Origin: Minisyncoccia bacterium
GTDB taxonomy: Bacteria > Patescibacteriota > Minisyncoccia > Phycocordibacterales > CAJBRS01
Direction: 5' to 3'
DNA length: 64,000 bases
Assembly (NCBI GenBank): GCA_038215155.1
Contig: JBBQRF010000002.1
Coordinates: 50,712-114,711 of the forward strand
This document shows positions 1 to 64,000 of the stretch, piece by piece. Numbering within the stretch: position 1 is the first letter of the stretch; every line of letters starts with the position of its first letter. The notes beneath the pieces are model-generated. The model did no database searches and was not told where the DNA came from. It was given only the letters and a program-made list of their open reading frames with translations. The translations under genes were made by a program, and so were the position numbers.

Positions 1-46
1 AAATAATTTATTTGCTAGCACCAAGACTTCCGAGACTATTCCGGAA

Positions 47-979
47 GTGGTTAATTCCCAAAGGATGACCCTTTTAGAGCCCACCCTCAATTCTGACCCC
101 AGTCCAATAAAAAGAAACAGTCATTTAGCTATTGAAGATGGCGCCTTAGTAGCAGAATCAGGACCAACCGGCGGAGCGACAGAAGTTTTTAACGACAATA
201 GTTCTTCTGATAAAATCAGTCTTTATACAGTACGCGATGGTGATAGTCTTCCAAGTATCGCCAAGCTTTTCGGAGTCTCTGTTAATACCATTCTTTGGGC
301 TAATGATTTGAAGAAAGGTGTTGCCTTGAAAAAAGATCAAGTTCTAACAATTCTTCCAGTTTCTGGGGTTAAATATACCGTTAAAAAAGGCGATACTTTA
401 CTAAGCATCGCCAAGCAGTTTAAAGGCGATCAAGCAGAAATTGTCAGCTTCAACAGTCTTTCTGACGGACAGAGTTTAACTCCAGGCGACGGAATCATTA
501 TTCCTAATGGAGAAATTGGTTCTCCCGTGACCCCTTCTTCTAAGTCTAAGTCTTCTGGCAGTCCTAAAAAGATTTATATTGGGGGGTCAGTCGGTCTCTC
601 ATTGTCCTTCAGTGGTCCTCATACCGATTCTACTAACTTTATGCGCCCCCCACTTAATGGCGGAGTACGTACACAAGGACTGCATGGTCACAATGGAGTG
701 GATTGGGGAGCTCCTGTGGGTACTCCCATTTACTCAGTGGCTTCGGGAAGTGTCCTCATTAGTAAAAATAATGGAAGTTGGAATGGTGGCTACGGTGATT
801 ATGTAGTAATTAGTCATAGCAATGGCACACAATCTCTCTATGCTCATATGCAATCCACAACCGTAGGAGTAGGCTCTCAAGTAGAAAAAGGTCAGGTCAT
901 TGGCTATGTCGGAATGACAGGAGAAACTTCTGGTCCTCATGTTCACTTTGAAATTAGAGGCGGACGCAATCCATTCTAG
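47..979 (+). CDS. LysM-domain (x2) M23 family metallopeptidase (peptidoglycan hydrolase). The frame is open to position 2, so the gene may begin upstream of the window. The called start at 47 is GTG.
   Basis: Two LysM repeats (YTVRDGDSLPSIAKLFGVSVNTILWANDL; YTVKKGDTLLSIAKQF). C-terminal M23 signature HxGVDW...GYGDYVVISH...HVHFEIR. Confidence 0.85.
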   Translation: MVNSQRMTLLEPTLNSDPSPIKRNSHLAIEDGALVAESGPTGGATEVFNDNSSSDKISLYTVRDGDSLPSIAKLFGVSVNTILWANDLKKGVALKKDQVLTILPVSGVKYTVKKGDTLLSIAKQFKGDQAEIVSFNSLSDGQSLTPGDGIIIPNGEIGSPVTPSSKSKSSGSPKKIYIGGSVGLSLSFSGPHTDSTNFMRPPLNGGVRTQGLHGHNGVDWGAPVGTPIYSVASGSVLISKNNGSWNGGYGDYVVISHSNGTQSLYAHMQSTTVGVGSQVEKGQVIGYVGMTGETSGPHVHFEIRGGRNPF

Positions 980-2584
980 TTAGATAACCGACATCTTCTT
1001 AGGTCGATACTGCAAGGCTTCTAAAATATGCTTCGGCTCTATTTTTTTAGCACGATCTAAATCAGCAATTGTTTGAGCTAGTTTAATTAAACGATGATAG
1101 GCCCGGGCAGAAATGTCTAATTGATAGGCGGCCTTGTCTAAAATTTCTTTGACCTCGTGGTCTAGAGAGATTATATTTAATAAGTCACGGGGTTTTATTT
1201 CACTATTTGTGTGAATGAATATTTTATTTTGTTGAAATCGTTTGGCAGCGAGCTCTCTAGCTCGGATTACTCTTTTACGAACCACTTCTGTGGTTTCTCC
1301 AGAAATTTTGGTTCCTAATTTTTTATAATCTACTTCGCTGACTTCTAACCAAATATCCACTCTATCAATTATAGGGCCCGAAATTTTCCTTTCGTAACTT
1401 AGTAGATTGGGCGCGCGACAAATGCATTCTCTTTTTGGATTTCCCCGATTACCACAAGGGCATGGATTCATGGCAGCAATTAAAATAAAATTAGCTGGAA
1501 AAATGGCCGAGCTCTTTGCTCTTGCAACACTCACCACCTTTTCTTCAAGAGGTTCTCTCAATGAATCTATAACTTTCCGGTCAAACTCGGGGAATTCATC
1601 CAGAAACAGTACTCCCTTGTGAGCTAAAGTCACTTCTCCCGGTTTTGGAGTGGTACCGCCGCCAATTAATGAAGGGTAGGAAGAAGTATGGTGCGGTGAG
1701 CGAAAAGGTGCTCTTAAAATAAGAGGCTGATCTTTTAAGAGGCCGCAGACAGAATGAATTGATGTTACTTCCAGCATATCTTTAAAAGAAAGAGGAGGGA
1801 GGAGATATGAAAAAGCTTTAGCCAACATAGTTTTTCCAGTACCCGGAGGACCAAACATAATGACATTATGAGCACCGGCAGCAGCAATCTCTAGGCCGCG
1901 CTTAGCTTTCTCCTGTCCCTTAATATCGGCAATATCAATTTCCGGCGCCCCTGCCTCTTCTTTTATTTTTGTTTGTGGAGCGGAAATAATTTTAATTGAA
2001 GGAATGCAGGGTATTTCAGAGTTGGAGTTAGACGCGCCCGCAGGATCTGGCGGCGGGCGCGTATTCAAATGAGAAATTGCATCGCTTAATTTTTCTAATG
2101 GAAAAACTTTAATTCCGGAAATAATGGCTGCTTCTGAAGCATTCTCTTTAGGAACAAAAATATCCCGAAAACCTTTTCTCTTTGCTTCAATTACTAATGG
2201 CAGAACTCCTTTAATAGGTCGCAATTTTCCATCTAAAGCCAATTCTCCTAGGAAAAGTTTATCAGCGGGATCGAAGCGGATATCATCTGCGGCTAAAAGA
2301 TAGGCTAACGCCATAGCCAAATCAAAAGTCGGCCCCTCCTTTCGAATGTTAGCTGGAGCAAGTGCAATGACCACTTTTTGATTTTTATTTTTAGGAGAAG
2401 TAAAACCACTATTTTTAATAGCGGCCCCTATCCTGTCCTTGGCTTCTCCAATTGCTTTATCGGGTAATCCCACAATAGAAAAATTATAAAGTCCTTTTGA
2501 AAGATCAACCTCCACATCAATAATGCGCGCCTTAAGAAGATAGCTTTGAGCGCTAAATACTTTTGAAAAACTCATGCCGTCCAA
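980..2584 (-). CDS. comM: YifB/ComM family Mg-chelatase-like AAA+ ATPase (competence-associated)
   Basis: Lon-like N-terminal domain. Walker A GPPGTGKT and Walker B LFLDEF. C4 cysteine cluster CPCGNRGNPKRECIC, typical of the YifB family. Confidence 0.85.
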   Translation of the reverse strand: MDGMSFSKVFSAQSYLLKARIIDVEVDLSKGLYNFSIVGLPDKAIGEAKDRIGAAIKNSGFTSPKNKNQKVVIALAPANIRKEGPTFDLAMALAYLLAADDIRFDPADKLFLGELALDGKLRPIKGVLPLVIEAKRKGFRDIFVPKENASEAAIISGIKVFPLEKLSDAISHLNTRPPPDPAGASNSNSEIPCIPSIKIISAPQTKIKEEAGAPEIDIADIKGQEKAKRGLEIAAAGAHNVIMFGPPGTGKTMLAKAFSYLLPPLSFKDMLEVTSIHSVCGLLKDQPLILRAPFRSPHHTSSYPSLIGGGTTPKPGEVTLAHKGVLFLDEFPEFDRKVIDSLREPLEEKVVSVARAKSSAIFPANFILIAAMNPCPCGNRGNPKRECICRAPNLLSYERKISGPIIDRVDIWLEVSEVDYKKLGTKISGETTEVVRKRVIRARELAAKRFQQNKIFIHTNSEIKPRDLLNIISLDHEVKEILDKAAYQLDISARAYHRLIKLAQTIADLDRAKKIEPKHILEALQYRPKKMSVI

Positions 2585-2629
2585 TTATAAATCGGACGGC
2601 ATGAGTTTCTTCTAAAGAAAAGTTAAATT

Positions 2630-2995
2630 TTAAGAAACCTTTTGATTGAGATGAGTCTTACAAGTACGGGCAGCCGCATTGGCTTCTAATCTTTCTATTT
2701 CAATATCTTTACCACAAACTTCACATTTTCCGTACTCTCCTTTCTCCATTTTTTCTAAAGCCAGATTAATATCTTGTAATTGGGGTTCCAACTTGCTCAT
2801 TATGGCTGCATCTCCCTCAATACTCTCGATCTTATCAGCCACCTCATTACGATCAGCAGAAAGAATATCTAAATTCTCGGCGATTGGTTCCCAGTCATTG
2901 GGGTTGTTAGGGTTCTGCCGGCTAACTCCTGACAATTCGCTAATCAAAGTTTCTTTTTCCTTCTCTAATTTTTCTTTAAAGTGATTTGTATCCAT
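2630..2995 (-). CDS. DksA/TraR family C4-type zinc-finger protein
   Basis: N-terminal coiled coil plus C-terminal CxxC-(17)-CxxH finger (CEVCGKDIEIERLEANAAARTCKTH). Confidence 0.75.
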   Translation of the reverse strand: MDTNHFKEKLEKEKETLISELSGVSRQNPNNPNDWEPIAENLDILSADRNEVADKIESIEGDAAIMSKLEPQLQDINLALEKMEKGEYGKCEVCGKDIEIERLEANAAARTCKTHLNQKVS

Positions 2996-3007
2996 GGAGT
3001 GATTTTA

Positions 3008-3925
3008 TTAGTTATTTCCCCTATTAGCAAGGTAACGACTAAGAATTTCATCAAAGGCGTTCTGACTTTTTACGAAAATTATAGTCGCGGGATCAATAAA
3101 AGAATAAATAAAAGTAGGATTACCACCATCTTCTAAAAGAACTCTAGCGTCACGATTATCGATAATTCTATCGACAAATGTTCGAGCAGAAGAAGTGGCG
3201 GAGTCAGTCGGCAAATTAAAAAGAGAACCAAGATCGTTAGAAATATTAGGTTCCCATTGGAGCATTCCCGGAAAAGCATTGGCATACGAATCACTTTTAA
3301 GGATGAGAACAGGTTCATTGCCTGAACTATTTTGATAATAACCTACAATGTAATCATTTTGGATGGATCTAAATAGATTGCCTGGCATGCGGCTCTGTAG
3401 AAGATTAAGGAAATTCGGAGCATTTAGATGTTCGCGAGCCGAGTGGCCATTTTGCGCGTCTAAATTACCTTTAACAGTAATTATCACATTTTCAATCGAA
3501 CCACTTTCTAAGATACTCTTATTGGCAACTAACCCATGAATTAGTCCATCCAATGTAACGTTATCGAGCTTCAACTCTACTGTTTTGTCGGTGACAATGA
3601 TTGTTCGAGCGACAGCCACTGGAAGAACGGTGTTGTTATGAGGACGGAAAATAAAATATCCCACAATGGCTAAACCAGAAGTAACTAAAATTGCACTAAG
3701 AATGATGAGGACAATACGTTTTTTGGATTCGGTAGATACTTCTTCGCTAGCTACACCCTGTCTTTCTTGACGACGTTTTTCCGCCACGGCCATTTTAATA
3801 ACGGAAACGTTGTCTCGTTTAATAGCCTCTGCCACATCAGTTTGGTAGGTTTTAATATTTCTTAACGGCTCTTCCGCCTTTTCTTTTTTAGCTTTTTCTA
3901 AGGCTTCTTCTAAATCAGAACTCAT
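3008..3925 (-). CDS. Hypothetical single-pass membrane protein
   Basis: One TM helix (RIVLIILSAILVTSGLAIVGYFIF) after a charged N-terminus. No recognisable catalytic motif. Confidence 0.5.
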   Translation of the reverse strand: MSSDLEEALEKAKKEKAEEPLRNIKTYQTDVAEAIKRDNVSVIKMAVAEKRRQERQGVASEEVSTESKKRIVLIILSAILVTSGLAIVGYFIFRPHNNTVLPVAVARTIIVTDKTVELKLDNVTLDGLIHGLVANKSILESGSIENVIITVKGNLDAQNGHSAREHLNAPNFLNLLQSRMPGNLFRSIQNDYIVGYYQNSSGNEPVLILKSDSYANAFPGMLQWEPNISNDLGSLFNLPTDSATSSARTFVDRIIDNRDARVLLEDGGNPTFIYSFIDPATIIFVKSQNAFDEILSRYLANRGNN

Positions 3926-3953
3926 TCTTTAATTTTATATTAAAGCGACATTA

Positions 3954-6056
3954 TTACGAACTAGGATTTTTGATGAAGTTAGGATCAGCGCGTTTGATCG
4001 AAAGACTAATGCGTCCCCTATCATCCACCTCTTTCACTACTACGGGCACGCGATCACCCTCTTTTAAGATTTTACTAACATCCTCCACTCTGAAAGAAGC
4101 TATCTCAGATACGTGAACCAGGCCTTCCGTACCACTGCCAATCTTAACAAAAGCTCCAAAATCCATAATTTTAATTACGATTCCATCAAATTTTTCTCCA
4201 GCTTTATATTCATGAGTCATTTCCGCAATAATGATTTTTGCCTTTTCAGCAGTTCCTTCTTTGCCTGTAATGTAGACCGTGCCGTCATCCTCAATATCAA
4301 TTTCTGCTCCAGTCTTCTCTTTAATTTCTTTAATAGTTTTACCACCCGAGCCGATAATTAATCCTATTTGGTCAGGTTTAATTTTAATAGAGAGAATTTT
4401 TGGTGCCTTAGGTGAGATGTCTGTGCGAGGAGCGGCAATAGCTTTTTCAATAACATCGAGAATTTGTAGGCGCGCCCGCTCCGCCGTTTCAAAGGCCTTG
4501 GCTAATATAGAAAGTGGAATACCATCTACCTTAACGTCCATTTGAACGGCCGTAATACCGGCGCGAGTGCCTGCCACTTTAAAATCCATATCGCCATGAT
4601 GATCTTCCGGGCCCTGGATGTCTGTAAGAAGAACATAATTTTTCTCATCCCTCATCATTAATCCCGAGGCAATGCCCGCCACTGGCGCTTTAATCGGCAC
4701 ACCTCCATCCATTAAAGCTAAAGTCGAAGCGCAGACAGAACCCATGGAGGTAGAGCCATTGGAAGCCATTGATTCCGAAACTAAACGAATGGTGTAGGGA
4801 AAACTTTCTTTTTCGGGAATAACAGCTAACAGAGCTTTTTCGGCTAAATTACCATGACCAATCATGCGACGATTCAATCCTCCCATTCGGCCCGTTTCAC
4901 CGGTAGAGAAAGGTGGAAAGTTATAGTGATGAAGGAAACGCTTATCGGTCTGTAACTCCATTCCATCAATAGTTTGAGTATCTCCAGGGCCGCCTAAAGT
5001 AAGAGCAGAGAGAACGTGAGTGCCCCCACGGTAGAATATGCCGGATCCGTGAAGCATAGGCGAAAGGCCGCCGGCTTCGGCAAAGAGGGGTCGGATTTCT
5101 TCGAGGCCCCGGCCATCAGGCCGGCGCTTTTTCTCGATAGCTTCTCGGTGAATAATGTCATTCACTTTTTCCTCAAAATACTCACTTGAAAGAGACATTT
5201 TCTCGTCCGGGAATTTTTCAATATATAATTTTACCCATTCTTCTTTTAATTCTTCAGATTTTTTCTTTCCTGGTCCGGAGAAGACGGCGGCTTCAAGTTC
5301 CGGTTCAATTTTTTCAGTAAATAATTCGGCTCCTTTTTCGGGGAAATTTAAAAATTCTAGTTTTGTTTTCTCTTTGCCAATTTCTTGAATGATCTTTTTT
5401 TGAAAAGTTTGAATTTTTTCAATTTCAGCGGCAGCCAATTCTAGAGCCGCGGTGGCAAGCGTATTAGAAATTTCTTTAGCCCCCACTTCAATCATATTAA
5501 TATTGCCGTCTTTACCACAAGCCACTAAGTCAATATTAGAAAACTCTCTGTCCTTGTATATCGGATTGATTAATAAATCATTTTCACCTTTGCGCTGACC
5601 GACTCGAACGGCACTTACCGGCCCTCTCCAAGGAATATTAGAAGTGCTGAGAGCTAAAGAAGCGGCAATGACAGCCAAGACATCAGGATCATCTTCCTCA
5701 ATGGATAAAATCATAATTACTACCTGTACATCATTTCTAATTCGCTGATCAAATAGGGGGCGAATGGTGCGATCTACCACTCTTCCAGAAAGAATAGCCT
5801 CGTCAGAAGGCCGCCCTTCGCGGCGAGTGAACTGACCGCCGAGAATTCGGCCGGCCGCATAAAATTTTTCCTCGTAATCAACAGTAAGAGGAAAGAAGTC
5901 ACCATCCTTGAGCTTTTTCGACATCACTGCCGAAGCAAAGACTAATGTATTCCCGTAACGTATCAAAACAGATCCATTAGATTGTTCGGCTAAATCATTA
6001 AACTCAGCCGTCAGAGTTTTACCTCCGAGCTCCATAGAAAATTGCTTTTTTTGCAT
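3954..6056 (-). CDS. pnp: Polyribonucleotide nucleotidyltransferase (PNPase)
   Basis: Two RNase PH domains plus C-terminal KH (IGLIIGSGGKTIKEI) and S1 (GIVIKIMDFGAFVKI) domains. Conserved rpsO-pnp neighbourhood. Confidence 0.95.
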   Translation of the reverse strand: MQKKQFSMELGGKTLTAEFNDLAEQSNGSVLIRYGNTLVFASAVMSKKLKDGDFFPLTVDYEEKFYAAGRILGGQFTRREGRPSDEAILSGRVVDRTIRPLFDQRIRNDVQVVIMILSIEEDDPDVLAVIAASLALSTSNIPWRGPVSAVRVGQRKGENDLLINPIYKDREFSNIDLVACGKDGNINMIEVGAKEISNTLATAALELAAAEIEKIQTFQKKIIQEIGKEKTKLEFLNFPEKGAELFTEKIEPELEAAVFSGPGKKKSEELKEEWVKLYIEKFPDEKMSLSSEYFEEKVNDIIHREAIEKKRRPDGRGLEEIRPLFAEAGGLSPMLHGSGIFYRGGTHVLSALTLGGPGDTQTIDGMELQTDKRFLHHYNFPPFSTGETGRMGGLNRRMIGHGNLAEKALLAVIPEKESFPYTIRLVSESMASNGSTSMGSVCASTLALMDGGVPIKAPVAGIASGLMMRDEKNYVLLTDIQGPEDHHGDMDFKVAGTRAGITAVQMDVKVDGIPLSILAKAFETAERARLQILDVIEKAIAAPRTDISPKAPKILSIKIKPDQIGLIIGSGGKTIKEIKEKTGAEIDIEDDGTVYITGKEGTAEKAKIIIAEMTHEYKAGEKFDGIVIKIMDFGAFVKIGSGTEGLVHVSEIASFRVEDVSKILKEGDRVPVVVKEVDDRGRISLSIKRADPNFIKNPSS

Positions 6057-6102
6057 ATTAATTCTATTTAGACTAACACAAAATACAATATAGAAAAAAC
6101 TA

Positions 6103-6627
6103 CTAACCTCGCTTTCTATTTCCCGTGCTCATTAAATATTTTCGCGGAGCAACATCTAGATCTAAAAAATCATCTACTGCCTCTTTTAATTTTCCGGATG
6201 CTGATTTACCAAAGGAAACCCCTTCCACCTGGCAGCCATTCATTTGTAGATATTCCACTAAAGGGATGAAGTCACCATCGCCAGAAACTATTACTACTGC
6301 ATCAATCTTAGGAGCTAGTTTTATAGCATCTACGGCGAGACCGACGTCCCAATCGCCCTTTTTTGAGCCACTGGAAAAGACCTGGAGGTTTTTAGTTTTA
6401 GTCTCAATACCCATTTTTACTAAGGCCTCAAAGAAATTTTTCTCGTCCCCCGCTTCGGTAGTAATTACATAGGCTACCGCCCGGACCAATATTCGTCCTG
6501 CTAAGGCATCTTTTAAGATGGCGGCAAAATTTACCCGCGCTCGATAGAGATTTTTTGCACTATGATAAAGATTTTGAGCATCAATAAAAATCCCAACGCG
6601 TTGTTCTTTATGTTTGATAACAGCCAT
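6103..6627 (-). CDS. NYN/LabA-like (PIN-fold) domain protein
   Basis: VGIFIDAQNLYHSAKNLY N-terminus and the acidic residues of the NYN family. Confidence 0.75.
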   Translation of the reverse strand: MAVIKHKEQRVGIFIDAQNLYHSAKNLYRARVNFAAILKDALAGRILVRAVAYVITTEAGDEKNFFEALVKMGIETKTKNLQVFSSGSKKGDWDVGLAVDAIKLAPKIDAVVIVSGDGDFIPLVEYLQMNGCQVEGVSFGKSASGKLKEAVDDFLDLDVAPRKYLMSTGNRKRG

Positions 6628-6639
6628 ATTGAGGTAACT

Positions 6640-6942
6640 CTACTTTTTTAGATCCAGTTTTTTGAGAACTGACTGATAGCGCTTAGGATCTTTCTTTTGA
6701 AGATAGCGTAAGTGACTTTGCCGATCAGCTACTAGCTGAAGCAAACCACGACGAGAATGATTATCTTTGTGATTTTTCTTTAGGTGTTTAGCCAATTCAT
6801 CAATTCTTTTACTCAAAATAGAAACCTGCACCTCCGGAGAACCAGTATCTGTCTCATGAATACGGCCTTCTTTGATTATTCGCTGTTTTTTGGTTTTAGT
6901 AAGCATTGAACAAATATTAACACGAAAGGTCATTTTATGCAA
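6640..6942 (-). CDS. rpsO: 30S ribosomal protein S15. The called start is TTG. An in-frame ATG three codons downstream (about 6933) is the more likely start.
   Basis: HSRRGLLQLVADRQSHLRYLQKKDPKRYQSV matches the S15 signature. Lies upstream of pnp. Confidence 0.9.
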   Translation of the reverse strand: MHKMTFRVNICSMLTKTKKQRIIKEGRIHETDTGSPEVQVSILSKRIDELAKHLKKNHKDNHSRRGLLQLVADRQSHLRYLQKKDPKRYQSVLKKLDLKK

Positions 6943-6962
6943 TTTTTCAGGGACAGGGTATA

Positions 6963-7898
6963 ATGTTTTACGACATGGACCTATTAGAGCTCAAACGACA
7001 GTTTCTCGAGCATGTAGAAATTGAAAAAGGCCGGAGTCTCAAAACCGTCAGGAATTATGAACACTATTTAGATAGGTTTTTTGAATTTTCTAAAATAAGC
7101 ACTCCCTCGGATATCACGGAAGAGCTCATTCGTCAGTACCGTCTCTGGTTGAATCGTCAGTCTGACGGGAAAAATGGGACATTAAAAAAACGAACGCAGA
7201 ATTATTACTTAATTGCTTTGCGCTCTTTTTTAAAATATTTAATCAAACGTAAAATCCCTTCTCTTTCACCCGACACTATTGAATTGGCAAAAGTGCCTGA
7301 TCGATCATTGGATTTAATTGGTCACGAAGATCTAAAGCGATTACTAGTGGCTCCGGAATCGGAGAAAGATGAACTAAAAGGCCTGCGAGACAAAGCTATT
7401 TTAGAATTGTTTTTCTCTACTGGCCTGCGTGTTTCCGAGTTATGCTCTCTTTCCCGTGATTTGGACCTGAGAAAAGACGAATTTTCCGTTAGGGGTAAGG
7501 GAGAAAAAGTACGAGTTGTTTTTCTATCTAACGAGGCGAAGGCTGCTATAAAAAAATATTTAGATAAGAGAGTGGACGTAGAAGATGCCCTTTTCGTCCA
7601 ATTAAAAAACCCGATTGGTAAGAAAGAGGAGGCCAAAGAACTGAGTCGGCTAACGGCGCGCTCTATAGAGAGAATCGTCAAATATTACGCTGTCAAAGCG
7701 GGAATCTCCAAAAAGGTTACTCCTCATGTCATTCGTCATAGCTTCGCCACTGACCTCTTAGAGAACGGCGCGGACCTACGCGCCGTTCAAATGCTTCTCG
7801 GCCACGCTAATATTACTACTACTCAAATTTACACCCATATTACCGACAAGCATCTAAAAGAGATCCATAAGAACTTCCATAATAGGAGAAAGAACTAG
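6963..7898 (+). CDS. xerC: Tyrosine site-specific recombinase XerC/XerD family
   Basis: C-terminal catalytic box HVIRHSFATDLLENGADLRAVQMLLGHANITTTQIYTHI with conserved R..HxxR..Y. Confidence 0.9.
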   Translation: MFYDMDLLELKRQFLEHVEIEKGRSLKTVRNYEHYLDRFFEFSKISTPSDITEELIRQYRLWLNRQSDGKNGTLKKRTQNYYLIALRSFLKYLIKRKIPSLSPDTIELAKVPDRSLDLIGHEDLKRLLVAPESEKDELKGLRDKAILELFFSTGLRVSELCSLSRDLDLRKDEFSVRGKGEKVRVVFLSNEAKAAIKKYLDKRVDVEDALFVQLKNPIGKKEEAKELSRLTARSIERIVKYYAVKAGISKKVTPHVIRHSFATDLLENGADLRAVQMLLGHANITTTQIYTHITDKHLKEIHKNFHNRRKN

Positions 7899-8009
7899 TT
7901 AGTTGACTTATGTTTGGTGAGTGTTAAGATTTTCCATCGAGACTGCTCTGAGTAGAGTGAACTAGTTCTTAAACAAACAACAAACAATAATCAAAAAGAA
8001 AGACCGAAA

Positions 8010-8384
8010 ATGCTGGACCTAAGAATCAATCATCCGTTCGAAATTATTATGGGCTGCCCGGGTAAAAGTCCGGAAATGGCAGCACTAACCAAGCGGCTCA
8101 ATAGCCCTACGGGCATCAAAAGCTTTGTGGCCAGGATTAAAGATACTTGGCAAATTTGGATGGAGGGGCGAACTCGTGAGGGTGTCGCCGTCGTTGCTCG
8201 TAAGACTTTCGGATCCTGTTGGGCAAAACACCGGCGCGATGAATTCTCTCTCAATACCACAGGGTCCAAAATTGACGTGGCCTTTGTGGAAGCGCTGACT
8301 CATGAGCCGAAGAAAGAACTTTTTTCACCATTCGTCTCCAGGAAGGATTCCTTGAAGAACTGGATTCAGAAGAAAATCGAGTAA
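8010..8384 (+). other. GC-elevated region with overlapping ORFs on both strands. Either an orphan 124-aa ORF or a structured ncRNA gene. It ends at a rho-independent terminator at 8531-8570.
   Basis: Local GC clearly above the flanks. Four ORFs over 60 aa on both strands. No protein family recognised. Confidence 0.3.
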
Positions 8385-8530
8385 CAGTAACTAAGCTCAT
8401 TGAATACGTTTTACAGGAACTAACGGAATTGAGTTTTAACAAAGGTACCATACTCCCCCCGCTCACCGCGAAGAAGAATAGACCTTCTCGCTCCTGCCGC
8501 CCGCGGCAAAAATTGCATCCAGCCTAAGTT

Positions 8531-8570
8531 TCGAACTTACCGTCTCTTTAATCCTCCTCGAGGGTAAAGA
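8531..8570 (+). terminator. Rho-independent terminator upstream of xth
   Basis: gtctcttta...taaagagac 9-bp stem followed by TTTTTATTT. Confidence 0.6.
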
Positions 8571-8609
8571 GACTTTTTATTTATCAATGTTTCACGATAA
8601 GATAGTTTC

Positions 8610-9383
8610 ATGAAAATCATCTCTTGGAACGTCAATGGCATCCGCGCCTGGCATAAAAAGGGCTACCTAGATTGGTTTCTTAAGGAAAAACCGGACTTTT
8701 TCTGCCTCCAGGAAACAAAAGCCCATCCCGATCAACTCACCGAAGAACTGCGTAACCCCCTTGGCTATCATTCATACTTTGACCACTCTAAAGGGCGTAA
8801 AGGCTATAGCGGAGTGGCAATCTACACACAGCACGAACCAGAAAAGATTGATTATGGATTAGGAATTAAGGCATTAGACCAAGAGGGTCGTTTCCTCGCT
8901 CTCTATTATAAAGATTTTGTGCTCATCAACATTTATTTTCCAAATGGTGGAGGGGGGCCTGTGCGGCTAAAATACAAACTTCAGTATTACAAGGCGTATT
9001 TAAAGTATGCCGATAGTCTAAGAAAAAAGGGCCTAAGAGTAATATTTTGTGGAGATGTTAATACCGCTCATACGGAGATAGATCTCGCCCGCCCTCGCGA
9101 AAATGCCAGTCATACGGGGTTCTTACCCATTGAGAGGACTTGGTTAGATAAAGTGGTAGAGCACGGTTATGTAGATGTTTATAGGCACTTTTATCCTCAT
9201 CGCACGGGCGCCTATACTTATTGGGATAATTATAGCTTTGCTCGGGAGAGAAATGTGGGCTGGAGAATAGATTATTTTTTCGTAAGCCCAGAACTTATCA
9301 AAAAAGTTAAACAATGTGAGATTTTAGATCAGGTACATGGTTCCGACCACTGCCCTATCCTTCTTGAGATCGACTTATCATAA
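8610..9383 (+). CDS. xth: Exodeoxyribonuclease III (AP endonuclease, ExoIII/APE1 family)
   Basis: MKIISWNVNGIRA N-terminus, ...LQETK..., and C-terminal GSDHCPI. Confidence 0.92.
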   Translation: MKIISWNVNGIRAWHKKGYLDWFLKEKPDFFCLQETKAHPDQLTEELRNPLGYHSYFDHSKGRKGYSGVAIYTQHEPEKIDYGLGIKALDQEGRFLALYYKDFVLINIYFPNGGGGPVRLKYKLQYYKAYLKYADSLRKKGLRVIFCGDVNTAHTEIDLARPRENASHTGFLPIERTWLDKVVEHGYVDVYRHFYPHRTGAYTYWDNYSFARERNVGWRIDYFFVSPELIKKVKQCEILDQVHGSDHCPILLEIDLS

Positions 9384-9925
9384 ATTCTTTATTCACTCCG
9401 TTAGCATCTCTTTTCCGAGAGGTCGGAAGCCCGAATTCTCGGCAAAAGAGACGCTAATTTCGTTCATAAAGAAAACCAGACTTTAAGAATGAGGGTCACG
9501 AGTGCAGGTCGTAAGTCTCGGAGACCGAATTCGGTCCTCCGACCTCGGCGAAGAGATTTACGACGGAACGAGAGACCCTCTATAAAATAAGTTATCCACA
9601 CCTATGTCCTTTACATGTCCTTTAGAAACCATTACTATACTCAGTAGATCTTCTAGCAGCAATCGCTATTAATCCCTCTTGGCGAAAGCAGCTAAAATGT
9701 CCTTTACAATAAAGGTCATCTTGGAAATTATTTTCCTGGGTTGAATTATCAAATTTTTAAAAGGCTATTTAATAGGAAAGACGCCTCTACGGAGATATCT
9801 CTTCTGTTAAAATTACTTATTGGATTCAAATCCCGCGAAACTTTCACTCGATGACGCTTTACTCAAAAGCCGCACAGCGCTTATCAATAATGTCGCTTGC
9901 GGCTTTTTTCATTTGTATTTTTCCC

Positions 9926-11419
9926 CTACTCCACCCAGTATTTTTTCCTAATCTCTTTTACCTCTTCTTCCTCCATTTTCTCCTTAACCTTTTTGCCTTT
10001 TTCCCCCATTTTTCTTAATTCTCCTTCGGAAAATTTGCTTAATTCAATAGCCTTACCCTCTAGATATTTTTTAGTATTTAAGATCGGATCATCCAAGACT
10101 TCTTCCAATAAGGCGTGCAAAATATAGCCAATTTTAGGTCCCGAAGGGAGCTCGGCGACTTCCATTATTTGACCGCCGTTAATCTTAAGCATAGAAACGG
10201 AAACTGGGTCGTGCATCACTTCTTCAATCATGGATTTATATTTGCGTAACCGGTAAGGATTTTCTTTAGGTCTCCCGGTGCCTACCCGATCACAGATACG
10301 TAAATTCATTAAATTCCAAACATTTTCTTTTCCAACATTTTTTACCAATCTTCTGACGGCGGAAAGGGTAATTTGCTCTGTATCAGAAAAGAACATATGC
10401 CAACGAACTAGTTTCGCAACCTCGTCAATAATTTTTTTAGGGAATCTTAAATCGCCAAGAATTTTTTTAGCCATTCTTTCCCCCACTACGTCGTGTCCAT
10501 AAAACGTCCAATCCCCTTTTTCATTAGACCACCTTCGGGCGTGCGGCTTAGCAATGTCGTGAAGTAACGCAGCCAAACGAATTTCCAATGACCAACCCTT
10601 ATCCGCGGCGGCCTGGAAACTTTTTAGGAGATGCTCAAAGACATCATAAGCATGAGCTTGATTTTGCTTAATCCCTTCCGCTTTGGCTAATTCGGGAATG
10701 ATAAATTTTAAAATACCTATATTATTAGCCATATTTAGGGCATTTGCTGGTTTCTGTGACATAGTAATGCGGACAAACTCTTCTCGAATTCTTTCTTTGG
10801 CGATGTTCTTTAAGAGACTGGCATCGTTTTTGATTGCTACCTCAGTGTTACTTTCAATTTTAAAATTGAGCTCGGCAGCTAAGCGAATAGCGCGAAGAAT
10901 TCTCAAACCATCTTCCTTAAATCGTTCTTCTGGATTTTCCACTGTTCGAATGATTTTTTTCTTTAGATCGCTTTGTCCTTCATATAAATCAACAATTTCA
11001 ACCTCCCACTCCCCTTTTAATTCGTTAAGGAGCTTCAGCGCAATAGCGTTAATGGTGAAATCCCGCCGTTTAATATCATCGGATAGATTGTTGCTAAAAG
11101 TAACATGGTCCGGATGACGATTGTCAGAATAATCAGCTTCTAATCGATAAGGAGTGACTTCTACCACCTTCAGGCTTTCATTAAGCGTTTCCTCACTCAC
11201 CACCCCGACTGTGCCGTAGTCATTTTCATAAAAAGTTTTATCAAAGAGAGAAATAATCTTGTCAGGCGCCGCGTTAGTAGTAATATCCCAGTCTTTAGGA
11301 GCTCTCTCTAATAGAAGATCACGAACACAGCCTCCAATTAAATAAGACTCAAAACCAGCTTTTTCCAGCCGGGCAGTTATTCGTGAAACCTCGAGAGGGA
11401 TGGCAAATTTTTTTAACAT
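9926..11419 (-). CDS. cca: CCA-adding tRNA nucleotidyltransferase with C-terminal HD domain. The track ORF extends to 11551 only by reading through the tRNA-Arg gene. The true start is the MLKKFAIPLE ATG at 11419.
   Basis: GGCVRDLLL nucleotidyltransferase motif, ...DITT..., and HD motif LLHDIAK. Confidence 0.88.
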   Translation of the reverse strand: MLKKFAIPLEVSRITARLEKAGFESYLIGGCVRDLLLERAPKDWDITTNAAPDKIISLFDKTFYENDYGTVGVVSEETLNESLKVVEVTPYRLEADYSDNRHPDHVTFSNNLSDDIKRRDFTINAIALKLLNELKGEWEVEIVDLYEGQSDLKKKIIRTVENPEERFKEDGLRILRAIRLAAELNFKIESNTEVAIKNDASLLKNIAKERIREEFVRITMSQKPANALNMANNIGILKFIIPELAKAEGIKQNQAHAYDVFEHLLKSFQAAADKGWSLEIRLAALLHDIAKPHARRWSNEKGDWTFYGHDVVGERMAKKILGDLRFPKKIIDEVAKLVRWHMFFSDTEQITLSAVRRLVKNVGKENVWNLMNLRICDRVGTGRPKENPYRLRKYKSMIEEVMHDPVSVSMLKINGGQIMEVAELPSGPKIGYILHALLEEVLDDPILNTKKYLEGKAIELSKFSEGELRKMGEKGKKVKEKMEEEEVKEIRKKYWVE

Positions 11420-11433
11420 TGGGCTTTCTACGG

Positions 11434-11505
11434 TGCTCCCGGCAGGACTCGAACCCACAATACGACGTCCGAAGCGTCGCGTGATATCCATTTCACCACG
11501 GGAGC
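11434..11505 (-). tRNA. tRNA-Arg (anticodon TCG)
   Basis: Cloverleaf read on the minus strand. Acceptor GCTCCCG/CGGGAGC, anticodon stem CGACG/CGTCG with loop CTTCGGA, T-arm GGGTTCGAGTCC. Confidence 0.85.
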
Positions 11506-11590
11506 AATTGAGGAATATGAATATCATACGAGAAAAATAGACAAACACCAAGATTTAAATTAAAATTTAAGGACTTTTCTCTAAAGTATT

Positions 11591-11661
11591 GCGGGTATGG
11601 TTTAGTGGTAGAACACGTCCTTGCCAAGGACGAGACCCGAGTCCGATTCTCGGTACCCGCA
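11591..11661 (+). tRNA. tRNA-Gly (anticodon GCC)
   Basis: GCGGGTA acceptor, anticodon loop TTGCCAA, T-arm CGAGTCCGATTCTCG. No encoded CCA. Confidence 0.88.
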
Positions 11662-11903
11662 CATTTAACTAAAGTCCAGTGTCCCTTATTTGTCCTAAAT
11701 ATTAAAAATCTGAAACGGCTCTATCTATAGGTCTTTACATATTTACTGTGGATAAGTCGGGGGATATGTGTATAAAAGACAGGAATTTTGTCCTAAAAAG
11801 GGGTTACCTTAGGATAAATTAAGGCTCGATACCCTTATGTTTCACGTGTAACTAATATAATAAGGTAATCATGAAACTTTAAGGATATTTTAACCTTATT
11901 TTA

Positions 11904-12323
11904 ATGAATTTTCACCTCTCATGCCTTAAGATGTTTCTTGTGAACCATCTTAAAATTGGGAAAATAGGGGAGGATTTAGCTTGCGATTACCTAAAGGAGA
12001 AAGGTTTCTTGGTGGTGAATCGAAATTTTCGTAAAAAATGTGGAGAAATAGACATTGTAGCCAAAAAACAAGGGAAACATCACTTTGTAGAAGTTAAAAC
12101 AGTTTCATGTGAAAATGTCACTAGTTTTGCACGCCGGTCAAACTATTATAGGCCGGAAGATAACATTCATTCTTATAAGATAGCCCGTTTAAGACGGGTA
12201 ATTCAGTTGTATTTGATCGAAAATTATGTAAAAACGGATTGGCAGTTCCACGCTATTACTATTTTATACTCTCCTATCAATAATGAATCGAGAATTGAGA
12301 TGCTGGAAAACCTTGTCCTTTAA
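11904..12323 (+). CDS. yraN: YraN family (UPF0102) endonuclease. The start is possibly at 11931.
   Basis: IGEDLACDYLKEKGF...EIDIV...FVEVKT motif pattern. Confidence 0.8.
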   Translation: MNFHLSCLKMFLVNHLKIGKIGEDLACDYLKEKGFLVVNRNFRKKCGEIDIVAKKQGKHHFVEVKTVSCENVTSFARRSNYYRPEDNIHSYKIARLRRVIQLYLIENYVKTDWQFHAITILYSPINNESRIEMLENLVL

Positions 12324-12468
12324 AATGTCCTTTATAATATAGAGCTATTTTATTTCGGGGCGCCGGGAAAATATGGTAAAACTAGCTCCACCATAATTTT
12401 GAGTTGGTTGTCTCTTTACCATAGATTTATTCTCCCCGGTTGTAATTTCCGGGTTCGAATCCCTCCCT

Positions 12469-12541
12469 TCGGGGCGCCGGGATTCGAACCCGGAGTCGCT
12501 TGATCCCAAATCAAGAATGTTAGCCGTTACACCACGCCCCG
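12469..12541 (-). tRNA. tRNA-Pro (anticodon TGG)
   Basis: Minus-strand cloverleaf. 7-bp acceptor CGGGGCG/CGCCCCG, anticodon loop TTTGGGA, T-arm CCGGGTTCGAATCCCGG. Confidence 0.85.
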
Positions 12542-12624
12542 TTTTTAGATTGAAAAGTGTAGCATGATTTCGAAATTTATTGTATCCTTAAATTAGGTTA
12601 TCAATTATTTTTTATTTAATATTT

Positions 12625-13500
12625 GTGAAAATAGTCACTCATAGCGGCAGCTTTCATCAGGATGAACTTTTTGCTATCGCCGCCTTACAAATGCTTTATC
12701 CGGACGCAGAGATTATCCGCTCTCGCGACCCTAAGATTATCGCCACCGCCGACATGGCCGTGGACATTGGGGGTGTTAATGATGCTGCCCAAAATAAATT
12801 TGACCATCACCAAGAGGGGGGAGCGGGACGGCGTGGCCAGAACGGCATGCCTTATGCCTCTTTTGGTCTCGTCTGGAAGAAATTCGGTCGAGAAATTTGT
12901 GGTGGGCGCGCCGAAGTAGCTGATTTAGTCGATCGTAAAATGATTCAAGCCATTGACGCTTCTGACAACGGCGTAATGGTCTATGCTCCGGTTAATAAGG
13001 AAATTCAACCCTATCTTTTTGATAATTTTCTTAACGCCATTACTCCTACCTGGCGAGAAGGAAAAAGTATTGACGCGGCCTTTAAGCAAATTCTTGGCAT
13101 CGTTAGACTAGTGTTAGAAAAAGAAATTGAGAAGGCAAAATTTTTCTTTGAAGAAACGGAATTAGTACGGCAAGCTTACAGAGCTACTGAAGACAAAAGA
13201 ATTATCGTCTTAGACCATCCATATCCATGGAAAAGCGTCTTAACTAAATTCCCTGAGCCGCTTTTTGTTATTTATCAAGATCAAAATACAGACGAATGGG
13301 TAATTATGGCCATGAAAAAAGATCCCCGAGCTTTTATTTATCGAAAATTATTTCCGGCTAGCTGGGCAGGGAAGATAGGGGAGCCGCTAGTCGAAGTTAC
13401 CGGAATTAAAGATGCGGTTTTTTGCCACAACAAACGCTTCATCTCCAAGGCGTGGTCTAAGGAGAGCGCGGTAAAGATGGCTAAAATGGCTTTAGAATAA
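12625..13500 (+). CDS. MYG1 family (UPF0160) metal-dependent hydrolase
   Basis: MKIVTHSGSFHQDELFA N-terminal signature. Confidence 0.8.
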   Translation: MKIVTHSGSFHQDELFAIAALQMLYPDAEIIRSRDPKIIATADMAVDIGGVNDAAQNKFDHHQEGGAGRRGQNGMPYASFGLVWKKFGREICGGRAEVADLVDRKMIQAIDASDNGVMVYAPVNKEIQPYLFDNFLNAITPTWREGKSIDAAFKQILGIVRLVLEKEIEKAKFFFEETELVRQAYRATEDKRIIVLDHPYPWKSVLTKFPEPLFVIYQDQNTDEWVIMAMKKDPRAFIYRKLFPASWAGKIGEPLVEVTGIKDAVFCHNKRFISKAWSKESAVKMAKMALE

Positions 13501-13501
13501 A

Positions 13502-14839
13502 ATGGATCCCGACCTCCAAAACAATAAGTCTTTTTTAAAGCCCTTGGTTGAAGATGGAAAATTACTTTCTGCTTTTGGAATAGAAATTCCTCAAAAGGAA
13601 AATTTTCCGAACTTTTTTCTAAAATTTTATCCTCAAGATTTTATAGTTGAAGAAATATCAAAAGAAGGAAAAATATATACGATCGGCAGCACTAAACCGG
13701 AAAATTATGGAGGGGAAAAGTTAGGAAATTATCATATGACCTTGGTCAAATGTAATTTAGGGACCCTTCAGGCGGTTGAAAACTTAGCTTCCCGACTCAA
13801 TATTTCTGTTAATAATATTGGATACGCAGGACTAAAAGATGACGATGCCGTTACTAGTCAGAGAATCTCTATCACTGGAGTCAGATTGAATGATTTACTA
13901 AAAATTAAGGTTTCTAACTTTTTTTTAAAGGAGATAGAAGAAAACGACAATTTTATACAAAAAGGTCAACTAAAAGGAAATCGATTCACTATCCTGTTGA
14001 GAAAAACGGAAAATTTTGAAGAAGAAACTTTTATGCAACGACTGGACACAGTGCGCCAAAAAGGATTTTATAATTTTTATTACTTACAACGTTTTGGAAC
14101 ACCTAGGTTAATAAACCATTTGTGTGGATTTTTAATTTTGCAAGAAAATTATGAGAAGGTTGTATATTCTGCTATTTGTGAGGAAGGGATAACTGATAGA
14201 ATTCATCTAAATAAAATTAGGAAGGAAGCCCAAAAAAAATTTGGTGATTGGATGTATTTAAAAAATCTGTTTAAGGAAGTTGAGAGCGAATGTTTTTATG
14301 AAAATAAATTGATTAGTTATTTATTAAATTCCCCTGATGATTTTGAGGGTGCTTTAAAAGAAATTCCTGACCTAGTTACTATTTGGATATATGCAACCTC
14401 AGCGTGGCTCTTTAATCATAAGCTGTCTCAATGTATAAAAACTTCTACAAAAATCCCAAAGACCTTACCATTATTTCTCACTCACGACTCTAGGATTCAA
14501 GATAGTTATAAATATTTAACGTCAAAACTCTATCTATCAACTCCCGTTTTTAAAAATCTCTCTACAGTTGCCCCCAACCTACTTCTGAACAACAGATTCA
14601 TCAATACTATTTCTAAAGTTAATATAACCAAGGTAGAGAATGTGGAGGAAGGAATTATTTTAAGTTTCGATCTACACAAAGGGGAGTATGCCACCACTTT
14701 TTTATCACATTTAGTAAATCTCATTTCTTACTTGCCACCCGCTGATATGAATTTCATGCCTATAAATATAATGAAAAATCTTGAATCAGAAATATCTCTA
14801 AACTTCTTTACAGAAGCGAAAAAAGCTGTATTTAATTGA
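13502..14839 (+). CDS. truD: tRNA pseudouridine(13) synthase TruD-like
   Basis: YPQDFIVEE (compare NPEDFVV), YAGLKDDDAVTSQ (compare FAGQKDKHAVTEQ), and NFYYLQRFG (compare NYFGAQRFG). Confidence 0.7.
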   Translation: MDPDLQNNKSFLKPLVEDGKLLSAFGIEIPQKENFPNFFLKFYPQDFIVEEISKEGKIYTIGSTKPENYGGEKLGNYHMTLVKCNLGTLQAVENLASRLNISVNNIGYAGLKDDDAVTSQRISITGVRLNDLLKIKVSNFFLKEIEENDNFIQKGQLKGNRFTILLRKTENFEEETFMQRLDTVRQKGFYNFYYLQRFGTPRLINHLCGFLILQENYEKVVYSAICEEGITDRIHLNKIRKEAQKKFGDWMYLKNLFKEVESECFYENKLISYLLNSPDDFEGALKEIPDLVTIWIYATSAWLFNHKLSQCIKTSTKIPKTLPLFLTHDSRIQDSYKYLTSKLYLSTPVFKNLSTVAPNLLLNNRFINTISKVNITKVENVEEGIILSFDLHKGEYATTFLSHLVNLISYLPPADMNFMPINIMKNLESEISLNFFTEAKKAVFN

Positions 14840-15042
14840 CTTTTTCCTCGAATATGGTATACTGCTTACCAGAACTGGTTCAGTGACGAAATTCCCTTGA
14901 ATTTAAACGGATAGTTTAAAGCGAGGGTTCCTTTGCAGAGCTTGCTCTGCCCTTTAGGCGCACGTTGCGTTATGAATGAGGATATATAAAACCGGCTAAG
15001 ACCGATTGTTTTAAAGTTTCTGAGGACTAGTAGGTCATAAAC

Positions 15043-16014
15043 ATGAGAAATAATAACAACGACGGACAGAGAACTGTCTTCGGAATGCTGACGGCGCGAT
15101 GCGTCGTGACGGACCGTGGAATAAAGATGGACCGGTATACCGGCATAGGCATCGTTCCGACAGAGATTCTGAAAGACGACGGTTATCTTGGGGACTACCG
15201 AAACGAAGTGGAGGGGCAGACGTTAGTAATGCACCATGAGAAACGGAACGCCTTTATGCGGGCAGAACCGTTGGGAGGAAGAAGGTTTATCCCTGTTTTC
15301 GATAAGAAGCAGGATGGCACTGACGCTTCCCCCCAAGTGGGGGATGAAATCATGATTCTACTTCAAGTGAATCATCCGGATTATGATCCGCGCGATTTAC
15401 AACATCGCTACTGGATTCTGTCATGGGCATCAATGGAGTCTTATCTTCAAGCTACCAAAGAGTGCGAACGGCAGAATGCCAAGATTCCGGAGCTGGAAGG
15501 CGAAATCGCCGCCGAGGAGCGCACCCTGTGGAGAATGCAGTCGGAGATGCTCAATCTCGACCTGGAATGGATGACGCCCGCCAAGATCAAGGATCGTTTG
15601 TACGGCAGGAATGGAAACATGGTTCCTCCCGATGCAAAGTGGTTTCAACGCGATCTGGAAATCACCAAGCAGCTGGTAGGGGCCGATGCGGCTAAGCGAC
15701 TGGAACTGATCGAACAGATTCGTAAAGGCAAAGAGTCTAGTGCTCGCCCGGCCAAGCTGATGATGCTCCGTACTGGCCTCTTCATCCGGCAAGAAACAGC
15801 ACGGCCTTCTCGGCGTCCTGAACGAATGGACGCAGAGCAAAAAGAAGCGCTGCAGGAGCACAAATCAGACGGAGCGCCGCTAAGTGCTCCTATTCCGTTC
15901 CCTACGCCCGTGGCTAGTTCGTCTGGTGAAGCCCAGGCCAAGAAGGTCCGAAAGGCGAAGCCTAGTGCCAAGGGGTCAAAGCCGAAAACGAAAACGGCAG
16001 CCGTCGCCGCCTAA
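15043..16014 (+). CDS. Hypothetical protein of atypical (high) GC composition. Central coiled coil and a Lys/Ala/Pro-rich basic C-terminal tail. No recognised domain.
   Basis: A 323-aa ORF far longer than the overlapping alternative-frame ORFs. GC about 52-58% against about 40% in the flanks. Confidence 0.6.
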   Translation: MRNNNNDGQRTVFGMLTARCVVTDRGIKMDRYTGIGIVPTEILKDDGYLGDYRNEVEGQTLVMHHEKRNAFMRAEPLGGRRFIPVFDKKQDGTDASPQVGDEIMILLQVNHPDYDPRDLQHRYWILSWASMESYLQATKECERQNAKIPELEGEIAAEERTLWRMQSEMLNLDLEWMTPAKIKDRLYGRNGNMVPPDAKWFQRDLEITKQLVGADAAKRLELIEQIRKGKESSARPAKLMMLRTGLFIRQETARPSRRPERMDAEQKEALQEHKSDGAPLSAPIPFPTPVASSSGEAQAKKVRKAKPSAKGSKPKTKTAAVAA

Positions 16015-16043
16015 CGCAGTAGATGGGTTCTAGTCCCATCAAA

Positions 16044-16080
16044 CCCCGTTATCATGGCAACATGGTAGCGGGGATTTTTA
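16044..16080 (+). terminator. Rho-independent terminator after the high-GC gene
   Basis: CCCCG...CGGGG hairpin followed by ATTTTTAT. Confidence 0.55.
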
Positions 16081-16092
16081 TATAATAGTTAT

Positions 16093-16410
16093 ATGGGATT
16101 AAATTTTCAAAGGAATATCGAAAACTTCATTTGTGAAAAATGTGGTTTTGAGGTGGAAGGTAGTGGCTATACTAATCATTGTCCGAAGTGTCTTTGGAGT
16201 AAGCATGTAGATATTCATCCCGGAGATCGCCTGAGTCATTGTGGAGGGCTGATGAAGCCTTCTCGAATTGAGGGTAAAACCGGCGAGTGGGTGATTGTTC
16301 ATCAATGTGAACGTTGTGGCCACAATAAAAGAAATAAGGTAGACGTCAGTGATGACTTTGATCAAGTAATTAAGTTGACCTCGGTTCCGGCTAATGAGGC
16401 AAATAGTTAA
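16093..16410 (+). CDS. RNHCP domain protein (Cys-rich zinc ribbon)
   Basis: CEKCG...TNHCPKCLWSKHVD...HQCERCGHNK. Confidence 0.75.
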   Translation: MGLNFQRNIENFICEKCGFEVEGSGYTNHCPKCLWSKHVDIHPGDRLSHCGGLMKPSRIEGKTGEWVIVHQCERCGHNKRNKVDVSDDFDQVIKLTSVPANEANS

Positions 16411-17662
16411 AGAGGGAAGATTCGATGGATTTGAAATTTTCTACCAAGGTATTTAAATTTTTATTTAAATAGGTTCCGAGTGAAAAACCTGTTTCATTTC
16501 TAATATCTGAATTAATATAATTTAAAGTGATAGCTTGAAGATCTTGTAGGGAAGTATTACCGCTGTCGGTAACAGTGGTGGCGATAAGGGCAATTAAATC
16601 GCCATTCTGATTTAAAATTCCGCCTCCGGATGAGCCGCGCTCAGCAATGACGCTAGAGTTAGTGCGAATTAGATCCTTACCGTTGTTGGAGTTGAAAGTA
16701 TAAGTGGCAGTTATGTTTAGAGCCGAACTTTTAATTAATAAATTTCTTACTACAGCGGCGGAAGAAAGGCTGTTTGCTGGATAGCCAATTCCTAACACTG
16801 AAGTACCTACACTTAATGAGTCCGCAGTAACTTGAGGGGCTACATATGAAAAAGTAGAGGGGAGCGAGGCGCCGCCACTAGTGCCAATGATGGCAAGAAG
16901 AGCATAGTCGCCGGCACCAGTCTCTTGAGGTTGATAGACATCATTTATATTCTGTCCGTAGAGCCTAAGCCAGCTTGAGGAAATATAAATGAGATCGGCG
17001 CGATAAGCCGCGGCGGCGGGAGAGCCGCGGCGAATGAGGCAAGATTTATTCGGATCTTTTAAATAATCATTAAGGAGGAAATGATCGGCGACATGGGCAT
17101 TAGTTAATATTATTCCTCGCGGGTCAATAATGACGCCACTTCCAGTGACGATGGTGATTAGATTGCCAGACTGACTAGTACAATAAATATTCACGACTGC
17201 TCTTTCCGCTTTTTCTTGAAGATTTAGGGAGACTGAATTTGGAGAGGAAGTAACAATGGGAGTAAGAGTAGGCGAAGAAGCAATTTCTGGCGAGGGGGCT
17301 ATAGTAGCGGGCGTACTTATTATCTGGGATTTTTCGGGCAATATATCTGGCAATACTATGTTTGGAATAGTTGAAAATGGAAAGGGTTTAAATACCGGTG
17401 CTTCTAAAGAAAGGATCGGCAACTTTTTAAATTTTGCCTTAGTGGAGGTGGCATTGGAATTAGACTGAGTAGTTGAGGTAGGTATTTGTATTTCAACGGG
17501 CGCGGGTATTAGTGGCGCGAATGTAGAAAAAGAGCTAGGGGCTAATCGTTCTTCGAGGCCTGGTAGGGTAATTGGTTGAGAGATATGGTAAGGAGCATAG
17601 GGAATACCTAGAAGAGAGCCGATGGAGAGCAGCACCGAAATAAGATGAGATAGGGAATTCAT
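16391..17662 (-). CDS. Secreted trypsin-like (S1C/HtrA-type) serine protease with an N-terminal signal/TM segment and a Pro/Thr/Ser-rich linker
   Basis: Catalytic triad context ILTNAHV (His), ...DYALLAI (Asp), and GSSGGGILNQNGDLIALI (Ser). Confidence 0.8.
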   Translation of the reverse strand: MNSLSHLISVLLSIGSLLGIPYAPYHISQPITLPGLEERLAPSSFSTFAPLIPAPVEIQIPTSTTQSNSNATSTKAKFKKLPILSLEAPVFKPFPFSTIPNIVLPDILPEKSQIISTPATIAPSPEIASSPTLTPIVTSSPNSVSLNLQEKAERAVVNIYCTSQSGNLITIVTGSGVIIDPRGIILTNAHVADHFLLNDYLKDPNKSCLIRRGSPAAAAYRADLIYISSSWLRLYGQNINDVYQPQETGAGDYALLAIIGTSGGASLPSTFSYVAPQVTADSLSVGTSVLGIGYPANSLSSAAVVRNLLIKSSALNITATYTFNSNNGKDLIRTNSSVIAERGSSGGGILNQNGDLIALIATTVTDSGNTSLQDLQAITLNYINSDIRNETGFSLGTYLNKNLNTLVENFKSIESSLFNYLPH

Positions 17663-17730
17663 GTATGGTGCGGGATGGGAGAAAAATTCTTATTAATAAT
17701 TTGCCACATATATTGGATTTTAATTTAATG

Positions 17731-17801
17731 TGCGGGATGGGAGAATCGAACTCCCCACCTCAGTTTGGAAAACTGATGTTTTACCAATAAACTAATCCCG
17801 C
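17731..17801 (-). tRNA. tRNA-Trp (anticodon CCA)
   Basis: Minus-strand cloverleaf. Acceptor GCGGGAT, anticodon stem CAGTT/AACTG with loop TTCCAAA, T-arm GGGGAGTTCGATTCTCCC. Confidence 0.85.
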
Positions 17802-17843
17802 CTTACGAAATTATCCTAGCAAATCAGTGTTCTTTTGCAAAAC

Positions 17844-17873
17844 AAAAGGCCGGCGCGAAGCGCCGGCCTTTTG
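17844..17873. terminator. Bidirectional rho-independent terminator between tRNA-Trp and hup
   Basis: AAAAGGCCGGCGCgaagGCGCCGGCCTTTT. Confidence 0.75.
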
Positions 17874-17891
17874 ATCAGTGAGATCGACTTC

Positions 17892-18164
17892 TTATCTTAC
17901 TGCGTCTTTCAAAGCTTTAGCCGCTCTGAATTTAGGCACTCGCATTGCAGCTACATTAATTGATTCGCCAGTGCGAGGGTTTCGTGCAGTGCGAGCGGCT
18001 CTTTGTTTAGCTACAAAAATACCGAGACCTGAGATTGAAACTTCGTCTCCTTTTTTAAGAGTGGTTACAATGGTCTCAATCACCGTATCCATTACTTGCT
18101 CGGCCTGTACTCGAGTTCCTCCGAGTACCTGCTGAATAGCTTCTACAATTCCTGCTTTATTCAT
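17892..18164 (-). CDS. hup: DNA-binding protein HU
   Basis: MNKAGIVEAI...GFGIF...RNPRTGE signature. Confidence 0.93.
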   Translation of the reverse strand: MNKAGIVEAIQQVLGGTRVQAEQVMDTVIETIVTTLKKGDEVSISGLGIFVAKQRAARTARNPRTGESINVAAMRVPKFRAAKALKDAVR

Positions 18165-18243
18165 ATTAGGTTTTTTTAGTTTTTAATATTAGATATGACC
18201 GTTTCCATTATATATTAGGCCATTTTTGGCGCAAGCAGCAATT

Positions 18244-19776
18244 TTATCGAGCAAATTCTACAACTCTATTTTCGCGAATGACGGTAACTTTAATTTCACC
18301 CGGGTACTTTAGTTCTTCTTCAATTCTCTTAGCAATATCTTGGGCCATTTTTTTAGCTTCCAGATCAGTGACCTCGTTTGGAGTGACAAAAATGCGAATT
18401 TCCCGTCCAGCCTGAAGAGCATAAGATTTCTCTACGCCTTTAAAACTATTGGAAATAGCCTCTAAGTCACCCAATCGTTTTAAATAATGCTCCATGGTGT
18501 CTCGGCGAGCTCCAGGGCGCCCGCCAGAGATGGAGTCGGCCGTCTGAACAATGATGGACTCCACTGTCTCATAAGGGTATTCCTCATGATGGGCCTGCAT
18601 GGCTTTAATTATTTCTTCATTGGCGCCGAATTTTTGCAAAATTCGGCGCCCAATCTCCACGTGAGTACCTGCTACCTCGTGATCTACTGCCTTACCAAGA
18701 TCGTGAAGGAGAGCCCCTGCTTTGGCTATCTGGACATTTGCTCCTAATTCTTCCGCCAACATGCCCGCAATATGGGCCATTTCAATAGAATGTTGTAAAA
18801 CGTTTTGACCGTAACTAGTTCTGAAATAAAGTCTGCCTAAAATAGAAACGATTCGGGGATCTAGATTAAAGACACCCGTCTCATAAACAGCTTGTTCACC
18901 CTTTTCTTTAATAATCTTATTTATATCTTGTTTGGCTTTTTCTACTTCTTTCTCAATCTTGGCTGGTTGAATACGCCCGTCTTGGATAAGGGTCTCTAAG
19001 GCAAGGCGTGCCACCTGCCGTCGTACCGGATCAAATGAAGAAATGGTAATGGAGCCGGGAGTATCATCCACAATTATTTCTACCCCAGTTTCTCGCTCAA
19101 AGGCCTTAATGTTTCGGCCCTCCTTGCCAATGATTTTTCCTTTAATTTCATCTGAAGGAATATCTACGCTTGTGGTAAATAAATCAGCAGAGACGGAACT
19201 AGCCAAACGTTGAATTGTAGTGGAAAGAATATCTTTGGCTTTTTGCTCTAACTTCTCTTGACCAAAAGTCTCCAGTTTCTTCATACGAGTCAATATATCT
19301 TCCTCGTATTTCTTCTCTACACTTTGAAGCAAATGTTCTTTTGCTTCATTTTCTCCGAGGTGGGCAATTTTTTCGAGTTCCGTTCTTTTCTGACCCTCCA
19401 GACTATCAACTCTTTCTTTAATTTCTTTAATTTCAGAAATTTTAACTTTAATATTTTCTACTTCCTTATCAATATCCCCCTGGCGTGAGTCCAGAAGCTC
19501 TTCTTTTTTGATTAGGCGATCCTCAGTCTTTTTTAATTTATCTTCCTTTTCTTTAATTTCTTCTCGGAAAGCTTTTAAGGTGCCGGCCGCTTCCGTTTCC
19601 GCTCCCAATGTAATTTTTTTAGCTTCTTCTTTAGCATCAAGCATCATTTGCTTAATCTCTAACTCCATTGAACCTTTTCTACCCAGGGCCACCAATACAC
19701 GCAGAAAATAACCGATAGCAATTCCAACAACGCCGGTTGAGGCAAGCATTAGGAAGACAATTTTTATGGAAATCAT
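18244..19776 (-). CDS. rny: Ribonuclease Y
   Basis: N-terminal TM, coiled coil, KH (IGKEGRNIKAFE), and HD domain (LLHDLGKA). Confidence 0.92.
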   Translation of the reverse strand: MISIKIVFLMLASTGVVGIAIGYFLRVLVALGRKGSMELEIKQMMLDAKEEAKKITLGAETEAAGTLKAFREEIKEKEDKLKKTEDRLIKKEELLDSRQGDIDKEVENIKVKISEIKEIKERVDSLEGQKRTELEKIAHLGENEAKEHLLQSVEKKYEEDILTRMKKLETFGQEKLEQKAKDILSTTIQRLASSVSADLFTTSVDIPSDEIKGKIIGKEGRNIKAFERETGVEIIVDDTPGSITISSFDPVRRQVARLALETLIQDGRIQPAKIEKEVEKAKQDINKIIKEKGEQAVYETGVFNLDPRIVSILGRLYFRTSYGQNVLQHSIEMAHIAGMLAEELGANVQIAKAGALLHDLGKAVDHEVAGTHVEIGRRILQKFGANEEIIKAMQAHHEEYPYETVESIIVQTADSISGGRPGARRDTMEHYLKRLGDLEAISNSFKGVEKSYALQAGREIRIFVTPNEVTDLEAKKMAQDIAKRIEEELKYPGEIKVTVIRENRVVEFAR

Positions 19777-19950
19777 ATGGCGAATGTGATTTCGCCTTAG
19801 ACGCTAAGAGATGATGTATTCGATTCTTATGGTTTGTAACATGTGAACTTACGTTTGAAATGAAGGTGGGAGAGGTCGGAAAGTCAAAATCATCAGCTTC
19901 GGTCTAAAACAAAATCAAAATTTAATTTTAATGAATTTAATATACTAGAG

Positions 19951-20556
19951 TTATAAAACTTTGTCTATAAGACCATATTTTTTGGCTTCCTCGGCATTCA
20001 TCCAGAAGTTGCGATCAACATCCTTTTCTACCTTAGAAATGGATTGTCCGGTATTTTTAGCGAGCATTTTATTAAGAATTTCTCGATTCTTCAGGATTTG
20101 CTTGGCAGTAATTTCAATATCTGAGGCTTGACCTTCAACACCTCCGGAGGGTTGATGAATCATGATTTCTGAATTCGGCAGGCTAAATCTTTTACCTTTT
20201 TTGCCGGCTGATAGAATAAGCGCGCCCATAGAAGCAGCAATACCTACACAAATAGTAGAAACATCATTCTTAACGTGATGCATGGTATCAATGATGGCGA
20301 GACCTGCGGTGACCATGCCGCCGGGGGAATGAACATAAAGATTAATATCTTTTTTTGGATCTTCAGATTGTAAAAATAATAATTGAGCAATGACAATGTT
20401 GGCAACATTATCATCAATAGGGCTACCGAGGAAGATTATGTTTTCGCGAAGGAGGCGAGAATAAATATCATAAGCACGCTCGCCGAATTGAGATTTTTCT
20501 ATTACGGTTGGGATTAACATATGGGGCAAGTATAGTAAAAAGTCTCTAAATTGCAA
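19951..20556 (-). CDS. clpP: ATP-dependent Clp protease proteolytic subunit. The start is possibly at the MLIPTVIE Met, about 20520.
   Basis: IPTVIE...RIIFLG-type N-terminus. Active-site GxASMGA (GIAASMGA), and His in MIHQP. Confidence 0.93.
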
Positions 20557-20584
20557 ATAAGTCGCTTTTTCCCCGCTCCTACGA

Positions 20585-20662
20585 ACTTTTGTCGAGGCGC
20601 GTTAGTTAATTTGGGTCCGCTAGGCCAAGTCTTACCCTCGCCAAAAGTTGCAGGACGGATCC
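20585..20662. repeat. Copy 1 of a ~65-80 nt palindromic repeat element (second copy at 63053-63162)
   Basis: acttttgtcgaggcgcgtYagtYaatttgggtccgctaggccaagtcttaccctcgcYaaaagt is about 90% identical between the two loci, with 13-14-bp terminal inverted repeats. Confidence 0.8.
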
Positions 20663-20720
20663 AAAAGCGACACATTATGTTCCAGTGAAACTTTCAAATG
20701 AAACTTGTTACAATTACAGG

Positions 20721-21437
20721 ATGAGGTTACACAGATTTTTAATTGAGGAAGAAATTGGAGATAGAAAAGAAATTACTATCACCGATTCGGAGTTATTGCA
20801 TCAGTGGCGCAATGTTTTTCGGTTCACCACGGGAACACAACTTTTAACTTTTGACAATTCTGGTTTTGAGTACTTAGCTTTGATTTCTCGGATTTCCCAT
20901 TTAGGCGCTTCGCTGAAAATAATTAATAAAGAAGAGAGAGACTTAAGTGGACCGAAGGTTTCTCTTTTTGCTGCCCTAATTAAAAAAAGTAATTTTGAAT
21001 GGGTGGTGGAAAAGGCGACTGAGCTTGGGGTCTCTCGTGTGGTACCCATTATTTCTGATCGCAGTGAAAAGAAAGGATTGAATATGGTCCGGGCGAAAAA
21101 AATTATTAAGGAAGCTAGTGAGCAGTCGGGAAGAGTAAGATTGACGAAATTAAATTCGCCGATAAACTTGGAAGATTTAATAGTTAGTTTGGAGATTAAA
21201 AAAGGCAAGAAAATAAATAATATTGTCATTGATCCTACTGGTGACATTTTTCCACCATCAGAAAAATTTGCCGAAGAAGTCGGTGTATTTGTTGGACCAG
21301 AAGGTGGCTGGGCTGAACGGGAGCTTCAACTTTTCAAATTAAAAAATATTCCTATTTATAGTCTCGGCCCGCAAATTCTGCGGGCCGAGACAGCCGCCAT
21401 TGCCGTCACCAGCTTTCTTTTGCTGCCCCGACGTTGA
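20721..21437 (+). CDS. rsmE: 16S rRNA (uracil1498-N3)-methyltransferase RsmE. The ORF is open from 20685. MRLHRFLI is the probable start.
   Basis: MRLHRF N-terminus. PUA-like N-domain, and the SPOUT C-terminus GPEGGW...E...LGPRILRAETA. Confidence 0.85.
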   Translation: MRLHRFLIEEEIGDRKEITITDSELLHQWRNVFRFTTGTQLLTFDNSGFEYLALISRISHLGASLKIINKEERDLSGPKVSLFAALIKKSNFEWVVEKATELGVSRVVPIISDRSEKKGLNMVRAKKIIKEASEQSGRVRLTKLNSPINLEDLIVSLEIKKGKKINNIVIDPTGDIFPPSEKFAEEVGVFVGPEGGWAERELQLFKLKNIPIYSLGPQILRAETAAIAVTSFLLLPRR

Positions 21438-21496
21438 TGTGACTATTATAATCACTGTGGCATAATAGTTAATTATTATTCGTAATTAAAAATATT

Positions 21497-21913
21497 ATGC
21501 TTTATCCATTTGTAAGATTCAACGACGGTAAAGGAGAAGAGGCTATGAACTTTTATAAATCTTGCTTTGGCGGTGAACTTCAAAACATGAAAGTGAAAGA
21601 TAGCCCTATGGCAAAAGATATGCCCGCGGACAAACAAGAATATCTTATGCACTCAATGTTAAAATCCGATTCAGCTTCTTTTATAGGTATGGACATGATG
21701 CGAGACAAGGCTACCGTGGGCGACAACGTAGGATTATCGATGGATTGTGATAGTGAGGAACAAATCAAAAACTTTTTTTCAAAGCTGTCTGAAGGCGGGG
21801 AAATTTTCATGCCGTTAGAAGTGCAGTTTTGGGGTGGTCTTTTTGGAGTGTTCACTGACAAATATGGCGTAGAGTGGATGCTAAATTATCAAAAGGAGCC
21901 GGCAAAAAGTTAA
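21497..21913 (+). CDS. VOC/glyoxalase-fold PhnB-like protein
   Basis: MLYPFVRFNDGKGEEAMNFYKSCFGG...FWGGLFGVFTDKYGVEWML is typical of the PhnB/3-demethylubiquinone-methyltransferase-like family. Confidence 0.7.
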   Translation: MLYPFVRFNDGKGEEAMNFYKSCFGGELQNMKVKDSPMAKDMPADKQEYLMHSMLKSDSASFIGMDMMRDKATVGDNVGLSMDCDSEEQIKNFFSKLSEGGEIFMPLEVQFWGGLFGVFTDKYGVEWMLNYQKEPAKS

Positions 21914-22929
21914 ATTTTTTCTTTCTGATTTTCTAAAAATTCCCAGACTCTTTCGTTAGTTAAAATCTGTGCCGCATACATTCGGGCCCGCAGAGGGTCT
22001 GCCTCCTTGTGATGTGACAAAATATGTTCAACTTCCTCGTCTACCATTTTTTTATCTGCCTCGATTTTTTCTTCGACGGCAATTTTATTAAGGATTAATT
22101 CCATTTTAGCTCTTTTAATAGCATCATTGTGCCACTCCTTTTTCATTTCCACCTCAGTCTTAGCAATTTGTTTGAAATAGTCGTCGGGAGAAAGACCCAT
22201 ACCAGAAATATTACCCTTAAATTGAGCCAGCATTTTTTCTTTTTCGCTTTCAATCAATATGTCTGGAATTTCCACTTCAGTTTTATCAATTATTTTGTCT
22301 AAAATAGTCAATCGCTGCTTTTCTCGTAACCGCAGCTCTTTTTCCATTAATAGGTTTTCCCGTAATTTATTTTTGAATTCTTCTACGTCTTTAAAATCAC
22401 CAAACCCTTTAACAAACTCATCTGAAAGTTCGGGCAATGGATCATTTTCATTTTTCAGTCGGCTTTTGCGAGCGCGAGTTAAACTCTCCTCAAACTCTAC
22501 ATCTGAAAGACTGGCCTTTTCTTGATTTTTATTTATTTCCTCGGCCACTTTTTTGTAATCAGGCAGCTTCATTTCTGGTAAAACAGCCAAAGTGATTTTA
22601 AAAAGAAGGGGATTATTAGGCGCTATTTTAGTTATGGAAATCTGAGGACGGCCTAGAGGATTAACCTTACTTTCTTCAAGAATTTTTAAATATAAATTCT
22701 CTATGGCGAGGGAGGCGCACTCTTCAAGAAGGCCCAGCTCGCCGATTCGCTCAACTAAAACCTTCTCGGGAATATGGCCCGGGCGAAAACCATCAATTTT
22801 TATTTGGGTGTTTAAGTTTTTTGTTGCCTCTGTGCGGTAACCCTCAATAATATTGGTTGGAATTTCCGCTTCAATCTCTACCTGAGAATTATGTTGAGGA
22901 GTAATTTTTACTATTCTATAAAGAGACAT
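21910..22929 (-). CDS. tig: Trigger factor (ribosome-binding N domain plus C-terminal chaperone domain, apparently lacking the FKBP PPIase domain)
   Basis: TF signature IDGFRPGHIPEKVLVERIG in the N domain. The C-terminal helical domain follows directly. Confidence 0.75.
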   Translation of the reverse strand: MSLYRIVKITPQHNSQVEIEAEIPTNIIEGYRTEATKNLNTQIKIDGFRPGHIPEKVLVERIGELGLLEECASLAIENLYLKILEESKVNPLGRPQISITKIAPNNPLLFKITLAVLPEMKLPDYKKVAEEINKNQEKASLSDVEFEESLTRARKSRLKNENDPLPELSDEFVKGFGDFKDVEEFKNKLRENLLMEKELRLREKQRLTILDKIIDKTEVEIPDILIESEKEKMLAQFKGNISGMGLSPDDYFKQIAKTEVEMKKEWHNDAIKRAKMELILNKIAVEEKIEADKKMVDEEVEHILSHHKEADPLRARMYAAQILTNERVWEFLENQKEKI

Positions 22930-22931
22930 AC

Positions 22932-23141
22932 TTAAGTAGATGTTGCGCTAGTCTGAATATTTACCGAGGATATAGTTGTAGTGGAAGTTGAATCAATTGT
23001 TGATTCTTTGGAATTTAAACGTCGTTCAATTTTATTTTGCCAAAAATAATAAGCCCCTAACAAAAGCACTAGAATGACAATTATAATACCCAGAATACCG
23101 CCTACAGAACCGGTCTTTTTTTTATTTAGCTCGCTAACCAT
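22932..23141 (-). CDS. Small hypothetical membrane protein
   Basis: Single TM (ILGIIIVILVLLLGAYYFW). Tightly packed between tig and ppa. Confidence 0.45.
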   Translation of the reverse strand: MVSELNKKKTGSVGGILGIIIVILVLLLGAYYFWQNKIERRLNSKESTIDSTSTTTISSVNIQTSATST

Positions 23142-23700
23142 TTTTAGGAAACTTCTTATTGTAAATATCCATGGATTTTTCCACAGCCTTCATCGCCTCT
23201 TTCTTATCTTTAATTTCTCCAATTATCACTTCGTTATCCTCTCCTTTTAGCATTTTGTAAGTTTCAAAGAAATGCTGAATTTCTCGGATAGTATGTTTAT
23301 TAATATCTTTGAGATCCTGGACATCTTCCCATCGGCGATCTTTTACGGGCACAGCAATAATTTTGCAATCAGATTCTCCGCCATCTTGCATCTCCATCAT
23401 AGCGACGGGGCGAACTTTTACTAGCACTCCCACATGAATAGGAAAAGTGGACAGCACTACTACATCCAAGGCGTCCCCATCCTCCCACAAAGTTTGCGGT
23501 GCAAAACCGTAATCTATTGGGTAAGGAGCATTGGAATAGTTAGCTCTATCTAAGGCAATTAGTCCGGTTTTTTTATCAATCTCATATTTATTATTTGAAC
23601 CTTTAGGAATCTCGATAATAGTATTAAATTCTTCCGGAGCTTTATCTCCGAGGGGAATATCGTGCCATAGATTTGTTCCTTGAGTCATAATTAATTTCAA
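23134..23700 (-). CDS. ppa: Inorganic pyrophosphatase (family I)
   Basis: IIEIPKGSNNKYEIDK and DGDALDVVVL motifs. Confidence 0.92.
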   Translation of the reverse strand: MKLIMTQGTNLWHDIPLGDKAPEEFNTIIEIPKGSNNKYEIDKKTGLIALDRANYSNAPYPIDYGFAPQTLWEDGDALDVVVLSTFPIHVGVLVKVRPVAMMEMQDGGESDCKIIAVPVKDRRWEDVQDLKDINKHTIREIQHFFETYKMLKGEDNEVIIGEIKDKKEAMKAVEKSMDIYNKKFPKNG

Positions 23701-23722
23701 CGATTAAAATTTTGCTAAATAA

Positions 23723-24898
23723 TTATTCAGTTGCCGTATTGGTAGGTTCCTCTGCTTCGCCTTCGGCCAGGATTTCTCCTTTTGCTGATTGAATATCAAT
23801 TCTCCAACCGCTTAGCTTTGCAGCTAGTCTGACGTTCTGACCACCTTTCCCAATAGCTAGAGATTGTTGGTCTTCAGTTACTTCTACGGCCGCCATATTT
23901 TCCTCCTGATTTATTTTTACACTAAGCACTTTGGCCGGAGAAAGGGCATCTTCAATAAATTTTTCCGATTCAGATGACCATTCAATAATATCAATTTTCT
24001 CGCCCCCAAGCTCGCTCATTACGGTAGATACTCGTACTCCGCGTTGGCCGACCATTGAACCGACTGGATCAATGTGGGTGTCGTTAGAAAAAACCGCAAT
24101 TTTTGAACGTGAGCCCGCCTCTCGAGCAATGGCTTTAATCTCTACGGTGCCGTTAGCAATTTCCGGCACCTCTGATTCAAAAAGTTTGGCTAAGAATTTA
24201 GGATGAGAACGGGAGAGACGCAAGAATATTCCACGAGGGGTTTCTTCTACTCGAGAAAGATACATTCTCACTCTTTCACCCTGACGATAATGCTCTCCAG
24301 GTATCTGCTCTTCATATGGAAGAATGCCACTTGCTCGCCCCATATCTATAAAAATGTTACCGCGCTCAATTCGTTGCACAGTGCCATTAACAATTTCACC
24401 CTCTCGTTTTCCATATTCGGCCAACACACTGGTTTTTTCTGCTTCGCGAATTTTTTGGATAATTACTTGTTTAGCGGTCTGTGCGGCAATGCGGCCATAA
24501 TCATTCTTTGCTTCTAAAGGAAAAACTAGCTCCTCATCAATTTCTACCCCTTTTTTAATTTTCCGTGCATCTTCAACTAGTATGTGGTGCTCTGGGTTAA
24601 AGCGAACTTTCAATCCATCGGCGGCAATCTCTGGATGATCAGAGACCGGAGCTCCTTCTTCCCCCTCTTCCTCAAAAACTACCTTGGATTCATCAACAAC
24701 AATTTTCACTTGATAGAATTCAGCCGTTCCTGTATTTAGGTCAAACTTAGCCCGGATATATTGTCCTCGTTTGCCATACTCTTTTTTATAAGCAGTAGCC
24801 AAGGCCATTTCTATTGCCTCAATGATTTTTTCTCTAGGAATACCTCGTTCTTCTTCTAGCTGAGTAAGGACGGAATTTATTACTTTTAAGTCAAACAT
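23723..24898 (-). CDS. nusA: Transcription termination/antitermination factor NusA
   Basis: N-terminal domain, S1 (GEIVNGTVQRIERGNIFIDMG), and two KH domains (IGKGGQNVRLAAKLSG). Confidence 0.93.
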   Translation of the reverse strand: MFDLKVINSVLTQLEEERGIPREKIIEAIEMALATAYKKEYGKRGQYIRAKFDLNTGTAEFYQVKIVVDESKVVFEEEGEEGAPVSDHPEIAADGLKVRFNPEHHILVEDARKIKKGVEIDEELVFPLEAKNDYGRIAAQTAKQVIIQKIREAEKTSVLAEYGKREGEIVNGTVQRIERGNIFIDMGRASGILPYEEQIPGEHYRQGERVRMYLSRVEETPRGIFLRLSRSHPKFLAKLFESEVPEIANGTVEIKAIAREAGSRSKIAVFSNDTHIDPVGSMVGQRGVRVSTVMSELGGEKIDIIEWSSESEKFIEDALSPAKVLSVKINQEENMAAVEVTEDQQSLAIGKGGQNVRLAAKLSGWRIDIQSAKGEILAEGEAEEPTNTATE

Positions 24899-25000
24899 AT
24901 TTAGGTGGGGATTATTTTTAAAAAAAGAAGTTCGCCCAAAAGCGAACTGCAGACTAACTGACGTCCTTTAATTTACAGGAAGATATGGATTTGTCAAATC

Positions 25001-25029
25001 TTGTCAAATAGCCGGTACTACTCTATTAT
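25001..25029 (+). promoter_or_regulatory. Putative sigma70-type promoter for the surface-protein/pilus locus. -35 TTGTCA (duplicated), 17-nt spacer, -10 TATTAT.
   Basis: ttgtcaaatcttgtcaaat direct repeat, then TATTAT 14 nt before the ATG at 25044. Confidence 0.4.
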
Positions 25030-25043
25030 ATAGAGGTATTAAA

Positions 25044-26294
25044 ATGACTAAAAAAATCATTTTCTCATTTTTGGTTCTAATAATAACTTTATTTACTTTT
25101 GTTTTTTTCTCAATTAAAAACGAACCGCAAGCCCTTGCCCAAAGTGGCGGTCTGTCTTCTGGGCTGCATGCTTTCAAAGGCTATGCTTGGTCTGGTATGA
25201 GTGATGGCGCCGGCAACACTACTGGAGTCTTCTGGATTCAATTCAATCCTTCTTACGGAGGGGTGTTTGTCGACGGTACCACTGGCAATATTTCCGGCTA
25301 CGCCTGGGCTAATCCAAATGATAATACAGCCCCTTCTCCTAATATCGGCTGGCTAAGTTTTAATAACTCTTCCGGTTGTCCTACCGCTCCCTGCCAGCCG
25401 AATGTCAGTTTAAGTACAGGAGCATTGACCGGATGGGCTCGATTTATTTCTTATAATAATCAACAGACGTACGATTCAGCTGCTGGCCGAGACTGGGATG
25501 GCTGGGTGCGATTAAGCGATACCTGGAGTAATCCTCCTGTTGCTAATTTATCTACTTACGTTATTAATGGCTACGCCTGGGGAGCTAGTACAACAGGATG
25601 GGTGAATTTCTGTACTTTTCCAGGAACTACTGGTTGTGTAACAATTGATACAGCTACTACCACACCTCCAACTACGCCGGGCGTTCCAGGATTACTCAGC
25701 CAATCGAATCTTACCTGTGATAGTTTCGGAGGATTAGTGAGCTTAACCTGGCCTGCTAGCAACCCCGCGCCCAACACATCAGCAGGCGGAGGTTATTATG
25801 TCTATCAAACTAATGCAGCGGGTACTCCTCTTGGCACAGGCTCTCCATATCAAAGATTTACAGCCACAAATAGCATCACTGTTTCGGGCTTAGCTTCTAA
25901 TTCCACCTACTATTTCAAGGCAACAGCCTTTAATATCGGAGCAGGTCAAGTAGCCGAAAGTGCTGCTACTGCCGTTATCACTACCACTAGCTCCAAGATT
26001 TGTAATAGCACCAGCGCTGCCATTATATTTAATGCTGTACCTCCGACAGTTCCTCGAGGCCAGTCTTGTAAATTAGTCTGGACAGTTTCTTTCCCAAGTG
26101 GCTGTACTATTACAAGTAGTGATACTAAATTCCCATACTCATTCGTTTCAGCTACTGGAACTACCGTTTCAAACCCTACCCAAGGGACTACTACTACCTC
26201 AGCAATCTTTAAGACCAAGGACTACCTACTCACTTGCGGTAATTTAACTGCCCGAACGACGTGTGCACTGGCTCCTAAATTTAATGAATTCTAA
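25044..26294 (+). CDS. Secreted/cell-surface protein with an N-terminal signal anchor, tandem ~40-aa GYAW...GW..F repeats, and a fibronectin-III-like Thr-rich region
   Basis: Signal/TM IIFSFLVLIITLFTFVFF. Internal repeats GYAWSGMSDG / GYAWANPNDN / GYAWGASTTGW. FN3-like block LTWPAS...YYFKATAFN. Confidence 0.6.
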   Translation: MTKKIIFSFLVLIITLFTFVFFSIKNEPQALAQSGGLSSGLHAFKGYAWSGMSDGAGNTTGVFWIQFNPSYGGVFVDGTTGNISGYAWANPNDNTAPSPNIGWLSFNNSSGCPTAPCQPNVSLSTGALTGWARFISYNNQQTYDSAAGRDWDGWVRLSDTWSNPPVANLSTYVINGYAWGASTTGWVNFCTFPGTTGCVTIDTATTTPPTTPGVPGLLSQSNLTCDSFGGLVSLTWPASNPAPNTSAGGGYYVYQTNAAGTPLGTGSPYQRFTATNSITVSGLASNSTYYFKATAFNIGAGQVAESAATAVITTTSSKICNSTSAAIIFNAVPPTVPRGQSCKLVWTVSFPSGCTITSSDTKFPYSFVSATGTTVSNPTQGTTTTSAIFKTKDYLLTCGNLTARTTCALAPKFNEF

Positions 26295-26296
26295 AT

Positions 26297-26614
26297 ATGT
26301 ATCAAGAAAACTATTTCATCAGACATCGAATTATCATTCTAACTATTACGGTACTTGTTTTTCTCGCAGCGGGGGCATTAATTTGGTTTAAGATTAATAG
26401 ATCAGAAATCCAACCCGCCACCGCTAATAAAGGAGGATATACCGATGAACAAATCCAACTTCTACTTAAAAGTCAGGAAGCTACCCACGACCCTAGCATC
26501 TTCCCCGATCAACAGAAAAAATTAAGTCAAAGTCAGACTGCCGCTCATAGCGACACTTTAACCGCAGAAGAGCGTCAAAAATTATTAGAATCAATGCAGG
26601 CCCCTCAAAAATAA
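26297..26614 (+). CDS. Small single-pass membrane protein
   Basis: TM IIILTITVLVFLAAGALIWF. Translationally coupled to the flanking genes. Confidence 0.5.
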   Translation: MYQENYFIRHRIIILTITVLVFLAAGALIWFKINRSEIQPATANKGGYTDEQIQLLLKSQEATHDPSIFPDQQKKLSQSQTAAHSDTLTAEERQKLLESMQAPQK

Positions 26615-26638
26615 TAAAAGAAATAATAAAAATATAAT

Positions 26639-27253
26639 ATGAAAAAATTATCAAGTTTATCGATGTCAGTAAGTGTAGTAATAGTAGCGATCTTTATTAG
26701 CGCATTCTGTAGTTATGTATTGGCGGATTCTTACTCTGCACCCAGTACTAATCCTCCTGGAGGTAATATTTCTGCTCCAATTAACACCTCAGGATCTGGT
26801 CAGATTAAGAGTGGAGGATTAACGGTTAATCTAGGGGGAGGAACTAACGGATTAATAGTAGCTTCAGGGAAGGTAGGAATTGGCACTATTAACCCAGCCC
26901 ATTCAATAGATGTCGTTGCCACTGGTGCTGACGGTATTGTTCAAGCGGTTGGATTTTATTACGCATCCGACTGGAACTTAAAACAAAATATTCTGCCCTT
27001 AAAAGATTCTTTGAATAAGATTACTCAACTGCAAGGAGTTTCTTATAATTGGAAATCAAGCGGAGCACCTGACGTAGGATTAATAGCCCAAGATGTTCAG
27101 AAAGTATACCCTCAATTAGTTACTTCAAATGCCACAGGATTAGCAGTAGATTACGGCCACTTAATCGGACCAATGATTGAAGCGATTAAAACGCAGCAAC
27201 TAGAAATTGATCAATTAAAAGCAGAAATTGAAGCTATAAAAGCTCATCGATAA
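26639..27253 (+). CDS. Secreted protein with a C-terminal intramolecular-chaperone auto-processing domain (peptidase S74 / tail-fibre chaperone-like)
   Basis: SDWNLKQNILPL...VSYNWK...GLIAQDVQKVYPQLV...VDYGHLIGPMIEAIKTQQLEIDQLKAEIEAIKA is the classic phage tail-spike/endosialidase C-terminal chaperone-domain pattern. Confidence 0.65.
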   Translation: MKKLSSLSMSVSVVIVAIFISAFCSYVLADSYSAPSTNPPGGNISAPINTSGSGQIKSGGLTVNLGGGTNGLIVASGKVGIGTINPAHSIDVVATGADGIVQAVGFYYASDWNLKQNILPLKDSLNKITQLQGVSYNWKSSGAPDVGLIAQDVQKVYPQLVTSNATGLAVDYGHLIGPMIEAIKTQQLEIDQLKAEIEAIKAHR

Positions 27254-27254
27254 C

Positions 27255-28028
27255 ATGGCTTATCTTTTTCCCAAAATTAAAAAAGAATATTTAATTCCAA
27301 TTTTTGTTGTGGGAATATTATTGGTTTTTGCCTCTGTAGTTTATGCGGCGGCCACTCAATATCTTTGCCCAGTGAAAACTGGTGGGGATTTTTCTGCTTC
27401 TGGCCATCTTCGTGATTGTTATAAAGCACTCTATGGACAGACAACCATGGTAGGCACTACCACTGCTCCAGTGGCGGAATGGGGAACTTGCGCCAATGTC
27501 ACCAATAATGTGTCGGGAGGAAAAGATCTATTTATCCCGGCTAGTACTAGTGTAGAGTGGCAGCGAGTATATACGACGGATACTGCTATCCGACCAAAAT
27601 CTCTACCAACAGGAATGAGTGTGGCTATTTGTGGGGGTGGTGGGAGCGGAGGATCAAGTTGCAGTCAGACTTTTGAATCCAGTTATTCTTATGTTGCATG
27701 CTTAACCATCAGAACTGCTCCTAGCTGCAAAAGTACTCTAGGCACCCAAGGAAACACAGCTTCAAACCCATATGCTGTAGGGCAACAATACAATGATCAG
27801 CAAATCAGGAATCAAATCCAACAACTATCTTCCTCTATTTGGGGTGCTACCACCAAAGGAAATGCTAGCACCACGCTAACTAGTCGTGGAGGTACTGCAG
27901 GAGGACAGACTTTTACCTACACTAACACCACTGAATTAGATCCCGACTCGATTCCGGGCGCTAAAATTTATAATGATTATACAAGCTTTAGCGGGCCAAC
28001 GGGCGCCGGGGCTTGTCCATTGCCATAA
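27255..28028 (+). CDS. Secreted Cys-rich hypothetical protein
   Basis: N-terminal TM/signal. Multiple paired cysteines. Gly-rich GGGGSGGSSC. Confidence 0.5.
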   Translation: MAYLFPKIKKEYLIPIFVVGILLVFASVVYAAATQYLCPVKTGGDFSASGHLRDCYKALYGQTTMVGTTTAPVAEWGTCANVTNNVSGGKDLFIPASTSVEWQRVYTTDTAIRPKSLPTGMSVAICGGGGSGGSSCSQTFESSYSYVACLTIRTAPSCKSTLGTQGNTASNPYAVGQQYNDQQIRNQIQQLSSSIWGATTKGNASTTLTSRGGTAGGQTFTYTNTTELDPDSIPGAKIYNDYTSFSGPTGAGACPLP

Positions 28029-28043
28029 AAATACTGAAGTGAA

Positions 28044-28090
28044 AATACCCCGAGCCGTGAATGCCGCTCGGGGTATTTTCTTTTATTTGC
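28044..28090 (+). terminator. Strong rho-independent terminator
   Basis: Perfect 12-bp stem aataccccgagc/gctcggggtatt followed by a T-rich tract. Confidence 0.8.
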
Positions 28091-28104
28091 TATAATTTCA
28101 GTGA

Positions 28105-29844
28105 TTGTACATCAATGAAAAACAACTAAAGGAATTTATTTTAGACTCGGGACTCGTAACCCGCAAAGATTTTGACGCTTCAGAAAAAGACGCTAAAGAA
28201 AAGGAAATTAGCATTGGAGAGATCCTAGTTAATAAAGGAAAAATTAATGAAGATGATTTACGGCGAATTCAGGCATATGTTTTAGGTATTCCTTTTGTGG
28301 ATCTTAAAAATCAAAAAGTGGAATTCGAAATTCTCTCTATGATTCCGGAGCCAATTGCCCGAAATCATAACATCGTCGCTTTCAAGGTTACCCCGACAGA
28401 TCTGGAAGTAGCCATGCTAGATACTGACGATTTAAGTGCCATTGAGTTCATAAAAAAGAAAGTGGGACTTCGGATATTACCCCGGCTGACAAATACCGAA
28501 TCTATGAAGGCAGTTCTTCTTCAATACCAAAAATCACTTAAAGCAGATTTCGGTGATTTAATTCAAAAAGAAGCCAGTGCTTTGAATGCTGCAGGTGAAG
28601 GTCAAAGCGAAGCTGATTTAAAAAAGATTGCTCAAGATTTACCCGTCGTTCGTATAGTGGACACTCTTTTAAAACACGCCATTCTTCAAAACTCTTCCGA
28701 CATTCATATTGAACCACAAGAAAACGAAGTGTTAGTGCGTTATCGAATTGACGGTTTACTTCATGACGCTATGGTCTTGCCAAAAAACGCCGGCGCCAGT
28801 ATCACAGCAAGAATTAAAGTGTTATCCAATTTAAAATTGGATGAAAAACGCCTACCTCAAGATGGTCGTTTCAAAATTGACATGAATAACGAGAAAGTTT
28901 CTTTCCGTGTCTCTATCCTACCGACTTATTACGGAGAGAAAACTGTTATGCGTCTTTTACGAGAAAGTGTTTCTGGCTTTACCCTAGAGAGTTTAGGATT
29001 TCATGGCGCCGCTCTGGAGTTAATTCATGAAGGCACTCAATTGGCGACAGGCATGATCTTGACTACTGGTCCTACTGGTTCGGGAAAGACCACCACTCTG
29101 TATACAATTCTGGATATTTTAAATACTCCTGATGTTAATATTTCTACTATTGAGGATCCGGTTGAATATCAAATGAAGCGAATTAATCAAAGTCAGGTGA
29201 AGCCTGAGATAGGCTTCACCTTCTCTAGCGGTTTGCGCTCATTGGTGCGACAAGACCCCGATATTATTATGGTGGGAGAAATTCGTGACAATGAAACGGC
29301 CTCTCTTGCCATTAACGCTGCATTAACTGGTCACTTAGTGCTTTCTACCCTGCACACTAATAGCGCCGCTGGCGCCATTCCGAGACTTTTAGATATGGGG
29401 TCGGAGCCATTTCTTCTTGTCTCCACTCTCAATATTGTAATTGCTCAACGATTGATTCGCCGACTGACTCCGACAAAAGTAAAATATTTTTTATCGAAAG
29501 ATGAATTTAACAGCATTGCCAAAAAAATTAATTTAGATCGAGTACTGAAAGCTCTGAAAGAAGAAAAAATAGTAGAGGCAAATGCTACTTGGGAAAAAAT
29601 TCCATTTTATAAAGCCGTACCTTCTTCTGAATCAGATGACGGATATAAAAGTCGAGTGGGCATTCACGAAGCCTTAAAAGTTACTGCCACTATTAAAGAT
29701 TTAATTATTAAAGGTGCCACGTCTGCCGCTATTGAAGAGCAAGCAAAGAAGGAGGGAATGCTAACCATGATTGAAGACGGGGTCTTTCAATGTGTTCAAG
29801 GTATTACTACTGTTGAGGAGGTCCTGCGAGTGATAACAGAATAA
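28105..29844 (+). CDS. pilB: Type IV pilus/T2SS assembly ATPase (GspE/PilB family)
   Basis: N-terminal GSPII domain, Walker A GPTGSGKTTT, Walker B/Asp box, and His box. Confidence 0.92.
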   Translation: MYINEKQLKEFILDSGLVTRKDFDASEKDAKEKEISIGEILVNKGKINEDDLRRIQAYVLGIPFVDLKNQKVEFEILSMIPEPIARNHNIVAFKVTPTDLEVAMLDTDDLSAIEFIKKKVGLRILPRLTNTESMKAVLLQYQKSLKADFGDLIQKEASALNAAGEGQSEADLKKIAQDLPVVRIVDTLLKHAILQNSSDIHIEPQENEVLVRYRIDGLLHDAMVLPKNAGASITARIKVLSNLKLDEKRLPQDGRFKIDMNNEKVSFRVSILPTYYGEKTVMRLLRESVSGFTLESLGFHGAALELIHEGTQLATGMILTTGPTGSGKTTTLYTILDILNTPDVNISTIEDPVEYQMKRINQSQVKPEIGFTFSSGLRSLVRQDPDIIMVGEIRDNETASLAINAALTGHLVLSTLHTNSAAGAIPRLLDMGSEPFLLVSTLNIVIAQRLIRRLTPTKVKYFLSKDEFNSIAKKINLDRVLKALKEEKIVEANATWEKIPFYKAVPSSESDDGYKSRVGIHEALKVTATIKDLIIKGATSAAIEEQAKKEGMLTMIEDGVFQCVQGITTVEEVLRVITE

Positions 29845-29845
29845 A

Positions 29846-31060
29846 ATGAAATTTAAATACTCCGCCATAAATAAAGATGGGAAGGTCTATCAAGGCGTGA
29901 AGGAGTCACCTGATAAGTTTACTTTTTACCGGGATCTGAAAAAAGATGGAGAACAGATGCTCTGGGTTAAAGAGCAGAATAGTAAAATTCATTTTACGGA
30001 ACATTTCAATATTAGTTTATTCGGTCGAATTAAAGATCGAGACAAGATTAACTTTGCCCAAAATTTATCTGGTATGTTGCAGGCCGGCCTGCCCCTCTCT
30101 CGAGCCCTTTCAGTGCTCGAGAGGCAGACTAAAAACAAGAATCTGAAGGGAACTTACAAGGCATTAAATGTCGCTATCAGCGAAGGAAAAACCTTTCACC
30201 AAGCGATGTCTGAATTCCCAAAAGTATTTAACACACTTTTTGTTTCGATGGTGAAAGCGGGAGAAGAGGGAGGAAACTTATCTGGTTCTTTAAAACAAAT
30301 TGGTCTTCAAACTGAGAAGACCTATCAAATTAAGAAGAAAGTAAAAGGGGCCATGATGTATCCCGGCATCATTGTGGGTGTGATGATTTTAATTGGAGTA
30401 TTGATGATGATTTATGTGGTGCCAAGTCTCACCGCTACTTTTCAAAGTCTTAATTCTCCGCTTCCCGCTAGCACTAAATTCATCATCGGCTTGAGCAATT
30501 TTCTGAAGAATAACTATATTTTGGCGGCACTGATTGTTCTTGTACTTGGTTTTTCCTTTTATTTCATTGCTAAGACAAAAAAAGGAAAGCGCTCAATTGA
30601 TTTTGTATCACTTCACATTCCCGTCATTTCCTCCATCATAAAGGAAACTAATGCTGCTCGCACCACCCGCACCCTCTCTTCACTCCTTAGTTCCGGGGTG
30701 GATCTTGTTTTGGCCACTCAAATTACAGGAGAAGTAATGCAGAATTCTTATTATAAAGATGTTCTCGACCGCGCAGTAAAATATGTGGAAAAAGGGCAAC
30801 CCTTATCTAGCTTATTTTTAGAGAAAGCAAATCTATACCCCGTTTTTGTGGGCGAAATGATAAGTGTAGGGGAAGAAACGGGACGATTGTCTGACATGTT
30901 GCTTCAAATTGCCGATTTTTATGAAGAAGATGTGGAGCAAAAGACTAAAGATATGTCCACTATCATTGAACCTTTTCTGATGGTATTTATTGGAGTGGCT
31001 GTCGGTTTTTTTGCCATTTCCATGATCACTCCTCTTTATTCGGTGATGAATAATATATGA
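29846..31060 (+). CDS. pilC: Type IV pilus/T2SS inner-membrane platform protein (GspF/PilC family)
   Basis: Two GspF repeats, three TM segments, about 400 aa. Immediately follows pilB. Confidence 0.9.
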   Translation: MKFKYSAINKDGKVYQGVKESPDKFTFYRDLKKDGEQMLWVKEQNSKIHFTEHFNISLFGRIKDRDKINFAQNLSGMLQAGLPLSRALSVLERQTKNKNLKGTYKALNVAISEGKTFHQAMSEFPKVFNTLFVSMVKAGEEGGNLSGSLKQIGLQTEKTYQIKKKVKGAMMYPGIIVGVMILIGVLMMIYVVPSLTATFQSLNSPLPASTKFIIGLSNFLKNNYILAALIVLVLGFSFYFIAKTKKGKRSIDFVSLHIPVISSIIKETNAARTTRTLSSLLSSGVDLVLATQITGEVMQNSYYKDVLDRAVKYVEKGQPLSSLFLEKANLYPVFVGEMISVGEETGRLSDMLLQIADFYEEDVEQKTKDMSTIIEPFLMVFIGVAVGFFAISMITPLYSVMNNI

Positions 31061-31512
31061 AAAAAGGTTTTACTCTCATCGAGATAATAGTAGCTATTTT
31101 TATTATCTCCGCCTTGGTGGGAATTAGTTTTAGCTCACTCAATAATTTAAATAATTCATCCGCTCTTGATACGGAAACTAACACAATCCTTTCTATGGTT
31201 GAGCGAGCTCGAGCCCGCACCCTTTCTTCGGAGAATGACATCGAATACGGAATTCACTTTGCTTCTACCACGGCCGTTCTATTTGTGGGGAAAACTTATA
31301 CCGTAGGCTCCTCCACTAACGAGACTGAAACGATTAATTCTAAAGTTAAAGTAAACAGTATTAATTTTAGTAGTGGAGTGAAGGATATTTACTTCTATCG
31401 ATTGAGTGGAAAGCCTAGTGCCACAGGTACGGTAGTTTTTAGTTTAGCTTCTAATAGCTTCAGCACTAAAACTCTAACAGTTTACGCCACCGGAATTAGC
31501 GACATAAAATGA
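31057..31512 (+). CDS. Prepilin-type N-terminal cleavage/methylation domain protein (pseudopilin/minor pilin)
   Basis: MKKGFTLIEIIVAIFII class III signal (G|FTLIE). Confidence 0.85.
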   Translation: MKKGFTLIEIIVAIFIISALVGISFSSLNNLNNSSALDTETNTILSMVERARARTLSSENDIEYGIHFASTTAVLFVGKTYTVGSSTNETETINSKVKVNSINFSSGVKDIYFYRLSGKPSATGTVVFSLASNSFSTKTLTVYATGISDIK

Positions 31513-31997
31513 AAAAAGGATTTTATAAAAAAGGTTTTTCGCTTATAGAAGTTATTGTAGCTAGCTCCATTATTGCTGTTTCTGTAATTAGTATTTTAGC
31601 CGTATACACCACCTTTCTTCGAAATACTTTTGACAACACCGCCTCTCTCCAAGCTTCATATTTAGCTGAAGAAGGAATAGAGGCGGCGAAATCTATGAGA
31701 GATTTTGGCTGGAATCAAAATATTAACCCTTTGACCGTCGGCACTAATTACTATCCATATTTTAATACTGGAGCAAATAAATGGCAGGCTACCTCAAGCT
31801 CCAGTACCATAGACGCGACTTTTACCCGTACTTTTAAAGTGGATAATGCCTATCGAGATGCCAGTGATAATTTAGTTACTTCCGGAACGCTTGATTCCAA
31901 TAGCCGCCTACTAACGGTCAATGTTACTTGGGTTCAGGGCACTAGCACAAAAACTAAAACGCTTCAAACTTATCTCACTAATTTATACAATAATTAA
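31509..31997 (+). CDS. Prepilin-type N-terminal cleavage/methylation domain protein
   Basis: KKGFSLIEVIVASSIIAVS. Confidence 0.85.
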   Translation: MKKGFYKKGFSLIEVIVASSIIAVSVISILAVYTTFLRNTFDNTASLQASYLAEEGIEAAKSMRDFGWNQNINPLTVGTNYYPYFNTGANKWQATSSSSTIDATFTRTFKVDNAYRDASDNLVTSGTLDSNSRLLTVNVTWVQGTSTKTKTLQTYLTNLYNN

Positions 31998-32000
31998 TTT

Positions 32001-32516
32001 ATGCAGAGCCGGTCCACAACAAAAGGGTTTTCTTTAATAGAGATGTTAGTTTACGTTGCCCTACTTAGCATTTTGCTTTTAGTAGTTATTAATAGTGTTA
32101 TTCTAATTATAAACTCATATAGAAATATTAAGACAACGGAAGTGTTGGAAAATGCCGGGTTAACCGCTATGGATAGATTAGAAGCAGAGATTCGAAATGC
32201 AAAAAGCATCGACGCGACAAATAGCGTATTTAATTCAAGTGGCACATCTAGTATTTTGACTCTTAATACTTCCACCACTACGCCAGCGAAGGTGAAATTT
32301 TATGCTACCTCCACTACTTTGGCGGTGGACGAAGACGGAGTATATAGTGGGCCGCTCATTTCCTCCAATGCTCGCCTAAAAACCCTGAGTCTCTGGCTCA
32401 TCAGTACCTCTACTTCACAAGCGGTAAAAATAGAGCTGGAAGTTGAAAGTGGAGTAGGTCCTTCTTATAAATCAGCGAAGTTTTATGACACAGCCATTTT
32501 AAGAGGAAGTTATTAA
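32001..32516 (+). CDS. Prepilin-type N-terminal cleavage/methylation domain protein
   Basis: TKGFSLIEMLVYVALLSILLLV. Confidence 0.85.
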   Translation: MQSRSTTKGFSLIEMLVYVALLSILLLVVINSVILIINSYRNIKTTEVLENAGLTAMDRLEAEIRNAKSIDATNSVFNSSGTSSILTLNTSTTTPAKVKFYATSTTLAVDEDGVYSGPLISSNARLKTLSLWLISTSTSQAVKIELEVESGVGPSYKSAKFYDTAILRGSY

Positions 32517-32520
32517 AATT

Positions 32521-34431
32521 ATGAAATTCATAAAGTCTATAAAGTCTATAAAGTCTATAAAGTCTATAAAGTCTATAAAGAATGGGTATTTTCAGTTTGG
32601 GAAAATAATGACATTACGGACGTTAAAACCTTACGGACGATACAATCAAAATGGCGGACAAGCTATGCTTATTGCGGTGATTTTCTTCTTATTTATTAGC
32701 CTTACTATTATTCTCGGCATTACAGTCCCTGTAGTAAATCACATTAAAGAAGTCACTCTATCGAGCAACTCTAAACAAAGTTATGTTCTTGCTGAAGCAC
32801 TTAATGAGGACGCTTACTATCGACTCAATCACAATAAAAATCTCTCTAGCACTTTCAGTCTTTCTTTAAATGGCGCCTCTTCTACCGCCACTGTCACCAC
32901 TAGCGGCCCCAATAAACAAGTTTTCTCTGTAGGATTGGATAATAAAATTAGTCGCTCCGTCAGTACTACTTTTAATCAAGGAGCAGGAGTTTCTTTTAAT
33001 TACGGAGTCCAGGCAGGACAGGGAGGATTCATTTTAAATGGTGGATCCAGAGTAAATGGAAATGTTTATGCAAATGGAGACATCGTAGCCACGAACGGAG
33101 TAGTTATTACCGGCTCTGCTGTCGCCGCTAATAGTGTGGCTCTCTCAGCCGATCAGGTTAATAATTCTCCGAGCACTCCATCAAGCTCCATAAATTTTCG
33201 TGATTCTGCTACCACTCAGGACCTTGCACAGAGTTTTCAAGTTTCCACTTCCACTCCGATCAATAAAGTTCAATTTTATTTGAAGAAAACAGGAAGCCCC
33301 GCTGATGCCACGGTTAAAATTGTCAGTGATAGCAGTGGTTCACCTTCTACCAACGATTTATTTCTCTTGGCGCCTAGTGGCAGCGACGGCACTCTCTTAA
33401 GTTCTCAAGTTGGAACTACTTATACTTGGGTAAATGTAGTTTTTCCCACAAACATTTCTCTTACGGCCGGCACTACGTATTGGTTAGTAATTGATAATGG
33501 TGCTAATAACGCTAGTAATTACTACACTATAGGAGCAAACAGTAATGGCTATGCAAATGGAGTAGGGAGGAATGGAAAATACAGCGGCACTTGGAATGCC
33601 TCAAGCGGACTAGATGCCTACTTTCAGATTTATTTAGGAGGATTGACTTCTACTATTGGTGGAAACACTTATGTGGGAGGAGTGAATGTAGGTACCGGTT
33701 CGGTGGGCGACGCCTGGGCCCATGATGTAGAAGGAGCCAGTGTGGCTGGCACTATTTATTGCCAAATAGGTAATCATAATAATAAAACTTGCGATACCTC
33801 TCGAGGAGACCCCTCTCCAGTAGGCCTTCCTGTTTCAGATGCCAATATTCTCCAATGGAAAACAGATGCGGCCGGCGGCACCATTATTAATGGAAATGTC
33901 ACCATTGGCTTTGCTGGAACGACGACTGGTCCTACAAAAATTAATGGCAATCTTACTATTAACGGCGGAGGCACTCTTACTTTGACAGGAGGGGTGTGGG
34001 TAACAGGAAATATCACTGTCTCCAATGGCGCTAAGGTCACCCTATCTCCATCATATGGAGCAAGCAGTGGAATTTTACTCTCCGATGGATGGATAAATTT
34101 AACCGGAGGGGGAGCGTTGAGCGGTTCGGGCACCACGGGCAGTTATTTAATGGTTCTTACGACTAGCGCCTGTCCCAACAGCGGCAATTGTAGTGGCTCC
34201 CCGAGCAATAACGCCCTCACAGTTACTGGGGGTGCGGGAGCGGTGGTAGTAAATGCTCAGAATGGCACCCTGGAACTTAGTGGAGGTTCAGGTCTCAAAG
34301 AAGCCACAGCCAATCTAATTGTAGATACTGGGGGAGCCACCCTCACTTACGATAGCGGTCTAGCTAATCAGAATTTTGTTAGCGGTCCATCTGGAGCTTG
34401 GAATGTAGCAAGTTGGCAGGAGGTGCCGTAG
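32521..34431 (+). CDS. Large pilus-associated protein (PilX/PilY1-like tip or adhesin candidate). TM anchor, then Gly/Thr/Asn-rich beta-helix-like repeats. The true start is possibly at 32605 (MTLRTLK) or 32662 (MLIAVIFF).
   Basis: Follows three pseudopilin genes. TM helix LIAVIFFLFISLTIILGI. Repeats such as INGNLTINGGGTLTLTGGVWVTGNITVSNGAKVTL. Confidence 0.6.
   Translation: MKFIKSIKSIKSIKSIKSIKNGYFQFGKIMTLRTLKPYGRYNQNGGQAMLIAVIFFLFISLTIILGITVPVVNHIKEVTLSSNSKQSYVLAEALNEDAYYRLNHNKNLSSTFSLSLNGASSTATVTTSGPNKQVFSVGLDNKISRSVSTTFNQGAGVSFNYGVQAGQGGFILNGGSRVNGNVYANGDIVATNGVVITGSAVAANSVALSADQVNNSPSTPSSSINFRDSATTQDLAQSFQVSTSTPINKVQFYLKKTGSPADATVKIVSDSSGSPSTNDLFLLAPSGSDGTLLSSQVGTTYTWVNVVFPTNISLTAGTTYWLVIDNGANNASNYYTIGANSNGYANGVGRNGKYSGTWNASSGLDAYFQIYLGGLTSTIGGNTYVGGVNVGTGSVGDAWAHDVEGASVAGTIYCQIGNHNNKTCDTSRGDPSPVGLPVSDANILQWKTDAAGGTIINGNVTIGFAGTTTGPTKINGNLTINGGGTLTLTGGVWVTGNITVSNGAKVTLSPSYGASSGILLSDGWINLTGGGALSGSGTTGSYLMVLTTSACPNSGNCSGSPSNNALTVTGGAGAVVVNAQNGTLELSGGSGLKEATANLIVDTGGATLTYDSGLANQNFVSGPSGAWNVASWQEVP
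32530..32580 (+). repeat. Perfect tandem repeat (ATAAAGTCT) x5.7
   Basis: ataaagtct repeated five times plus ataaag. It lies at the annotated 5' end (IKS x5) of the large pilus gene, or in its leader if translation starts at M29 or M48. Confidence 0.95.
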
Positions 34432-34472
34432 GGCTGACTTCCTGTGTTATAATTTAGCTCTTAAATATTTCT

Positions 34473-35228
34473 ATGGCGCGCCGCAAAAAAATCATTGTCG
34501 GAAATTGGAAGATGAATCCAGTTTCTTTGCGCGAAGCAGTGAAAATTTTTAGTAACATTAAAAAAACTGCCAACCGTCTTGATACAGAAATTGTTATTTG
34601 TCCTCCGTTTATATATTTAAACGATCTTACTCAGGGGCGATTAAAATTGGGAGCACAAGACGTCTCCGCAGAGAACAAGGGCTCTCATACTGGAGAAGTA
34701 AGTGCCGAAATGCTTTTTAAAAACAATGTTAAGTATGTGATTGTCGGTCATTCGGAGAGAAGAGCCAAAGGAGAAACCGATGAATTAATTAATAAGAAAA
34801 TTGAACAGGCACTTTCTTTTGGATTAAAAATTATTCTCTGTATTGGAGAGTCACAACGAGACGAAGGAGGAGAATATTTAACTTTTTTGAAAGACCAACT
34901 AAAAAATTGTTTACGGCGGATTAACCGCAAATACCTACGTAATATAGTTGTGGCATACGAACCACTTTTTACTATTGGGCGCCGGGATTTTGACGCCATG
35001 TCTCCTCATGATATTCATCAGATAGTAATTCTCATTCGCCGCAGCTTAATTGATCATTTCAATGATCCGGTTGCCGGAAAGGTGCCGATTTTATATGGAG
35101 GGTCTGTCAGTGTGGAAAATGCTGTGGAAATTGTTAGTGGAGGAGAAGTTAACGGTTTGTTAATTGGCCGACAGAGTCTACTGCCCACACAATTTGCCGA
35201 AATTATTAGAAAAGTAGCACGAATATGA
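34473..35228 (+). CDS. tpiA: Triosephosphate isomerase
   Basis: IVGNWKMN, ...VGHSERR..., and ...AYEPLFTIG (AYEPVWAIG). Confidence 0.93.
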   Translation: MARRKKIIVGNWKMNPVSLREAVKIFSNIKKTANRLDTEIVICPPFIYLNDLTQGRLKLGAQDVSAENKGSHTGEVSAEMLFKNNVKYVIVGHSERRAKGETDELINKKIEQALSFGLKIILCIGESQRDEGGEYLTFLKDQLKNCLRRINRKYLRNIVVAYEPLFTIGRRDFDAMSPHDIHQIVILIRRSLIDHFNDPVAGKVPILYGGSVSVENAVEIVSGGEVNGLLIGRQSLLPTQFAEIIRKVARI

Positions 35229-36358
35229 TATCAGGGATTAAGGGACTGAAAGAAGCTGGAGAATTAAAAGGAAAGAAAGTTATTGCCCGACTTGATCTAA
35301 ATGTGCCCATTGAGGATGGGCGGATTACAGATGACTTTCGTATTTTAAAATTGCTGCCTACCTTAGAATATTTGCGTCAAGAAGGCGCTATCTCCCTAGT
35401 TATTAGTCATCTAGATGCCAAGGATGAATCAATGAAGACAGTGGCTGATTATTTAGAGAAGAGATTTCCAGTGATTTTTATTACTGATATCTTGGGCGAC
35501 GAGGCGAAGAGTAGAATTGCTGAGGCAAGAGATGGGGAGGTGATCTTATTTGAAAATATTAGAAAATATCCCGAAGAAGAGAAAAATGACCGGCAATTTG
35601 CAGAGCAAATTGCCTCTCTCGGCGATCTTTATCTTAATGAAGCTTTTCCAGTTTCTCATCGGGAGCATGCTTCAGTTGTGGGTATTCCACAATTCTTACC
35701 TCACTATGCGGGATTCCAACTAGAAAAAGAAATTGAAGAGCTTTCAAAAAGTGATAACCCCGAACATCCTTTTTTATTTATTTTAGGTGGTGCTAAATTC
35801 GACACTAAGTTGCCTTTAATTGAGAAATTCTTAAATAAGGCCGACTATTGTTTTGTGGCCGGAGCTTTATCTAATGATTTTTTTCGCGCCAAGGGCTGGG
35901 ATGTAGGAACTTCTCTTGTTGATAACACTGACTTCGATCGAAGCCTATTAGAAAATTCAAAGCTAATTCTACCGGAGGAAGTTTTAGTGAAAAGTAGTCA
36001 AGGAATTTTAGCTAAATCCCCCGCAGAATTAAATCCTGACGATAAAATCGTGGATGCGGGTCCAGCCACTATTGCGAAGTTACAAAAGTTAATTCAGAAA
36101 TCTAAAATGATCCTTTGGAATGGTCCACTTGGTTATTATGAAGATGGATTTGATCAACCGACTAAAGATTTGGCGGGGATGATTGCTGAGCGAACAAAAG
36201 AAGGCGCCGCCGTCTCTATCATTGGCGGCGGCGACACTGTCGCCGCCATAGAGTCGCTCGGTTTAGAGAATCAATTTACTTTTGTCTCAACCGGAGGCGG
36301 AGCAATGCTAGATTTTCTACTTTGCGACACCTTGCCGGGCATTGAAGCGCTTAAGTAA
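35225..36358 (+). CDS. pgk: Phosphoglycerate kinase
   Basis: RLDLNVP...N-terminal motif, GGGA...hinge, C-terminal GGGDT. Confidence 0.93.
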   Translation: MISGIKGLKEAGELKGKKVIARLDLNVPIEDGRITDDFRILKLLPTLEYLRQEGAISLVISHLDAKDESMKTVADYLEKRFPVIFITDILGDEAKSRIAEARDGEVILFENIRKYPEEEKNDRQFAEQIASLGDLYLNEAFPVSHREHASVVGIPQFLPHYAGFQLEKEIEELSKSDNPEHPFLFILGGAKFDTKLPLIEKFLNKADYCFVAGALSNDFFRAKGWDVGTSLVDNTDFDRSLLENSKLILPEEVLVKSSQGILAKSPAELNPDDKIVDAGPATIAKLQKLIQKSKMILWNGPLGYYEDGFDQPTKDLAGMIAERTKEGAAVSIIGGGDTVAAIESLGLENQFTFVSTGGGAMLDFLLCDTLPGIEALK

Positions 36359-36764
36359 TCTCTTTTCTAATTTTCTCTGCCACTTCTTTCATTTCCCCTT
36401 CTTTGTATTGAACGTGACGCCCAAAATGAAAGTCTTTATCATTAATTAATCGAGGGATAATATGAATGTGAGCATGATAAACCAATTGTCCTGCGCCGGC
36501 TTCATTATTCATAACTAAATTAATACCATCTGCATCTAGCCCATGCTTTAGTGCCGTAGCCACCTTTTTAACCGAGATCATTAATCGACAGAGTTCTTCG
36601 TCGGGGAGAGTGTATAAATTTTCAAAATGATCCTTAGGAATAACTAGAGCATGGCCGGATGAACTAGGCTTAATATCTAAAAAACTAAAGGAATAGTCAT
36701 CCTCGTAGATTTTTTCTGAAGGGATTTCTCCTTTTATGATTTTGCAAAAAATGCAGTCTTCCAT
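36351..36764 (-). CDS. HIT family (histidine triad) hydrolase
   Basis: CIFCKI N-terminus and HAHIHIIPR triad. Confidence 0.9.
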   Translation of the reverse strand: MEDCIFCKIIKGEIPSEKIYEDDYSFSFLDIKPSSSGHALVIPKDHFENLYTLPDEELCRLMISVKKVATALKHGLDADGINLVMNNEAGAGQLVYHAHIHIIPRLINDKDFHFGRHVQYKEGEMKEVAEKIRKEIT

Positions 36765-36794
36765 GCTGAAAGTATATGTTAGAATAGTCCCAAA

Positions 36795-38495
36795 ATGAAG
36801 TCCTATAAAGTTAGAGAACCTCTCACTGAAGCAGAAAAAGAACCTTTAAAATCCTATCCGGAATTTTTGCAGCATCTTTTGCATTATCGCGGCCTCCGGT
36901 CTGAGGAGGCCGCCGAAGCCTTTCTCACTCCTCAATATGAGACCGGTATTCATGACCCCTACTTAATGAAAGATATGGAGAAAGCGGTTAGTCGCACTCT
37001 GCTTGCCATTGAAAAAAAGGAGAAAACTATTATTTACAGTGATTTTGATGCAGATGGCATTCCCGGAGCAGTCATTCTTCATGATTTTTTCAAAAAGATT
37101 GGTTATGAAAATTTTCAAAACTACATTCCTGATCGCCACAATGAAGGATATGGTTTAAATCTAAAAGCCATCGAGAAATTCCAGGAAATGGGAGCGGGCC
37201 TTTTAATTACCATTGATTGTGGTATTTCTAATTTTAAAGAAATTGAGCTAGCTAATCAGTCCGGGATGGATGTCATTATTACTGATCACCATCTTCCACA
37301 TGAAAAATTACCGCCAGCATTCGCTATTCTTAATTCCAAACAAAATGATTGTGGATATCCATTTAAAATGCTTTGTGGGGCAGGTGTAGTTTTTAAATTG
37401 GTTCAAGCCATTCTTTTGAAGAATAGATTCGGCATGAAAGAGGGAATAGAGAAATGGTTTTTAGACATGGCGGGATTGGCTACTCTCTCAGATATGGTTC
37501 CACTTGTCGGCGAGAATCGAATTTTTGCCCATTACGGATTAAAGGTATTGAGGAAATCGCCTCGTCCGGGATTACTCGAACTGTTTCGTCGCACTGATAT
37601 TAATCCACGCCATCTTTCAGAGGAGGATATTTCCTTTAGTCTAACGCCTAAAATAAACGCTGCCTCCAGGATGGGTTCACCCCAAGAAGCCTTTGAATTA
37701 CTTTCTACCAACGACCTCTCCCGGGCCCGCGAACTTTCTGAATCTTTAATGAAATTGAATGATGAGAGAAAAGGTGTGGTTGCTTCAACTGCTAAAGAGA
37801 TTAAAAAGATTTTGAATAATCGAGAGGTTGGAGATGTGATGGTCCTGGGTAATCCCGATTGGCGACCCAGTCTCCTCGGATTAGTGGCTAATAGTCTGGC
37901 AGAGCAATATCAGAAACCAGTTTTTCTGTGGGGACGGGAGGGGAGCGGCCTACTTAAAGGCTCAGGCCGCTCGAATGGATTAATTGATCTTTCGGAATTG
38001 CTTAAAGAAGTAAGTACGGAAATTATTTCAGAATATGGCGGTCACGCCTTTGCTGGAGGGTTCAGCTTGTTTCCAGAGAAGGTTCATTTATTGGAGGAAG
38101 AGTTAAATAAGGCCTATAAAAAAGTGAAATCAGATGCTATTCCCGCCAAAAATTTTGTAGATAAAAAATTTTCTATTGATGAAGTGAATTGGGAAGTTTA
38201 CAAAATAATTGAGAATTTATCACCATACGGTGAAGGAAACCTTAAGCCGGTTTTTCTGTTCGAGAATGTAGAAATTGCGGAGATACGAAATTTTGGTAAG
38301 GCAAAGAATCATCTAGAGCTATCATTTACTAATAGTTTAGGAAAAAAGATTAAAGCTATCGGTTTCTTTATGAGTGATCAATTTGGATCACAAAAATTAG
38401 AAGCAAAAGGAAAAATTAATCTAGTAGCTAATTTTGAAAAATCCAATTATCGGAATTTTCCGGAACTCCGCTTGCGAATTGTAGATATTATTTAA
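36795..38495 (+). CDS. recJ: Single-stranded-DNA-specific exonuclease RecJ
   Basis: DHH domain (SDFDADGI, ITDHH), DHHA1 (GGHAFAGG), and C-terminal OB-like region. Confidence 0.9.
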   Translation: MKSYKVREPLTEAEKEPLKSYPEFLQHLLHYRGLRSEEAAEAFLTPQYETGIHDPYLMKDMEKAVSRTLLAIEKKEKTIIYSDFDADGIPGAVILHDFFKKIGYENFQNYIPDRHNEGYGLNLKAIEKFQEMGAGLLITIDCGISNFKEIELANQSGMDVIITDHHLPHEKLPPAFAILNSKQNDCGYPFKMLCGAGVVFKLVQAILLKNRFGMKEGIEKWFLDMAGLATLSDMVPLVGENRIFAHYGLKVLRKSPRPGLLELFRRTDINPRHLSEEDISFSLTPKINAASRMGSPQEAFELLSTNDLSRARELSESLMKLNDERKGVVASTAKEIKKILNNREVGDVMVLGNPDWRPSLLGLVANSLAEQYQKPVFLWGREGSGLLKGSGRSNGLIDLSELLKEVSTEIISEYGGHAFAGGFSLFPEKVHLLEEELNKAYKKVKSDAIPAKNFVDKKFSIDEVNWEVYKIIENLSPYGEGNLKPVFLFENVEIAEIRNFGKAKNHLELSFTNSLGKKIKAIGFFMSDQFGSQKLEAKGKINLVANFEKSNYRNFPELRLRIVDII

Positions 38496-38520
38496 TCTAG
38501 AAAAAATATAGAATATAAAT

Positions 38521-39249
38521 ATGGAAGTAATAAAAGAAATGTCTGTTGTTTTCACTGACGGAGCATCCAAAGGAAATCCTGGACCCGGAGGTTGGGGGGC
38601 GATTGCAATCATTTCCGATGATTCGGGAACTCATGTCACTGAATTAGGGGGCAGAGAGGAAAATGTAACTAATAATCAGATGGAATTAAGGGGAGCAATT
38701 GAAGCCTTACGGCATCTTTCACTTTCTGAAATTGATCTACTGATATACACTGACTCTTCGTATCTTATAAATGGTATTACTAAATGGTTGAGTGCCTGGA
38801 GAATGAATGAGTGGAAAACTAAAAACAAGAAAGTAGTTTTAAACCGCGAGCTCTGGGAAGAATTAGCCGAACTAACTGAAAATAAAAATATACAGTGGAA
38901 ATACGTAGGAGGACATTCAGGCATTGTCGGCAATGAAAGAGCTGATGTCATCGCCACAGAATTTGCTGAGGGGAAGCGGCCTAAGCTTTTTAGCAGACCT
39001 CTTAAAGAATATGGAATGGATATTCTAAATATTGATCTCGACGAGAGTAAGGCCACAGAAAAAACCGCCGCCCGCCGCCATTCAAAGGCGGCGGCCTACT
39101 CTTACGTCAGTTTAGTAGACGATAAAATTGAGACTCATCAAAATTGGAAAGACTGCGAGGCCCGGGTAAAAGGAAAATCTGGCGCTAGATTTAAGAAGGT
39201 TGTAAGCAAAGAAGAAGAAGGATCGGTAATTCAGCAGTTTTCTAACTAA
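38521..39249 (+). CDS. rnhA: Ribonuclease HI with an ~90-aa basic C-terminal extension
   Basis: TDGASKGNPGPGGWGA...TNNQMELRGAIEAL...YTDSSYLINGITKWLSAWRMNEWKT...GHSGIVGNERADVIA. Confidence 0.88.
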   Translation: MEVIKEMSVVFTDGASKGNPGPGGWGAIAIISDDSGTHVTELGGREENVTNNQMELRGAIEALRHLSLSEIDLLIYTDSSYLINGITKWLSAWRMNEWKTKNKKVVLNRELWEELAELTENKNIQWKYVGGHSGIVGNERADVIATEFAEGKRPKLFSRPLKEYGMDILNIDLDESKATEKTAARRHSKAAAYSYVSLVDDKIETHQNWKDCEARVKGKSGARFKKVVSKEEEGSVIQQFSN

Positions 39250-39290
39250 ATTTTAAATAAATTTTATCTCCTTTTCACTAAACTTAGTAA

Positions 39291-40757
39291 GTGAAATTTT
39301 ATCTTTTTGTCTGGAGTTTTTTTGGTGGTGTCTTTTTAATTTCCGTCTTTAGCCTAGTGAGTTCGGCCATCATCCTCGGAGTAATATTCTCCGGTGTGAT
39401 AGTTGTAGGCGCCCTAAGAAAAGAATACCTACTTATCAGTTTTTTATTTTTTCTGGCTCTTATAATGGGTGCTTGTCGGATGGAAGTAGACAAGCACCGT
39501 ACTCCCAACCAAATATTGGTGGATAGTTTAAATAAATTTGTAACCATTCGAGGGATTTTAGTAGATGAGCCAGACCAAAGAGAAAATAGCACTAATTTAG
39601 TCGTCTTGCCGAACGTAGTATCTGAAAAAATACTCCCGGGTAGCACATCGGAGAAAATTCTGGTTCGAGCAATGGCTGATTCGAATTTTCAATACGGTGA
39701 CGAAGTGGAACTAAAGGGCAGGTTAGAGTTACCACAGAAAATCCTCTCCGGCAACGCTGATTTTAATTATCCAGAATATCTAGCCAAGGATGATATTTAT
39801 TATCTGATACCGCGAGCAGATGTAAGAAAAATTTCTACGGGACACGGAAATATAACTAAACGCACTCTCTTTAAACTAAAAGCTAACTTTCTTAGAAATA
39901 TAAACGCCATATTGCCCCAACCGCACGCTGGTTTTGTTGAGGGTATCGTAATTGCCGGTAAGAAATCTTTACCTAAAAACCTTCTGACAGAATTTCAGAG
40001 GACGGGTACTCTCCAAATTATTGTTCTATCAGGGTACAACATTACTATTGTTGCCGAGGCAATGATGAGGCTCTTTTCCTATCTAATGGGCGCCGGATTT
40101 TCCTACTTCGCCGGCGCCTTCTCCATCATCTTATTTTCCATAATGGCAGGAGGTTCTGCCACGGTCATTCGGGCCACTTTAATGGCTCTCATCTCTATAT
40201 TAGCTAAAGCCACTCATCGAGTTTACCAAGCAAAGCGCGCTCTATTTTTAGCCGGATTTTTAATGGTTTTTCAAAATCCGCGTATTTTAGTATATGACCC
40301 TTCCTTTCAATTAAGTTTTCTGGCCACCCTAGGGTTGATGGTTCTTTCACCTTATTTTGAAAAACACTTACAATTCTTGCCTGAAAAATTTCAGATTAGA
40401 AACACTGCAAGCGCCACTCTCTCTGCTCAAGTTTTCGTTACGCCTTTAATTCTTTATCAGATTGGTCAACTTTCGTTAGTGTCGGTGCCGGCTAATATGC
40501 TAATGATGTTAGCCATCCCTATCCTCATGCTCTCTGGTTTCTTGACCGGACTCTGGGCTTTTGTAAGTAAGATTGTTGCTTTTCCTCTAGCTTTTATTTC
40601 TTACACACTAGTCTCATACGAGCTACTAGTTTTGAAAATATTTTCCCGCACTCCCTTCGCTTCCATCACCCTCCCATTTTCTGTTTGGCTTTTAGCAATC
40701 AGTTACGGCCTCTATATTTTTATGTGGATAAAAAGTTATAAAGGCCGCTCTGCTTAG
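39291..40757 (+). CDS. comEC: ComEC/Rec2 family DNA-internalisation channel (membrane competence domain, DUF4131 plus competence domain). It lacks the fused MBL domain.
   Basis: Polytopic membrane protein. OB-like N-terminal part (FVTIRGILVDEPDQREN...) and a ComEC core with many TM helices. Confidence 0.8.
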   Translation: MKFYLFVWSFFGGVFLISVFSLVSSAIILGVIFSGVIVVGALRKEYLLISFLFFLALIMGACRMEVDKHRTPNQILVDSLNKFVTIRGILVDEPDQRENSTNLVVLPNVVSEKILPGSTSEKILVRAMADSNFQYGDEVELKGRLELPQKILSGNADFNYPEYLAKDDIYYLIPRADVRKISTGHGNITKRTLFKLKANFLRNINAILPQPHAGFVEGIVIAGKKSLPKNLLTEFQRTGTLQIIVLSGYNITIVAEAMMRLFSYLMGAGFSYFAGAFSIILFSIMAGGSATVIRATLMALISILAKATHRVYQAKRALFLAGFLMVFQNPRILVYDPSFQLSFLATLGLMVLSPYFEKHLQFLPEKFQIRNTASATLSAQVFVTPLILYQIGQLSLVSVPANMLMMLAIPILMLSGFLTGLWAFVSKIVAFPLAFISYTLVSYELLVLKIFSRTPFASITLPFSVWLLAISYGLYIFMWIKSYKGRSA

Positions 40758-41353
40758 ATAGCTTTCTCAAATCTCTCCTCCACTTTAGTCCAATTAAGAT
40801 TGGTAAAAAAAGCTTCCACATATTTTTTCTTTTCTGAAGGAGGATAATCGAGCATGTAAGAATGCTCCCACATATCTAATCCAAGTAAAAAACGAAGTGA
40901 ATTAAGATGACCTAAATGCTGCTCGTCTACCCAGGCGTTTAATAACTTGCCAGTTCGAGGATCTAAATAAAGATTGGCCCAACCCACTCCGCGAGTCATG
41001 GCAATCATTTTAAATTGATCAAGCCACCCAGGAAAACTGCCAAACTGATCAACAATACTTTTATAGAATGAGCCTCCTGCACTTGCTTCCAAAGCTCCGC
41101 CTTCAAGTTGTTCAAAGTAATACTCGTGGTTTCTCATCCCGTCAAATTCAAAACCGAGGCGCCGTTGGACCTCTCCCATAACAAATGAATTTTTTCCTAG
41201 ATCGCTCGAGAGCTCTTTTAATTTCTCCTGAATTAAATTGGTGTGCTTAACATAGCCTGCGTAAAGGTTTAGATGTTCCTCGATGGTTTTGGCTGAAATT
41301 CCTTTTAATTCCGGAATGTTGAATTTTTTTTCAGCATATATTTCATTTGGCAT
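40754..41353 (-). CDS. sodA: Fe/Mn superoxide dismutase
   Basis: HH..H.. N-terminal metal ligands and C-terminal DMWEHSYMLDY signature. Confidence 0.92.
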   Translation of the reverse strand: MPNEIYAEKKFNIPELKGISAKTIEEHLNLYAGYVKHTNLIQEKLKELSSDLGKNSFVMGEVQRRLGFEFDGMRNHEYYFEQLEGGALEASAGGSFYKSIVDQFGSFPGWLDQFKMIAMTRGVGWANLYLDPRTGKLLNAWVDEQHLGHLNSLRFLLGLDMWEHSYMLDYPPSEKKKYVEAFFTNLNWTKVEERFEKAI

Positions 41354-41502
41354 ATTAGTGGTGACTCGAAACTGAGTTTAGAATTAGTTAGTAATAATTT
41401 TAAGTTGCTTTAGTTATAATAACATTTCTGAAATGGTTCAAAACTAACACATTAATAGGATTAGCAGCCATTCTGCTTTTAGTAAACGCGGGTGTTTGGT
41501 AC

Positions 41503-42291
41503 GTGGCGATCTGGGAAAATCGGGGTAATTTCATGAAAGTAGCCTTCTTAAGTATCGGTCAAGGCGACTCTACTTTGATTGAGTCGCCTAATGGAAATAA
41601 AATCTTGATTGATGCTGGGCCGAATGGCATCATAACGGAAAGCGAGCTAGCTAAAGAACTACCTTTCTATGATCGTCATATAAATTTAATTATTCTTACT
41701 CATCCAGACTCTGATCACGTGGCGGGATTCTTAAAAATTATAGAGGACTATCAAGTGGACCAAGTGATGGAGCCTGGTTCTCACGCTGAGACTGCCACTT
41801 ATAAAAAAATTGAAGAAGCAATCGCCGCAAAAAATATTCCAAAAGTTTTAGCGAGGCGGGGCATGCGCATCATTCTAGATAAGAAAAGAAAAATCTATCT
41901 CACCATCCTATTTCCTGATCGAGATCCTACGAATTGGGAGACAAACACTAGTTCTATTGTTTCTCGGCTTACTTACGGTCGAGAGTCATTCCTTTTTCAG
42001 GGAGATTCTCCACAAAAAATAGAAAACTATTTGGTTTCGCTTGACGGCCCCAATTTAAAAAGCGAGGTCTTAAAGGTGGGACACCATGGTTCAAAAACTT
42101 CTACAAGCGACTTGTATGCCTCTACCGTCAACCCCACCTATGCCGTTATTTCTGCCGGTCTAAATAATCGCTATAGTTTTCCGCATCCGCAGACCTTGGA
42201 TATATTAAATAAATATCACACCAATATATTGAAAACATATGACTCGGGAACAATAGTGATGAAATCAGACGGACAGACAATTAGTTATTAA
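41503..42291 (+). CDS. MBL-fold metallo-hydrolase. It matches the C-terminal beta-lactamase-like domain of ComEC, encoded here as a separate gene.
   Basis: ILTHPDSDHVAG (HxHxDH), ...LKVGHHGS.... Signal/TM N-terminus. Confidence 0.8.
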   Translation: MAIWENRGNFMKVAFLSIGQGDSTLIESPNGNKILIDAGPNGIITESELAKELPFYDRHINLIILTHPDSDHVAGFLKIIEDYQVDQVMEPGSHAETATYKKIEEAIAAKNIPKVLARRGMRIILDKKRKIYLTILFPDRDPTNWETNTSSIVSRLTYGRESFLFQGDSPQKIENYLVSLDGPNLKSEVLKVGHHGSKTSTSDLYASTVNPTYAVISAGLNNRYSFPHPQTLDILNKYHTNILKTYDSGTIVMKSDGQTISY

Positions 42292-42331
42292 TTGACAATC
42301 ACTTCTCCAATCGTAAAATGAAAAACAGAAT

Positions 42332-42604
42332 ATGATTACGGAAGTTGATGTATACGAGCCAATTTACAAGCTCACTATAAAAGAAGAGTCAGTAAGTTGG
42401 CGAAAATTGGTCACTTTGATTTTTGTTGGGAATTGGCCCGAGAAAGATATTCGAGATGAGATTGAGAAAAAATATAAGACCGGCCTTGACCCTAAAGCTC
42501 TTAAACTCTTCACAGAAGGAGAGCAATGCTTTAAATTAGAAACTAGAACAGTAGAAAACCAGCGAAGGTCCTATCGAATTTATCCGGAGAATCCTCCACG
42601 ATAA
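42332..42604 (+). CDS. Hypothetical protein
   Basis: 90-aa ORF with plausible spacing. No recognised motif. Confidence 0.4.
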   Translation: MITEVDVYEPIYKLTIKEESVSWRKLVTLIFVGNWPEKDIRDEIEKKYKTGLDPKALKLFTEGEQCFKLETRTVENQRRSYRIYPENPPR

Positions 42605-42619
42605 ATAACCAAGAAATTG

Positions 42620-42648
42620 GTGTCTGCAAGGTTGCAGACTTTTTATTT
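42620..42648. terminator. Bidirectional rho-independent terminator
   Basis: gtctgcaaggttgcagac hairpin followed by TTTTTATTT, between convergent genes. Confidence 0.7.
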
Positions 42649-42889
42649 AGATTACCCCAGCTTTCTTTAGTGTGGCGTAGGCGCCGTTCTTCTGGATAGT
42701 TTTTAGTCCTCTGGTGGAGATTGTGATGGTCACCGTCTTTTTAAGTTCAGGAATGTAGACCCGCTTTTTCTGCAGGTTAGGATATTTCCGAACCTGCCCA
42801 GTTGGATTAAACTGAGTGGCACGAGTGCGATTTGAATAACCGCCCCCCATCCGAGAACCTACTTTTGTGATTGCGCAGACTTTAGCCAT
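42647..42889 (-). CDS. rpmB: 50S ribosomal protein L28
   Basis: MAKVCAITKVGSRMGGGYSNRTRAT...L28-family pattern (MSRVCQVTGKR...). Confidence 0.8.
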   Translation of the reverse strand: MAKVCAITKVGSRMGGGYSNRTRATQFNPTGQVRKYPNLQKKRVYIPELKKTVTITISTRGLKTIQKNGAYATLKKAGVI

Positions 42890-42941
42890 AAGTTAAATGA
42901 TGCTATCATAACTTCATTAAATTTGGCAACTCCCATTTTTT

Positions 42942-43565
42942 ATGACAGATCCTACTATTTTTATCTTTTCAATAATTATTCTCCTTTTTTCAGTCATCGT
43001 TCATGAAGTAGCTCATGGATATGCGGCCGAAGCCCTTGGAGATCCAACCGCGCGTTATGCTGGGCGGCTGACCCTCAATCCCATTCCACACCTAGATTTA
43101 TTTGGCTCTATTATTTTGCCAGTTTTATTAGTTCTGACCCACTCACCCTTTTTAATAGGATGGGCGAAACCGGTGCCTTACAACCCTTTTAACTTGCGCA
43201 ATCAAAGATGGGGAGAAGCAATGGTGGCTGGAGCGGGACCTTTGGTAAACATTTTTATATTTTTAATTTTCGGTCTGGTGTTGCGCTTTTATGGGACCAC
43301 TTTCTCTCCGGCCACCCTCACCATCATAAGTACGGTAGTTATTATTAATCTAGTAATCGCCATTTTTAATCTGGTGCCGATACCGCCTCTTGATGGTTCG
43401 AAATTACTTTTTTCCATTTTGCCGGGGGGCGCTCGAGCTCTGTGGGTTTCGCTCGAGCGTTACGGTTTCTTTCTAGTCATAATCTTCGTGGTGTTTCTGT
43501 GGCCATACGTCAGTCCGATTATCGGTTTGATTTTCAGTTTTGTAACTGGAATTCGCCTCTACTAG
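42942..43565 (+). CDS. Site-2 protease (peptidase M50) family membrane metalloprotease
   Basis: HEVAHGYAA (HExxH) in TM1 and NLVPIPPLDGSKL (LDG motif). Confidence 0.85.
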   Translation: MTDPTIFIFSIIILLFSVIVHEVAHGYAAEALGDPTARYAGRLTLNPIPHLDLFGSIILPVLLVLTHSPFLIGWAKPVPYNPFNLRNQRWGEAMVAGAGPLVNIFIFLIFGLVLRFYGTTFSPATLTIISTVVIINLVIAIFNLVPIPPLDGSKLLFSILPGGARALWVSLERYGFFLVIIFVVFLWPYVSPIIGLIFSFVTGIRLY

Positions 43566-43619
43566 CACGGACCGAGGAATTTGCTTTTTTCAAGTCTACA
43601 TATTAAAGTATGAACTCAC

Positions 43620-44027
43620 ATGGCAACAATCAATCAGCTAGTTCGACGAAAAAGAGTCCATCCAATCCGCAAGACAAAGGCGGTTGCTTTAACTCGTACC
43701 TTTAACACCCTAAAAAATCGTCCTGGCTATAATCCTTCTCCATTTAAGCGAGGGGTCTGCACTAAAGTCACCACCAAAACTCCAAAGAAGCCTAACTCTG
43801 CTATTCGAAAAATTGCTCGTGTTCGATTAACTAATGGTCTAGAAGTAACTGCCTACATTCCCGGAGAAGGTCACAATCTACAAGAACACTCCGTTGTATT
43901 ACTTCGATCTGGAAAAGTTAAAGATATTGGCGTGCGATACACTATCGTCCGCGGTGTTCTTGATGCTCAAGGAGTAGAGAAGCGACGAAAGGTCAGAAGT
44001 ATGTACGGAGCTAAAAAGCCTAAATAA
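43620..44027 (+). CDS. rpsL: 30S ribosomal protein S12
   Basis: [11 protein letters not shown]...PKKPNSA... Confidence 0.97.
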
Positions 44028-44040
44028 TTAGAAAGAATCA

Positions 44041-44511
44041 ATGCGACGAAAAGTAAAAAATAGAAATAAAGTTGGACCAGAAGCTACTTACGACTCCGAA
44101 AAAGTAGCTAAGTTTATTAATTACTGCATGGAACGAGGAAAGAAAAATGCTGCCCGCAAGATTGTTTACAGTGCCTTCGAAGTAATTAAAGAAAAGAACA
44201 AAACTGATAACCCAATGGAAGTTTTTGACACTGCTCTCAAGAACACCGCTCCTCAGATGGAAGTGCGTTCTCGCCGAGTCGGAGGAGCAAATTACCAAGT
44301 ACCTCGAGAAGTGCGCCCAGAAAGACGCCAAGAGCTTTCAATGAAATGGATCATTTTGGCTGCCAAGGGTAAAAAAGGTCAGCCCATGCATGTAAAATTA
44401 GCCGATGAGATTATCGCGGCATCAAAAAATGAAGGAGAAGCGGTGAAGAAACGCGAAAATACTCACAAAATGGCCGAATCAAACAAGGCCTTTGCCCACT
44501 TTGCTTGGTAA
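44041..44511 (+). CDS. rpsG: 30S ribosomal protein S7
   Basis: Canonical S7 sequence in the str operon position. Confidence 0.97.
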   Translation: MRRKVKNRNKVGPEATYDSEKVAKFINYCMERGKKNAARKIVYSAFEVIKEKNKTDNPMEVFDTALKNTAPQMEVRSRRVGGANYQVPREVRPERRQELSMKWIILAAKGKKGQPMHVKLADEIIAASKNEGEAVKKRENTHKMAESNKAFAHFAW

Positions 44512-44592
44512 TTATTTTTTGCGCATTTAATTAAATCATGTTATTTTTATTTGGCGACTCGCCGAGTCGTTTTTTAATCGAAATTAAGAAAA

Positions 44593-46734
44593 ATGAACAG
44601 AGACTATCCACTAGAACGCGTCCGTAACTTCGGAATCATTGCCCATATTGATGCCGGAAAAACTACCACTTCCGAGCGTATTCTCTATTACACCGGAGAG
44701 TCACATAAAATTGGAGAAGTACACGAAGGTAACACTACTACTGACTGGATGGAACAAGAGCGAGAGCGAGGCATTACTATTACCGCCGCCGCTATTACCT
44801 GTTTCTGGAACCCAACTTACATGGGAACAGATACATCACTGAAACAACGTTTTAATATTATTGATACCCCAGGTCACATTGACTTCACTGCTGAAGTAAA
44901 GCGCTCACTTCGAGTGTTAGACGGTGCCGTAGTCGTTTTCGACGGAGTAGCGGGTGTGGAACCTCAATCAGAAACTAACTGGCGATATGCTGATGATGGA
45001 AATGTGCCAAGAATTTGTTTCATTAATAAACTAGACCGCTTAGGCGGTAGTTTTGAACGATCATTTCAATCAATTCTAGATCGTCTGACTAAAAATGCCG
45101 TTCGAATGCAAATTCCTATGGGGGCAGAGGATAAATTTGAAGGAGTAATCGATCTTCTGAAAATGAAGGCCTATTATTTTGAAGGAACAATGGGAATTGA
45201 TATTCGTGAGGCAGAAATTCCGGCGGAGTATTTAGAAGAAGCAAAAAAATATCGCCATGACTTAGTAGAAAAAATTGTTGAGCAAGATGATCAAATGATG
45301 CACAACTATTTAGAAGGGAAGGAAGCATCAATTGAAGATTTGAAAAAAACCTTACGAAAAGCCACTCTTGAATTAAAAATTATTCCAGTTTTTAGTGGAT
45401 CTGCTTTAAAAAACAAAGGAGTTCAGTTGGTTTTGGATGCAGTGGTGGATTACCTGCCAAGCCCTTTAGATATTCCTCCTGTTACAGGACTCGATCCAAA
45501 AACAGGTGAAAAAATAAGTCGAAACCCATCGGACGAAGAACCTTTTGCCGCCCTGGCCTTCAAACTTCAGTCTGACCCATTCGTCGGGCAACTGACTTTC
45601 TTTCGAGTTTATTCCGGAACGATTGAAGCGGGCTCATATATTTATAATGCAACCACTGGGGACAAAGAGCGCCTCGGCCGTATTGTCCGTCTGCAAGCAG
45701 ACAAACGAGAAGAAGTGAAAAAAGTTTTTGCTGGAGAAATTGCGGCCGCTGTAGGTTTAAAAACTGCTAGAACTTCTCATACTTTTTGTGATGAGAAAAA
45801 CCCAATTATTCTAGACCCAATTAAATTCGTGGAACCAGTGGTGTCCTTGCGCATCGAACCAAAAACTAAAGCCGATCAAGAAAAAATGGGTATGGCCATG
45901 AAGAAGTTACAAGACGAAGACCCTACCTTTAAAGTTAGCTCAAATACTGAGACGATGGAAACTATCATTTCCGGTATGGGTGAGCTCCACCTTGAAATTA
46001 TGATTGACCGCATGAAAAGGGAATTCGGCGTTGAAGCCAATGTGGGCCAGCCGCAGGTAGCTTACAGAGAAACTATTACCGGAACTGCTGAGGCAGAACA
46101 CAAATACATCAAACAATCTGGAGGAAAAGGACAATACGGACACGTCAAGATCACTCTTAAACCGATGGAGCCAGTAGATCCTGAAAAGAAGGTTCCTAAA
46201 AACGTTAGTCGTTATAGCGATTTTGAATTTATAAACAATATTAAGGGAGGAGTTATTCCAATTGAGTTTATTCCAGCGGTAGAAAAAGGAGTGCGAGAAG
46301 CTATGACTCGCGGTATTGTGGCTGGCTTTCCGATGGTAAATGTCTCTTGTGATCTTACCTATGGTTCTTATCACGACGTCGACTCTTCAGAAATTGCTTA
46401 CAAGATTGCCGCTTCACAAGCTTTTCAAGATGGAGCTAAACGTGCTCGACCAGTTATTCTCGAGCCTATTATGAAATTAGAAATAGTAGTGCCGGAAAAA
46501 TTCATGGGCGATATTACCGGTAATCTTAATTCTAAACGCGCTCAGATTGAAGGCATGGAAGATAGGGGAATGTTGAAAGTCATCCGGGCTCAGGTGCCTC
46601 TATCAGAAATGTTTGGCTATGTGACTTCACTGCGTTCGATGACTGAAGGACGAGGAAGCGCCAACATGGAATTTGATCATTATGATATTGTTCCACCTCA
46701 GGTAGAGAAATCTATTGTAGAAGCAAGGAAATAA
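44593..46734 (+). CDS. fusA: Elongation factor G
   Basis: [15 protein letters not shown]...DTPGHIDF... Confidence 0.98.
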
Positions 46735-46740
46735 AGAGAA

Positions 46741-46768
46741 GATGGGGCCGCGAAGCGGCCCCATCTTA
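46741..46768 (+). terminator. GC-rich hairpin after fusA (terminator/attenuator, weak U-tract)
   Basis: gatggggccgcgaagcggccccatc. Confidence 0.45.
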
Positions 46769-46937
46769 CTAAATTCGTTTGACTTCTTTTTTAACTTTGT
46801 TATCATTCCTCTTACACGTTTTGTTAATTCCCTACGGGGTTTTGACTCTAAACGAGGGATAATTATGTTTGCAGACTCTGAAGAGGTGCAGACAGATTTA
46901 AATATTAATAGAAAATTATAATTAACTAATAAAATAT

Positions 46938-48143
46938 ATGGCAGAGACTTTTGATAGATCAAAACCTCACGTCAACGTTGGAACTATTGGTCACGTTGAC
47001 CACGGAAAGACCACTACTACCGCCGCTATTCTTCACGTCCTTGGAAATCTCGGAAAGGACAAAGGTTATAGCGCTCGAGTAGAAAATGTAGATGGTATTG
47101 ATAATGCTCCTGAAGAGAAGGCCCGAGGAATTACTATTGCCCTTCACCATTCTGAATACGAGACTCCAAACCGTCACTACGCTCACATTGACGCCCCTGG
47201 TCACGCCGATTACATCAAGAACATGATTACTGGAGCGGCTCAAATGGACGGCGCTATTCTTGTAGTAGCTGCTACCGATGGAGCTATGCCCCAAACTCGC
47301 GAGCACGTACTCTTGGCTAAACAAGTTGGAGTGCCTAAGATGATCGTTTATCTAAATAAGTGCGACATGGTAGATGATAAGGATTTGATTGACCTAGTGG
47401 AAGCAGAAATTCGAGAACTTCTTACTAAGAATGATTTCGATGGAGATAATGCTCCTGTTATCCGAGGTTCTTCTATTAAAGCCCTTGAAGCTAAAAGCAT
47501 TGATGATGAAAGTGCTAAGCCAATTGTAGATCTTATCAACGCTTTGGACACCTACATCCCAACTCCTATCAGAGAAATTGAAAAGCCTTTCCTTATGCCC
47601 GTAGAAGACATCTTCTCTATTGAAGGCCGAGGAACTGTAGTTACAGGGAGAATTGAGAGAGGAAAGGTAAAGGTAGGTGAAGAAATAGAAATCATCGGAC
47701 TTCACCCTACTACCAAGACCACTATTACTGGAATTGAAATGTTCAATAAATCTTTGGCTGAAGGTCTTGCTGGAGATAATGCTGGAATCTTACTCCGAGG
47801 TACTAAAAAGGAAGACGTACATCGTGGTCAAGTTTTAGCAAAGAGTGGTTCTGTCACTCCTCACACTGAATTTGAAGCTGAAGTCTACATTTTGAAGAAA
47901 GAAGAAGGTGGCCGACATACTCCATTCTTTACTGGATACAAACCTCAGTTCTACATTCGAACTACTGACGTAACTGGAGAAGTAACTCTAAATGAAGGAG
48001 TAGAAATGGTTATGCCGGGAGACACTGTTACTTTCAAAGTAAAATTGGTTGCACCGGTTGCTCTTGAAGAAAAACAACGCTTCGCTATTCGAGAAGGTGG
48101 AAAGACAGTGGGCGCTGGAGTAGTTACTAAGATTACCGCGTAG
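46938..48143 (+). CDS. tuf: Elongation factor Tu
   Basis: [18 protein letters not shown]...DAPGHADY... Confidence 0.98.
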
Positions 48144-48235
48144 AAGTCCATAAAGTTTTTAAAGTCCTTAAAGTTATTCTTGTCGCAAGACAAAAAACTT
48201 TAAGGACGTTGAAAACACTAAGGACCTTATAGCCT
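48144..48235. repeat. Palindromic intergenic element of the GTCC(W)TAAAG family in the tuf-rpsJ spacer
   Basis: aagtccataaagtttttaaagtccttaaagtt...aactttaaggacgt inverted repeat with a central ttgtcgcaagacaa hairpin. Confidence 0.7.
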
Positions 48236-48676
48236 ATGAGTGAAACAACTAAAAAAACAAAAACTACCACTTCAAAAGCGAAGACACCTCGAGCTACTAA
48301 AACAGGCGGCGCCTCTAAAGGTCGCGCCACAGCTCCCAAAACTGCGGCCGTTAAAGCGGCCGCAGAAGGTATCTCAAAATTGCGCATTCGAGTACGAGCT
48401 TACGAATCCAAAATACTTGATCAATCAGTTAAGCAAATTATGGACACCGCTCTTCGATATGACGCTACAGTTTTGGGTCCCATTCCTCTCCCAACTGAAA
48501 TTAAAAAATACACGGTGAATCGCTCCGCTTTCGTTTACAAAAACGCCAGAGAGCAGTTTGAGATGAGAGTTCATAAGCGTTTGCTTGACATAGTAAATCC
48601 TACCGCTAAAGTGGTGGAGGCCCTCACTAATTTGAGCTTACCAAGTGGAGTCAGTATTGATGTAAAAATGATTTAA
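48236..48676 (+). CDS. rpsJ: 30S ribosomal protein S10 with an ~45-aa Lys/Thr/Ala-rich N-terminal extension
   Basis: RIRVRAYESKILD...conserved S10 core. No alternative ATG between the annotated start and the core. Confidence 0.9.
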   Translation: MSETTKKTKTTTSKAKTPRATKTGGASKGRATAPKTAAVKAAAEGISKLRIRVRAYESKILDQSVKQIMDTALRYDATVLGPIPLPTEIKKYTVNRSAFVYKNAREQFEMRVHKRLLDIVNPTAKVVEALTNLSLPSGVSIDVKMI

Positions 48677-48677
48677 G

Positions 48678-49295
48678 ATGAAATTTATTTTAGGAACAAA
48701 ACAGAAAATGACTCAGGTTTTTGATGAGAGTGGCAAGGTTTATCCTGTTACGGTCATTAAAACTGCAGGCATGGTTGTTTCTCAAATAAAGACTAAAGAA
48801 AAAGATGGGTATGAGGCAGTGCAAGTCGGAATGGGTGAGAGAAGAGAGAAAAGAATAAAAAAAGCCCAGAAAGGCCACCTAAAAGATTTGGGCAACCTTC
48901 GACACATTAAAGAATTTAGAATTTCCTCCGCTGAATCATCAGAAATGAAAAGAGGGGCGAAAATCACCTCGGCGATTTTCGCCCCCGGCGACAAAGTCAC
49001 AGTTTCCGCTACTTCTAAAGGAAAAGGTTTCCAGGGAGTGGTTAAGCGACACGGTTTCCATGGCGGTCCGAGAAGTCATGGTCAAAAGCACTCAGAGCGC
49101 GAGGCTGGTTCTATCGGCACCGCTGGTTACCAGCGAGTTTTTAAAGGACGCCGGATGGCCGGACGTATGGGTGGCGACCGGGTCACTGTTAAGAATCTGG
49201 AAGTTATTAACGTAGATTCTGAAAAAGAAGAAATTTTAATAAAAGGAGCCATTCCCGGCACTCGCGGCACCTTAGTAGAAATCGTGGCAAAATAA
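48678..49295 (+). CDS. rplC: 50S ribosomal protein L3
   Basis: Canonical L3 (GKGFQGVVKRHGF). Confidence 0.96.
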   Translation: MKFILGTKQKMTQVFDESGKVYPVTVIKTAGMVVSQIKTKEKDGYEAVQVGMGERREKRIKKAQKGHLKDLGNLRHIKEFRISSAESSEMKRGAKITSAIFAPGDKVTVSATSKGKGFQGVVKRHGFHGGPRSHGQKHSEREAGSIGTAGYQRVFKGRRMAGRMGGDRVTVKNLEVINVDSEKEEILIKGAIPGTRGTLVEIVAK

Positions 49296-49296
49296 A

Positions 49297-49929
49297 ATGG
49301 AAGCAAAAATTTACAATCAACAAGGTAAAGAAGCGGGCAACATAAATTTGCCAGAAACTGTTTTCGGTTTGCCTTGGAATGCTGATCTTGTTCACCAAGT
49401 CACTACTTCCATCCAAAATAATCAACGGAACGCCTGGGCACATACTAAAGATCGAGGCGATGTATCTGGAGGAGGAAAAAAACCTTGGAAACAGAAAGGC
49501 ACCGGACGCGCCCGTCACGGCTCTACCCGTTCTCCTATTTGGGTTGGTGGAGGAGTAGCTCATGGTCCAAAAAAAGCCAAGAACTACAAGAAGAAAATCA
49601 ACAAAAAAATGCGAGCTAAAGCACTCTACACAGTTATTTCTAAAAAATTTAAGGAAGGCGAGATAATTTTTGTGGAAAATCTTAACTTTACCGTTCCAAA
49701 GACTAAAGACGCTAAAGCAGTTCTTAGCTCACTAAAAGTGAATCGCTCTGCTTACATTGCGCTTTCAAGCAAGGATGCAAACGTCAAAAAGAGTTTCAAT
49801 AATTTCGGCAATCTGATGGTAGACGAAGTTCGCAACCTTAACGTCCTTGATGTTATGAATCACAAGTTTCTAGTCATCACCAATCCCAGCGAGTCGGTGA
49901 AGTTCATAGAAAGTAAGATGCAAAAATAA
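49297..49929 (+). CDS. rplD: 50S ribosomal protein L4
   Basis: KPWKQKGTGRARHGS. Confidence 0.96.
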   Translation: MEAKIYNQQGKEAGNINLPETVFGLPWNADLVHQVTTSIQNNQRNAWAHTKDRGDVSGGGKKPWKQKGTGRARHGSTRSPIWVGGGVAHGPKKAKNYKKKINKKMRAKALYTVISKKFKEGEIIFVENLNFTVPKTKDAKAVLSSLKVNRSAYIALSSKDANVKKSFNNFGNLMVDEVRNLNVLDVMNHKFLVITNPSESVKFIESKMQK

Positions 49930-49930
49930 T

Positions 49931-50215
49931 ATGGCAAATCATTTACACAATAGTATGGCTATTCTTCGACCCCGCGTTACTGAAAAGGCGAGCTTAGTTA
50001 ATAGTGCCAATGTCTATACTTTTGAAATTGCTGAAACGGCTACTAAAAAAGATGTCTCTCGAGAGATTAGGGATGTTTACAAGGTCAATCCTATTGCTGT
50101 TAATATTGCCCGCACTCCAAGAAAAACTGTCACCCAGAAAGGTATTAAGGGCCGTACAAAAGGGGTTAAGAAAGCTTATGTTTATTTAAAAGCAGGAGAT
50201 CGTATTGAAATTTAA
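49931..50215 (+). CDS. rplW: 50S ribosomal protein L23
   Basis: [11 protein letters not shown]... Confidence 0.95.
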
Positions 50216-50217
50216 TC

Positions 50218-51060
50218 ATGAAGTCCTACAAACCCACATCCCCATCACGCCGACAAATGAGCCACGTTAGCTATCGTGGAGTTTTTAACGCTACGGAGCC
50301 AGAGAAGTCTTTAACCAAAGGCTTTAAGCGCGCAGTGGGAAGAAACAATCAAGGCCGCATCACTACTCGACACAAAGGATCTGGTCACAAGCGACTTTAT
50401 CGCGAAGTGGATTTTACTTTTAATAAAAAAGATATTCCAGCTAAAATCACTACCATTGAATACGATCCTAACCGTTCCGGATTTATCTCTCTTTTAGTTT
50501 ATGCTGATGGTGAAAAGCGTTACACTCTCTTACCCAAGTCATTAAAAGTAGGAGACACTATTTTAATCTCTGAAAAAGCCGAAGTAAAAGCAGGGAATCG
50601 CTTGCCACTACGAAATATTCCTGTCGGAACTTTTATTTACAATGTAGAAGTAAAGCCAGGTTCGGGCGCCGTCCTTTCTCGAGCTGCTGGCAACTATGCT
50701 GAAGTAATTGCTCAAGACGAAGGATATTCTCAGGTGAAATTACCATCCACCGAAGTACGAAAAATTAAAGACAGCGCCTGGGCTTCTATCGGAGAAGTTT
50801 CTAATGATGAAAATCGGCTGCAAAATTTCGGCAAGGCAGGGCGTTCTCGTTGGAAAGGTATTCGACCAACCGTTCGAGGAACCGCTATGAACCCCGTTGA
50901 TCACCCACACGGAGGAGGAGAAGGAAAGCAAGGCCGAGGAACTCGCCGAGCTAAAAGTATTTACGGTAAGCCAACTGGAAAAGGCCAGAAATCCCGCCGG
51001 GCTAAAAAATACTCAAATCGCATGATTGTCTCCCGCCGAAAAGTAGGAAAGAAGCGGTAA
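50218..51060 (+). CDS. rplB: 50S ribosomal protein L2
   Basis: RNIPVGT..., [13 protein letters not shown]. Confidence 0.97.
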
Positions 51061-51074
51061 TTCAGCATTTTAAT

Positions 51075-51130
51075 TTGACAGCATCTCCCTTTCTGCTAGT
51101 ATGTTTTAAGCCGCCAGGGGCGGCATTTTC
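51075..51130 (+). promoter_or_regulatory. Putative internal promoter (-35 TTGACA, 16-nt spacer, -10 TAGTAT) followed by a GC hairpin and U-tract (attenuator-like leader) upstream of rpsS
   Basis: tttgacagcatctccctttctgctagtatg, then gccgccaggggcggcatttt. This is an 89-bp gap in an otherwise abutting operon. Confidence 0.4.
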
Positions 51131-51149
51131 AGTCAAAAAATAAGATTAA

Positions 51150-51509
51150 ATGACACGATCACTCAAAAAAGGTCCATTTGTGGACGCCAAATTATTAAAG
51201 AAGATTAGTGGAAAAAAGCCAGGAGAATCGGCGGTTGTTAAAACTTGGGCACGCCGCAGCGATATTAGTCCAGAAATGATCGGCTTTACTTTTGGAGTTC
51301 ACAATGGAAAGCAGCATTTAGAAGTCTTTGTTACAGAAGAAATGGTTGGCCACAAGCTAGGGGAATTTTCTCCTACTAAGAAATTCTTAAGACACGGAGG
51401 AAAGATGCAGAAGGAACAGGAGGCTGCCGCAAAAGAGGCGGAAATTAATGCCGCTAAGTCAGCACGCGCGGCGGCGGACGGCGCCACAAATAAGGCCCCC
51501 GCTAAATAA
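51150..51509 (+). CDS. rpsS: 30S ribosomal protein S19 with an ~27-aa Ala/Lys-rich C-terminal extension
   Basis: [10 protein letters not shown]...[13 protein letters not shown]... Confidence 0.95.
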
Positions 51510-51518
51510 TTTTTATAT

Positions 51519-51842
51519 ATGAAAGCAGCCCTTAAAACTTACAGACAATCACCTCGAAAAGTCCGCCTCGTTGCAGACTTGATTAGAGGCAAGAAAACCA
51601 GCGACGCGCTGGTGACTTTGCAGTTTGCCAATAAGAGAGCGGCGGTAGAACTGACTAAATTACTGAAAAGTGCAATCGCTAACGCTAAAAATCTAGACGC
51701 AGATGAAAGCAAGCTCTACATCAAGGAAATTCAAGTAAATAAAGGCGTTACTTTGAAACGTATAATGCCTCGCGCTCGTGGTTCTGCCTCTGCTATTAAT
51801 AAGCGCACCAGCCACGTTACCATTTCACTAGCAACTAAATAA
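51519..51842 (+). CDS. rplV: 50S ribosomal protein L22
   Basis: Canonical L22. Confidence 0.95.
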   Translation: MKAALKTYRQSPRKVRLVADLIRGKKTSDALVTLQFANKRAAVELTKLLKSAIANAKNLDADESKLYIKEIQVNKGVTLKRIMPRARGSASAINKRTSHVTISLATK

Positions 51843-51843
51843 C

Positions 51844-52518
51844 ATGTCACACACAGTTCATCCATATTCACATCGTTTAGGCATAATTAGAGACTGGAAA
51901 TCTCGATGGTTTGGAGTGAATAAGCAATACAGGGATTTTTTGCGTTGCGATATTTTAATTCGAGAATGGCTTGAAAAGAAAATGCGAGGACTTTATGTTA
52001 GCGCAATTGAAATGGAGCGTAATCAAAAAAATCTTAGAATAATTATTAAAAGCTCTCGTCCAGGTATGATCATTGGCCGAAGTGGGGAGGGTGCCACAAA
52101 ACTCCGCAACGATATTTCCAAGCAGATGCGCAAGCTCGGCATTGCACTGACGAACGAAGAACTAAAAATCGACATTGAAGAAATTCGCTCTCCTGAATCT
52201 AATGCTGCAATTCTTGCTCAGATGATTGCGGAAAGTTTGGAAAAGCGGCTACCTTTCCGACGGGTAATGAAGCAGATGGTAGAAAAAGCCATGGCTAATC
52301 GCGATGTTTTAGGTGTTAAGATTCTCCTTTCGGGTCGTCTCGGCGGCGCCGACATGTCTCGAAAAGAGGAGCTTAAGAGAGGGCGTATTCCCCTTCAAAC
52401 CTTCCGCGCCGACATCGATTTCGTTAGATACGAAGCCCATATGCCTTACGGCAATATCGGTATCAAAGTCTGGATTTATAGGGGCGAGATTTTTGAAAAA
52501 GATAAGAAAACTACCTAA
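51844..52518 (+). CDS. rpsC: 30S ribosomal protein S3
   Basis: KH domain GIIRDWKSRWF. Confidence 0.96.
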   Translation: MSHTVHPYSHRLGIIRDWKSRWFGVNKQYRDFLRCDILIREWLEKKMRGLYVSAIEMERNQKNLRIIIKSSRPGMIIGRSGEGATKLRNDISKQMRKLGIALTNEELKIDIEEIRSPESNAAILAQMIAESLEKRLPFRRVMKQMVEKAMANRDVLGVKILLSGRLGGADMSRKEELKRGRIPLQTFRADIDFVRYEAHMPYGNIGIKVWIYRGEIFEKDKKTT

Positions 52519-52523
52519 TTACC

Positions 52524-52943
52524 ATGCTATATCCTAAAAAAGTAAAACATCGAAAATGGCAAACTGGCCGAGTTAATTCCAAAAAGACGGTAGTGGAAAC
52601 GCGCGGCATCACTCTTTCCTTTGGATCATTTGGCTTAAAAGCTACATCTGCATCCCGAGTGCGCTCTAATCAAATTGAATCAGCCCGCAAGGTCTTGGCT
52701 CGTTCCGTAAGCAAGGTAGGGAAGATTTGGATTCGCATATTTCCCGACCGACCATATACTGCTAAACCAGCAGAGGTGGGAATGGGAAAGGGTAAAGGGG
52801 ATCTCCAGGGCTATGAATTCCAAGTTTGGCCTGGACGCATTTTATTTGAAATTGACGGGGTGGAAGAAAGTGTTGCCCGAGAGGCATTACGAAAGGCTGC
52901 TACAAAATTACCGGTTAAGACAAGAATTGTTAGTCGGGTATAA
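52524..52943 (+). CDS. rplP: 50S ribosomal protein L16
   Basis: MLYPKKVKHRK. Confidence 0.96.
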   Translation: MLYPKKVKHRKWQTGRVNSKKTVVETRGITLSFGSFGLKATSASRVRSNQIESARKVLARSVSKVGKIWIRIFPDRPYTAKPAEVGMGKGKGDLQGYEFQVWPGRILFEIDGVEESVAREALRKAATKLPVKTRIVSRV

Positions 52944-52957
52944 AAACCATAGTTAAA

Positions 52958-53161
52958 ATGAAGAAAAATAATTACAAAGGAAAAGCAGGATCGGAATTAT
53001 CCAAAACTCTCAAAGAAAAAAGAGAGGCCTTAAAGAAATTTCGCTTTAGTCTGGCTGGTACATCAGTGAAGAATGTAAAGGAAGGCCGAGCGGTGCGAAA
53101 GGACATTGCTAGAATCTTAACTGAATTAAATACACAAAAATCTAAAAGTTTGAAAGTTTAA
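52958..53161 (+). CDS. rpmC: 50S ribosomal protein L29
   Basis: Size and position. Helical Lys-rich protein between L16 and S17. Confidence 0.85.
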   Translation: MKKNNYKGKAGSELSKTLKEKREALKKFRFSLAGTSVKNVKEGRAVRKDIARILTELNTQKSKSLKV

Positions 53162-53168
53162 AATCATC

Positions 53169-53429
53169 ATGAACACCCCAACCTCAGAAACAAATAAGTC
53201 TACTAAGCGTAAAATCCTTTCGGGGATAGTTATGTCTGACAAAATGAAGGATACAATCGTGGTAAAGGTAGAGCGATATGTAAAGCATCCAAAATATGGT
53301 AAGTATATTAAGCACGCCAAACGATATAAGGCACATGATGCGGGTAATCTTCATAAGATTGGCGAAAAAGTGGACATTGAGGAATGTAAGCCTATTTCTA
53401 AAGATAAACATTTTAAAGTAATTAATTAA
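53169..53429 (+). CDS. rpsQ: 30S ribosomal protein S17
   Basis: GIVMSDKMKDTIVVKVERYVKHPKYGKYIK. Confidence 0.95.
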   Translation: MNTPTSETNKSTKRKILSGIVMSDKMKDTIVVKVERYVKHPKYGKYIKHAKRYKAHDAGNLHKIGEKVDIEECKPISKDKHFKVIN

Positions 53430-53430
53430 T

Positions 53431-53802
53431 ATGATTCAGCCACGATCCATCGTAAATATTGTTGATAATTCTGGAGCCAAAATCGGCCGTATTTTCAAAG
53501 TACTTGGATCATCAAAAAAGCGTTACGCTGAAATAGGCGAACAGGTAGTTCTTTCTGTTCAAAAAGCTGAGCCGCGCAAGCAAGTAAAGAAAAAAGATGT
53601 ATTACAGGCAGTAGTAGTGCGACAGAAAAAGGCCTTTCGTCGCAAGGACGGTTCATATATTCGCTTCGATGAAAACGCCGTAGTAATTTTAGAGAAAGGA
53701 AAGAAAGAGCCCATTGCCGGTCGTGTATTCGGGCCCATCCCTCGAGAAATTTCCGAATTTGGTTATCAGACCATTGCTTCACGAGCGCCGGAGATAGTAT
53801 AA
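53431..53802 (+). CDS. rplN: 50S ribosomal protein L14
   Basis: MIQPRSIVNIVDNSGAK. Confidence 0.97.
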   Translation: MIQPRSIVNIVDNSGAKIGRIFKVLGSSKKRYAEIGEQVVLSVQKAEPRKQVKKKDVLQAVVVRQKKAFRRKDGSYIRFDENAVVILEKGKKEPIAGRVFGPIPREISEFGYQTIASRAPEIV

Positions 53803-53909
53803 ATAATCCATAATGTCTCTAAAGTCCATAATGTCCATAAAGTCGAAGACTTTCCATCAGGTGACCTTACAGACTTTAAAGACCTTAGGGACGTTAAAGA
53901 CTAAATAAT
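53803..53909. repeat. Intergenic repeat block (GTCC(W)TAAAG family, direct and inverted copies) inserted between rplN and rplX
   Basis: ccataatgtctctaaagtccataatgtccataaagtcgaagactttcc...gactttaaagaccttagggacgttaaagac. Confidence 0.7.
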
Positions 53910-54212
53910 ATGAAATTAAAGAAAGGAGACAACGTAATAGTGATCACAGGTAAAGATAAGGGCAAAACTGGTAAGATTGCCCGGGCTTTTCCGGCTAAGA
54001 ATTCAGTGCTTATTCAGGGAATAAACATTAAGAAGCGAAGCCAGAAAGCTAAACAAGCCAATCAAAAGGGGCAGATTATTGAAATATCTTCTCCTGTTCA
54101 CATCTCAAACGTCATGATTGTAGATGACAGTGGAAAACGCGGCCGAATAGGGAAAAAGTTGGTCGGAGGCGAATACGTACGCATTCATAAGAAGTCAGGG
54201 AAGACCCTATAG
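53910..54212 (+). CDS. rplX: 50S ribosomal protein L24
   Basis: KLKKGDNVIVITGKDKGKTGKI (KOW motif). Confidence 0.95.
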   Translation: MKLKKGDNVIVITGKDKGKTGKIARAFPAKNSVLIQGINIKKRSQKAKQANQKGQIIEISSPVHISNVMIVDDSGKRGRIGKKLVGGEYVRIHKKSGKTL

Positions 54213-54239
54213 TTTTAGAGGGATTCTCAGAAGAAAAAT

Positions 54240-54776
54240 ATGACAACCATTAAAGAAAAACAAAATAAAATCTTTGAAACCCTTAAAGGGGAGTTTAAAT
54301 ATAAGAATCGCATGCAGGCGCCAAAAATAATGAAAGTGGTGCTAAGTTCGGCTACTGGCTCTATTAAAGATCCGAAGAAGAAGGAATTAATTGCTGATAG
54401 AATTACTAAAATTTCTGGCCAGAAGGTTTCTCCTCGAGCGGCCAAGAAATCTGTTGCCACTTTTAAAATTCGCGAAGGTGACGAGATTGGTTTCCAAGTA
54501 ACACTACGAGGTGAGAGGATGTACGATTTTCTAGAGAAGTTAGTAAATGTAGCATTACCTCGTACTCGAGACTTCCGAGGCATTAAACTCTCCGCTCTCG
54601 ACGAGATTGGCAATTATACCGTCGGTATTAAAGAGCACAGCATTTTTCCTGAGACTTCTGACGAGGAATTGAAAGATGTTTTTGGTTTGGCAGTCACACT
54701 AGTCACTAACTCTAAAGACCGAAATCAGACCCAAAAGATGATGGAAAATTTAGGTTTCGTCTTTAAAAAAGCTTAA
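54240..54776 (+). CDS. rplE: 50S ribosomal protein L5
   Basis: Canonical L5. Confidence 0.96.
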   Translation: MTTIKEKQNKIFETLKGEFKYKNRMQAPKIMKVVLSSATGSIKDPKKKELIADRITKISGQKVSPRAAKKSVATFKIREGDEIGFQVTLRGERMYDFLEKLVNVALPRTRDFRGIKLSALDEIGNYTVGIKEHSIFPETSDEELKDVFGLAVTLVTNSKDRNQTQKMMENLGFVFKKA

Positions 54777-54777
54777 T

Positions 54778-54838
54778 TTGACTTCTATTTCTCCTCTGAT
54801 AATATGAATCGAAGCTCGATTTGAGCTATTTTTTATCC
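54778..54838 (+). promoter_or_regulatory. Putative internal promoter (-35 TTGACT, 16 nt, -10 TAATAT) plus a short hairpin and U-tract leader upstream of rpsZ
   Basis: tttgacttctatttctcctctgataatatg, then agctcgatttgagctattttttat. Confidence 0.35.
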
Positions 54839-54849
54839 ATTTTTTAATT

Positions 54850-55035
54850 ATGGCCAAAACTTCTGTAAAAGCTCGGGCGGCTCGACCGCCAAAATTCCAA
54901 AGCCGAGTAGTTCGTCGTTGTTTTCGCTGTGGTCGGAAGAATGGCTATATGAGGGACTTTGCCCTCTGCCGAATTTGTTTCCGTGAAGCGGCTAATGACG
55001 GCAAAATTCCTGGTATTAAGAAATCGTCCTGGTAA
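54850..55035 (+). CDS. rpsZ: 30S ribosomal protein S14 type Z (zinc-binding)
   Basis: CxxC...CxxC (RCFRCGRKNGYMRDFALCRICFRE). 61 aa. Confidence 0.95.
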   Translation: MAKTSVKARAARPPKFQSRVVRRCFRCGRKNGYMRDFALCRICFREAANDGKIPGIKKSSW

Positions 55036-55054
55036 TCATAATATCCTAAGCAAA

Positions 55055-55447
55055 ATGAAAGACCCTATCGCAGACCTAATCATTAAAATAAAGAACGCTA
55101 ACATGGCTGGCCATGAAACTGTTACTGTTCCTTATTCAAAAATGAAAGTGGCTGTTCTGGAAGTACTGGAGAAAGAAGGGTATGTGCAGGGCTTAAGCAA
55201 AAAGGGAAAAAAGATCACTAAATTCATCGAAGTCGGTCTAGTTTACGAAGACGATAAAAAACCACGCATTAGCGGAGTAGAAAGAGTTTCTAAATTTTCC
55301 AAGCGCGTCTACCAAAAAGCTAAAGAAATTCGACCGGTTCGATCAAGCTTCGGCACACTAGTGCTAACAACTCCTAAAGGAATTCTGACCGATAAAGAAG
55401 CTCGGAAAGAAAAGGTCGGAGGCGAAGCATTGTTTAAGATATGGTAA
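55055..55447 (+). CDS. rpsH: 30S ribosomal protein S8. The track ORF begins at 54959 in the rpsZ overlap. The S8 start is the MKDPIADL ATG at 55055.
   Basis: MKDPIADLIIKIKNANMAGHETV. Confidence 0.93.
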   Translation: MKDPIADLIIKIKNANMAGHETVTVPYSKMKVAVLEVLEKEGYVQGLSKKGKKITKFIEVGLVYEDDKKPRISGVERVSKFSKRVYQKAKEIRPVRSSFGTLVLTTPKGILTDKEARKEKVGGEALFKIW

Positions 55448-55536
55448 GAAGTTTATAAAAGTTATAAGGTTCATAAAGTTCGTAAAGCAAACACTTTATA
55501 AACTTTAAAAACTTTAAGAACTTTTACCTAAAATAC
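55448..55536. repeat. Palindromic AT-rich repeat block (TTATAAAG / CTTTATAA family) between rpsH and rplF
   Basis: aagtttataaaagttataaggttcataaagttcgtaaag...cactttataaactttaaaaactttaag. Confidence 0.65.
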
Positions 55537-56070
55537 ATGTCACGAGTCGGCAAACAAACCATTACCATTCCCGCAAACACTGAAGTAAAACTATCTTCAG
55601 GCGTCCTTGATATTAAAGGCCCAAAGGGTGTGCTTTCAAAGAAATTCACTGATGTGGTGAACATTAAGATAGATGGTCAAAATATCACCTTGGTACCCAC
55701 ATCCGAGAATTTGGAAACTCAAGCGCTCTGGGGAACTTATGCCTCTCACATTATTAACATGATTGAGGGAGTAAATAATCCTTACGTAAAGAAATTAATT
55801 ATTGAAGGGATTGGTTACAAAGCGGAAGTTTCTGGAACCAATTTAGTTTTGAATATTGGATTATCTCATCAGGTTAAAGTAGAAATTCCTGCTGAAATAA
55901 AAGTATTGGTAGAAAAAAATGTTGTTACTATTACCGGCGCTGATAAAGAAACGGTAGGACAATTTGCTTCTCAAATTCGAGCGCTTAAGAAACCAGAACC
56001 ATACAAAGGAAAAGGTATTCGATATGAAAAAGAAATAGTTCGTCGCAAGCAAGGAAAGAAATCTGTATAG
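55537..56070 (+). CDS. rplF: 50S ribosomal protein L6
   Basis: [17 protein letters not shown]. Confidence 0.96.
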
Positions 56071-56083
56071 CAATCTGTCTAAA

Positions 56084-56425
56084 ATGAATACCAAAATTGA
56101 ACAAAGGAATAGACGACGCAAAAGAATCCGATCTAAGGTTTCAGGATCAATGAGTATGCCTCGACTTTCGGTTTTCAAATCAAACAAATACATTTACGCC
56201 CAGCTTATTGATGACGAAAATGGTAAAACTCTCGCCTCTTTTTCTTCGGCAAAAATTAAAGTAAAAGGAAAGATTGAGCAAGCTAAAAAAGTTGGCGAAG
56301 AGTTAGCCAAAGTAGCACAGGAAAAAAATATTAAGACTGCAGTATTTGATCGAGGAGGTTTTATCTATACCGGTCGGGTAAAGGCTTTAGCGGAAGGGGC
56401 ACGGGAAGGGGGGCTGAAATTTTAG
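56084..56425 (+). CDS. rplR: 50S ribosomal protein L18
   Basis: [19 protein letters not shown]. Confidence 0.95.
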
Positions 56426-56460
56426 TAAGAAGATAATCATCAGTTTACGAAGATAATAAT

Positions 56461-57075
56461 ATGGATGAAGAAAATAAAAATTTAAATAACGAAGGAACTG
56501 TAGAAGAAGCGGCCGGAGCCGCCGTTCCGGCGGCTCCGGCTCAAGTTCCTTCACAAGGAGATCGTCCACAACGAGGGTCTTTTCGTAATGCTCGCACAAA
56601 AAACGAACGAAAACCTCGCCGTGAGCCCCGTGCTAAACCAGAATTCGATCAACGAATCATTGCTATCCGCCGAGTAACTCGAGTGGCTGCTGGAGGTCGC
56701 CGCTTCAGTTTCAGCGTGGCACTAGTAGCTGGTAATCGAAAGGGCCAAGTGGGGGTTGGAACCGGTAAAGCCGGCGATACATCTTTAGCAATCGAGAAAG
56801 CTTTGAAAAATGCCAAGAAGAATATGATTACAGTAAGAACAACTAGCGACATGTCTATTGCGCATGAAATTAAGGCCAAATTCTCAAGTGCTCGGGTGGA
56901 AATTTTCCCTGCCAAAGGGCGTGGAATTGCCGCGGGAAGTTCCGTTCGGGACGTCATTGATCTAGCTGGTATTAAAGATGTTACCGCCAAGCTTCACTCT
57001 GGAACTAAGAATAAACTCAATAACGCCAGGGCCGCTATCAAAGCTCTGTCGAGTCTTAAAGTGGTCAAGTCCTAA
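56461..57075 (+). CDS. rpsE: 30S ribosomal protein S5 with an ~45-aa acidic/Ala-Pro-rich N-terminal extension
   Basis: RVTRVAAGGRRFSFSVALVAGNRKGQVGVGTGKA. Confidence 0.95.
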   Translation: MDEENKNLNNEGTVEEAAGAAVPAAPAQVPSQGDRPQRGSFRNARTKNERKPRREPRAKPEFDQRIIAIRRVTRVAAGGRRFSFSVALVAGNRKGQVGVGTGKAGDTSLAIEKALKNAKKNMITVRTTSDMSIAHEIKAKFSSARVEIFPAKGRGIAAGSSVRDVIDLAGIKDVTAKLHSGTKNKLNNARAAIKALSSLKVVKS

Positions 57076-57099
57076 AAGCCCTAAAGAAAGACTAAAAAC

Positions 57100-57540
57100 A
57101 TGCAATCAAATCACCTAAAAAGAATTCATAAAAATAAAAAGTCCCTCGCAGTTGGTCGTGGTGGAAAAAGAGGGAAGACCGCCGGACGCGGAACTAAGGG
57201 TCAGAAAGCTCGCTCTGGGCGCAAACTCCGCCCTGAGTTGCGGGATATCATTAAAAAATTACCAAAACTACGCGGCCGTGGCAAAAATTCCTTTCTAAGT
57301 ATTCAAGAAAAACCAATCACTATTAATTTAGCGGTTCTCGAAAAGGTATTTAATAATGGTGACAAAATTTCAGTTACCACTTTGGTCCAAAAGAAAGTAG
57401 TAAATCTCTATAAAGGAAAATCTCCCGTAGTGAAAATTCTGGGAGATGGTGAACTAACCAAAAAACTAAACATTCAAGGATGCTTGGCTTCTTCTGGCGC
57501 TAAAAGTAAAATAGAAAAAGCTGGCGGTACGATAAAGTAA
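57100..57540 (+). CDS. rplO: 50S ribosomal protein L15 (no L30 gene between rpsE and rplO)
   Basis: GRGGKRGKTAGRGTKGQKARSG. Confidence 0.95.
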   Translation: MQSNHLKRIHKNKKSLAVGRGGKRGKTAGRGTKGQKARSGRKLRPELRDIIKKLPKLRGRGKNSFLSIQEKPITINLAVLEKVFNNGDKISVTTLVQKKVVNLYKGKSPVVKILGDGELTKKLNIQGCLASSGAKSKIEKAGGTIK

Positions 57541-57550
57541 AATATTCTCT

Positions 57551-58822
57551 ATGAATACATTTATAGAAAAATTAAAAGCAATCTTCAGTGATCCAGCAAT
57601 CCGCAAGCGGATTATTTTTGTTTTAGTGGCGCTAGTGCTTTTTCGTCTATTAGCCGCTATTCCTGTTCCAAATATTGATCACGCCCAATTAGCTAACTTC
57701 TTTAATAACAACGCATTCTTCGGCCTACTAGGAGTTTTCTCAGGTGGCGGACTCTCTACTCTTTCAATTATTATGTTAGGAGTAGCTCCTTACATCACTG
57801 CCTCCATTATTATGCAGCTATTAACTATGATGTCCCCACGCCTTAAGGCAATGTATCAAGAGGAGGGTGAAGCTGGACGAATGAAATTCACTCAATATTC
57901 TCGCCTTCTGACGCTACCTTTGGCTATTCTTCAAGCTTTTGCTTACATGATTCTCTTCCAGAAACAGGGAGTAGTGGCGCATTTAGATACCTTAGGATTG
58001 GTCACCAATATTTTAGTTATTTCTGCGGGCTCAATTTTATTAATGTGGATTGGCGAATTAATTACGGAATTCGGTGTTGGGAACGGAGTCTCAATTCTAA
58101 TTTTTGCCGGTATTGTGTCACGTCTCCCTCAGGATTTATTGCAGCTATTTTATACTTTTGATCAATCACAAATTCCAACTTACTTACTATTTTTAGCAGG
58201 GGCTATCTTAATTGTCTACGGCGTTGTGGTGGTGACAGAAGCGGAAAGACCAATTCCTGTCACCTATGCTAAACAAGTCAGAGGAAACAAAGTCTATGGC
58301 GGGGTTTCAACTTATCTTCCATTGCGCCTAAATCAATCTGGAGTCATTCCCATTATTTTTGCTCTCTCAATTTTACTTTTTCCTCAAATGATTTTCCGTT
58401 TTTTTCAAACATCTTCACATGTCTGGATTGCCTCCACCTCCGCGACGATATTGTCCCTATTGGCTAATCAATTAGTTTACGGCATTTCTTATTTCGTCCT
58501 AGTTTTTCTTTTCACATATTTTTATACAGCCGTTACTTTTGATCCAGGGACTATATCGACTAATCTTCAGAAGAGTGGCGCTTTTATTCCCGGCGTACGC
58601 CCCGGAAACTCTACTTCGGAATACATGAGTAAGGTTCTAACCAGAATTACTCTAGTGGGGGCACTTTTCCTCGGAGTCATCGCCGTTCTGCCACTTGTCG
58701 CTCGAGCGTTCACAGGTAATCAGTCGCTAGCCATTGGAGGAACCGCACTTCTCATTGCCGTGTCCGTGGTTTTGGATTTAGTTAAGAAAATTGATGCGCA
58801 GCTCGGTATGCGCGAATATTAG
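57551..58822 (+). CDS. secY: Preprotein translocase subunit SecY
   Basis: 10-TM protein. GGLSTLSIIMLGVAPYITASII. Position after rplO. Confidence 0.97.
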   Translation: MNTFIEKLKAIFSDPAIRKRIIFVLVALVLFRLLAAIPVPNIDHAQLANFFNNNAFFGLLGVFSGGGLSTLSIIMLGVAPYITASIIMQLLTMMSPRLKAMYQEEGEAGRMKFTQYSRLLTLPLAILQAFAYMILFQKQGVVAHLDTLGLVTNILVISAGSILLMWIGELITEFGVGNGVSILIFAGIVSRLPQDLLQLFYTFDQSQIPTYLLFLAGAILIVYGVVVVTEAERPIPVTYAKQVRGNKVYGGVSTYLPLRLNQSGVIPIIFALSILLFPQMIFRFFQTSSHVWIASTSATILSLLANQLVYGISYFVLVFLFTYFYTAVTFDPGTISTNLQKSGAFIPGVRPGNSTSEYMSKVLTRITLVGALFLGVIAVLPLVARAFTGNQSLAIGGTALLIAVSVVLDLVKKIDAQLGMREY

Positions 58823-58824
58823 AA

Positions 58825-59433
58825 ATGATTCCTCAAACTATTATTTTTGTAGGGCGCAGTGGTTGTGGCAAAGGTACGCAATCAGATCTGCTTCATAAAT
58901 ATATTAATACGGAAGACAAGGAGAATCATTTGATTTTTTACATGGAAACGGGTGCTCGTTTTAGAGAATTCATTGAACGAGATAATTTCACCAGCAAGAT
59001 TGCTAAAGAGGTGGCTATGAGTGGTGAAAGACAGCCGGACTTTTTGGCAGTGTGGATGTGGTCAAATATTATCATTGAAAATTTTACTGAGAACGAGCAC
59101 TTAATCATTGATGGCACTCCTCGGTCCTTGGCAGAAGCAAGGGTTTTGGATTCAGCTATCAAGTTTTATAAAAAACAAAATTCTAAAGTAATTTATTTAA
59201 ATGTTGGACGGGAATGGTCCGAAACTCATTTAAAACGACGTGGCCGAGCCGATGATATAAATGTGGAGGAAGTAAAGAAGCGTCTAGACTGGTTTGAAAA
59301 GGATGTAGTTCCAGCCGTTGAGTATTTTCAGAATAATCCTGATTACCAGTTTCTGGAAATTAATGGAGAGCAGAATGCTGACAAGGTCCATTTTGACGTC
59401 ATTCAAGCAGCTTTTGGAGAAAAACTAAAGTAA
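58825..59433 (+). CDS. adk: Adenylate kinase (short form without zinc lid)
   Basis: IIFVGRSGCGKGTQS P-loop. Position after secY. Confidence 0.9.
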   Translation: MIPQTIIFVGRSGCGKGTQSDLLHKYINTEDKENHLIFYMETGARFREFIERDNFTSKIAKEVAMSGERQPDFLAVWMWSNIIIENFTENEHLIIDGTPRSLAEARVLDSAIKFYKKQNSKVIYLNVGREWSETHLKRRGRADDINVEEVKKRLDWFEKDVVPAVEYFQNNPDYQFLEINGEQNADKVHFDVIQAAFGEKLK

Positions 59434-59463
59434 AAATTTCGCTTCCGGCAAAATTTTTTATTA

Positions 59464-60234
59464 ATGATTAAACTAAAGACAGCAGAAGAAATTAAAAAAT
59501 TGCGTCAAGGAGGAAAAATCCTTGCCGCCATTCTCAATGAAATTGCCGGACGCCTTGTGCCCGGTACCAATACTAAGGACCTCAATGTTTTCGCTGATGA
59601 GCTTTGTAAGGCACAGCAAGTTATTCCTGTTTTTCTTAACTATCAGCCTGAAGGCGCCGCTCGACCATACCCTGCTTCAATTTGTATTTCAATTAATGAT
59701 GAAATTGTTCACGGCATTCCCAATAAGGGAAGTGGCCGAATTTTAAAAGAAGGAGATATCGTTTCTCTAGACATGGGCATTAGTCATGACGGAATGATTG
59801 TTGATAGTGCTATTACATTTGGCGTAGGAAAGATTGATGATTCCGCTACGAGATTATTAGCGGCGGGGAAGGAGACCCTGGCGGCGGCTATCGCCGCCGC
59901 CAGGGTCGGCAGCCGCACCGGCGACATCGGTGCGGCCATAGAAGCCGTTGCTACTCGCGCTGGCTTCACCCTTCCAGAAGAGCTCGGCGGCCACGGCGTC
60001 GGCCACGCCGTTCATGAAGACCCTTTCATTCCAAATTTTGGCAAAGCCGGGGAAGGAGTGATACTTAAAGCTGGCATGGTTCTCGCCATTGAGCCCATGC
60101 TCAATGAAGGTAGCAAAGAAACCTTTGTAGATAAAGACGGTTACACTTTTCGTACCACAGACGGCAAGAGAAGCTGCCATTTTGAACACACTATTGCCAT
60201 CTCTGATAAAGGACCAGAAATATTAACTAAATAA
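59464..60234 (+). CDS. map: Methionine aminopeptidase type I
   Basis: Pita-bread fold metal ligands D..D..H..E..E (ISLDMG...HGIP...EPM). Confidence 0.93.
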   Translation: MIKLKTAEEIKKLRQGGKILAAILNEIAGRLVPGTNTKDLNVFADELCKAQQVIPVFLNYQPEGAARPYPASICISINDEIVHGIPNKGSGRILKEGDIVSLDMGISHDGMIVDSAITFGVGKIDDSATRLLAAGKETLAAAIAAARVGSRTGDIGAAIEAVATRAGFTLPEELGGHGVGHAVHEDPFIPNFGKAGEGVILKAGMVLAIEPMLNEGSKETFVDKDGYTFRTTDGKRSCHFEHTIAISDKGPEILTK

Positions 60235-60262
60235 AACTCTCTGAGATAGGCGTGATATAATT

Positions 60263-63049
60263 TTGTTGATGGAAGCACCTATTAGCACTAGTCCAGAAAC
60301 TAAATTTTCTTCAGCCGAAGAAGAGCTTCAATATTTGCGGGAGAAGATTGCGGAAAAAGAACGCGAACTCTCTAAAAATAAAGAGCAGTTTAACCGAGAG
60401 GAAGTAATTAGATCTGAACTAAAAGAATATAAAAACCAGCATCCGGCGGATGTTTTAGATAAAGGCCATGCCATGCTCGAATCGCATGTTGATGCGATAG
60501 TTTTAAATCTGTCTCCCGAATCTCATGATGCAAAAATGAGTGAGCTTCTCGGCTTGCTCCAAGAAAAGGGCATTATGAATGCGTTGTCAGTAGTGGAGAA
60601 AATGAATAATCCCCATATTGAAGACGATTTCCACCGCTTCCTAGTGGAATATATTAAGCAGGGATTTCCAGTCGAGGGGCTAAAAGAAAAAACTCTCATC
60701 GCCAAGGCTCTCCGCCACACTCTCTATGAAATTTCCTTGCCTATGGACGTTGAAAAGGACGAAAAAACTCACGGTCTAAAAGAAGTTTTATCCTCTATGG
60801 AGCAATTTTATGCGGGCATGCTTTCCGTATCTCTAAAGCATGCCGATCTGCGGGCTGAAGAAAACTTCTTTACCATCGAGCTCGCCAACTCTATCGGAAG
60901 TCAAGAATTTATTTTTTACGCTTCAGTTCCCGATGCTAAGCGAGACTTATTTGAAAAACAATTACTTTCCATTTTTCCAAAAGCCACCATTACTCTTCAG
61001 ACAAATGATTACAATGTTTTCACTGATCTTGGTGCTACTGCTGGATCCTATGGAGTTCAATCGACTAATCCAATTTTTCCAATTAAAAATTATGATCAAT
61101 TCAATTTCGACCCTCTAAACGTTCTTTTAAATACTTTTTCTAAATTAGAACAGCACGGAGAAGGGGCAGCTATTCAGTTAGTTTTTAATCCAGCGGGAGA
61201 TTATTACACCTCGCGCTACAAAGACGCCCTAAAAGAAATTCAAAAGGGCGTCCCATTGAAGAAAGCCATTGATATCAAACATAGTTTAGTCGGAGAATTA
61301 TTTAAGACTAGTAAAAATGCTGCCTTGGATTTAGCAGTCGGCACTATAAAAGGTGATTCAAAGGAAAAATCTTCGACCGATGAGAAGACTCTTGAAAATA
61401 TCCGAGAGAAGATAGAAAGTCCGGTTATTGAGGCTAATTTGCGGATTATCACCTCAGCTAAGACAGAATATCGGGCGAAGGAAATTCTTTCGGAAATCCA
61501 ATCGGCCTTTAATCAATTTGATAATACTACCGGTAATGCTATTAGATTCCGAGAGGAAAAAGGTTCTACTCTAGCCAATCTAGTGCGTCATTTTTCCTTT
61601 CGATACTTTGATAAAGATGAATCTCTTAAAATAAATCTGAAAGAGGCTACTACTTTAATGCACTTTCCAAGCGCCGGAGTGGTCCACTCCGCCGAGCTTC
61701 GCTCGGCTCATGCAGCCACCGCTCCGGCGCCCGTTGATTTGGGGAATGAGGGCATTCTTATTGGAATTAATCGTCATCGCAATCTTGAGACGAAAATCCA
61801 CATGGCTCCCGAAGATCGTCTGCGTCACTTTTATGCCGTCGGACAAACTGGTACAGGCAAGACCACTTTCCTTAAGAACATGATCATCCAAGATATTAGA
61901 AATGGTGATGGTGTCTGTATGATTGATCCTCACGGTTCTGATATTCAGGACATTCTCGCTAACATTCCCCAATCTCGTTACGAGGACGTTATTTATTTTG
62001 ATCCAAGCTACACGCCCCGCCCAATGGCTCTAAACATGCTTGAATACGACCCACGTTACCCCGAGCAGAAGACTTTCGTTGTAAATGAAATGCTCTCTAT
62101 CTTCAATAAACTTTTTGATATGAAAGTGGCTGGAGGTCCTATGTTTGAACAATACTTTCGAAACGCCACCATGCTCGTCATTGAAGATCCGGAGACTGGT
62201 AACACCCTTTTAGATGTTTCGCGTGTTTTAGCTCAAAAAAGTTTTCGCGAGTTGAAACTCTCACGTTGTAAAAATCCAATCGTTGTTCAGTTTTGGCGAG
62301 ACATTGCAGAGAAAGCCGGAGGAGAATCATCACTTGCGAATATTGTTCCCTACATTACTTCTAAATTTGACGTCTTTTTATCCAATGACATCATGCGGCC
62401 GATTATTGCCCAAGAACATTCTTCATTTAACTTTCGAGAGATCATGGATAATCGTAAGATCTTGCTGGTAAATTTAGCCAAGGGTCGTCTCGGTGATATT
62501 AACGCTAATCTCATCGGTCTAATTTTAGTAGGGAAAATTTTAATGTCCGCGCTTTCTCGAGTAGATTCTCTTGGCCAAGACTTACCACCTTTTTATCTAT
62601 ACATTGATGAGTTTCAGAACATTACCACTGATTCTATTGCCACCATTCTTTCTGAAGCACGAAAGTACAAACTCTCCCTTACAATTGCTCACCAATTTAT
62701 TAAGCAATTAGAAGAGAAAATAAAAGATGCTGTCTTTGGAAACGTGGGAACTATGGCTTCTTTTAGAGTAGGTAGCGATGATGCAGAGTTTCTAGAAAAA
62801 CAATTTGCTCCAGTCTTTTCAGCCCACGATTTAATGAATGTGGACAATCATAATGCTTACATTAAAATGCTTTCTCACGGCAAGCCGATTAAACCTTTCA
62901 GTATTGAGCAGTTAGGATTTCTGCCAAAAGGTAATGCGGACTTAATAGATAAGTTGAAGGAGTTATCATATTTGAAATTTGGCGAAGAGAGGGAGCTAGT
63001 AGAGGGGCGAATTATGGAGAAGTATCGCGCCGCTGCTACTAAGGTTTAA
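60263..63049 (+). CDS. Large P-loop NTPase of the FtsK/HerA/TraD-TraG (type IV secretion coupling protein-like, 'T4SS DNA-binding domain') superfamily. Uncharacterised ~480-aa N-terminal region.
   Basis: Walker A AVGQTGTGKTTF. Hydrophobic beta-strand plus Walker B FYLYIDEFQN. TIAHQ sensor-like motif. No TM helices evident. Confidence 0.7.
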   Translation: MLMEAPISTSPETKFSSAEEELQYLREKIAEKERELSKNKEQFNREEVIRSELKEYKNQHPADVLDKGHAMLESHVDAIVLNLSPESHDAKMSELLGLLQEKGIMNALSVVEKMNNPHIEDDFHRFLVEYIKQGFPVEGLKEKTLIAKALRHTLYEISLPMDVEKDEKTHGLKEVLSSMEQFYAGMLSVSLKHADLRAEENFFTIELANSIGSQEFIFYASVPDAKRDLFEKQLLSIFPKATITLQTNDYNVFTDLGATAGSYGVQSTNPIFPIKNYDQFNFDPLNVLLNTFSKLEQHGEGAAIQLVFNPAGDYYTSRYKDALKEIQKGVPLKKAIDIKHSLVGELFKTSKNAALDLAVGTIKGDSKEKSSTDEKTLENIREKIESPVIEANLRIITSAKTEYRAKEILSEIQSAFNQFDNTTGNAIRFREEKGSTLANLVRHFSFRYFDKDESLKINLKEATTLMHFPSAGVVHSAELRSAHAATAPAPVDLGNEGILIGINRHRNLETKIHMAPEDRLRHFYAVGQTGTGKTTFLKNMIIQDIRNGDGVCMIDPHGSDIQDILANIPQSRYEDVIYFDPSYTPRPMALNMLEYDPRYPEQKTFVVNEMLSIFNKLFDMKVAGGPMFEQYFRNATMLVIEDPETGNTLLDVSRVLAQKSFRELKLSRCKNPIVVQFWRDIAEKAGGESSLANIVPYITSKFDVFLSNDIMRPIIAQEHSSFNFREIMDNRKILLVNLAKGRLGDINANLIGLILVGKILMSALSRVDSLGQDLPPFYLYIDEFQNITTDSIATILSEARKYKLSLTIAHQFIKQLEEKIKDAVFGNVGTMASFRVGSDDAEFLEKQFAPVFSAHDLMNVDNHNAYIKMLSHGKPIKPFSIEQLGFLPKGNADLIDKLKELSYLKFGEERELVEGRIMEKYRAAATKV

Positions 63050-63052
63050 TTA

Positions 63053-63162
63053 GGAAAATCCTCCTATGTCCTAAGACTTTTGTCGAGGCGCGTCAGTCAA
63101 TTTGGGTCCGCTAGGCCAAGTCTTACCCTCGCTAAAAGTCTCAGGACACATCCGGATTTTCC
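63053..63162. repeat. Copy 2 of the palindromic repeat element (see 20585-20662), here with extended outer inverted repeats (ggaaaatcc...ggattttcc)
   Basis: Core of about 64 nt is roughly 90% identical to copy 1. Nested inverted repeats. Confidence 0.8.
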
Positions 63163-63225
63163 AGGCAGATTTCTTCAAATGGTTTTTTAGTTAAGTAGAA
63201 AGGAGAGGTATTTTCAGGCCTTCGG

Positions 63226-63410
63226 CATTTTCTATTTAGAGAGACTGCGCAGCCAATTAGAAAATAACAGCCAAAAAATTTGGTACCGGAGGCGCGCATA
63301 GGCGGAGACGATAGCGGCGCAGGCAAATTTTTGGGCGCCTTATTTTCTTGATTGGCGAGCGAGAACAAATCGCTAGCAAGCGATTATGTGTGCTCTCTAA
63401 ATAGAAAATG
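63226..63410. mobile_element. MITE-like 185-bp element with perfect 18-bp terminal inverted repeats and a GC-rich interior
   Basis: cattttctatttagagag (63226-63243) and ctctctaaatagaaaatg (63393-63410) are exact reverse complements. Confidence 0.55.
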
Positions 63411-63512
63411 CGGAAGGCGTTAAGAAAAAAACAGACTTAATATACAAACTAGAACAATATGCCGGTTTCATGTAAGATATGATTCTTACTTATTAAATTC
63501 TAAATTTCCAAA

Positions 63513-64000
63513 ATGCCCCACCACAAAGAAGAACGCACCCTAGTCATCATTAAGCCCGATGGAGTTCAGCGAACTCTGATTGGCGAAATTATCAAGCGCT
63601 ATGAAAAAGCCGGCTTAAAATTACTTGGCATAAAAATGATCGTACCTGATATAGAACACATAGAAAAACATTACACCTTAGATCCAAACTGGCGACGAGT
63701 GACGGGTGAAAAAACTATTAAAGGATATCAAGATAAAGGATTGACTCCACCTTCGATGGACCCCTTAGAAATTACAGCTAAAATCCTTGCTGGCTTAAAG
63801 AAGTATCTTTCCAGTGGGCCTGTAATACCGATGGTCTGGCAGGGAGCTCATGCAGTGAAAATTGTCCGAAAGATTACTGGTGGAACGGAACCCTTAACTT
63901 CTGATGTCGGTTCTATTCGTGGAGATTTCGTTCTAGATTCATATCAAATGTCTGATACTGATGGCCGAGCGGTTCGCAACCTCGTTCACGCTTCTGGCTC
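63513..64000 (+). CDS. ndk: Nucleoside diphosphate kinase (3' end beyond the window)
   Basis: ERTLVIIKPDGVQR...YLSSGPVIPMVWQG (GPV/V..WEG-like)...NLVHASG (H..GSD active-site His region). Confidence 0.85.
   Translation, partial: MPHHKEERTLVIIKPDGVQRTLIGEIIKRYEKAGLKLLGIKMIVPDIEHIEKHYTLDPNWRRVTGEKTIKGYQDKGLTPPSMDPLEITAKILAGLKKYLSSGPVIPMVWQGAHAVKIVRKITGGTEPLTSDVGSIRGDFVLDSYQMSDTDGRAVRNLVHASG

Follow-up and report, generated by a model that had tools for sequence, protein, structure and literature searches.

The perfect 9-nt tandem repeat (ATAAAGTCT)x5.7 at positions 32530-32580 of a Paceibacterota genome stretch of 64,000 nt (the window, + strand) is the 5' arm of an imperfect palindrome of about 114 nt (32527-32640), which directly follows the third pseudopilin gene of a type IV pilus-like operon. 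On balance, and with roughly even confidence, we read this palindrome as one copy of a dispersed element that is inserted at operon junctions, and the tract as a by-product of the element rather than as a phase or antigenic switch.

Tandem Repeats Finder returns the tract as the top-scoring array of the window (period 9, 5.7 copies, 100% matches, 0 indels, score 102, consensus ATAAAGTCT), and direct reading of the letters agrees, which confirms, for the deposited sequence, the unit, the copy number and the perfection of the array as given by an earlier, sequence-only reading of this DNA. The tract begins 14 nt past the stop codon of the third pseudopilin gene (32001-32516, + strand; N-terminal methylation motif, Pfam N_methyl E = 6.6e-07, TIGR02532), and thus directly 3' of that gene, as had also been stated. 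The earlier assignment of the unit to a GTCYATAAAG-type repeat family within the window likewise stands. Six runs of at least three units (at most one mismatch each) at exact 9-nt spacing were counted in the window, where 200 second-order Markov simulations predict 0.005. Lone copies of ATAAAGTCT with at most one mismatch are not enriched there (32 found, 27.7 expected), so that the repeat signal resides in the tandem arrangement.

The 5' arm of the palindrome (32527-32580, + strand) consists, in a position-weight-matrix scan, of six forward nonamers, TTCATAAAG followed by five copies of TCTATAAAG. It is followed by a 29-nt spacer or 'loop' (32581-32609), the 3' end of which overlaps a candidate start codon (ATG 32608-32610, M30), and by a 3' arm of about three reverse nonamers (GACATTACGGACGTTAAAACCTTACGGACG; 32610-32640), which lies within the coding sequence and was recognized by its match to the arms of sister elements. 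The scan thus gives six '+' and then three '-' matches, the '+++---' layout that the sister elements also have. The forward units are of the type YYRTAAAG, and the roughly three units of the partner arm have diverged. This partner arm is missing from the earlier reading. Across the window, its best match is the 3' arm of the element at the L14/L24 junction (26/30 identical), with a score of 35, which is above every shuffle (null maximum 27), and the next best is the element at the EF-Tu/S10 junction. Because the fold of the element on the mRNA strand is no better than that of shuffled sequences (z = -0.2 to +0.6), the copy at the pilus junction is regarded as a degenerate palindrome, and a hairpin in the mRNA was rejected for this junction; the minus strand of the element folds at -24.3 kcal/mol (z = -3.1). 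In scans of the window, curated Rfam families gave only tRNAs at gathering score, and permissive settings added only sub-threshold noise of microRNA-hairpin, snoRNA and sRNA type. TIGR arrays are composed of two alternating 8-12-nt repeats with variable 9-nt spacers and a period of ~36 nt, and adjoin a Nop-domain Tas gene (PMC12045711); this identity was rejected here, where the units are contiguous and identical, lack variable spacers and have pilus genes as neighbours.

At least four '+++---' nonamer clusters were found by the position-weight-matrix scan in the 64-kb window. The sister elements, all given in + strand coordinates, occupy the EF-Tu/S10 junction (48146-48233; -33.0 kcal/mol, z = -6.9; inverted repeat I2), the L14/L24 junction (53807-53901; -25.0 kcal/mol, z = -3.2, and on the minus strand -39.2 kcal/mol, z = -5.1) and the S8/L6 junction (55449-55524; -21.1 kcal/mol, z = -4.8), and the flanking genes of the EF-Tu/S10 and S8/L6 elements were confirmed. 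All three are clearly more stable than their shuffled versions. The spacers between the arms differ from copy to copy. Stop-codon-like triplets are doubled at the ends of the sister elements (TAG...TAG, TAAATAAT...TAAATAAT on the two sides of the L14/L24 element, and TAA...TAA); these duplications are short and AT-rich, and nothing comparable flanks the copy at the pilus junction.

In relatives, the corresponding junctions are empty. None of the four junctions in GCA_035652395.1 and none of the three examined in GCA_017881075.1 contains an element, and nonamer runs are absent from the relatives' sequences. The EF-Tu/S10 junction measures 92 nt in the window versus 10 and 8 nt in the relatives (L005/L006 and L007, respectively), the L14/L24 junction 107 versus 12 and 2 nt, and the S8/L6 junction 89 versus 38 and 4 nt, while the gap between the pseudopilin stop and the following ATG is 1 nt in L003. 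With relatives' junctions of only 1-38 nt, the elements are best explained as lineage-specific insertions. Among 67 orthologous junctions, the pseudopilin stop and the membrane helix of the next protein are separated by a median distance of 37 nt (5-95%: 18-79); in the window, they are 133 nt apart.

The gene downstream of the tract encodes a choice-of-anchor-R / PilX-like pilus-associated protein and is annotated at 32608-34431 (+ strand; 607 aa, NCBI gene call P0001); its longest ORF (32521-34431, 636 aa) includes the tract, and the NCBIfam choice_anch_R domain covers residues 187-335. Among 1016 homologs, those listed as best are mostly 570-645 aa long and cover 91-97% of the 636-aa ORF. 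The exact 636-aa product has no record in a protein look-up, the protein cluster has one member, and the right flank of the tract gave 0 matches in JGI metagenomes. The ORF opens with an ATG (32521-32523, M1) that lies 4 nt past the pseudopilin stop, the upstream edge of the junction, and is in frame through the whole element. This ATG is probably the ancestral start codon, as comparison with the L003 ortholog suggests, whose start lies 1 nt past the equivalent pseudopilin stop (TAATATGAGAATT versus TAAAATTATGAAATTC); every start among the cistrons of the operon lies at most 4 nt from the preceding stop. The start region of ATG 32521 folds at -5.2 kcal/mol, inside the range of 43 reference starts, and both folding and AU content are normal for M1 and M30 and not for M49.

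Upstream of the conserved GGQAM motif, the only in-frame ATG, GTG or TTG codons are those at 32521 and 32608. Since G17 is invariant and A19 nearly so among 30 homologs, translation must begin upstream of 32655, and because only ATG 32521 or ATG 32608 can then start the protein, at least the 3' arm of the element is translated. The element falls within translated sequence and leaves the frame unbroken, as an in-frame palindromic insertion would. The alternative offered by the sequence-only reading, a translated IKS tract or an untranslated leader, therefore holds, as both ATGs are possible starts; the internal methionines it placed at M29 and M48 are in fact M30 (ATG 32608) and M49 (ATG 32665). 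Across the element, stop codons are missing from two of the three frames, and the openness of the ORF is accordingly weak evidence for translation from M1. Homology between the leader that starts at M30 and that of L003 was considered and rejected: only M, K and G coincide, and the 26/30 match to the sister arm is preferred. The stretch encoded by the tract is Lys-rich and strongly basic and precedes the sole membrane helix of the protein, for which reasons the repeat-encoded leader is likely to be cytoplasmic; the leaders of homologs are short and unconserved.

In the model that we favour, the elements would have been inserted, lineage by lineage, into the stop/start junctions of tightly coupled operons, and the five identical units would reflect recent replication slippage within one arm of the pilus-junction copy. 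Here, the element would directly follow the codon at which the choice-of-anchor-R/PilX-like gene probably started ancestrally and be carried in frame, so that the gene stays intact. Ribosomes that end the pseudopilin gene could reinitiate at ATG 32521, 4 nt further on, in which case the element would be translated in its entirety into a leader rich in Lys, MKF(IKS)5IKNGYFQFGKI..., that precedes the membrane helix; alternatively, initiation could take place at ATG 32608, in the spacer of the element. By either route, a change of 9 nt would be frame-neutral and would alter only the length of the leader or spacer, which is why the tract is regarded as a by-product, presumably nearly neutral, and not as a switch. 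The degenerate fold, the short AT-rich flanking duplications and their absence from the pilus-junction copy, the conserved array of L358 and L370 described below, the frequency of permuted 9-mers in viral contigs, the position of elements 3-14 nt before starts and a bias towards ribosomal genes were counted against insertion. In the 64 kb covered, no transposase or other mobilizing gene came to light either.

Similar nonamer hairpins occur in many Patescibacteria, ahead of genes for ribosomal proteins and other core machinery, and in one case (L037) within a 16S rRNA gene; an rRNA spacer also holds such a hairpin. This distribution, including the 16S rRNA gene of L037, fits an insertional element. 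At the Patescibacteria loci, the element ends 3-14 nt before the downstream start and begins 0-25 nt after the upstream stop. The downstream genes in other genomes encode S7 (twice), S12, L35, S20 (twice), L2, L16 and L22, as well as SecY, AtpA, AtpF, IF-2, GroEL and a pilin; with S10, L24 and L6 of the window counted, ribosomal proteins make up 12 of the 24 downstream genes identified by Pfam. The window hinted at a general antisense folding bias, which 14 co-directional elements from other genomes do not confirm (no consistent sense or antisense preference, 6 versus 6). In viral contigs, the real unit was found at 44 loci versus 89 and 48 for permuted control 9-mers, so tandem AT-rich 9-mers as such are not special, and the only feature set apart by the controls is the inverted-arm architecture (21/138 versus 0/190). 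The idea of a cross-phylum 'family' based on the unit sequence was toned down after these controls, and we rely on the inverted-arm architecture instead; the long arrays with a single arm in Bacteroidota and Ignavibacteria may have arisen by slippage, with no relation to these elements. Searches of the literature on palindromic, MITE or tandem repeats in Patescibacteria gave nothing relevant and no description of nonamer hairpins, and searches with nonamer-dimer strings gave two chance matches only (a primer/gene sequence and a C. difficile spacer hairpin). It is tentatively suggested that the elements represent an undescribed class of nonamer-built palindromes of Patescibacteria that invade, or persist in, stop/start junctions of operons for ribosomal proteins and other core machinery as well as rRNA genes, and that can be translated in frame into protein leaders; they would be either a new type of mobile element that lacks a known transposase or a Shine-Dalgarno-independent intercistronic device for translation or RNA processing.

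A related reading, which we consider rather unlikely, sees the nonamer array or hairpin as a selected cis-acting translation signal of operons that do without Shine-Dalgarno sequences, in the form of an A/U-rich leader or of a stop-to-start 'coupling hairpin' before the starts of highly expressed genes, with the tandem units tuning initiation of the downstream cistron (here that of the pilus-associated protein). A Shine-Dalgarno motif is indeed missing upstream of 35 starts in the window, half of the identified downstream genes are ribosomal, and the 31-codon ORF of the L14/L24 element (53813-53908) stops 1 nt before the ATG of L24. Across 80 orthologous loci (362,552 nt), the two-unit pattern occurs four times and always at the pseudopilin/anchor-R junction, where the short nonamer array is 37/41 identical (90%) between L358 and L370, above the 63% and 75% identity of the flanking coding DNA. 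The reverse units also contain AACUUUA, which we take to be the core of the 'epsilon' translational enhancer of phage T7 gene 10. Against this, the closest relatives express the same genes from element-free junctions, a translation signal would be senseless inside a 16S rRNA gene or an rRNA spacer, one-sided arrays point either way with respect to the gene that follows (5 versus 3), folding shows no consistent sense or antisense bias (6 versus 6), and at the pilus junction the reverse arm follows, rather than precedes, the only downstream candidate start. The closeness of the elements to stops and starts is uninformative, because anything inserted into a junction of 2-12 nt adjoins both.

The tract had originally been described as a 'classic contingency-locus architecture', in which slipped-strand changes in unit number switch, grade or vary a surface-exposed pilus component. 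Five perfect copies would point to recent, and probably ongoing, slippage, the choice-of-anchor-R gene is large and pilus-associated, and it is conceivable that unit number has a graded effect on the distance from the pseudopilin stop to ATG 32608 or on the length of the leader, much as expression of the Haemophilus hmw genes is graded by 7-bp repeats in front of them. That description is nevertheless not supported: a 9-nt unit preserves the frame, as the same reading had correctly noted, and cannot shift it; the same architecture precedes S10, L24 and L6, and related copies lie in rRNA genes of other genomes. A scan with a sigma-70-like consensus found three sites in 1 kb (2.8 expected), none of them flanking the tract, and no -35/-10 pair at the tract itself, on which ground a promoter reading was rejected. 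The proposed surface-exposed variable segment is a Lys-rich stretch before the membrane helix and would be cytoplasmic or part of a leader, a region that homologs do not conserve. In addition, the one orthologous pair of near-identical genomes with an array of 4-5 units has kept the unit number. An on/off or antigenic switch of the pilus protein is hence not supported, and we consider a contingency locus of any kind very improbable. Still less credible is that the copy number, or the tract itself, arose from short-read mis-assembly. Short tandem repeats can be shortened or lengthened when MAGs are assembled, and the Logan assembly of run SRR19962015 breaks exactly in the tract, with L001 ending and L002 beginning inside the repeat; such a break is expected if, as we assume, this assembly is a k=31 graph. 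Both contig ends carry more than three units each, attached to the correct unique flanks, which establishes that the repeat is present in this independent assembly, the tract, at 51 nt, does not reach the length of the large k-mers with which metagenome assemblers usually work, and the sister elements and the arrays in other genomes argue that the architecture is biological.

As a dispersed and probably inserted palindrome, the element resembles several known systems. The REP/BIME sequences of enterobacteria are dispersed, short, imperfect and hairpin-forming palindromes between operon cistrons that are present or absent at orthologous junctions; the window elements share the dispersal, the palindromic form, the intercistronic position and the presence/absence pattern, and differ in arms made of tandem 9-nt units, in variable spacers, in their Patescibacteria host and in abutting start codons, with one copy lying in a coding leader; no REP-associated transposase (RAYT) was found in the 64 kb covered. 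Rickettsia palindromic elements (RPEs) are in-frame insertions in protein and RNA genes that are read as extra peptide. Compared by description, the pilus element is similar in that at least its 3' arm is translated and in that the 16S rRNA gene of another genome contains a related copy; RPEs are not known to consist of short tandem units or to occur outside Rickettsia. Intervening sequences (IVS) and other insertions in rRNA genes have been reported, including in 16S genes of the candidate phyla radiation, and the hairpin-forming extra segments in the 16S rRNA gene of L037, a related element in a genome other than that of the window, are comparable. With SSR contingency loci, such as the tetranucleotide tracts of Haemophilus and Neisseria and the hmw repeats, the tract shares perfect tandem repetition of a short unit where a gene for a surface structure begins, but its unit is a multiple of three, no promoter-like sequences surround it, the peptide it encodes is probably not exposed at the surface and copies accompany housekeeping genes. 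TAACTGA heptamers, in the parts of the source consulted, are direct repeats a few nt upstream of starts in Beggiatoaceae, Cyanobacteria and Bacteroidetes, with a patchy distribution across phyla, shorter and repeat-free junctions in close relatives and a proposed role in translational regulation (PMC4679880). The tandem units near starts and their absence from the shorter junctions of relatives are common to both, whereas the TAACTGA units are 7 nt long and nearly all direct (one indirect repeat is reported in BOGUAY), unlike the paired inverted 9-nt arms of the window, and a bias towards ribosomal-protein genes is seen for elements of the window type and is not mentioned there for the heptamers (PMC4679880).

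These results remove a tempting but unsupported claim that a pilus gene undergoes phase variation in an uncultured lineage of episymbionts. Given how compact the genomes of the candidate phyla radiation are, palindromes of ~100 nt in ribosomal-operon junctions of 2-12 nt, and in a 16S rRNA gene, are unexpected. If the elements are mobile, they would be a rare case of repeat proliferation in reduced genomes, and one that makes assemblies break. A functional role would matter for the way in which consecutive cistrons are translated where Shine-Dalgarno sequences are not used, and, should the elements act as an intercistronic device, the output of the pilus gene would be tuned by the number of units in front of it. 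For annotation, the deposited start of the choice-of-anchor-R gene may be placed 29 codons too far downstream, in which case the protein would carry a leader encoded by the repeat.

The tract lies in a forward-strand pilus operon that encodes a PilB-type ATPase (28105-29844), a PilC/GspF-type platform protein (29846-31060), three N_methyl pseudopilins (31057-31512, 31509-31997 and 32001-32516) and, in the ORF with the tract, a large choice-of-anchor-R protein (32521-34431), each cistron starting at most 4 nt from the preceding stop. The large protein has more than 1000 homologs, chiefly in Candidatus Paceibacterota and called PilX-like in some sources; the best-listed ones, mostly 570-645 aa in length, align over 91-97% of the 636-aa ORF. 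This marks the source as a Paceibacterota (Parcubacteria, candidate phyla radiation) MAG. No Shine-Dalgarno motif is found upstream of the start codons of 35 window genes (e.g. 29846, 34473 and 43620-59464), and operons in the window are packed, with stop-to-start gaps of 0-12 nt. Just upstream of the pilus operon, 26639-27253 encodes a Peptidase_S74 domain protein (204 aa) that is conserved in the pilus locus of the closest relative (L003, 4042-4665); this domain is the ‘chaperone of endosialidase’ familiar from phage tail spikes.

As the sequence-only reading had it, the repeat is perfect and preserves the frame: TRF reports 5.7 copies of ATAAAGTCT, free of mismatches and indels, at 32530-32580 (score 102, the top array of the window), and the 9-nt unit is a multiple of three. 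Lone copies of the 9-mer are not enriched in the window (32 versus 27.7 expected); runs of at least three units at exact 9-nt spacing number 6, against 0.005 expected from second-order Markov simulations. In the Logan assembly of SRR19962015 the tract is joined to both unique flanks and contigs break inside it, so that this independent assembly backs the presence of the repeat rather than its exact unit count, and we regard an assembly artefact as highly improbable.

A position-weight scan of the window with the nonamer revealed four clusters that share one layout, namely forward units, a spacer and reverse units. One of them (32527-32637) contains the tract, and the other three are sister elements that fill the EF-Tu/S10 (48147-48233; fold -33.0 kcal/mol, z = -6.9 against shuffles), L14/L24 (53807-53900; -25.0 kcal/mol, z = -3.2) and S8/L6 (55461-55520; -21.1 kcal/mol, z = -4.8) junctions. 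The 3' arm at 32610-32640 (GACATTACGGACGTTAAAACCTTACGGACG) has the L14/L24 3' arm as its top match in the window (26/30, score 35 versus a null maximum of 27) and the EF-Tu/S10 element as its second best, and because it matches these sister arms the element extends over about 32527-32640. It is a degenerate copy of the palindrome, whose mRNA strand is no more stably folded than shuffles (z = -0.2), whose minus strand folds at -24.3 kcal/mol (z = -3.1), and whose arms are unequal, with six units, five of them identical, on the 5' side and about three diverged units on the 3' side. Neighbouring units are never identical in the sister arms, and the simplest reading would be that one arm recently expanded by slippage. 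Within the L14/L24 element, a 31-codon ORF (53813-53908; MSLKSIMSIKSK...TLQTLKTLGTLKTK) begins 10 nt past the L14 stop, ends 1 nt ahead of the L24 ATG and runs in the relative frame that is also open in the pilus element (TLRTLK... and IKS..., respectively).

The same gene order is found in two relatives, GCA_035652395.1 (large protein 63% identical, S3 91%) and GCA_017881075.1 (S3 87%), and no nonamer runs occur in their loci compared. The EF-Tu/S10 junction measures 10 and 8 nt in these relatives and 92 nt in the window, the L14/L24 junction 12 and 2 nt versus 107 nt, and the S8/L6 junction 38 and 4 nt versus 89 nt; between the third pseudopilin and the large gene, 1 nt in GCA_035652395.1 corresponds to 4 nt (to ATG 32521, M1) or 91 nt (to ATG 32608, M30). 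Across 67 orthologous metagenome junctions, the pseudopilin stop and the membrane helix are a median of 37 nt apart (5-95%: 18-79), compared with 133 nt in the window. Duplicated stop-codon-like strings (TAG/TAG, TAAATAAT/TAAATAAT and TAA/TAA) border the sister elements; they are suggestive of target duplication but short and AT-rich. From these comparisons, the nonamer elements of the window appear to be insertions. In another Paceibacterota lineage (L004, 3033-3200), the gene for the ortholog (P0017, 641 aa) carries about 170 additional nt at the same pilus junction, among them a mini-palindrome of one unit (TTAAAGTTTTATTTAAAACTTTAA) that is included in the called gene.

How much of the pilus element is translated depends on the start codon. 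Homolog N-termini have a short basic leader, then G-(Q/A)-A-M and then a hydrophobic helix, with G17 invariant and A19 nearly so in 30 homologs, and the only in-frame ATG, GTG or TTG codons upstream of this motif are M1 and M30. In 119 homologs the helix is preceded by a median of 11 leader residues (5-95%: 0-19; maximum 59); the window protein would have 43, 14 or 0 of them from M1, M30 or M49 (ATG 32665). M30 is the start in the NCBI call (P0001, 607 aa); M1 is in frame with the large gene, 4 nt past the pseudopilin stop, matching the ortholog start position in the closest relative (stop/start junction TAATATGAGAATT in L003 versus TAAAATTATGAAATTC in the window). Compared with 43 reference starts (-4.0 +/- 2.9 kcal/mol, AU 0.76), the start regions of M1 (-5.2 kcal/mol, AU 0.80) and M30 (-6.2 kcal/mol, AU 0.75) are normal and that of M49 is poorer (-8.2 kcal/mol, AU 0.55). 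Both options proposed earlier, a translated IKS tract or a leader, thus remain, with M1 or M30 as the start, whereas the second internal start, ATG 32665, drops conserved residues and is set aside. We lean slightly towards M1, which a terminating ribosome would reach before M30; openness alone is little proof, as two of three frames lack stops throughout the element. With either start at least the 3' arm is translated, and the element is probably an in-frame insertion in the 5' end of the large gene.

A scan for three consecutive units, with each species represented by one genome, returned at least 120 loci, whose genes are ORF-based calls. Many of the matches listed are from Patescibacteria (Taylor-, Roizman-, Magasaniki-, Nomura-, Berkel-, Gottesman-, Campbell- and Staskawiczbacteria, Paceibacterota, Saccharibacteria and Gracilibacteria), and many others from Bacteroidota and Ignavibacteria. 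In viral contigs the real pattern gave 44 loci and two permuted patterns 89 and 48, so AT-rich 9-mer tandem arrays are common per se. The specific feature is instead the inverted-arm architecture, seen in 21/138 arrays among the genome matches listed, mostly in Patescibacteria, versus 0/45, 0/93 and 0/52 in the viral sets. Units vary chiefly at the YR before TAAAG (TA 29%, CA 24%, TG 20% and CG 7% among the matches listed). Bacteroidota and Ignavibacteria MAGs (L013, L024, L025, L030, L040, L074, L083, L084 and others) carry one-sided GTTYRTAAA arrays of up to 17 units, often at contig ends and beside other 7-8-nt tandem repeats; the exact ATAAAGTCT unit is present in L074 (Rikenellaceae), and these long arrays may be unrelated to the hairpin elements.

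At co-directional Patescibacteria loci among the matches listed, hairpin elements occupy the entire junction, their edges 0-25 nt from the upstream stop and 3-14 nt from the downstream start. The downstream genes listed encode S7 (twice), S12, L35, S20 (twice), L2, L16, L22, SecY, ATP synthase alpha and b, IF-2, GroEL, a pilin, PrgI, an RsmI-like methylase, ComM, a HIT protein and one unknown; together with S10, L24, L6 and the anchor-R gene of the window, 12/24 are ribosomal-protein genes, a class estimated at a few percent of Patescibacteria genomes. In a Magasanikiibacteriota MAG (L037), a 16S gene, where the bacterial SSU model matches 1864-3705 (1842 nt for a 1533-nt model), contains two hairpin elements (3144-3216 and 3538-3606), and a third (4187-4243) is in the spacer before a tRNA. 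Two near-identical genomes from different lakes share an orthologous element with 8-nt units (TTATAAAG; L049 4574-4661 and L058 6762-6841), and over about 200 nt they differ solely by two substitutions within the array.

We give about an even chance to a reading in which a dispersed, nonamer-built palindrome would insert at a gene junction, slippage would recently have lengthened one arm, and the 5' end of the large gene would carry the palindrome in frame, with unit gain or loss leaving that frame intact. A less probable, tentative alternative is that the element is under selection as a device for translation or cistron coupling that works independently of Shine-Dalgarno sequences. The position of the elements at junctions, the bias toward highly expressed genes and the short ORF bridging the L14/L24 element speak for it, whereas hairpin copies in rRNA genes, junctions that are empty in relatives, mixed orientations and the absence of strand bias (6 versus 6) speak against it. 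This functional reading is kept alive by an array that is more conserved than its flanks: a two-unit nonamer pattern occurs 4 times across 80 orthologous loci (362,552 nt), each time precisely in the gap separating the third-pseudopilin stop from the anchor-R start, as a one-sided 41-nt array in other Paceibacterota lineages (about 1940-1980 in the equivalent L358, L367 and L374, about 1931-1971 in L370). Its L358 and L370 versions are 37/41 identical (90%), with flanking coding DNA at 63% and 75%, which hints at constraint or repeated acquisition.

The sequence-only reading saw a contingency locus, in which unit-number change would drive phase or antigenic variation of a pilus component. The tract is perfect, as such a locus would have it, and unit number may grade expression, but the unit length is divisible by three, the flanks show no promoter-like hexamers, and the repeat-encoded Lys-rich stretch ahead of the sole membrane helix would be cytoplasmic under the positive-inside rule, in a leader that is unconserved among homologs. 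Moreover, the same repeats precede housekeeping genes in the window and lie within an rRNA gene elsewhere (L037), and unit number is the same in the single near-identical genome pair with an orthologous array (L049/L058). We therefore consider such variation quite improbable.

In its way of working, the nonamer element is closest to REP/BIME or MITE-type palindromes, and it resembles Rickettsia palindromic elements in being translated. No mobilising enzyme was identified in the 64 kb of this genome analysed. TAACTGA heptamer repeats (PMC4679880) are alike in their short tandem units just upstream of starts and their patchy phyletic spread. A TIGR array (PMC12045711) was rejected as the identity of the tract. 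No Rfam family matches the nonamer element, and searches by nonamer-dimer strings or keywords, with most subscription journals outside their scope, returned no description of it, which is no proof of novelty.

Three further regions of the window deserve mention. A degenerate forward nonamer-like run at 57053-57099 (GTCTTAAAG, TGGTCAAG, TCCTAAAAG, CCCTAAAG) begins within the 3' end of ORF 56461-57075 (by synteny with L005, a locus of a relative, the S5 gene), reaches toward ATG 57100 (L15 by synteny) and may be a decayed member of the family. At 9384-9925, 540 nt without ORFs or an Rfam family at gathering score hold long inverted repeats (9385-9473 and 9409-9556) and several ATGTCCTTTA(C/G) motifs (9604-9624 and about 9699). 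Directly after a 928-aa DUF8128/TraG-like gene, an inverted repeat at 63053-63162 (36-nt arms, 81% complementary, 38-nt spacer), within which Logan contig L129 ends, has GTCCTAAGACTTT-type strings resembling nonamers.

Follow-up and report, generated by a model that had tools for sequence, protein, structure and literature searches.

Foldback hairpins built from tandem 9-nt units between ribosomal-protein genes of a Minisyncoccia bacterium, a candidate repeat family of CPR bacteria

The stretch of DNA analyzed here, which we call the window, comprises 64,000 nucleotides (64 kb) of a Minisyncoccia contig with a GC content of about 41%. Named homologues of its S10 protein indicate a host of the Parcubacteria/Paceibacterota type within the CPR. 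It encodes PNPase and RNase Y, as well as all of the competence-type genes cited in an earlier reading of the sequence alone (type IV pilus genes, ComEC, ComM, and a DksA-type protein). A str-S10-spc ribosomal-protein (r-protein) cluster occupies the forward strand from about 43 to 58.8 kb, with junctions mostly of 1–35 nt and no Shine-Dalgarno motif evident upstream of its genes. The sequence-only reading had claimed that four junctions of this cluster are filled by AT-rich blocks of 90–110 bp, built from direct and inverted copies of a motif of about 9–12 nt. Assigning the flanking genes tuf, rpsJ, rplN, rplX, rpsH, rplF, rpsE, and rplO by Pfam, we found three of the four blocks at about the size described (92, 107, and 89 nt, with 22–35% GC), containing the motif strings that had been quoted; the fourth spacer, between rpsE and rplO, is 24 nt long. 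The spacers considered here are the following:

32517–32607, forward strand: pilus-operon spacer, 91 nt, from the last pseudopilin gene (end 32516) to a PilX-like / choice-of-anchor-R gene
48144–48235, forward strand: tuf-rpsJ spacer, 92 nt, with a foldback hairpin at 48146–48225 (fold, Tandem Repeats Finder, three-unit pattern)
53803–53909, forward strand: rplN-rplX spacer, 107 nt, with a foldback hairpin at 53807–53900 (period 9/18 arrays, fold, three-unit pattern)
55448–55536, forward strand: rpsH-rplF spacer, 89 nt, with a foldback hairpin at 55456–55526 (fold, Tandem Repeats Finder, three-unit pattern)
57076–57099, forward strand: rpsE-rplO spacer, 24 nt, with two degenerate units, AAGCCCTAA and AGAAAGACTAA (Tandem Repeats Finder score 31)

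Each of the three long r-protein spacers forms one long imperfect hairpin, with folding energies of −33.0 (tuf-rpsJ), −25.0 (rplN-rplX), and −21.1 kcal/mol (rpsH-rplF) and respective z-scores of −7.3, −3.7, and −4.8; none of 200 shuffles folded equally well. Both arms of each hairpin are period-9 tandem arrays according to Tandem Repeats Finder (75–90% arrays), the 5' arm consisting of three to four copies of TAAAGTYNN and the 3' arm of its complement, NNRACTTTA. The tuf-rpsJ hairpin carries units GTCCATAAAG, TTTTTAAAG, and GTCCTTAAAG in its 5' arm and AACTTTAAGGAC with related units in its 3' arm; these arms are 33 nt long and 82% complementary, and the loop is itself an inner mini-hairpin, TTGTC-GCAA-GACAA. 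About four copies of TCCATAAWG pair with about four of GACSTTAVA at rplN-rplX, and about four of AGTTYATAA with four of CTTTAWRAA at rpsH-rplF. The stems contain 63–79% A-U pairs, and the folded hairpins leave 2–8 nt after the stop codon and 9–10 nt before the next ATG (a 10-nt unpaired tail before rpsJ, 9 nt before rplX, and 10 nt before rplF). The rplN-rplX hairpin is also flanked by an 8-nt direct repeat, TAAATAAT, a single case.

The three-unit pattern TAAAGTYNNTAAAGTYNNTAAAG, searched with up to two mismatches, has 14 matches in the window, found only at 32.5 (32522–32580), 48.1, 53.8, and 55.5 kb, and none in shuffles. An independent Logan assembly is 100% identical to the window over 10.8 kb covering all three hairpins, so the hairpins are not an assembly artefact. 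The three copies are mutually diverged and are not recent copies of one another.

The match at 32.5 kb is a 9-nt tandem repeat that had been correctly connected to the same motif. Positions 32530–32580 hold 5.7 copies of ATAAAGTCT, a head-to-tail simple-sequence repeat with the same unit as the window hairpins, in direct orientation only and without an inverted arm (100% matches, Tandem Repeats Finder score 102). The true start of the PilX-like gene is at 32608 (Met30), since the NCBI protein (607 aa) and about 120 homologues begin there; the array is therefore intergenic and noncoding, and an ORF called from 32521 has a spurious N-terminus. Hairpins and direct array alike are located between co-directional genes of tight operons. 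The rpsE-rplO spacer is unfolded (0 kcal/mol) and has no hairpin; its two degenerate units could be left over from an element or could match by chance, and their membership in the family is uncertain.

The repeat is more restricted than had been proposed. It does not fill intergenic regions in general: the fusA-tuf, rplB-rpsS, and rplE-rpsN spacers carry instead promoter-like TTGAC(A/T)-16-TG-extended −10 sites and small GC hairpins. The recurrences reported at 11666–11880 and 24961–24972 are single loose matches, and those at 9610–9714 and 12321–12339 belong to another motif, TGTCCTTTA, which occurs at 9605, 9616, 9698, 12314, and 12326 (5 observed, 0.68 expected). This motif is separate from the GTCCWTAAAG units, having neither a 9-nt period nor hairpins of this kind. 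Its sites are in two intergenic regions near tRNA genes, where it overlaps −35-like TTTACA hexamers at 9605–9624 and 9698–9706 and forms an operator-like inverted pair at 9698–9718.

Several other identities were considered for the hairpins and the array. A terminator and promoter scan called no terminator-like site in the three hairpin spacers, in which a G+C-rich stem followed by a T run was not found, and we rejected a terminator or promoter identity of the TAAAG hairpins on this basis. We also rejected a TIGR-Tas array, which has 36-nt units with edge and loop repeats, variable spacers, and an adjoining Nop-domain Tas gene (PMC12045711): the period here is 9 (18) nt, there are no spacer-like variable blocks, and the window has no Tas gene, nor any Nop-domain protein among its scanned ORFs. 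Likewise, the scanned ORFs of the 64-kb window include no transposase, RAYT (Y1_Tnp), or other candidate mobilizing gene.

For comparison with relatives, we took 80 metagenomic loci identified by their L14 and 4 further loci, located the r-protein genes in them, and measured every junction. Dropping duplicate genomes and keeping operons with at least five junctions left 63 operons: 41 are free of hairpin spacers, a single one is present in 16, and 6 carry at least two; several hairpins per r-protein operon are found in about 10% of related Parcubacteria. The hairpins have been added in particular lineages to stop-to-start gaps that elsewhere measure 1–40 nt. At tuf-rpsJ, rplN-rplX, and rpsH-rplF, the gaps measure 10, 12, and 38 nt in L006/L487 (L14 97% identical) and 8, 2, and 4 nt in L002, with conserved coding flanks in each case, and L004 has hairpins at tuf-rpsJ and rplN-rplX that are built from a quite different unit, TACGAAT. 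We found no closer relative on a long contig above about 75% nucleotide identity. Comparisons between near-identical assemblies (L004/L005 and L001/window) revealed no strain-level indels and are uninformative on variation.

Six colonized genomes (L488, L503, L499, L501, L539, and L004) have hairpins of 70–130 nt at many junctions, drawing on several types of 7–9-nt unit per genome, among them AAGTACGC, TCAATTT, GGGTATAG, GTTACAA, GATTCAA, and TAAAGT. Arm periodicity reaches at least 0.6 in 12 of 51 hairpin spacers compared with 0 of 79 shuffled spacers. One unit type occupies differing junctions across genomes: the TAAAGT type is at S17-L14 in L488 and L499, and at S19-L22 and L22-S3 in L503. 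Within one genome, copies at separate junctions are nearly identical, as in L503, whose two copies differ at 3 of 102 positions (97% identity) and have near-identical loops too. The loop GAATGNGAGCATTC is common to the L499 and L503 elements, which are 85% identical, compared with 74–75% for the adjacent r-protein genes.

We also scanned 185,579 species genomes with the three-unit pattern and obtained at least 120 loci. Among the matches listed, 33 are from CPR bacteria of many classes (Magasanik-, Roizman-, Gottesman-, Berkel-, Falkow-, Campbell-, Taylor-, and Nomurabacteria, Saccharibacteria, and Gracilibacteria), and many of these have the architecture of an array, a loop, and a complementary array. 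The order of the arms is constant among the matches listed, with the TAAAGT array ahead of the ACTTTA array in 22 cases and behind it in 0. Among the arrays listed, the hairpin form accounts for 26 of 69 in CPR bacteria, 14 of 144 in other bacteria, and 4 of 174 in viral contigs; for two shuffled-unit controls the corresponding counts among the matches listed are 6 of 221, including three low-complexity reverse-order pairs, and 0 of 387.

In other CPR bacteria, the terminal loops of rRNA helices have been replaced by a TAAAGT-type hairpin. The 16S rRNA gene of L040 (Magasanikiibacteriota) contains two such hairpins at terminal loops of the Rfam model, where a 4-nt loop has become a 134-nt insert and the 13-nt tip of helix 44 a 107-nt insert, and the complete Campbellbacteria genome L109 has one hairpin inside its 23S gene. 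The remaining CPR copies among the matches listed include those at M50-S12, S12-S7, S3-L16, S19-L22, atpH-atpA, and ClpB-PrgI and upstream of S20, and some that follow several unrelated genes.

The breadth of the direct arrays has to be read differently from that of the hairpins. Direct arrays show no orientation bias relative to flanking genes. Direct TAAAGT arrays also occur in Bacteroidota, Ignavibacteria, and viruses, but two composition-matched control units gave at least 120 matches each in viral contigs, and period 7–9 arrays of many units are abundant in the relatives' loci. Because control units are equally abundant, the breadth of direct TAAAGT arrays is no evidence for one family or a shared factor, and we dropped the idea of a universal trans-factor for the TAAAGT unit, the control units being as widespread. 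The specific trait is the hairpin form, which is enriched in CPR bacteria.

In the interpretation towards which we lean, the window hairpins are members of a family of small, non-autonomous palindromic ('foldback') elements of CPR bacteria, as is the related direct array. Presence and absence at orthologous sites, shifting junctions, near-identity within a genome, similarity between genomes exceeding that of flanking genes, and the fixed arm order point to a copy-and-paste family, and taken together these five results argue against both conserved regulators and independent local microsatellites. The points against such a family are the lack of a mobilizing gene in the window, the divergence of the window copies, and the lack of a target-site duplication: across 55 hairpin spacers, we detected none of at least 5 nt, and flanking direct repeats matched the shuffle expectation. 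The enrichment at translation genes could instead reflect function.

Foldback elements of this kind would spread by a copy-and-paste process, either transposition or templated conversion, and their arrays would grow and shrink by replication slippage, as the perfect 5.7-copy array in the pilus operon supports. Copies may persist mainly where a self-folding hairpin is harmless. In mRNA, the fold is predicted to bring the upstream stop and the downstream start to within about 12–18 unpaired bases, so that translation of the next cistron could continue in these operons with their 1–30-nt junctions; the tails and post-stop gaps of the folded hairpins resemble native gaps, and a self-contained hairpin would be structurally harmless at such a junction. 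In rRNA, the fold would merely lengthen a helix tip. If the hairpins affect mRNA at all, for example through cutting by RNase III or by blocking 3' exonucleases, this would be a secondary consequence. According to published notes, some Parcubacteria have no anti-Shine-Dalgarno sequence (PMC9297842), which fits the lack of an evident Shine-Dalgarno motif upstream of the r-protein genes of the window.

It is possible, though we think unlikely, that the hairpins are functional intercistronic RNA stem-loops that tune cistron amounts as RNase III sites or 3'-5' exonuclease barriers, the rRNA copies being excised like an intervening sequence. Such a role would suit the placement of all window copies between co-directional genes of tight operons, the constant 9–10-nt tail before the ATG, the enrichment of CPR copies at r-protein, atp, and rRNA genes, the position of the rRNA copies at helix tips, as in intervening sequences, and the presence of PNPase and RNase Y genes in the window. 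Against such a role, the hairpins are not conserved at orthologous junctions (41 of 63 relatives have none), unrelated units occupy equivalent junctions in other genomes, and the features of an intrinsic terminator are absent. Strand comparison is also unfavorable. Of the 55 hairpin spacers, 13 fold better on the sense strand, 26 on the antisense strand, and 16 equally, a difference towards antisense-better folding and thus in the wrong direction (Wilcoxon p = 0.025, the cases not being independent); the rplN-rplX hairpin, for example, reaches −25 kcal/mol in sense and −39.1 in antisense. Enrichment of G-U pairs on the sense strand, a sign of RNA-level selection, was not found in this comparison, which gave a weak opposite trend. 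The lack of any advantage for the sense strand speaks against selection for stable hairpins in the sense RNA.

Local simple-sequence repeats are a less probable source. Here a 9-nt microsatellite would arise by slippage separately in each spacer and become palindromic through fold-back replication errors, with no movement between sites. The perfect direct array at 32530–32580 is of the expected form, period 7–9 arrays are very common in AT-rich genomes, with shuffled-unit controls as abundant, and we found neither a target-site duplication nor, in the window, a transposase. Yet fold-back errors predict both arm orders, against the 22:0 among the matches listed, and local origin is hard to reconcile with copies at different junctions that are nearly identical down to their loops (97% in L503; the loop shared by L499 and L503) or with elements that are more alike between genomes than the conserved genes flanking them.

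We regard DNA-level binding sites, whether 9-bp iteron-like arrays bound by a nucleoid or regulatory protein or sites forming cruciforms, as very improbable. The strict 9-bp spacing, the direct-only arrays without orientation bias, and the folding of both strands about equally, or better in antisense, are compatible with them, but a roadblock inside operons and rRNA genes would be harmful, and the unit sequences vary both between and within genomes. We know of no candidate binding protein for the 9-bp arrays.

Still less credible are autoregulatory leaders or attenuators of r-protein genes such as the L4-responsive S10 leader, proposed because the first hairpin is directly upstream of rpsJ. 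The tuf-rpsJ spacer is 8–10 nt long in L002 and L006 (2–12 and 4–38 nt at the other two junctions), the same type of element separates pilus genes as well as atp genes and also occurs within rRNA, and the spacers match no Rfam family at gathering score or at E ≤ 0.05; for the window as a whole, Rfam gave four tRNAs and one sub-threshold antisense match, and nothing else.

Least of all do the repeats resemble a DNA-uptake signal. The Neisseria DUS and Pasteurellaceae USS are exact 9–12-nt words occurring about once per kb genome-wide, in coding and non-coding DNA and on both strands, and the likeness consists of a short motif, sometimes in inverted pairs, in a genome with competence machinery nearby (type IV pilus genes, ComEC, ComM); the 64 kb contain four exact copies of GTCCWTAAAG, confined to two spacers and absent from coding DNA, the units are degenerate with no exact word, the top 7–10-mers of the window are at about their Markov expectation, with no DUS-like over-representation, and the motif is absent from the orthologous spacers of the nearest relatives, so that at window scale density, exactness, and coding/non-coding distribution all refute this idea.

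A broader form of the foldback interpretation, which we offer tentatively, is a CPR-wide mobile class with arms of tandem 7–9-nt units that is specific to stop-start junctions of highly expressed operons and to rRNA helix tips, moves without a recognizable transposase or target-site duplication, and in some lineages carries a relay mini-ORF. The start codon of such a relay would directly follow the upstream stop, and its stop codon would come just ahead of the next ATG, so that ribosomes would stay coupled while crossing the insert in operons without an evident Shine-Dalgarno motif. A 31-codon ATG...TAA frame at 53813–53908 covers the whole rplN-rplX hairpin. Requiring an ATG within a few bases of the upstream stop and an end no more than 20 nt from the next start (about 8 nt in most), we found such a mini-ORF in 10 of 55 hairpin spacers compared with 1 of 55 reverse-complement controls. 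The ten include all five L503 spacers, which represent two unit types, as well as rplN-rplX of the window; the tuf-rpsJ and rpsH-rplF hairpins have none, so the mini-ORF is not general.

CPR genomes rank with the most compact known, and junctions in their r-protein operons normally measure 1–30 nt, but some CPR lineages tolerate, or are invaded by, repeat-built hairpins of about 90 nt at these junctions and inside rRNA genes. Even minimal genomes, it appears, carry proliferating non-coding elements. The elements provide a marker of recent DNA mobility in unculturable organisms, and if RNase III cuts the hairpins, or if relay ORFs are carried, they would bear on how polycistronic mRNAs are translated without an evident Shine-Dalgarno motif. 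Two practical consequences are that tiny ORFs can be called inside the hairpins during annotation and that arrays of the TAAAGT-type unit, which are frequently located at contig ends, are relevant for assembly and binning.

The feature noticed in the sequence-only reading is real but was mis-assigned: of the three identities suggested there, uptake signal and r-protein leader fail, and the loosest, dispersed REP-like palindromes, comes close. We found no published description of the foldback family, including by searching for the exact repeat sequence, in a literature whose coverage is incomplete. The REP and BIME elements of Enterobacteria and Pseudomonas, associated with RAYT transposases, are likewise imperfect extragenic palindromes, often between co-transcribed genes, with presence/absence at orthologous sites and the ability to act as mRNA hairpins. 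REPs differ in being single palindromes of 20–40 nt with conserved sequence, whereas the hairpins described here are 70–95 nt long with arms of tandem 7–9-nt units, and no RAYT was found among the scanned ORFs of the window. The repeat was seen at 3–4 sites in the 64 kb of the window. Rickettsia palindromic elements are selfish palindromes of reduced genomes, inserted into functional genes, RNA genes among them, at positions that tolerate the fold; they measure 100–150 bp, do not consist of short tandem units, and frequently lie in-frame within protein genes. Insertion where a fold is tolerated is the likeness to the foldback hairpins, with no sequence relation. The foldback (FB) transposons of Drosophila have long inverted arms of short tandem repeats, but are eukaryotic and kilobase-sized, and share with the window hairpins their architecture alone.

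Correia/NEMIS elements of Neisseria, ERIC, and RUP are MITEs, that is, small non-autonomous inverted-repeat elements that are multicopy, intergenic, and co-transcribed as hairpins, and the 'BrickBuilt' MITE of P. gingivalis contains a 23-nt minisatellite, combining tandem repeats with inverted ends (PMC4596501). Inverted repeats, small size, and multiple copies at non-orthologous sites are found here as well. In contrast to MITEs, the window contains no parent IS, a target-site duplication was not detected (one of 2–3 nt is possible), and there are no distinct terminal inverted repeats, the whole arm being a repeat array. Sponge mitochondria have structurally similar but compositionally diverse repetitive hairpin elements (PMC2800124), and these and the double-hairpin elements of fungal mitochondria resemble the present ones in that they repeatedly invade the intergenic DNA of compact genomes and are patchily distributed among close relatives; they are, however, organellar, GC-rich, and not unit-periodic, and their hosts are unrelated.

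The L040 and L109 hairpins, which replace terminal loops of rRNA helices, are akin to rRNA intervening sequences and expansion segments, but the foldback element also occupies mRNA spacers, and the window has no rRNA gene; the rRNA insertions described so far in CPR bacteria are mostly long introns (PMC9297842). TAACTGA heptamer arrays of Beggiatoaceae, cyanobacteria, and Bacteroidetes are long simple-sequence repeats (PMC4679880) that share with our arrays the intergenic tandem units of 7–9 nt, often just upstream of start codons, and a patchy occurrence among phyla. To this type belongs the direct array at 32.5 kb, whereas the hairpin family consists of two paired arrays in fixed order rather than a direct, unfolded one. 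The foldback family is thus unlike all of its nearest kinds: neither a target duplication nor a partner gene is detectable, its arms are tandem arrays of short units, and it prefers gene junctions and rRNA loops in CPR bacteria.

Among the 55 hairpin spacers (intercistronic gaps filled by foldback hairpins) drawn from the window and from the comparison loci L002, L004 and L487-L566, mini reading frames of 27-31 codons cover the entire hairpin in 10; among the 55 reverse-complemented control spacers, 1 does so. These frames start no more than a few bases from the upstream stop codon and end no more than 20 nt, mostly no more than about 8 nt, from the next ATG. Examples are:

53813-53908, window, mini reading frame
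3031-3126, locus L503, mini reading frame
3493-3576, locus L503, mini reading frame
4279-4362, locus L503, mini reading frame
5340-5423, locus L503, mini reading frame
5806-5889, locus L503, mini reading frame

The two strands of the same 55 spacers differ in fold stability: the antisense strand folds better in 26 and the sense strand in 13, with 16 equal. On the mRNA strand, therefore, A-C mismatches tend to outnumber G-U ones, and one candidate cause of the antisense advantage is selection weakening the sense RNA hairpin.

TAAAGT-type hairpins, built from the 9-nt unit, also occur inside rRNA genes of other CPR classes. The 16S rRNA gene of a Magasanikiibacteriota locus (L040, 1864-3705) carries them at 3010-3320 and 3500-3620, where they replace terminal loops of helices, the helix 44 tip among them, and the 23S rRNA gene of a complete Campbellbacteria genome (L109) contains one at about 1020-1150. 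Each of the hairpins in the 16S gene is topped by additional GC-rich stems.

Direct 9-nt arrays affect annotation and probably assembly. At 32521-32607 of the window the array is open and in frame, and because of this the longest ORF call for a PilX-like protein gains a spurious N-terminus beginning MKF(IKS)5, making the array an annotation trap. Bacteroidota and Ignavibacteria MAGs (L009-L128; for example L028, L033, L046, L096 and L118) contain long direct arrays of this same 9-nt unit, often at contig ends, which probably break the assemblies. They adjoin other arrays with 7-nt units (CATCCAG, CTGGTGA and GGCATTA) and are sometimes nested into larger palindromes (L043, L097).

The window contains two copies of a second repeat family, whose core, ACTTTTGTCGAGGCGCGTYAGTYAATTTGGGTCCGCTAGGCCAAGTCTTACCCTCGCYAAAAGT, is about 70 nt long:

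20587-20656, ACTTTTGTCGAGGCGCGTYAGTYAATTTGGGTCCGCTAGGCCAAGTCTTACCCTCGCYAAAAGT core
63075-63144, ACTTTTGTCGAGGCGCGTYAGTYAATTTGGGTCCGCTAGGCCAAGTCTTACCCTCGCYAAAAGT core

The two cores are about 94% identical and lie in unrelated flanks, one between clpP and rsmE and the other 3' of a T4SS coupling-protein-like gene. The core folds into a long hairpin that is richer in GC (-43 and -46 kcal/mol for the two regions), and Rfam gave no match at either site.

A 542-nt gap at 9384-9925, separating the convergent xth-like and cca genes, shows very strong structure (-164.6 kcal/mol, z = -7.5) and contains several long hairpins. An Rfam search of the gap returned no match even at E <= 0.05, and a non-coding RNA gene that has gone unrecognised may lie here. 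The gap holds one perfect DnaA box and three copies of a motif, TGTCCTTTA, that occurs five times in the window against 0.68 expected:

9605-9624, TGTCCTTTA site
9698-9718, TGTCCTTTA site
12314-12334, TGTCCTTTA site

The sequence-only reading had grouped these repeats with the 9-nt hairpin unit; this grouping is not supported, and the two motifs are unrelated. TGTCCTTTA is arranged in direct pairs 11-12 nt apart and also as an inverted pair, TGTCCTTTA-CAA-TAAAGGTCA. Hexamers resembling a -35 element (TTTACA) overlap it at 9605-9624 and 9698-9706, with TACTAT or AATTAT 17 nt downstream, and TGTCCTTTA is reminiscent of a promoter or operator sequence.

Perfect DnaA boxes, TTATCCACA, number three in the window:

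9592-9600, + strand, intergenic
11747-11755, - strand, intergenic
40723-40731, - strand

The cumulative GC skew of the window reaches its minimum at about 10-12 kb, and this region may be a replication-origin neighbourhood, though dnaA is absent from the window. Four tRNA genes cluster in the interval 11.4-12.5 kb and at 17.7 kb. One of their products, tRNA-Arg (11432-11505, - strand), has its gene overlapped by the longest ORF of the CCA-adding enzyme (9926-11551, - strand), so the true start of the enzyme must be further downstream. A sub-threshold Rfam match to Listeria rliD lies at 5882-6135 (+ strand), scoring 31 bits where the gathering score is 50 (E = 8.7e-5). It bridges a gap of 46 nt, reaching into the PNPase gene (- strand) at its 5' end and into an NYN-domain gene at its 3' end.

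The remaining long spacers in the r-protein cluster (46735-46937, 51061-51149 and 54777-54849) contain promoter-like sites (TTGACT-16-TG-TATCAT, TTGACA-16-TG-TAGTAT and TTGACT-16-TG-TAATAT), each beside a small G+C-rich hairpin. At fusA|tuf the hairpin immediately precedes the site; in the two other spacers it immediately follows it. This pattern suggests putative internal promoters or leaders ahead of tuf, rpsS and rpsN. Gene junctions across 48676-58822 are mostly 1-30 nt, have no evident Shine-Dalgarno motif and, in the short spacers, frequently end in ACC or ATC ahead of the ATG, consistent with coupled or SD-independent initiation. S10 begins with a Lys/Thr/Ala-rich extension of about 49 residues (48236-48385) preceding the S10 domain recognised by Pfam (residues 50-144); among the retrieved S10 homologues from Parcubacteria, many also exceed the 98-residue domain (114-152 aa).

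What the first reader, a model, noticed from the sequence alone, without database searches (positions are those of the whole stretch)
60263..63049. 928-aa TraD/FtsK/HerA-like ATPase sits where infA-rpmJ-rpsM-rpsK-rpsD-rpoA-rplQ should follow map
- The ribosomal super-operon is otherwise canonical and tightly packed. After map, bacteria almost universally continue with infA, rpmJ, rpsM, rpsK, (rpsD), rpoA and rplQ.
- Here a 2.8-kb gene follows instead. It encodes a soluble P-loop NTPase (Walker A GQTGTGKTT, Walker B YIDEFQN, TIAHQ) of the DNA-translocase / T4SS-coupling-protein type, with an uncharacterised 480-aa N-terminal half.
- Two repeat elements and then ndk follow it.
- This organism also encodes type IV pili, ComEC, ComM and RecJ nearby. 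A TraD/VirD4-like DNA-binding ATPase here could therefore be part of an uncharacterised DNA uptake, export or symbiosis-associated transfer apparatus. Alternatively it could be a remnant of an integrated element that displaced the alpha operon.
Basis: partly seen in the sequence, partly recalled or inferred. Interest (0 to 1): 0.7.

Follow-up and report, generated by a model that had tools for sequence, protein, structure and literature searches.

The report
Soluble coupling-protein-like ATPase, core in Patescibacteria
The gene after map is not an inserted element but a strongly conserved Patescibacteria core gene: a conjugation "coupling-protein"-type ATPase whose membrane anchor is replaced by a soluble domain folded like the N-terminal domain of VirB4, the core ATPase of type IV secretion systems; what it does is untested.

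Summary
A 926-aa gene (true start ATG 60269) follows map, has intact Walker A/B motifs and no membrane segment. No alpha-operon gene lies anywhere in the 64-kb window.

It is not an inserted element.
- At least 594 species-representative Paceibacteria genomes carry a full-length orthologue.
- About half of 83 sampled loci keep the order secY-adk-map-[0-2 genes]-ATPase-ndk.
- GC content is normal, no integrase is adjacent, and no plasmid or phage relative exceeds 34% identity.
- Its ATPase domain (median 67.5% identity) is more conserved than SecY, S5, L6, L15, Map, Adk or Ndk in the same genomes.

By sequence it belongs to the type IV coupling protein (T4CP: VirD4/TraD/TrwB) lineage. A distant two-domain homologue sits beside the relaxase gene in a Tcp-type Bacillus conjugation module.

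A 2025 survey already counted orphan T4CP homologues in 96% of Patescibacteria genomes. The fold assignment, the fixed fusion and the conserved position appear undescribed.

Best guess: a hexameric motor docking on the Patescibacteria T4SS through its VirB4-like domain. A T4SS-independent housekeeping role is a serious rival.

The parts
60253..60261 (+). Extended -10 promoter box TGATATAAT, 7 nt upstream of the ATG (leaderless-type geometry)
   Evidence: Sequence. A TATAAT-like box starts at -16..-12 from the ATG in 47 of 58 family loci, against a flat background. The same geometry occurs at other window genes. Its function as a promoter is inferred, not shown.
60269..63049 (+). Gene for the 926-aa DUF8128 + T4CP-like ATPase (the ORF listing ORF starts two codons earlier, at TTG 60263)
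60269..60682 (+). Helical N-terminal extension, residues 3-140. It is present in Paceibacteria forms. It is absent from the ~820-840-aa Gracilibacteria/Peregrinibacteria forms and is not covered by the alignments to plasmid and phage homologues.
   Evidence: Secondary structure; domain limits.
60683..61702 (+). Core of DUF8128 (residues ~141-480): an alpha/beta domain with a VirB4-N-terminal-domain-like fold
61703..63046 (+). FtsK/HerA-superfamily ATPase domain of the coupling-protein (VirD4/TraD/TrwB) lineage
61841..61864 (+). Walker A motif, GQTGTGKT (residues 527-534). G527-K533 are invariant in 81 homologues; residue 534 is T or S across the family.
62060..62452 (+). All-helical insertion within the nucleotide-binding domain (residues ~600-730), in the position of the all-alpha domain of TrwB-type proteins
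62594..62611 (+). Walker B motif, YLYIDE (residues 778-783). D782 and E783 are invariant.
62681..62695 (+). TIAHQ motif (residues 807-811). A809, H810 and Q811 are invariant. It lies inside the TraG-D_C match (residues 776-845).
63053..63162 (.). Hairpin repeat A (36-nt arms). A second copy lies at 20577-20662. It is not part of the gene; it fills the spacer where relatives have small ORFs.
63213..63423 (.). Hairpin element B (31-nt outer arms plus inner stems). It is not part of the gene.

Best explanation
What it is. The gene encodes a vertically inherited, chromosomal core protein of Patescibacteria from the type IV coupling protein (T4CP: VirD4/TraD/TrwB) lineage of monoderm conjugation systems. 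The usual N-terminal membrane anchor is replaced by a soluble ~340-residue domain (DUF8128) with the fold of the VirB4 N-terminal domain. Paceibacteria add a ~140-residue helical extension in front of it.

Shown here: the lineage assignment, the two-domain architecture, the lack of a membrane segment, the invariant ATP-binding and hydrolysis motifs, core-gene-level conservation, a conserved promoter of its own, and the lack of linkage to T4SS, relaxase or mobile-element genes.

Inferred mechanism. Like TrwB, VirB4 and HerA, it probably assembles into a hexameric ring that uses ATP to thread or hand over a polymer (DNA or unfolded protein). Its VirB4-like N-terminal domain would take the place of a membrane anchor. 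It would dock the ring onto the inner-membrane platform of the relaxase-less Patescibacteria T4SS (VirB3/VirB4/VirB8-type partners), in the way VirB4 N-terminal domains link protomers and contact VirB3 and VirB8.

Its place after map in the window is a lineage-wide gene order in this Paceibacteria clade, not a recent displacement of the alpha operon.
For: Lineage
- Pfam TraG-D_C (28 bits, cut-off 22), TrwB_AAD_bind, T4SS-DNA_transf and DUF87 all score above their cut-offs. NCBIfam gives SXT_TraD 1.8e-15, TOL TraD 1.2e-12 and the CD1115 VirD4-like family 4.5e-10; all three bit scores are far below the curated cut-offs.
- The family profile's best PDB sequence hits are TrwB (E 4e-4) and DotL (E 0.04), not VirB4.
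- hhalign to an 885-aa protein of B. subtilis plasmid NZ_CP154917 gives probability 99.7%, E 2e-25 over 653 columns, covering both domains. That gene directly precedes a Replic_Relax gene in an operon that also has TcpC and a TcpF-type VirB4. The family profile does not match that VirB4 (probability 0.9%).

Fold

Fixed architecture: in every full-length protein in the listed top 150 of 942 DUF8128 clusters, the domain is followed by the same ATPase.

Core-gene status
- At least 594 species representatives carry it, and it occurs in Paceibacteria, Gracilibacteria, Peregrinibacteria and Portnoybacteria.
- Median identity of the ATPase domain is 67.5%, against SecY 62.9, S5 61.6, L6 55.8, L15 54.1, Map 51.9, Ndk 42.4 and Adk 38.5 in 31 syntenic genomes.
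- The neighbours are housekeeping genes in two classes.

Own promoter.

Literature
- T4CP homologues occur in 2,918 of 3,035 Patescibacteria genomes. Only 148 of 5,713 lie near virB4, and relaxases are nearly absent (PMC12102498).
- pIP501 TraJ is a precedent for a T4CP without a membrane anchor, and VirB4 NTDs mediate protomer, VirB3 and VirB8 contacts (PMC12857230).
Against: - Docking on the T4SS is pure inference. No T4SS gene is near the gene in the window or in 86 related loci.
- No adjacent small membrane protein is conserved: 9 of 79 loci have one downstream and 10 of 79 upstream.
- T4CP homologues occur in more genomes (96%) than VirB4 does (80%).
- The T4CP homologue of S. epibionticum was not essential although the T4SS genes were. 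Whether that homologue carries DUF8128 was not checked.
- Similarity of the N-terminal domain to VirB4 is at the fold level only. The residue ranges of the structural alignments were not visible to me.
- Hexamer formation was not modelled.
Confidence: 0.55

Rival explanations
1. An exapted housekeeping motor that works independently of the T4SS. Under this reading it is a cytoplasmic hexameric DNA or nucleoprotein translocase of the HerA/FtsK type. It would act in chromosome maintenance, in processing incoming DNA or in nucleotide salvage, and would have kept only its ancestry from conjugation systems.
For: - It is never linked to virB4 in the loci examined.
- T4CP homologues occur in 96% of genomes against 80% for VirB4, and the published survey says exaptation cannot be ruled out.
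- It has no membrane segment and no conserved adjacent tether.
- Its neighbours are housekeeping or nucleic-acid genes: the ribosomal operon, ndk and a beta-CASP MBL-fold protein in Paceibacteria; dnaE, aspS and ruvB in Gracilibacteria.
- It is conserved above the level of SecY.
- The T4CP homologue is dispensable in S. epibionticum whereas the T4SS is essential.
- Two-domain homologues in phages (TP-84, Bacillus phage G) have no conjugation genes annotated nearby in the one context examined, TP-84.
Against: - The VirB4-NTD-like domain is otherwise known only from T4SS ATPases, where it makes T4SS-internal contacts.
- The nearest non-Patescibacteria homologue with an informative context sits in a conjugation operon.
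- No nuclease or other partner is consistently adjacent. The gene order with ndk and the beta-CASP gene holds in only about half of the loci and may reflect nothing more than inherited synteny.
Confidence: 0.3
2. A divergent VirB4 paralogue. Under this reading the whole protein descends from VirB4 (NTD plus CTD) and acts as a second VirB4-type assembly or energising ATPase, not as a substrate receptor.
For: - The two-domain order is the same as in VirB4.
- Like most VirB4 proteins, it has no membrane segment.
Against: - No VirB4-specific sequence model matches meaningfully: no AAA_10, CagE_TrbE_VirB or TIGR00929 hit, and only a 33-residue Walker-A match to VirB4_plasma.
- The family profile does not match a bona fide TcpF/VirB4 (probability 0.9%), yet it does match the T4CP-positioned protein of the same operon.
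- The TraG-D_C signature and the TrwB and DotL profile hits point to VirD4.
Confidence: 0.08
3. A remnant or cargo of an integrated conjugative or phage element that displaced the alpha operon.
For: - It belongs to a family typical of mobile elements.
- Distant homologues occur on Bacillus and Clostridium plasmids and in phages.
- Hairpin repeats lie directly downstream of the gene.
Against: - The position is conserved across many species.
- GC content (0.37-0.44) matches the flanking genes.
- No integrase, relaxase or T4SS genes are nearby.
- All plasmid, phage and IMG/VR relatives are at most 37% identical.
- The motifs are intact and conservation exceeds that of ribosomal proteins.
- No alpha-operon gene lies within 10 kb in any of the 83 loci, so the spc/alpha split is old and lineage-wide.
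Confidence: 0.02
4. The ATPase of an anti-phage defence system (HerA-, DptH- or MADS-like).
For: - PADLOC matches: mad8 2e-14, HerA 8e-6, DndH 3e-5.
Against: - The matches cover only the generic ATPase core.
- No effector partner (Sir2, nuclease, Dnd/Dpt genes) is adjacent in any locus.
- Near-universal presence and very strong conservation are the opposite of the patchy, fast-evolving pattern of defence genes.
Confidence: 0.03

Closest known systems
Type IV coupling proteins of the VirD4 family (TrwB of R388, TraD of F/SXT, DotL, Cag-beta)
   Same: - It has an FtsK/HerA-superfamily nucleotide-binding domain with Walker A and B motifs, an all-helical insertion and the TraG-D_C signature.
- These are its best sequence-profile relatives.
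   Different: - It has no N-terminal transmembrane helices. A ~480-residue soluble N-terminal region takes their place.
- It is not linked to relaxase or T4SS genes.
- It is chromosomal, near-universal in its lineage and very strongly conserved.
885-aa 'DUF87 domain-containing protein' of B. subtilis plasmid NZ_CP154917 (WP_345805471.1) and similar proteins on Shouchella and B. licheniformis plasmids
   Same: It has the same two-domain architecture, with the DUF8128-like core followed by the ATPase: hhalign probability 99.7%, E 2e-25, 653 columns. Its alignment to the family begins near its own N-terminus (residue 32), which leaves no room for a separate N-terminal membrane domain; hydrophobicity was not computed.
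   Different: - Identity is only about 23-24%.
- It sits next to a Replic_Relax gene in a Tcp-type conjugation operon that has TcpC and TcpF, so it presumably works as a true coupling protein there.
- It lacks the Paceibacteria helical extension and has an extra C-terminal tail.
- As far as I could find, it is itself uncharacterised.
VirB4 ATPases (TrwK of R388; VirB4 of Thermoanaerobacter pseudethanolicus, 4ag5)
   Same: - The domain order matches: an alpha/beta N-terminal domain followed by an ATPase domain.
- Each half finds VirB4 as its best structural match.
- Like VirB4, it has no membrane segment.
   Different: - It shows no match to VirB4 sequence models and no profile similarity to a TcpF-type VirB4.
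- It is not adjacent to virB3, virB6 or virB8.
TraJ of pIP501 (a coupling protein without a membrane domain, proposed to be tethered by the small membrane protein TraI)
   Same: It is a precedent for a soluble T4CP in a monoderm system (PMC12857230).
   Different: No small membrane protein is conserved next to this gene. No sequence comparison with TraJ was made here.
Orphan T4CP homologues of Patescibacteria catalogued by Quinonero-Coronel et al. 2025 (PMC12102498)
   Same: This is very probably the same set of genes: VirD4-type hits in 96% of genomes, rarely near virB4, with exaptation considered.
   Different: The paper does not describe the N-terminal domain, the fixed fusion, the fold, the conserved gene order or the degree of conservation. 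I could not confirm from the supplement that DUF8128 proteins are the 't4cp1' hits.

Membership tests
Type IV coupling protein (VirD4/TraD/TraG/TrwB family) | FtsK/HerA-superfamily nucleotide-binding domain with Walker A and B motifs that matches T4CP-specific sequence models | tested here: met
   TraG-D_C at 28.2 bits (cut-off 22), TrwB_AAD_bind at 23-26 bits (cut-off 20.5) and T4SS-DNA_transf at 21-22 bits (cut-off 20.1). SXT_TraD E 1.8e-15, far below the NCBIfam cut-off. The family profile hits TrwB at E 4e-4 and DotL at E 0.04. These matches are weak but consistent.
Type IV coupling protein (VirD4/TraD/TraG/TrwB family) | All-alpha domain inserted in the nucleotide-binding domain | tested here: met
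   The model has an all-helical insertion at about residues 601-729, between core strands. 345 of 420 TrwB residues superpose. This feature is not exclusive to T4CPs, because the VirB4 CTD also carries a helical bundle.
Type IV coupling protein (VirD4/TraD/TraG/TrwB family) | N-terminal transmembrane anchor | tested here: not met
   No hydrophobic segment lies within residues 1-480. The maximum 19-residue Kyte-Doolittle score there is 0.89. Exceptions such as pIP501 TraJ are known.
Type IV coupling protein (VirD4/TraD/TraG/TrwB family) | Encoded with a relaxase and/or mating-pair-formation (T4SS) genes | tested here: not met
   None is present in the 64-kb window, within about 8 kb in 83 Paceibacteria loci or in three loci from other Patescibacteria lineages. 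The distant plasmid homologue does meet this criterion.
Type IV coupling protein (VirD4/TraD/TraG/TrwB family) | Recruits substrates (relaxosome or effectors) to a T4SS; forms a hexamer with a central channel | not testable with these tools
   Only a monomer could be modelled, and there are no interaction data.
VirB4 ATPase | Two-domain fold: VirB4-type N-terminal domain plus RecA-like C-terminal ATPase | tested here: met
VirB4 ATPase | Matches VirB4 sequence models (AAA_10, CagE_TrbE_VirB, TIGR00929) | tested here: not met
   There are no such hits. hhalign to a TcpF-type VirB4 gives probability 0.9%.
VirB4 ATPase | Encoded next to virB3, virB6 or virB8-type genes | tested here: not met
HerA helicase | N-terminal HAS beta-barrel and an adjacent NurA-type nuclease (or a defence effector) | tested here: not met
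FtsK/SpoIIIE DNA translocase | FtsK_SpoIIIE motor signature, N-terminal membrane domain and C-terminal gamma domain | tested here: not met
Integrated mobile element (ICE or prophage remnant) | Patchy distribution, atypical composition, integrase or att repeats, close relatives on mobile elements | tested here: not met

The most novel reading that the evidence does not exclude
DUF8128 ATPases may be a VirB4/VirD4 'hybrid' that has become an indispensable core motor of Patescibacteria. A coupling-protein ATPase would use a VirB4-like N-terminal domain to occupy VirB4-type docking sites on the relaxase-less T4SS. It would then power the import or export of host-derived DNA, nucleotide polymers or proteins on which the epibiotic lifestyle depends. 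If so, the fusion would also show directly how coupling proteins engage the T4SS inner-membrane complex, a contact the 2025 T4SS review describes as still undefined.
Probability: 0.2. Interest if true: 0.8.

Novelty: new variant of a known kind. Interest (0 to 1): 0.5.

Why it matters
Patescibacteria make up a large share of bacterial diversity and depend on host cells. Their T4SS is essential in the one species tested, and its function is unknown.

This gene family is one of the most conserved proteins in Paceibacteria, above SecY and several ribosomal proteins. Yet it is annotated only as a 'TraM recognition domain' or 'DUF87' protein.

Two things follow from recognising it as a coupling-protein-lineage motor with a VirB4-like docking domain and no relaxase partner. 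First, it gives a concrete, testable handle on what the Patescibacteria T4SS, or an exapted derivative of it, moves. Second, it bears on an open structural question: how coupling proteins attach to the secretion machine.

For genome annotation, it shows that the break between the spc and alpha operons here is an ancestral gene order of the lineage. It is not an insertion scar.

Tried and rejected
- Sequence searches on the N-terminal 480 residues found nothing meaningful. I tried Pfam and an N-terminal-domain profile against PDB sequences. The best hits were spurious: SEA, MinC_N and ribosomal uS19.
- Rfam found only four tRNAs in the window and nothing in the spacer between the ATPase gene and ndk.
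- The simple promoter scan missed the conserved -10 box because there is no -35 match.
- Looking beyond the window's end failed. The exact protein is recorded only on a 4.4-kb contig that ends just after the gene. What follows ndk in this genome, and where the alpha operon lies, remain undetermined.
- A search for a conserved small membrane 'tether' ORF next to the gene was negative.
- The defence-system reading was rejected: PADLOC gives only generic ATPase-core hits and no partner gene is present.
- The integrated-element reading was rejected.
- I considered spending the last word-index protein search on a VirB4-NTD alignment for profile-profile comparison. I judged it unlikely to change the conclusion.
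Full report
OBSERVATION

The ORF at 60263..63049 (+) is real. It begins about 30 nt after the stop codon of map (59464..60234), and secY and adk precede map. The protein has no N-terminal hydrophobic segment.

The true start is almost certainly ATG 60269, which gives 926 aa.
- That methionine is conserved in at least 90% of 81 homologues.
- The exact 926-aa product is recorded on an independent 4.4-kb contig.
- An extended -10 box, TGATATAAT (60253-60261), lies 7 nt upstream of the ATG.

No alpha-operon gene is present anywhere in the 64-kb window. tblastn with E. coli IF1, L36, S13, S11, S4, RpoA and L17 finds nothing even at E<1. Control queries (L14, L16, S19) hit at 1e-30 to 1e-40.

The spacer before ndk (ATG 63513) holds two long hairpins, 63053-63162 and 63213-63423, with a fold z-score of -7.6.

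NOT AN INSERTION

GC content across the gene (0.37-0.44) matches the flanking genes.

The protein has more than 2,000 full-length homologues at 60-84% identity. Every hit that carries a source name comes from Patescibacteria/Paceibacterota.

Gene order across 83 loci:
- 40 have map upstream on the same strand.
- 48 have ndk downstream on the same strand.
- 35 have both.

The shared neighbourhood is spc operon-secY-adk-map-[0-2 small genes]-ATPase-[small ORFs]-ndk-DUF2238-beta-CASP/MBL protein, followed by rplT-rpmI-infC on the other strand. The other 30 loci have varied contexts with no shared mobile-element genes. No alpha-operon gene lies within 10 kb in any locus. The split between the spc and alpha operons is therefore old and lineage-wide.

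Plasmid, phage and IMG/VR collections hold only distant relatives, at most 37% identical.

Across 31 syntenic genomes the ATPase domain is more conserved than its housekeeping neighbours. Median identity to the window protein:
- ATPase domain: 67.5%
- SecY: 62.9%
- S5: 61.6%
- L6: 55.8%
- L15: 54.1%
- Map: 51.9%
- N-terminal domain: 42.5%
- Ndk: 42.4%
- Adk: 38.5%

This is the signature of a core gene under strong purifying selection.

OWN TRANSCRIPTION SIGNAL

In 47 of 58 family loci a TATAAT-like hexamer starts 16 to 12 nt upstream of the ATG, with the peak at -13/-12, against a flat background elsewhere. That spacing is typical of leaderless mRNAs. So the gene has its own conserved promoter and is not simply the last cistron of the ribosomal operon. 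The same geometry occurs at several other window genes (comM, xerC/D, pilB, recJ, rnhA, secY), so it is a habit of the organism and not peculiar to this gene. The promoter function is inferred, not shown.

WHAT THE ATPASE HALF IS

Sequence models point consistently but weakly to type IV coupling proteins.
- Pfam TraG-D_C, TrwB_AAD_bind, T4SS-DNA_transf and DUF87 all score just above their cut-offs. FtsK_SpoIIIE scores below its cut-off.
- NCBIfam gives SXT_TraD 1.8e-15, TOL TraD 1.2e-12 and the CD1115 VirD4-like family 4.5e-10, all far below the curated cut-offs.
- The family profile's best PDB sequence hits are TrwB (E 4e-4) and DotL (E 0.04).

WHAT THE N-TERMINAL HALF IS

The precomputed annotation calls it Pfam DUF8128 (PF26449). 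My Pfam copy, a domain-only profile against PDB sequences, and per-member Pfam scans found no sequence relative.

Foldseek agrees independently. Its top 14 hits are all TrwK/VirB4 chains (E 3e-6 to 2e-3, probability 1.00), followed by a sharp drop to unrelated folds.

The first ~140 residues are a helical extension specific to the Paceibacteria forms.

A FIXED FUSION FOUND ACROSS PATESCIBACTERIA

An exhaustive search with the N-terminal domain found 942 clusters at the 50%-identity level. In every full-length protein among the top 150 listed (about 800-1,120 aa), the domain is N-terminal to the same GQTGTGK[TS]/YLYIDEF ATPase.

A shorter ~820-840-aa form lacks the helical extension. It occurs in Gracilibacteria, Peregrinibacteria, Portnoybacteria and others. 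In two Gracilibacteria-type genomes it lies between dnaE-aspS and a peptidoglycan-binding protein, near tsaE, an M23/SLH peptidase and ruvB. That is again a housekeeping setting without T4SS, relaxase or integrase genes. A third locus, from Portnoybacteria, has a different context that also lacks such genes.

LINEAGE: A COUPLING PROTEIN, NOT VirB4

Distant homologues that cover both domains exist in Firmicutes mobile elements.

On the 27.5-kb B. subtilis plasmid NZ_CP154917, an 885-aa 'DUF87' protein aligns with the family profile over 653 columns spanning both domains (hhalign probability 99.7%, E 2e-25). It is the first gene of an operon with the order [this protein]-Replic_Relax-...-TcpC-...-TcpF-type VirB4 (836 bits)-.... 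Next to the relaxase gene is where a coupling-protein gene typically sits (PMC12857230). The family profile does not match that operon's VirB4 at all (probability 0.9%).

A 754-aa protein of Geobacillus phage TP-84 is also a two-domain homologue (probability 98.1%).

The window protein is therefore best described as a coupling-protein-lineage ATPase in which a VirB4-NTD-like soluble domain replaces the membrane anchor. The architecture resembles VirB4, but by sequence the protein is not a VirB4.

WHAT IS ALREADY KNOWN

Quinonero-Coronel et al. 2025 (PMC12102498) surveyed 3,035 Patescibacteria genomes.
- VirB4 occurs in 2,417 of them.
- 5,713 T4CP homologues occur in 2,918 of them, and only 148 of those genes lie near virB4.
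- Relaxases are nearly absent.
- The T4CP homologue of S. epibionticum was not essential although the T4SS genes were. The authors say exaptation 'cannot be ruled out'.

The role of the Patescibacteria T4SS is described as completely unknown. Effector delivery and DNA or nucleotide import are the suggestions on record (PMC11665869 and PMC12102498). pIP501 TraJ is a precedent for a coupling protein without a membrane domain.

A full-text search for 'DUF8128' found no paper. Neither the survey nor the 2025 T4SS review describes a VirB4-like N-terminal domain on a coupling protein. I could not confirm from the supplement that DUF8128 proteins are among the survey's 't4cp1' hits.

MECHANISM

Shown:
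- The ATP-binding and hydrolysis motifs are intact and invariant.
- The protein is soluble and has two domains.
- It is conserved at core-gene level.
- It is transcribed from its own promoter-like signal.
- It has no linkage to T4SS or relaxase genes.

Inferred: like its structural relatives, it probably forms a hexameric ring that moves a polymer using ATP. The N-terminal domain probably provides docking in place of a membrane anchor. The most economical target is the inner-membrane platform of the Patescibacteria T4SS, because in VirB4 this fold links protomers and contacts VirB3 and VirB8.

The main rival is that the protein has been exapted to a T4SS-independent housekeeping role, as a DNA or nucleoprotein translocase. 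Four observations favour that rival:
- T4CP homologues are more widespread than VirB4 (96% against 80% of genomes).
- The gene consistently lacks linkage to T4SS genes.
- Its neighbours are housekeeping and nucleic-acid genes.
- No conserved adjacent membrane tether exists.

Defence-system and integrated-element readings are rejected.

VERDICT

The 'TraD/VirD4-type ATPase' reading is supported and sharpened. The 'integrated remnant displacing the alpha operon' reading is not supported.

The family as a whole has been counted before, so this is a new variant of a known kind. What appears undescribed is the VirB4-NTD-like fold of DUF8128, the fixed fusion, the very high conservation, the conserved post-map position in Paceibacteria, and the link to Firmicutes plasmid and phage homologues.

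Interest is moderate (0.5). There is a real, testable lead on how coupling proteins dock and on what Patescibacteria T4SS-related motors do, but function remains inferred.

Noticed in passing
window 63053-63162 and 20577-20662: Hairpin repeat A (36-nt arms, 81% complementary) has a second copy, 89.5% identical over 86 nt, in the clpP-rsmE spacer. It looks like a dispersed REP/MITE-like element. An independent assembly of this locus ends about 75 nt after the ATPase stop codon, which is consistent with repeats breaking the assembly.
   Followed up: partly
window 63213-63423; L027 11652-11808: Hairpin element B is about 210 nt long, with 31-nt outer arms (90% complementary) and inner stems. The whole spacer, elements A and B together, folds with z = -7.6. 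A partial match (83% over 58 nt, opposite orientation) lies immediately downstream of the orthologous ATPase in another genome (L027). It has no Rfam family. Whether it is a mobile element or a structured RNA is unresolved.
   Followed up: partly
window, starts of 980-2584(-), 6963-7898(+), 16093-16410(+), 28105-29844(+), 36795-38495(+), 38521-39249(+), 57551-58822(+), 60269(+): Many genes have a TATAAT-like box ending about 6-8 nt before the start codon. This suggests that leaderless transcripts are common in this organism. The pattern is conserved for the ATPase gene in 47 of 58 related genomes.
   Followed up: partly
window 56461-57540: rpsE (S5) is followed directly by rplO (L15), with no rpmD (L30) between them. 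From my own knowledge, lack of L30 is a reported trait of Candidate Phyla Radiation genomes. S5 also has an Ala/Pro-rich N-terminal extension.
   Followed up: no
window 39291-42291: ComEC appears to be split. A Competence + DUF4131 protein lies at 39291-40757 and a separate metallo-beta-lactamase protein at 41503-42291. A superoxide dismutase gene lies between them on the opposite strand, at 40754-41353.
   Followed up: no
window 25044-34431: A block of surface or pilus genes. It begins with a 416-aa protein with a weak fn3 hit, a 204-aa protein with a Peptidase_S74 (endosialidase chaperone, phage tail-fibre-like) domain, and a 257-aa protein with no Pfam hit. Then come PilB (28105-29844), PilC (29846-31060), three pilin-like proteins (31057-32516) and a 636-aa protein with no Pfam hit.
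   Followed up: no
L094 5728-7989 (Geobacillus phage TP-84); Bacillus phage G gp156; SPO1-like and PBC5-like phages: Several Firmicutes phages encode two-domain homologues (DUF8128-like core plus ATPase) of unknown function. For TP-84, hhalign gives probability 98.1% over 642 columns. Some of these proteins are annotated as 'lipid A export ATP-binding/permease', which looks like a mis-annotation.
   Followed up: partly
L084 10709-12190; L085 10595-11854: In two Gracilibacteria-type genomes the orthologue is followed directly by a 419-493-aa PG_binding_1 protein, with an M23/SLH peptidase a few genes further on. This might hint at a cell-envelope connection, or it might be plain synteny.
   Followed up: no
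window 3008-3925(-): A 305-aa protein with no confident family. It gives only a weak hit (E 0.022) to 'Mobile element protein CD1107-like'.
   Followed up: no
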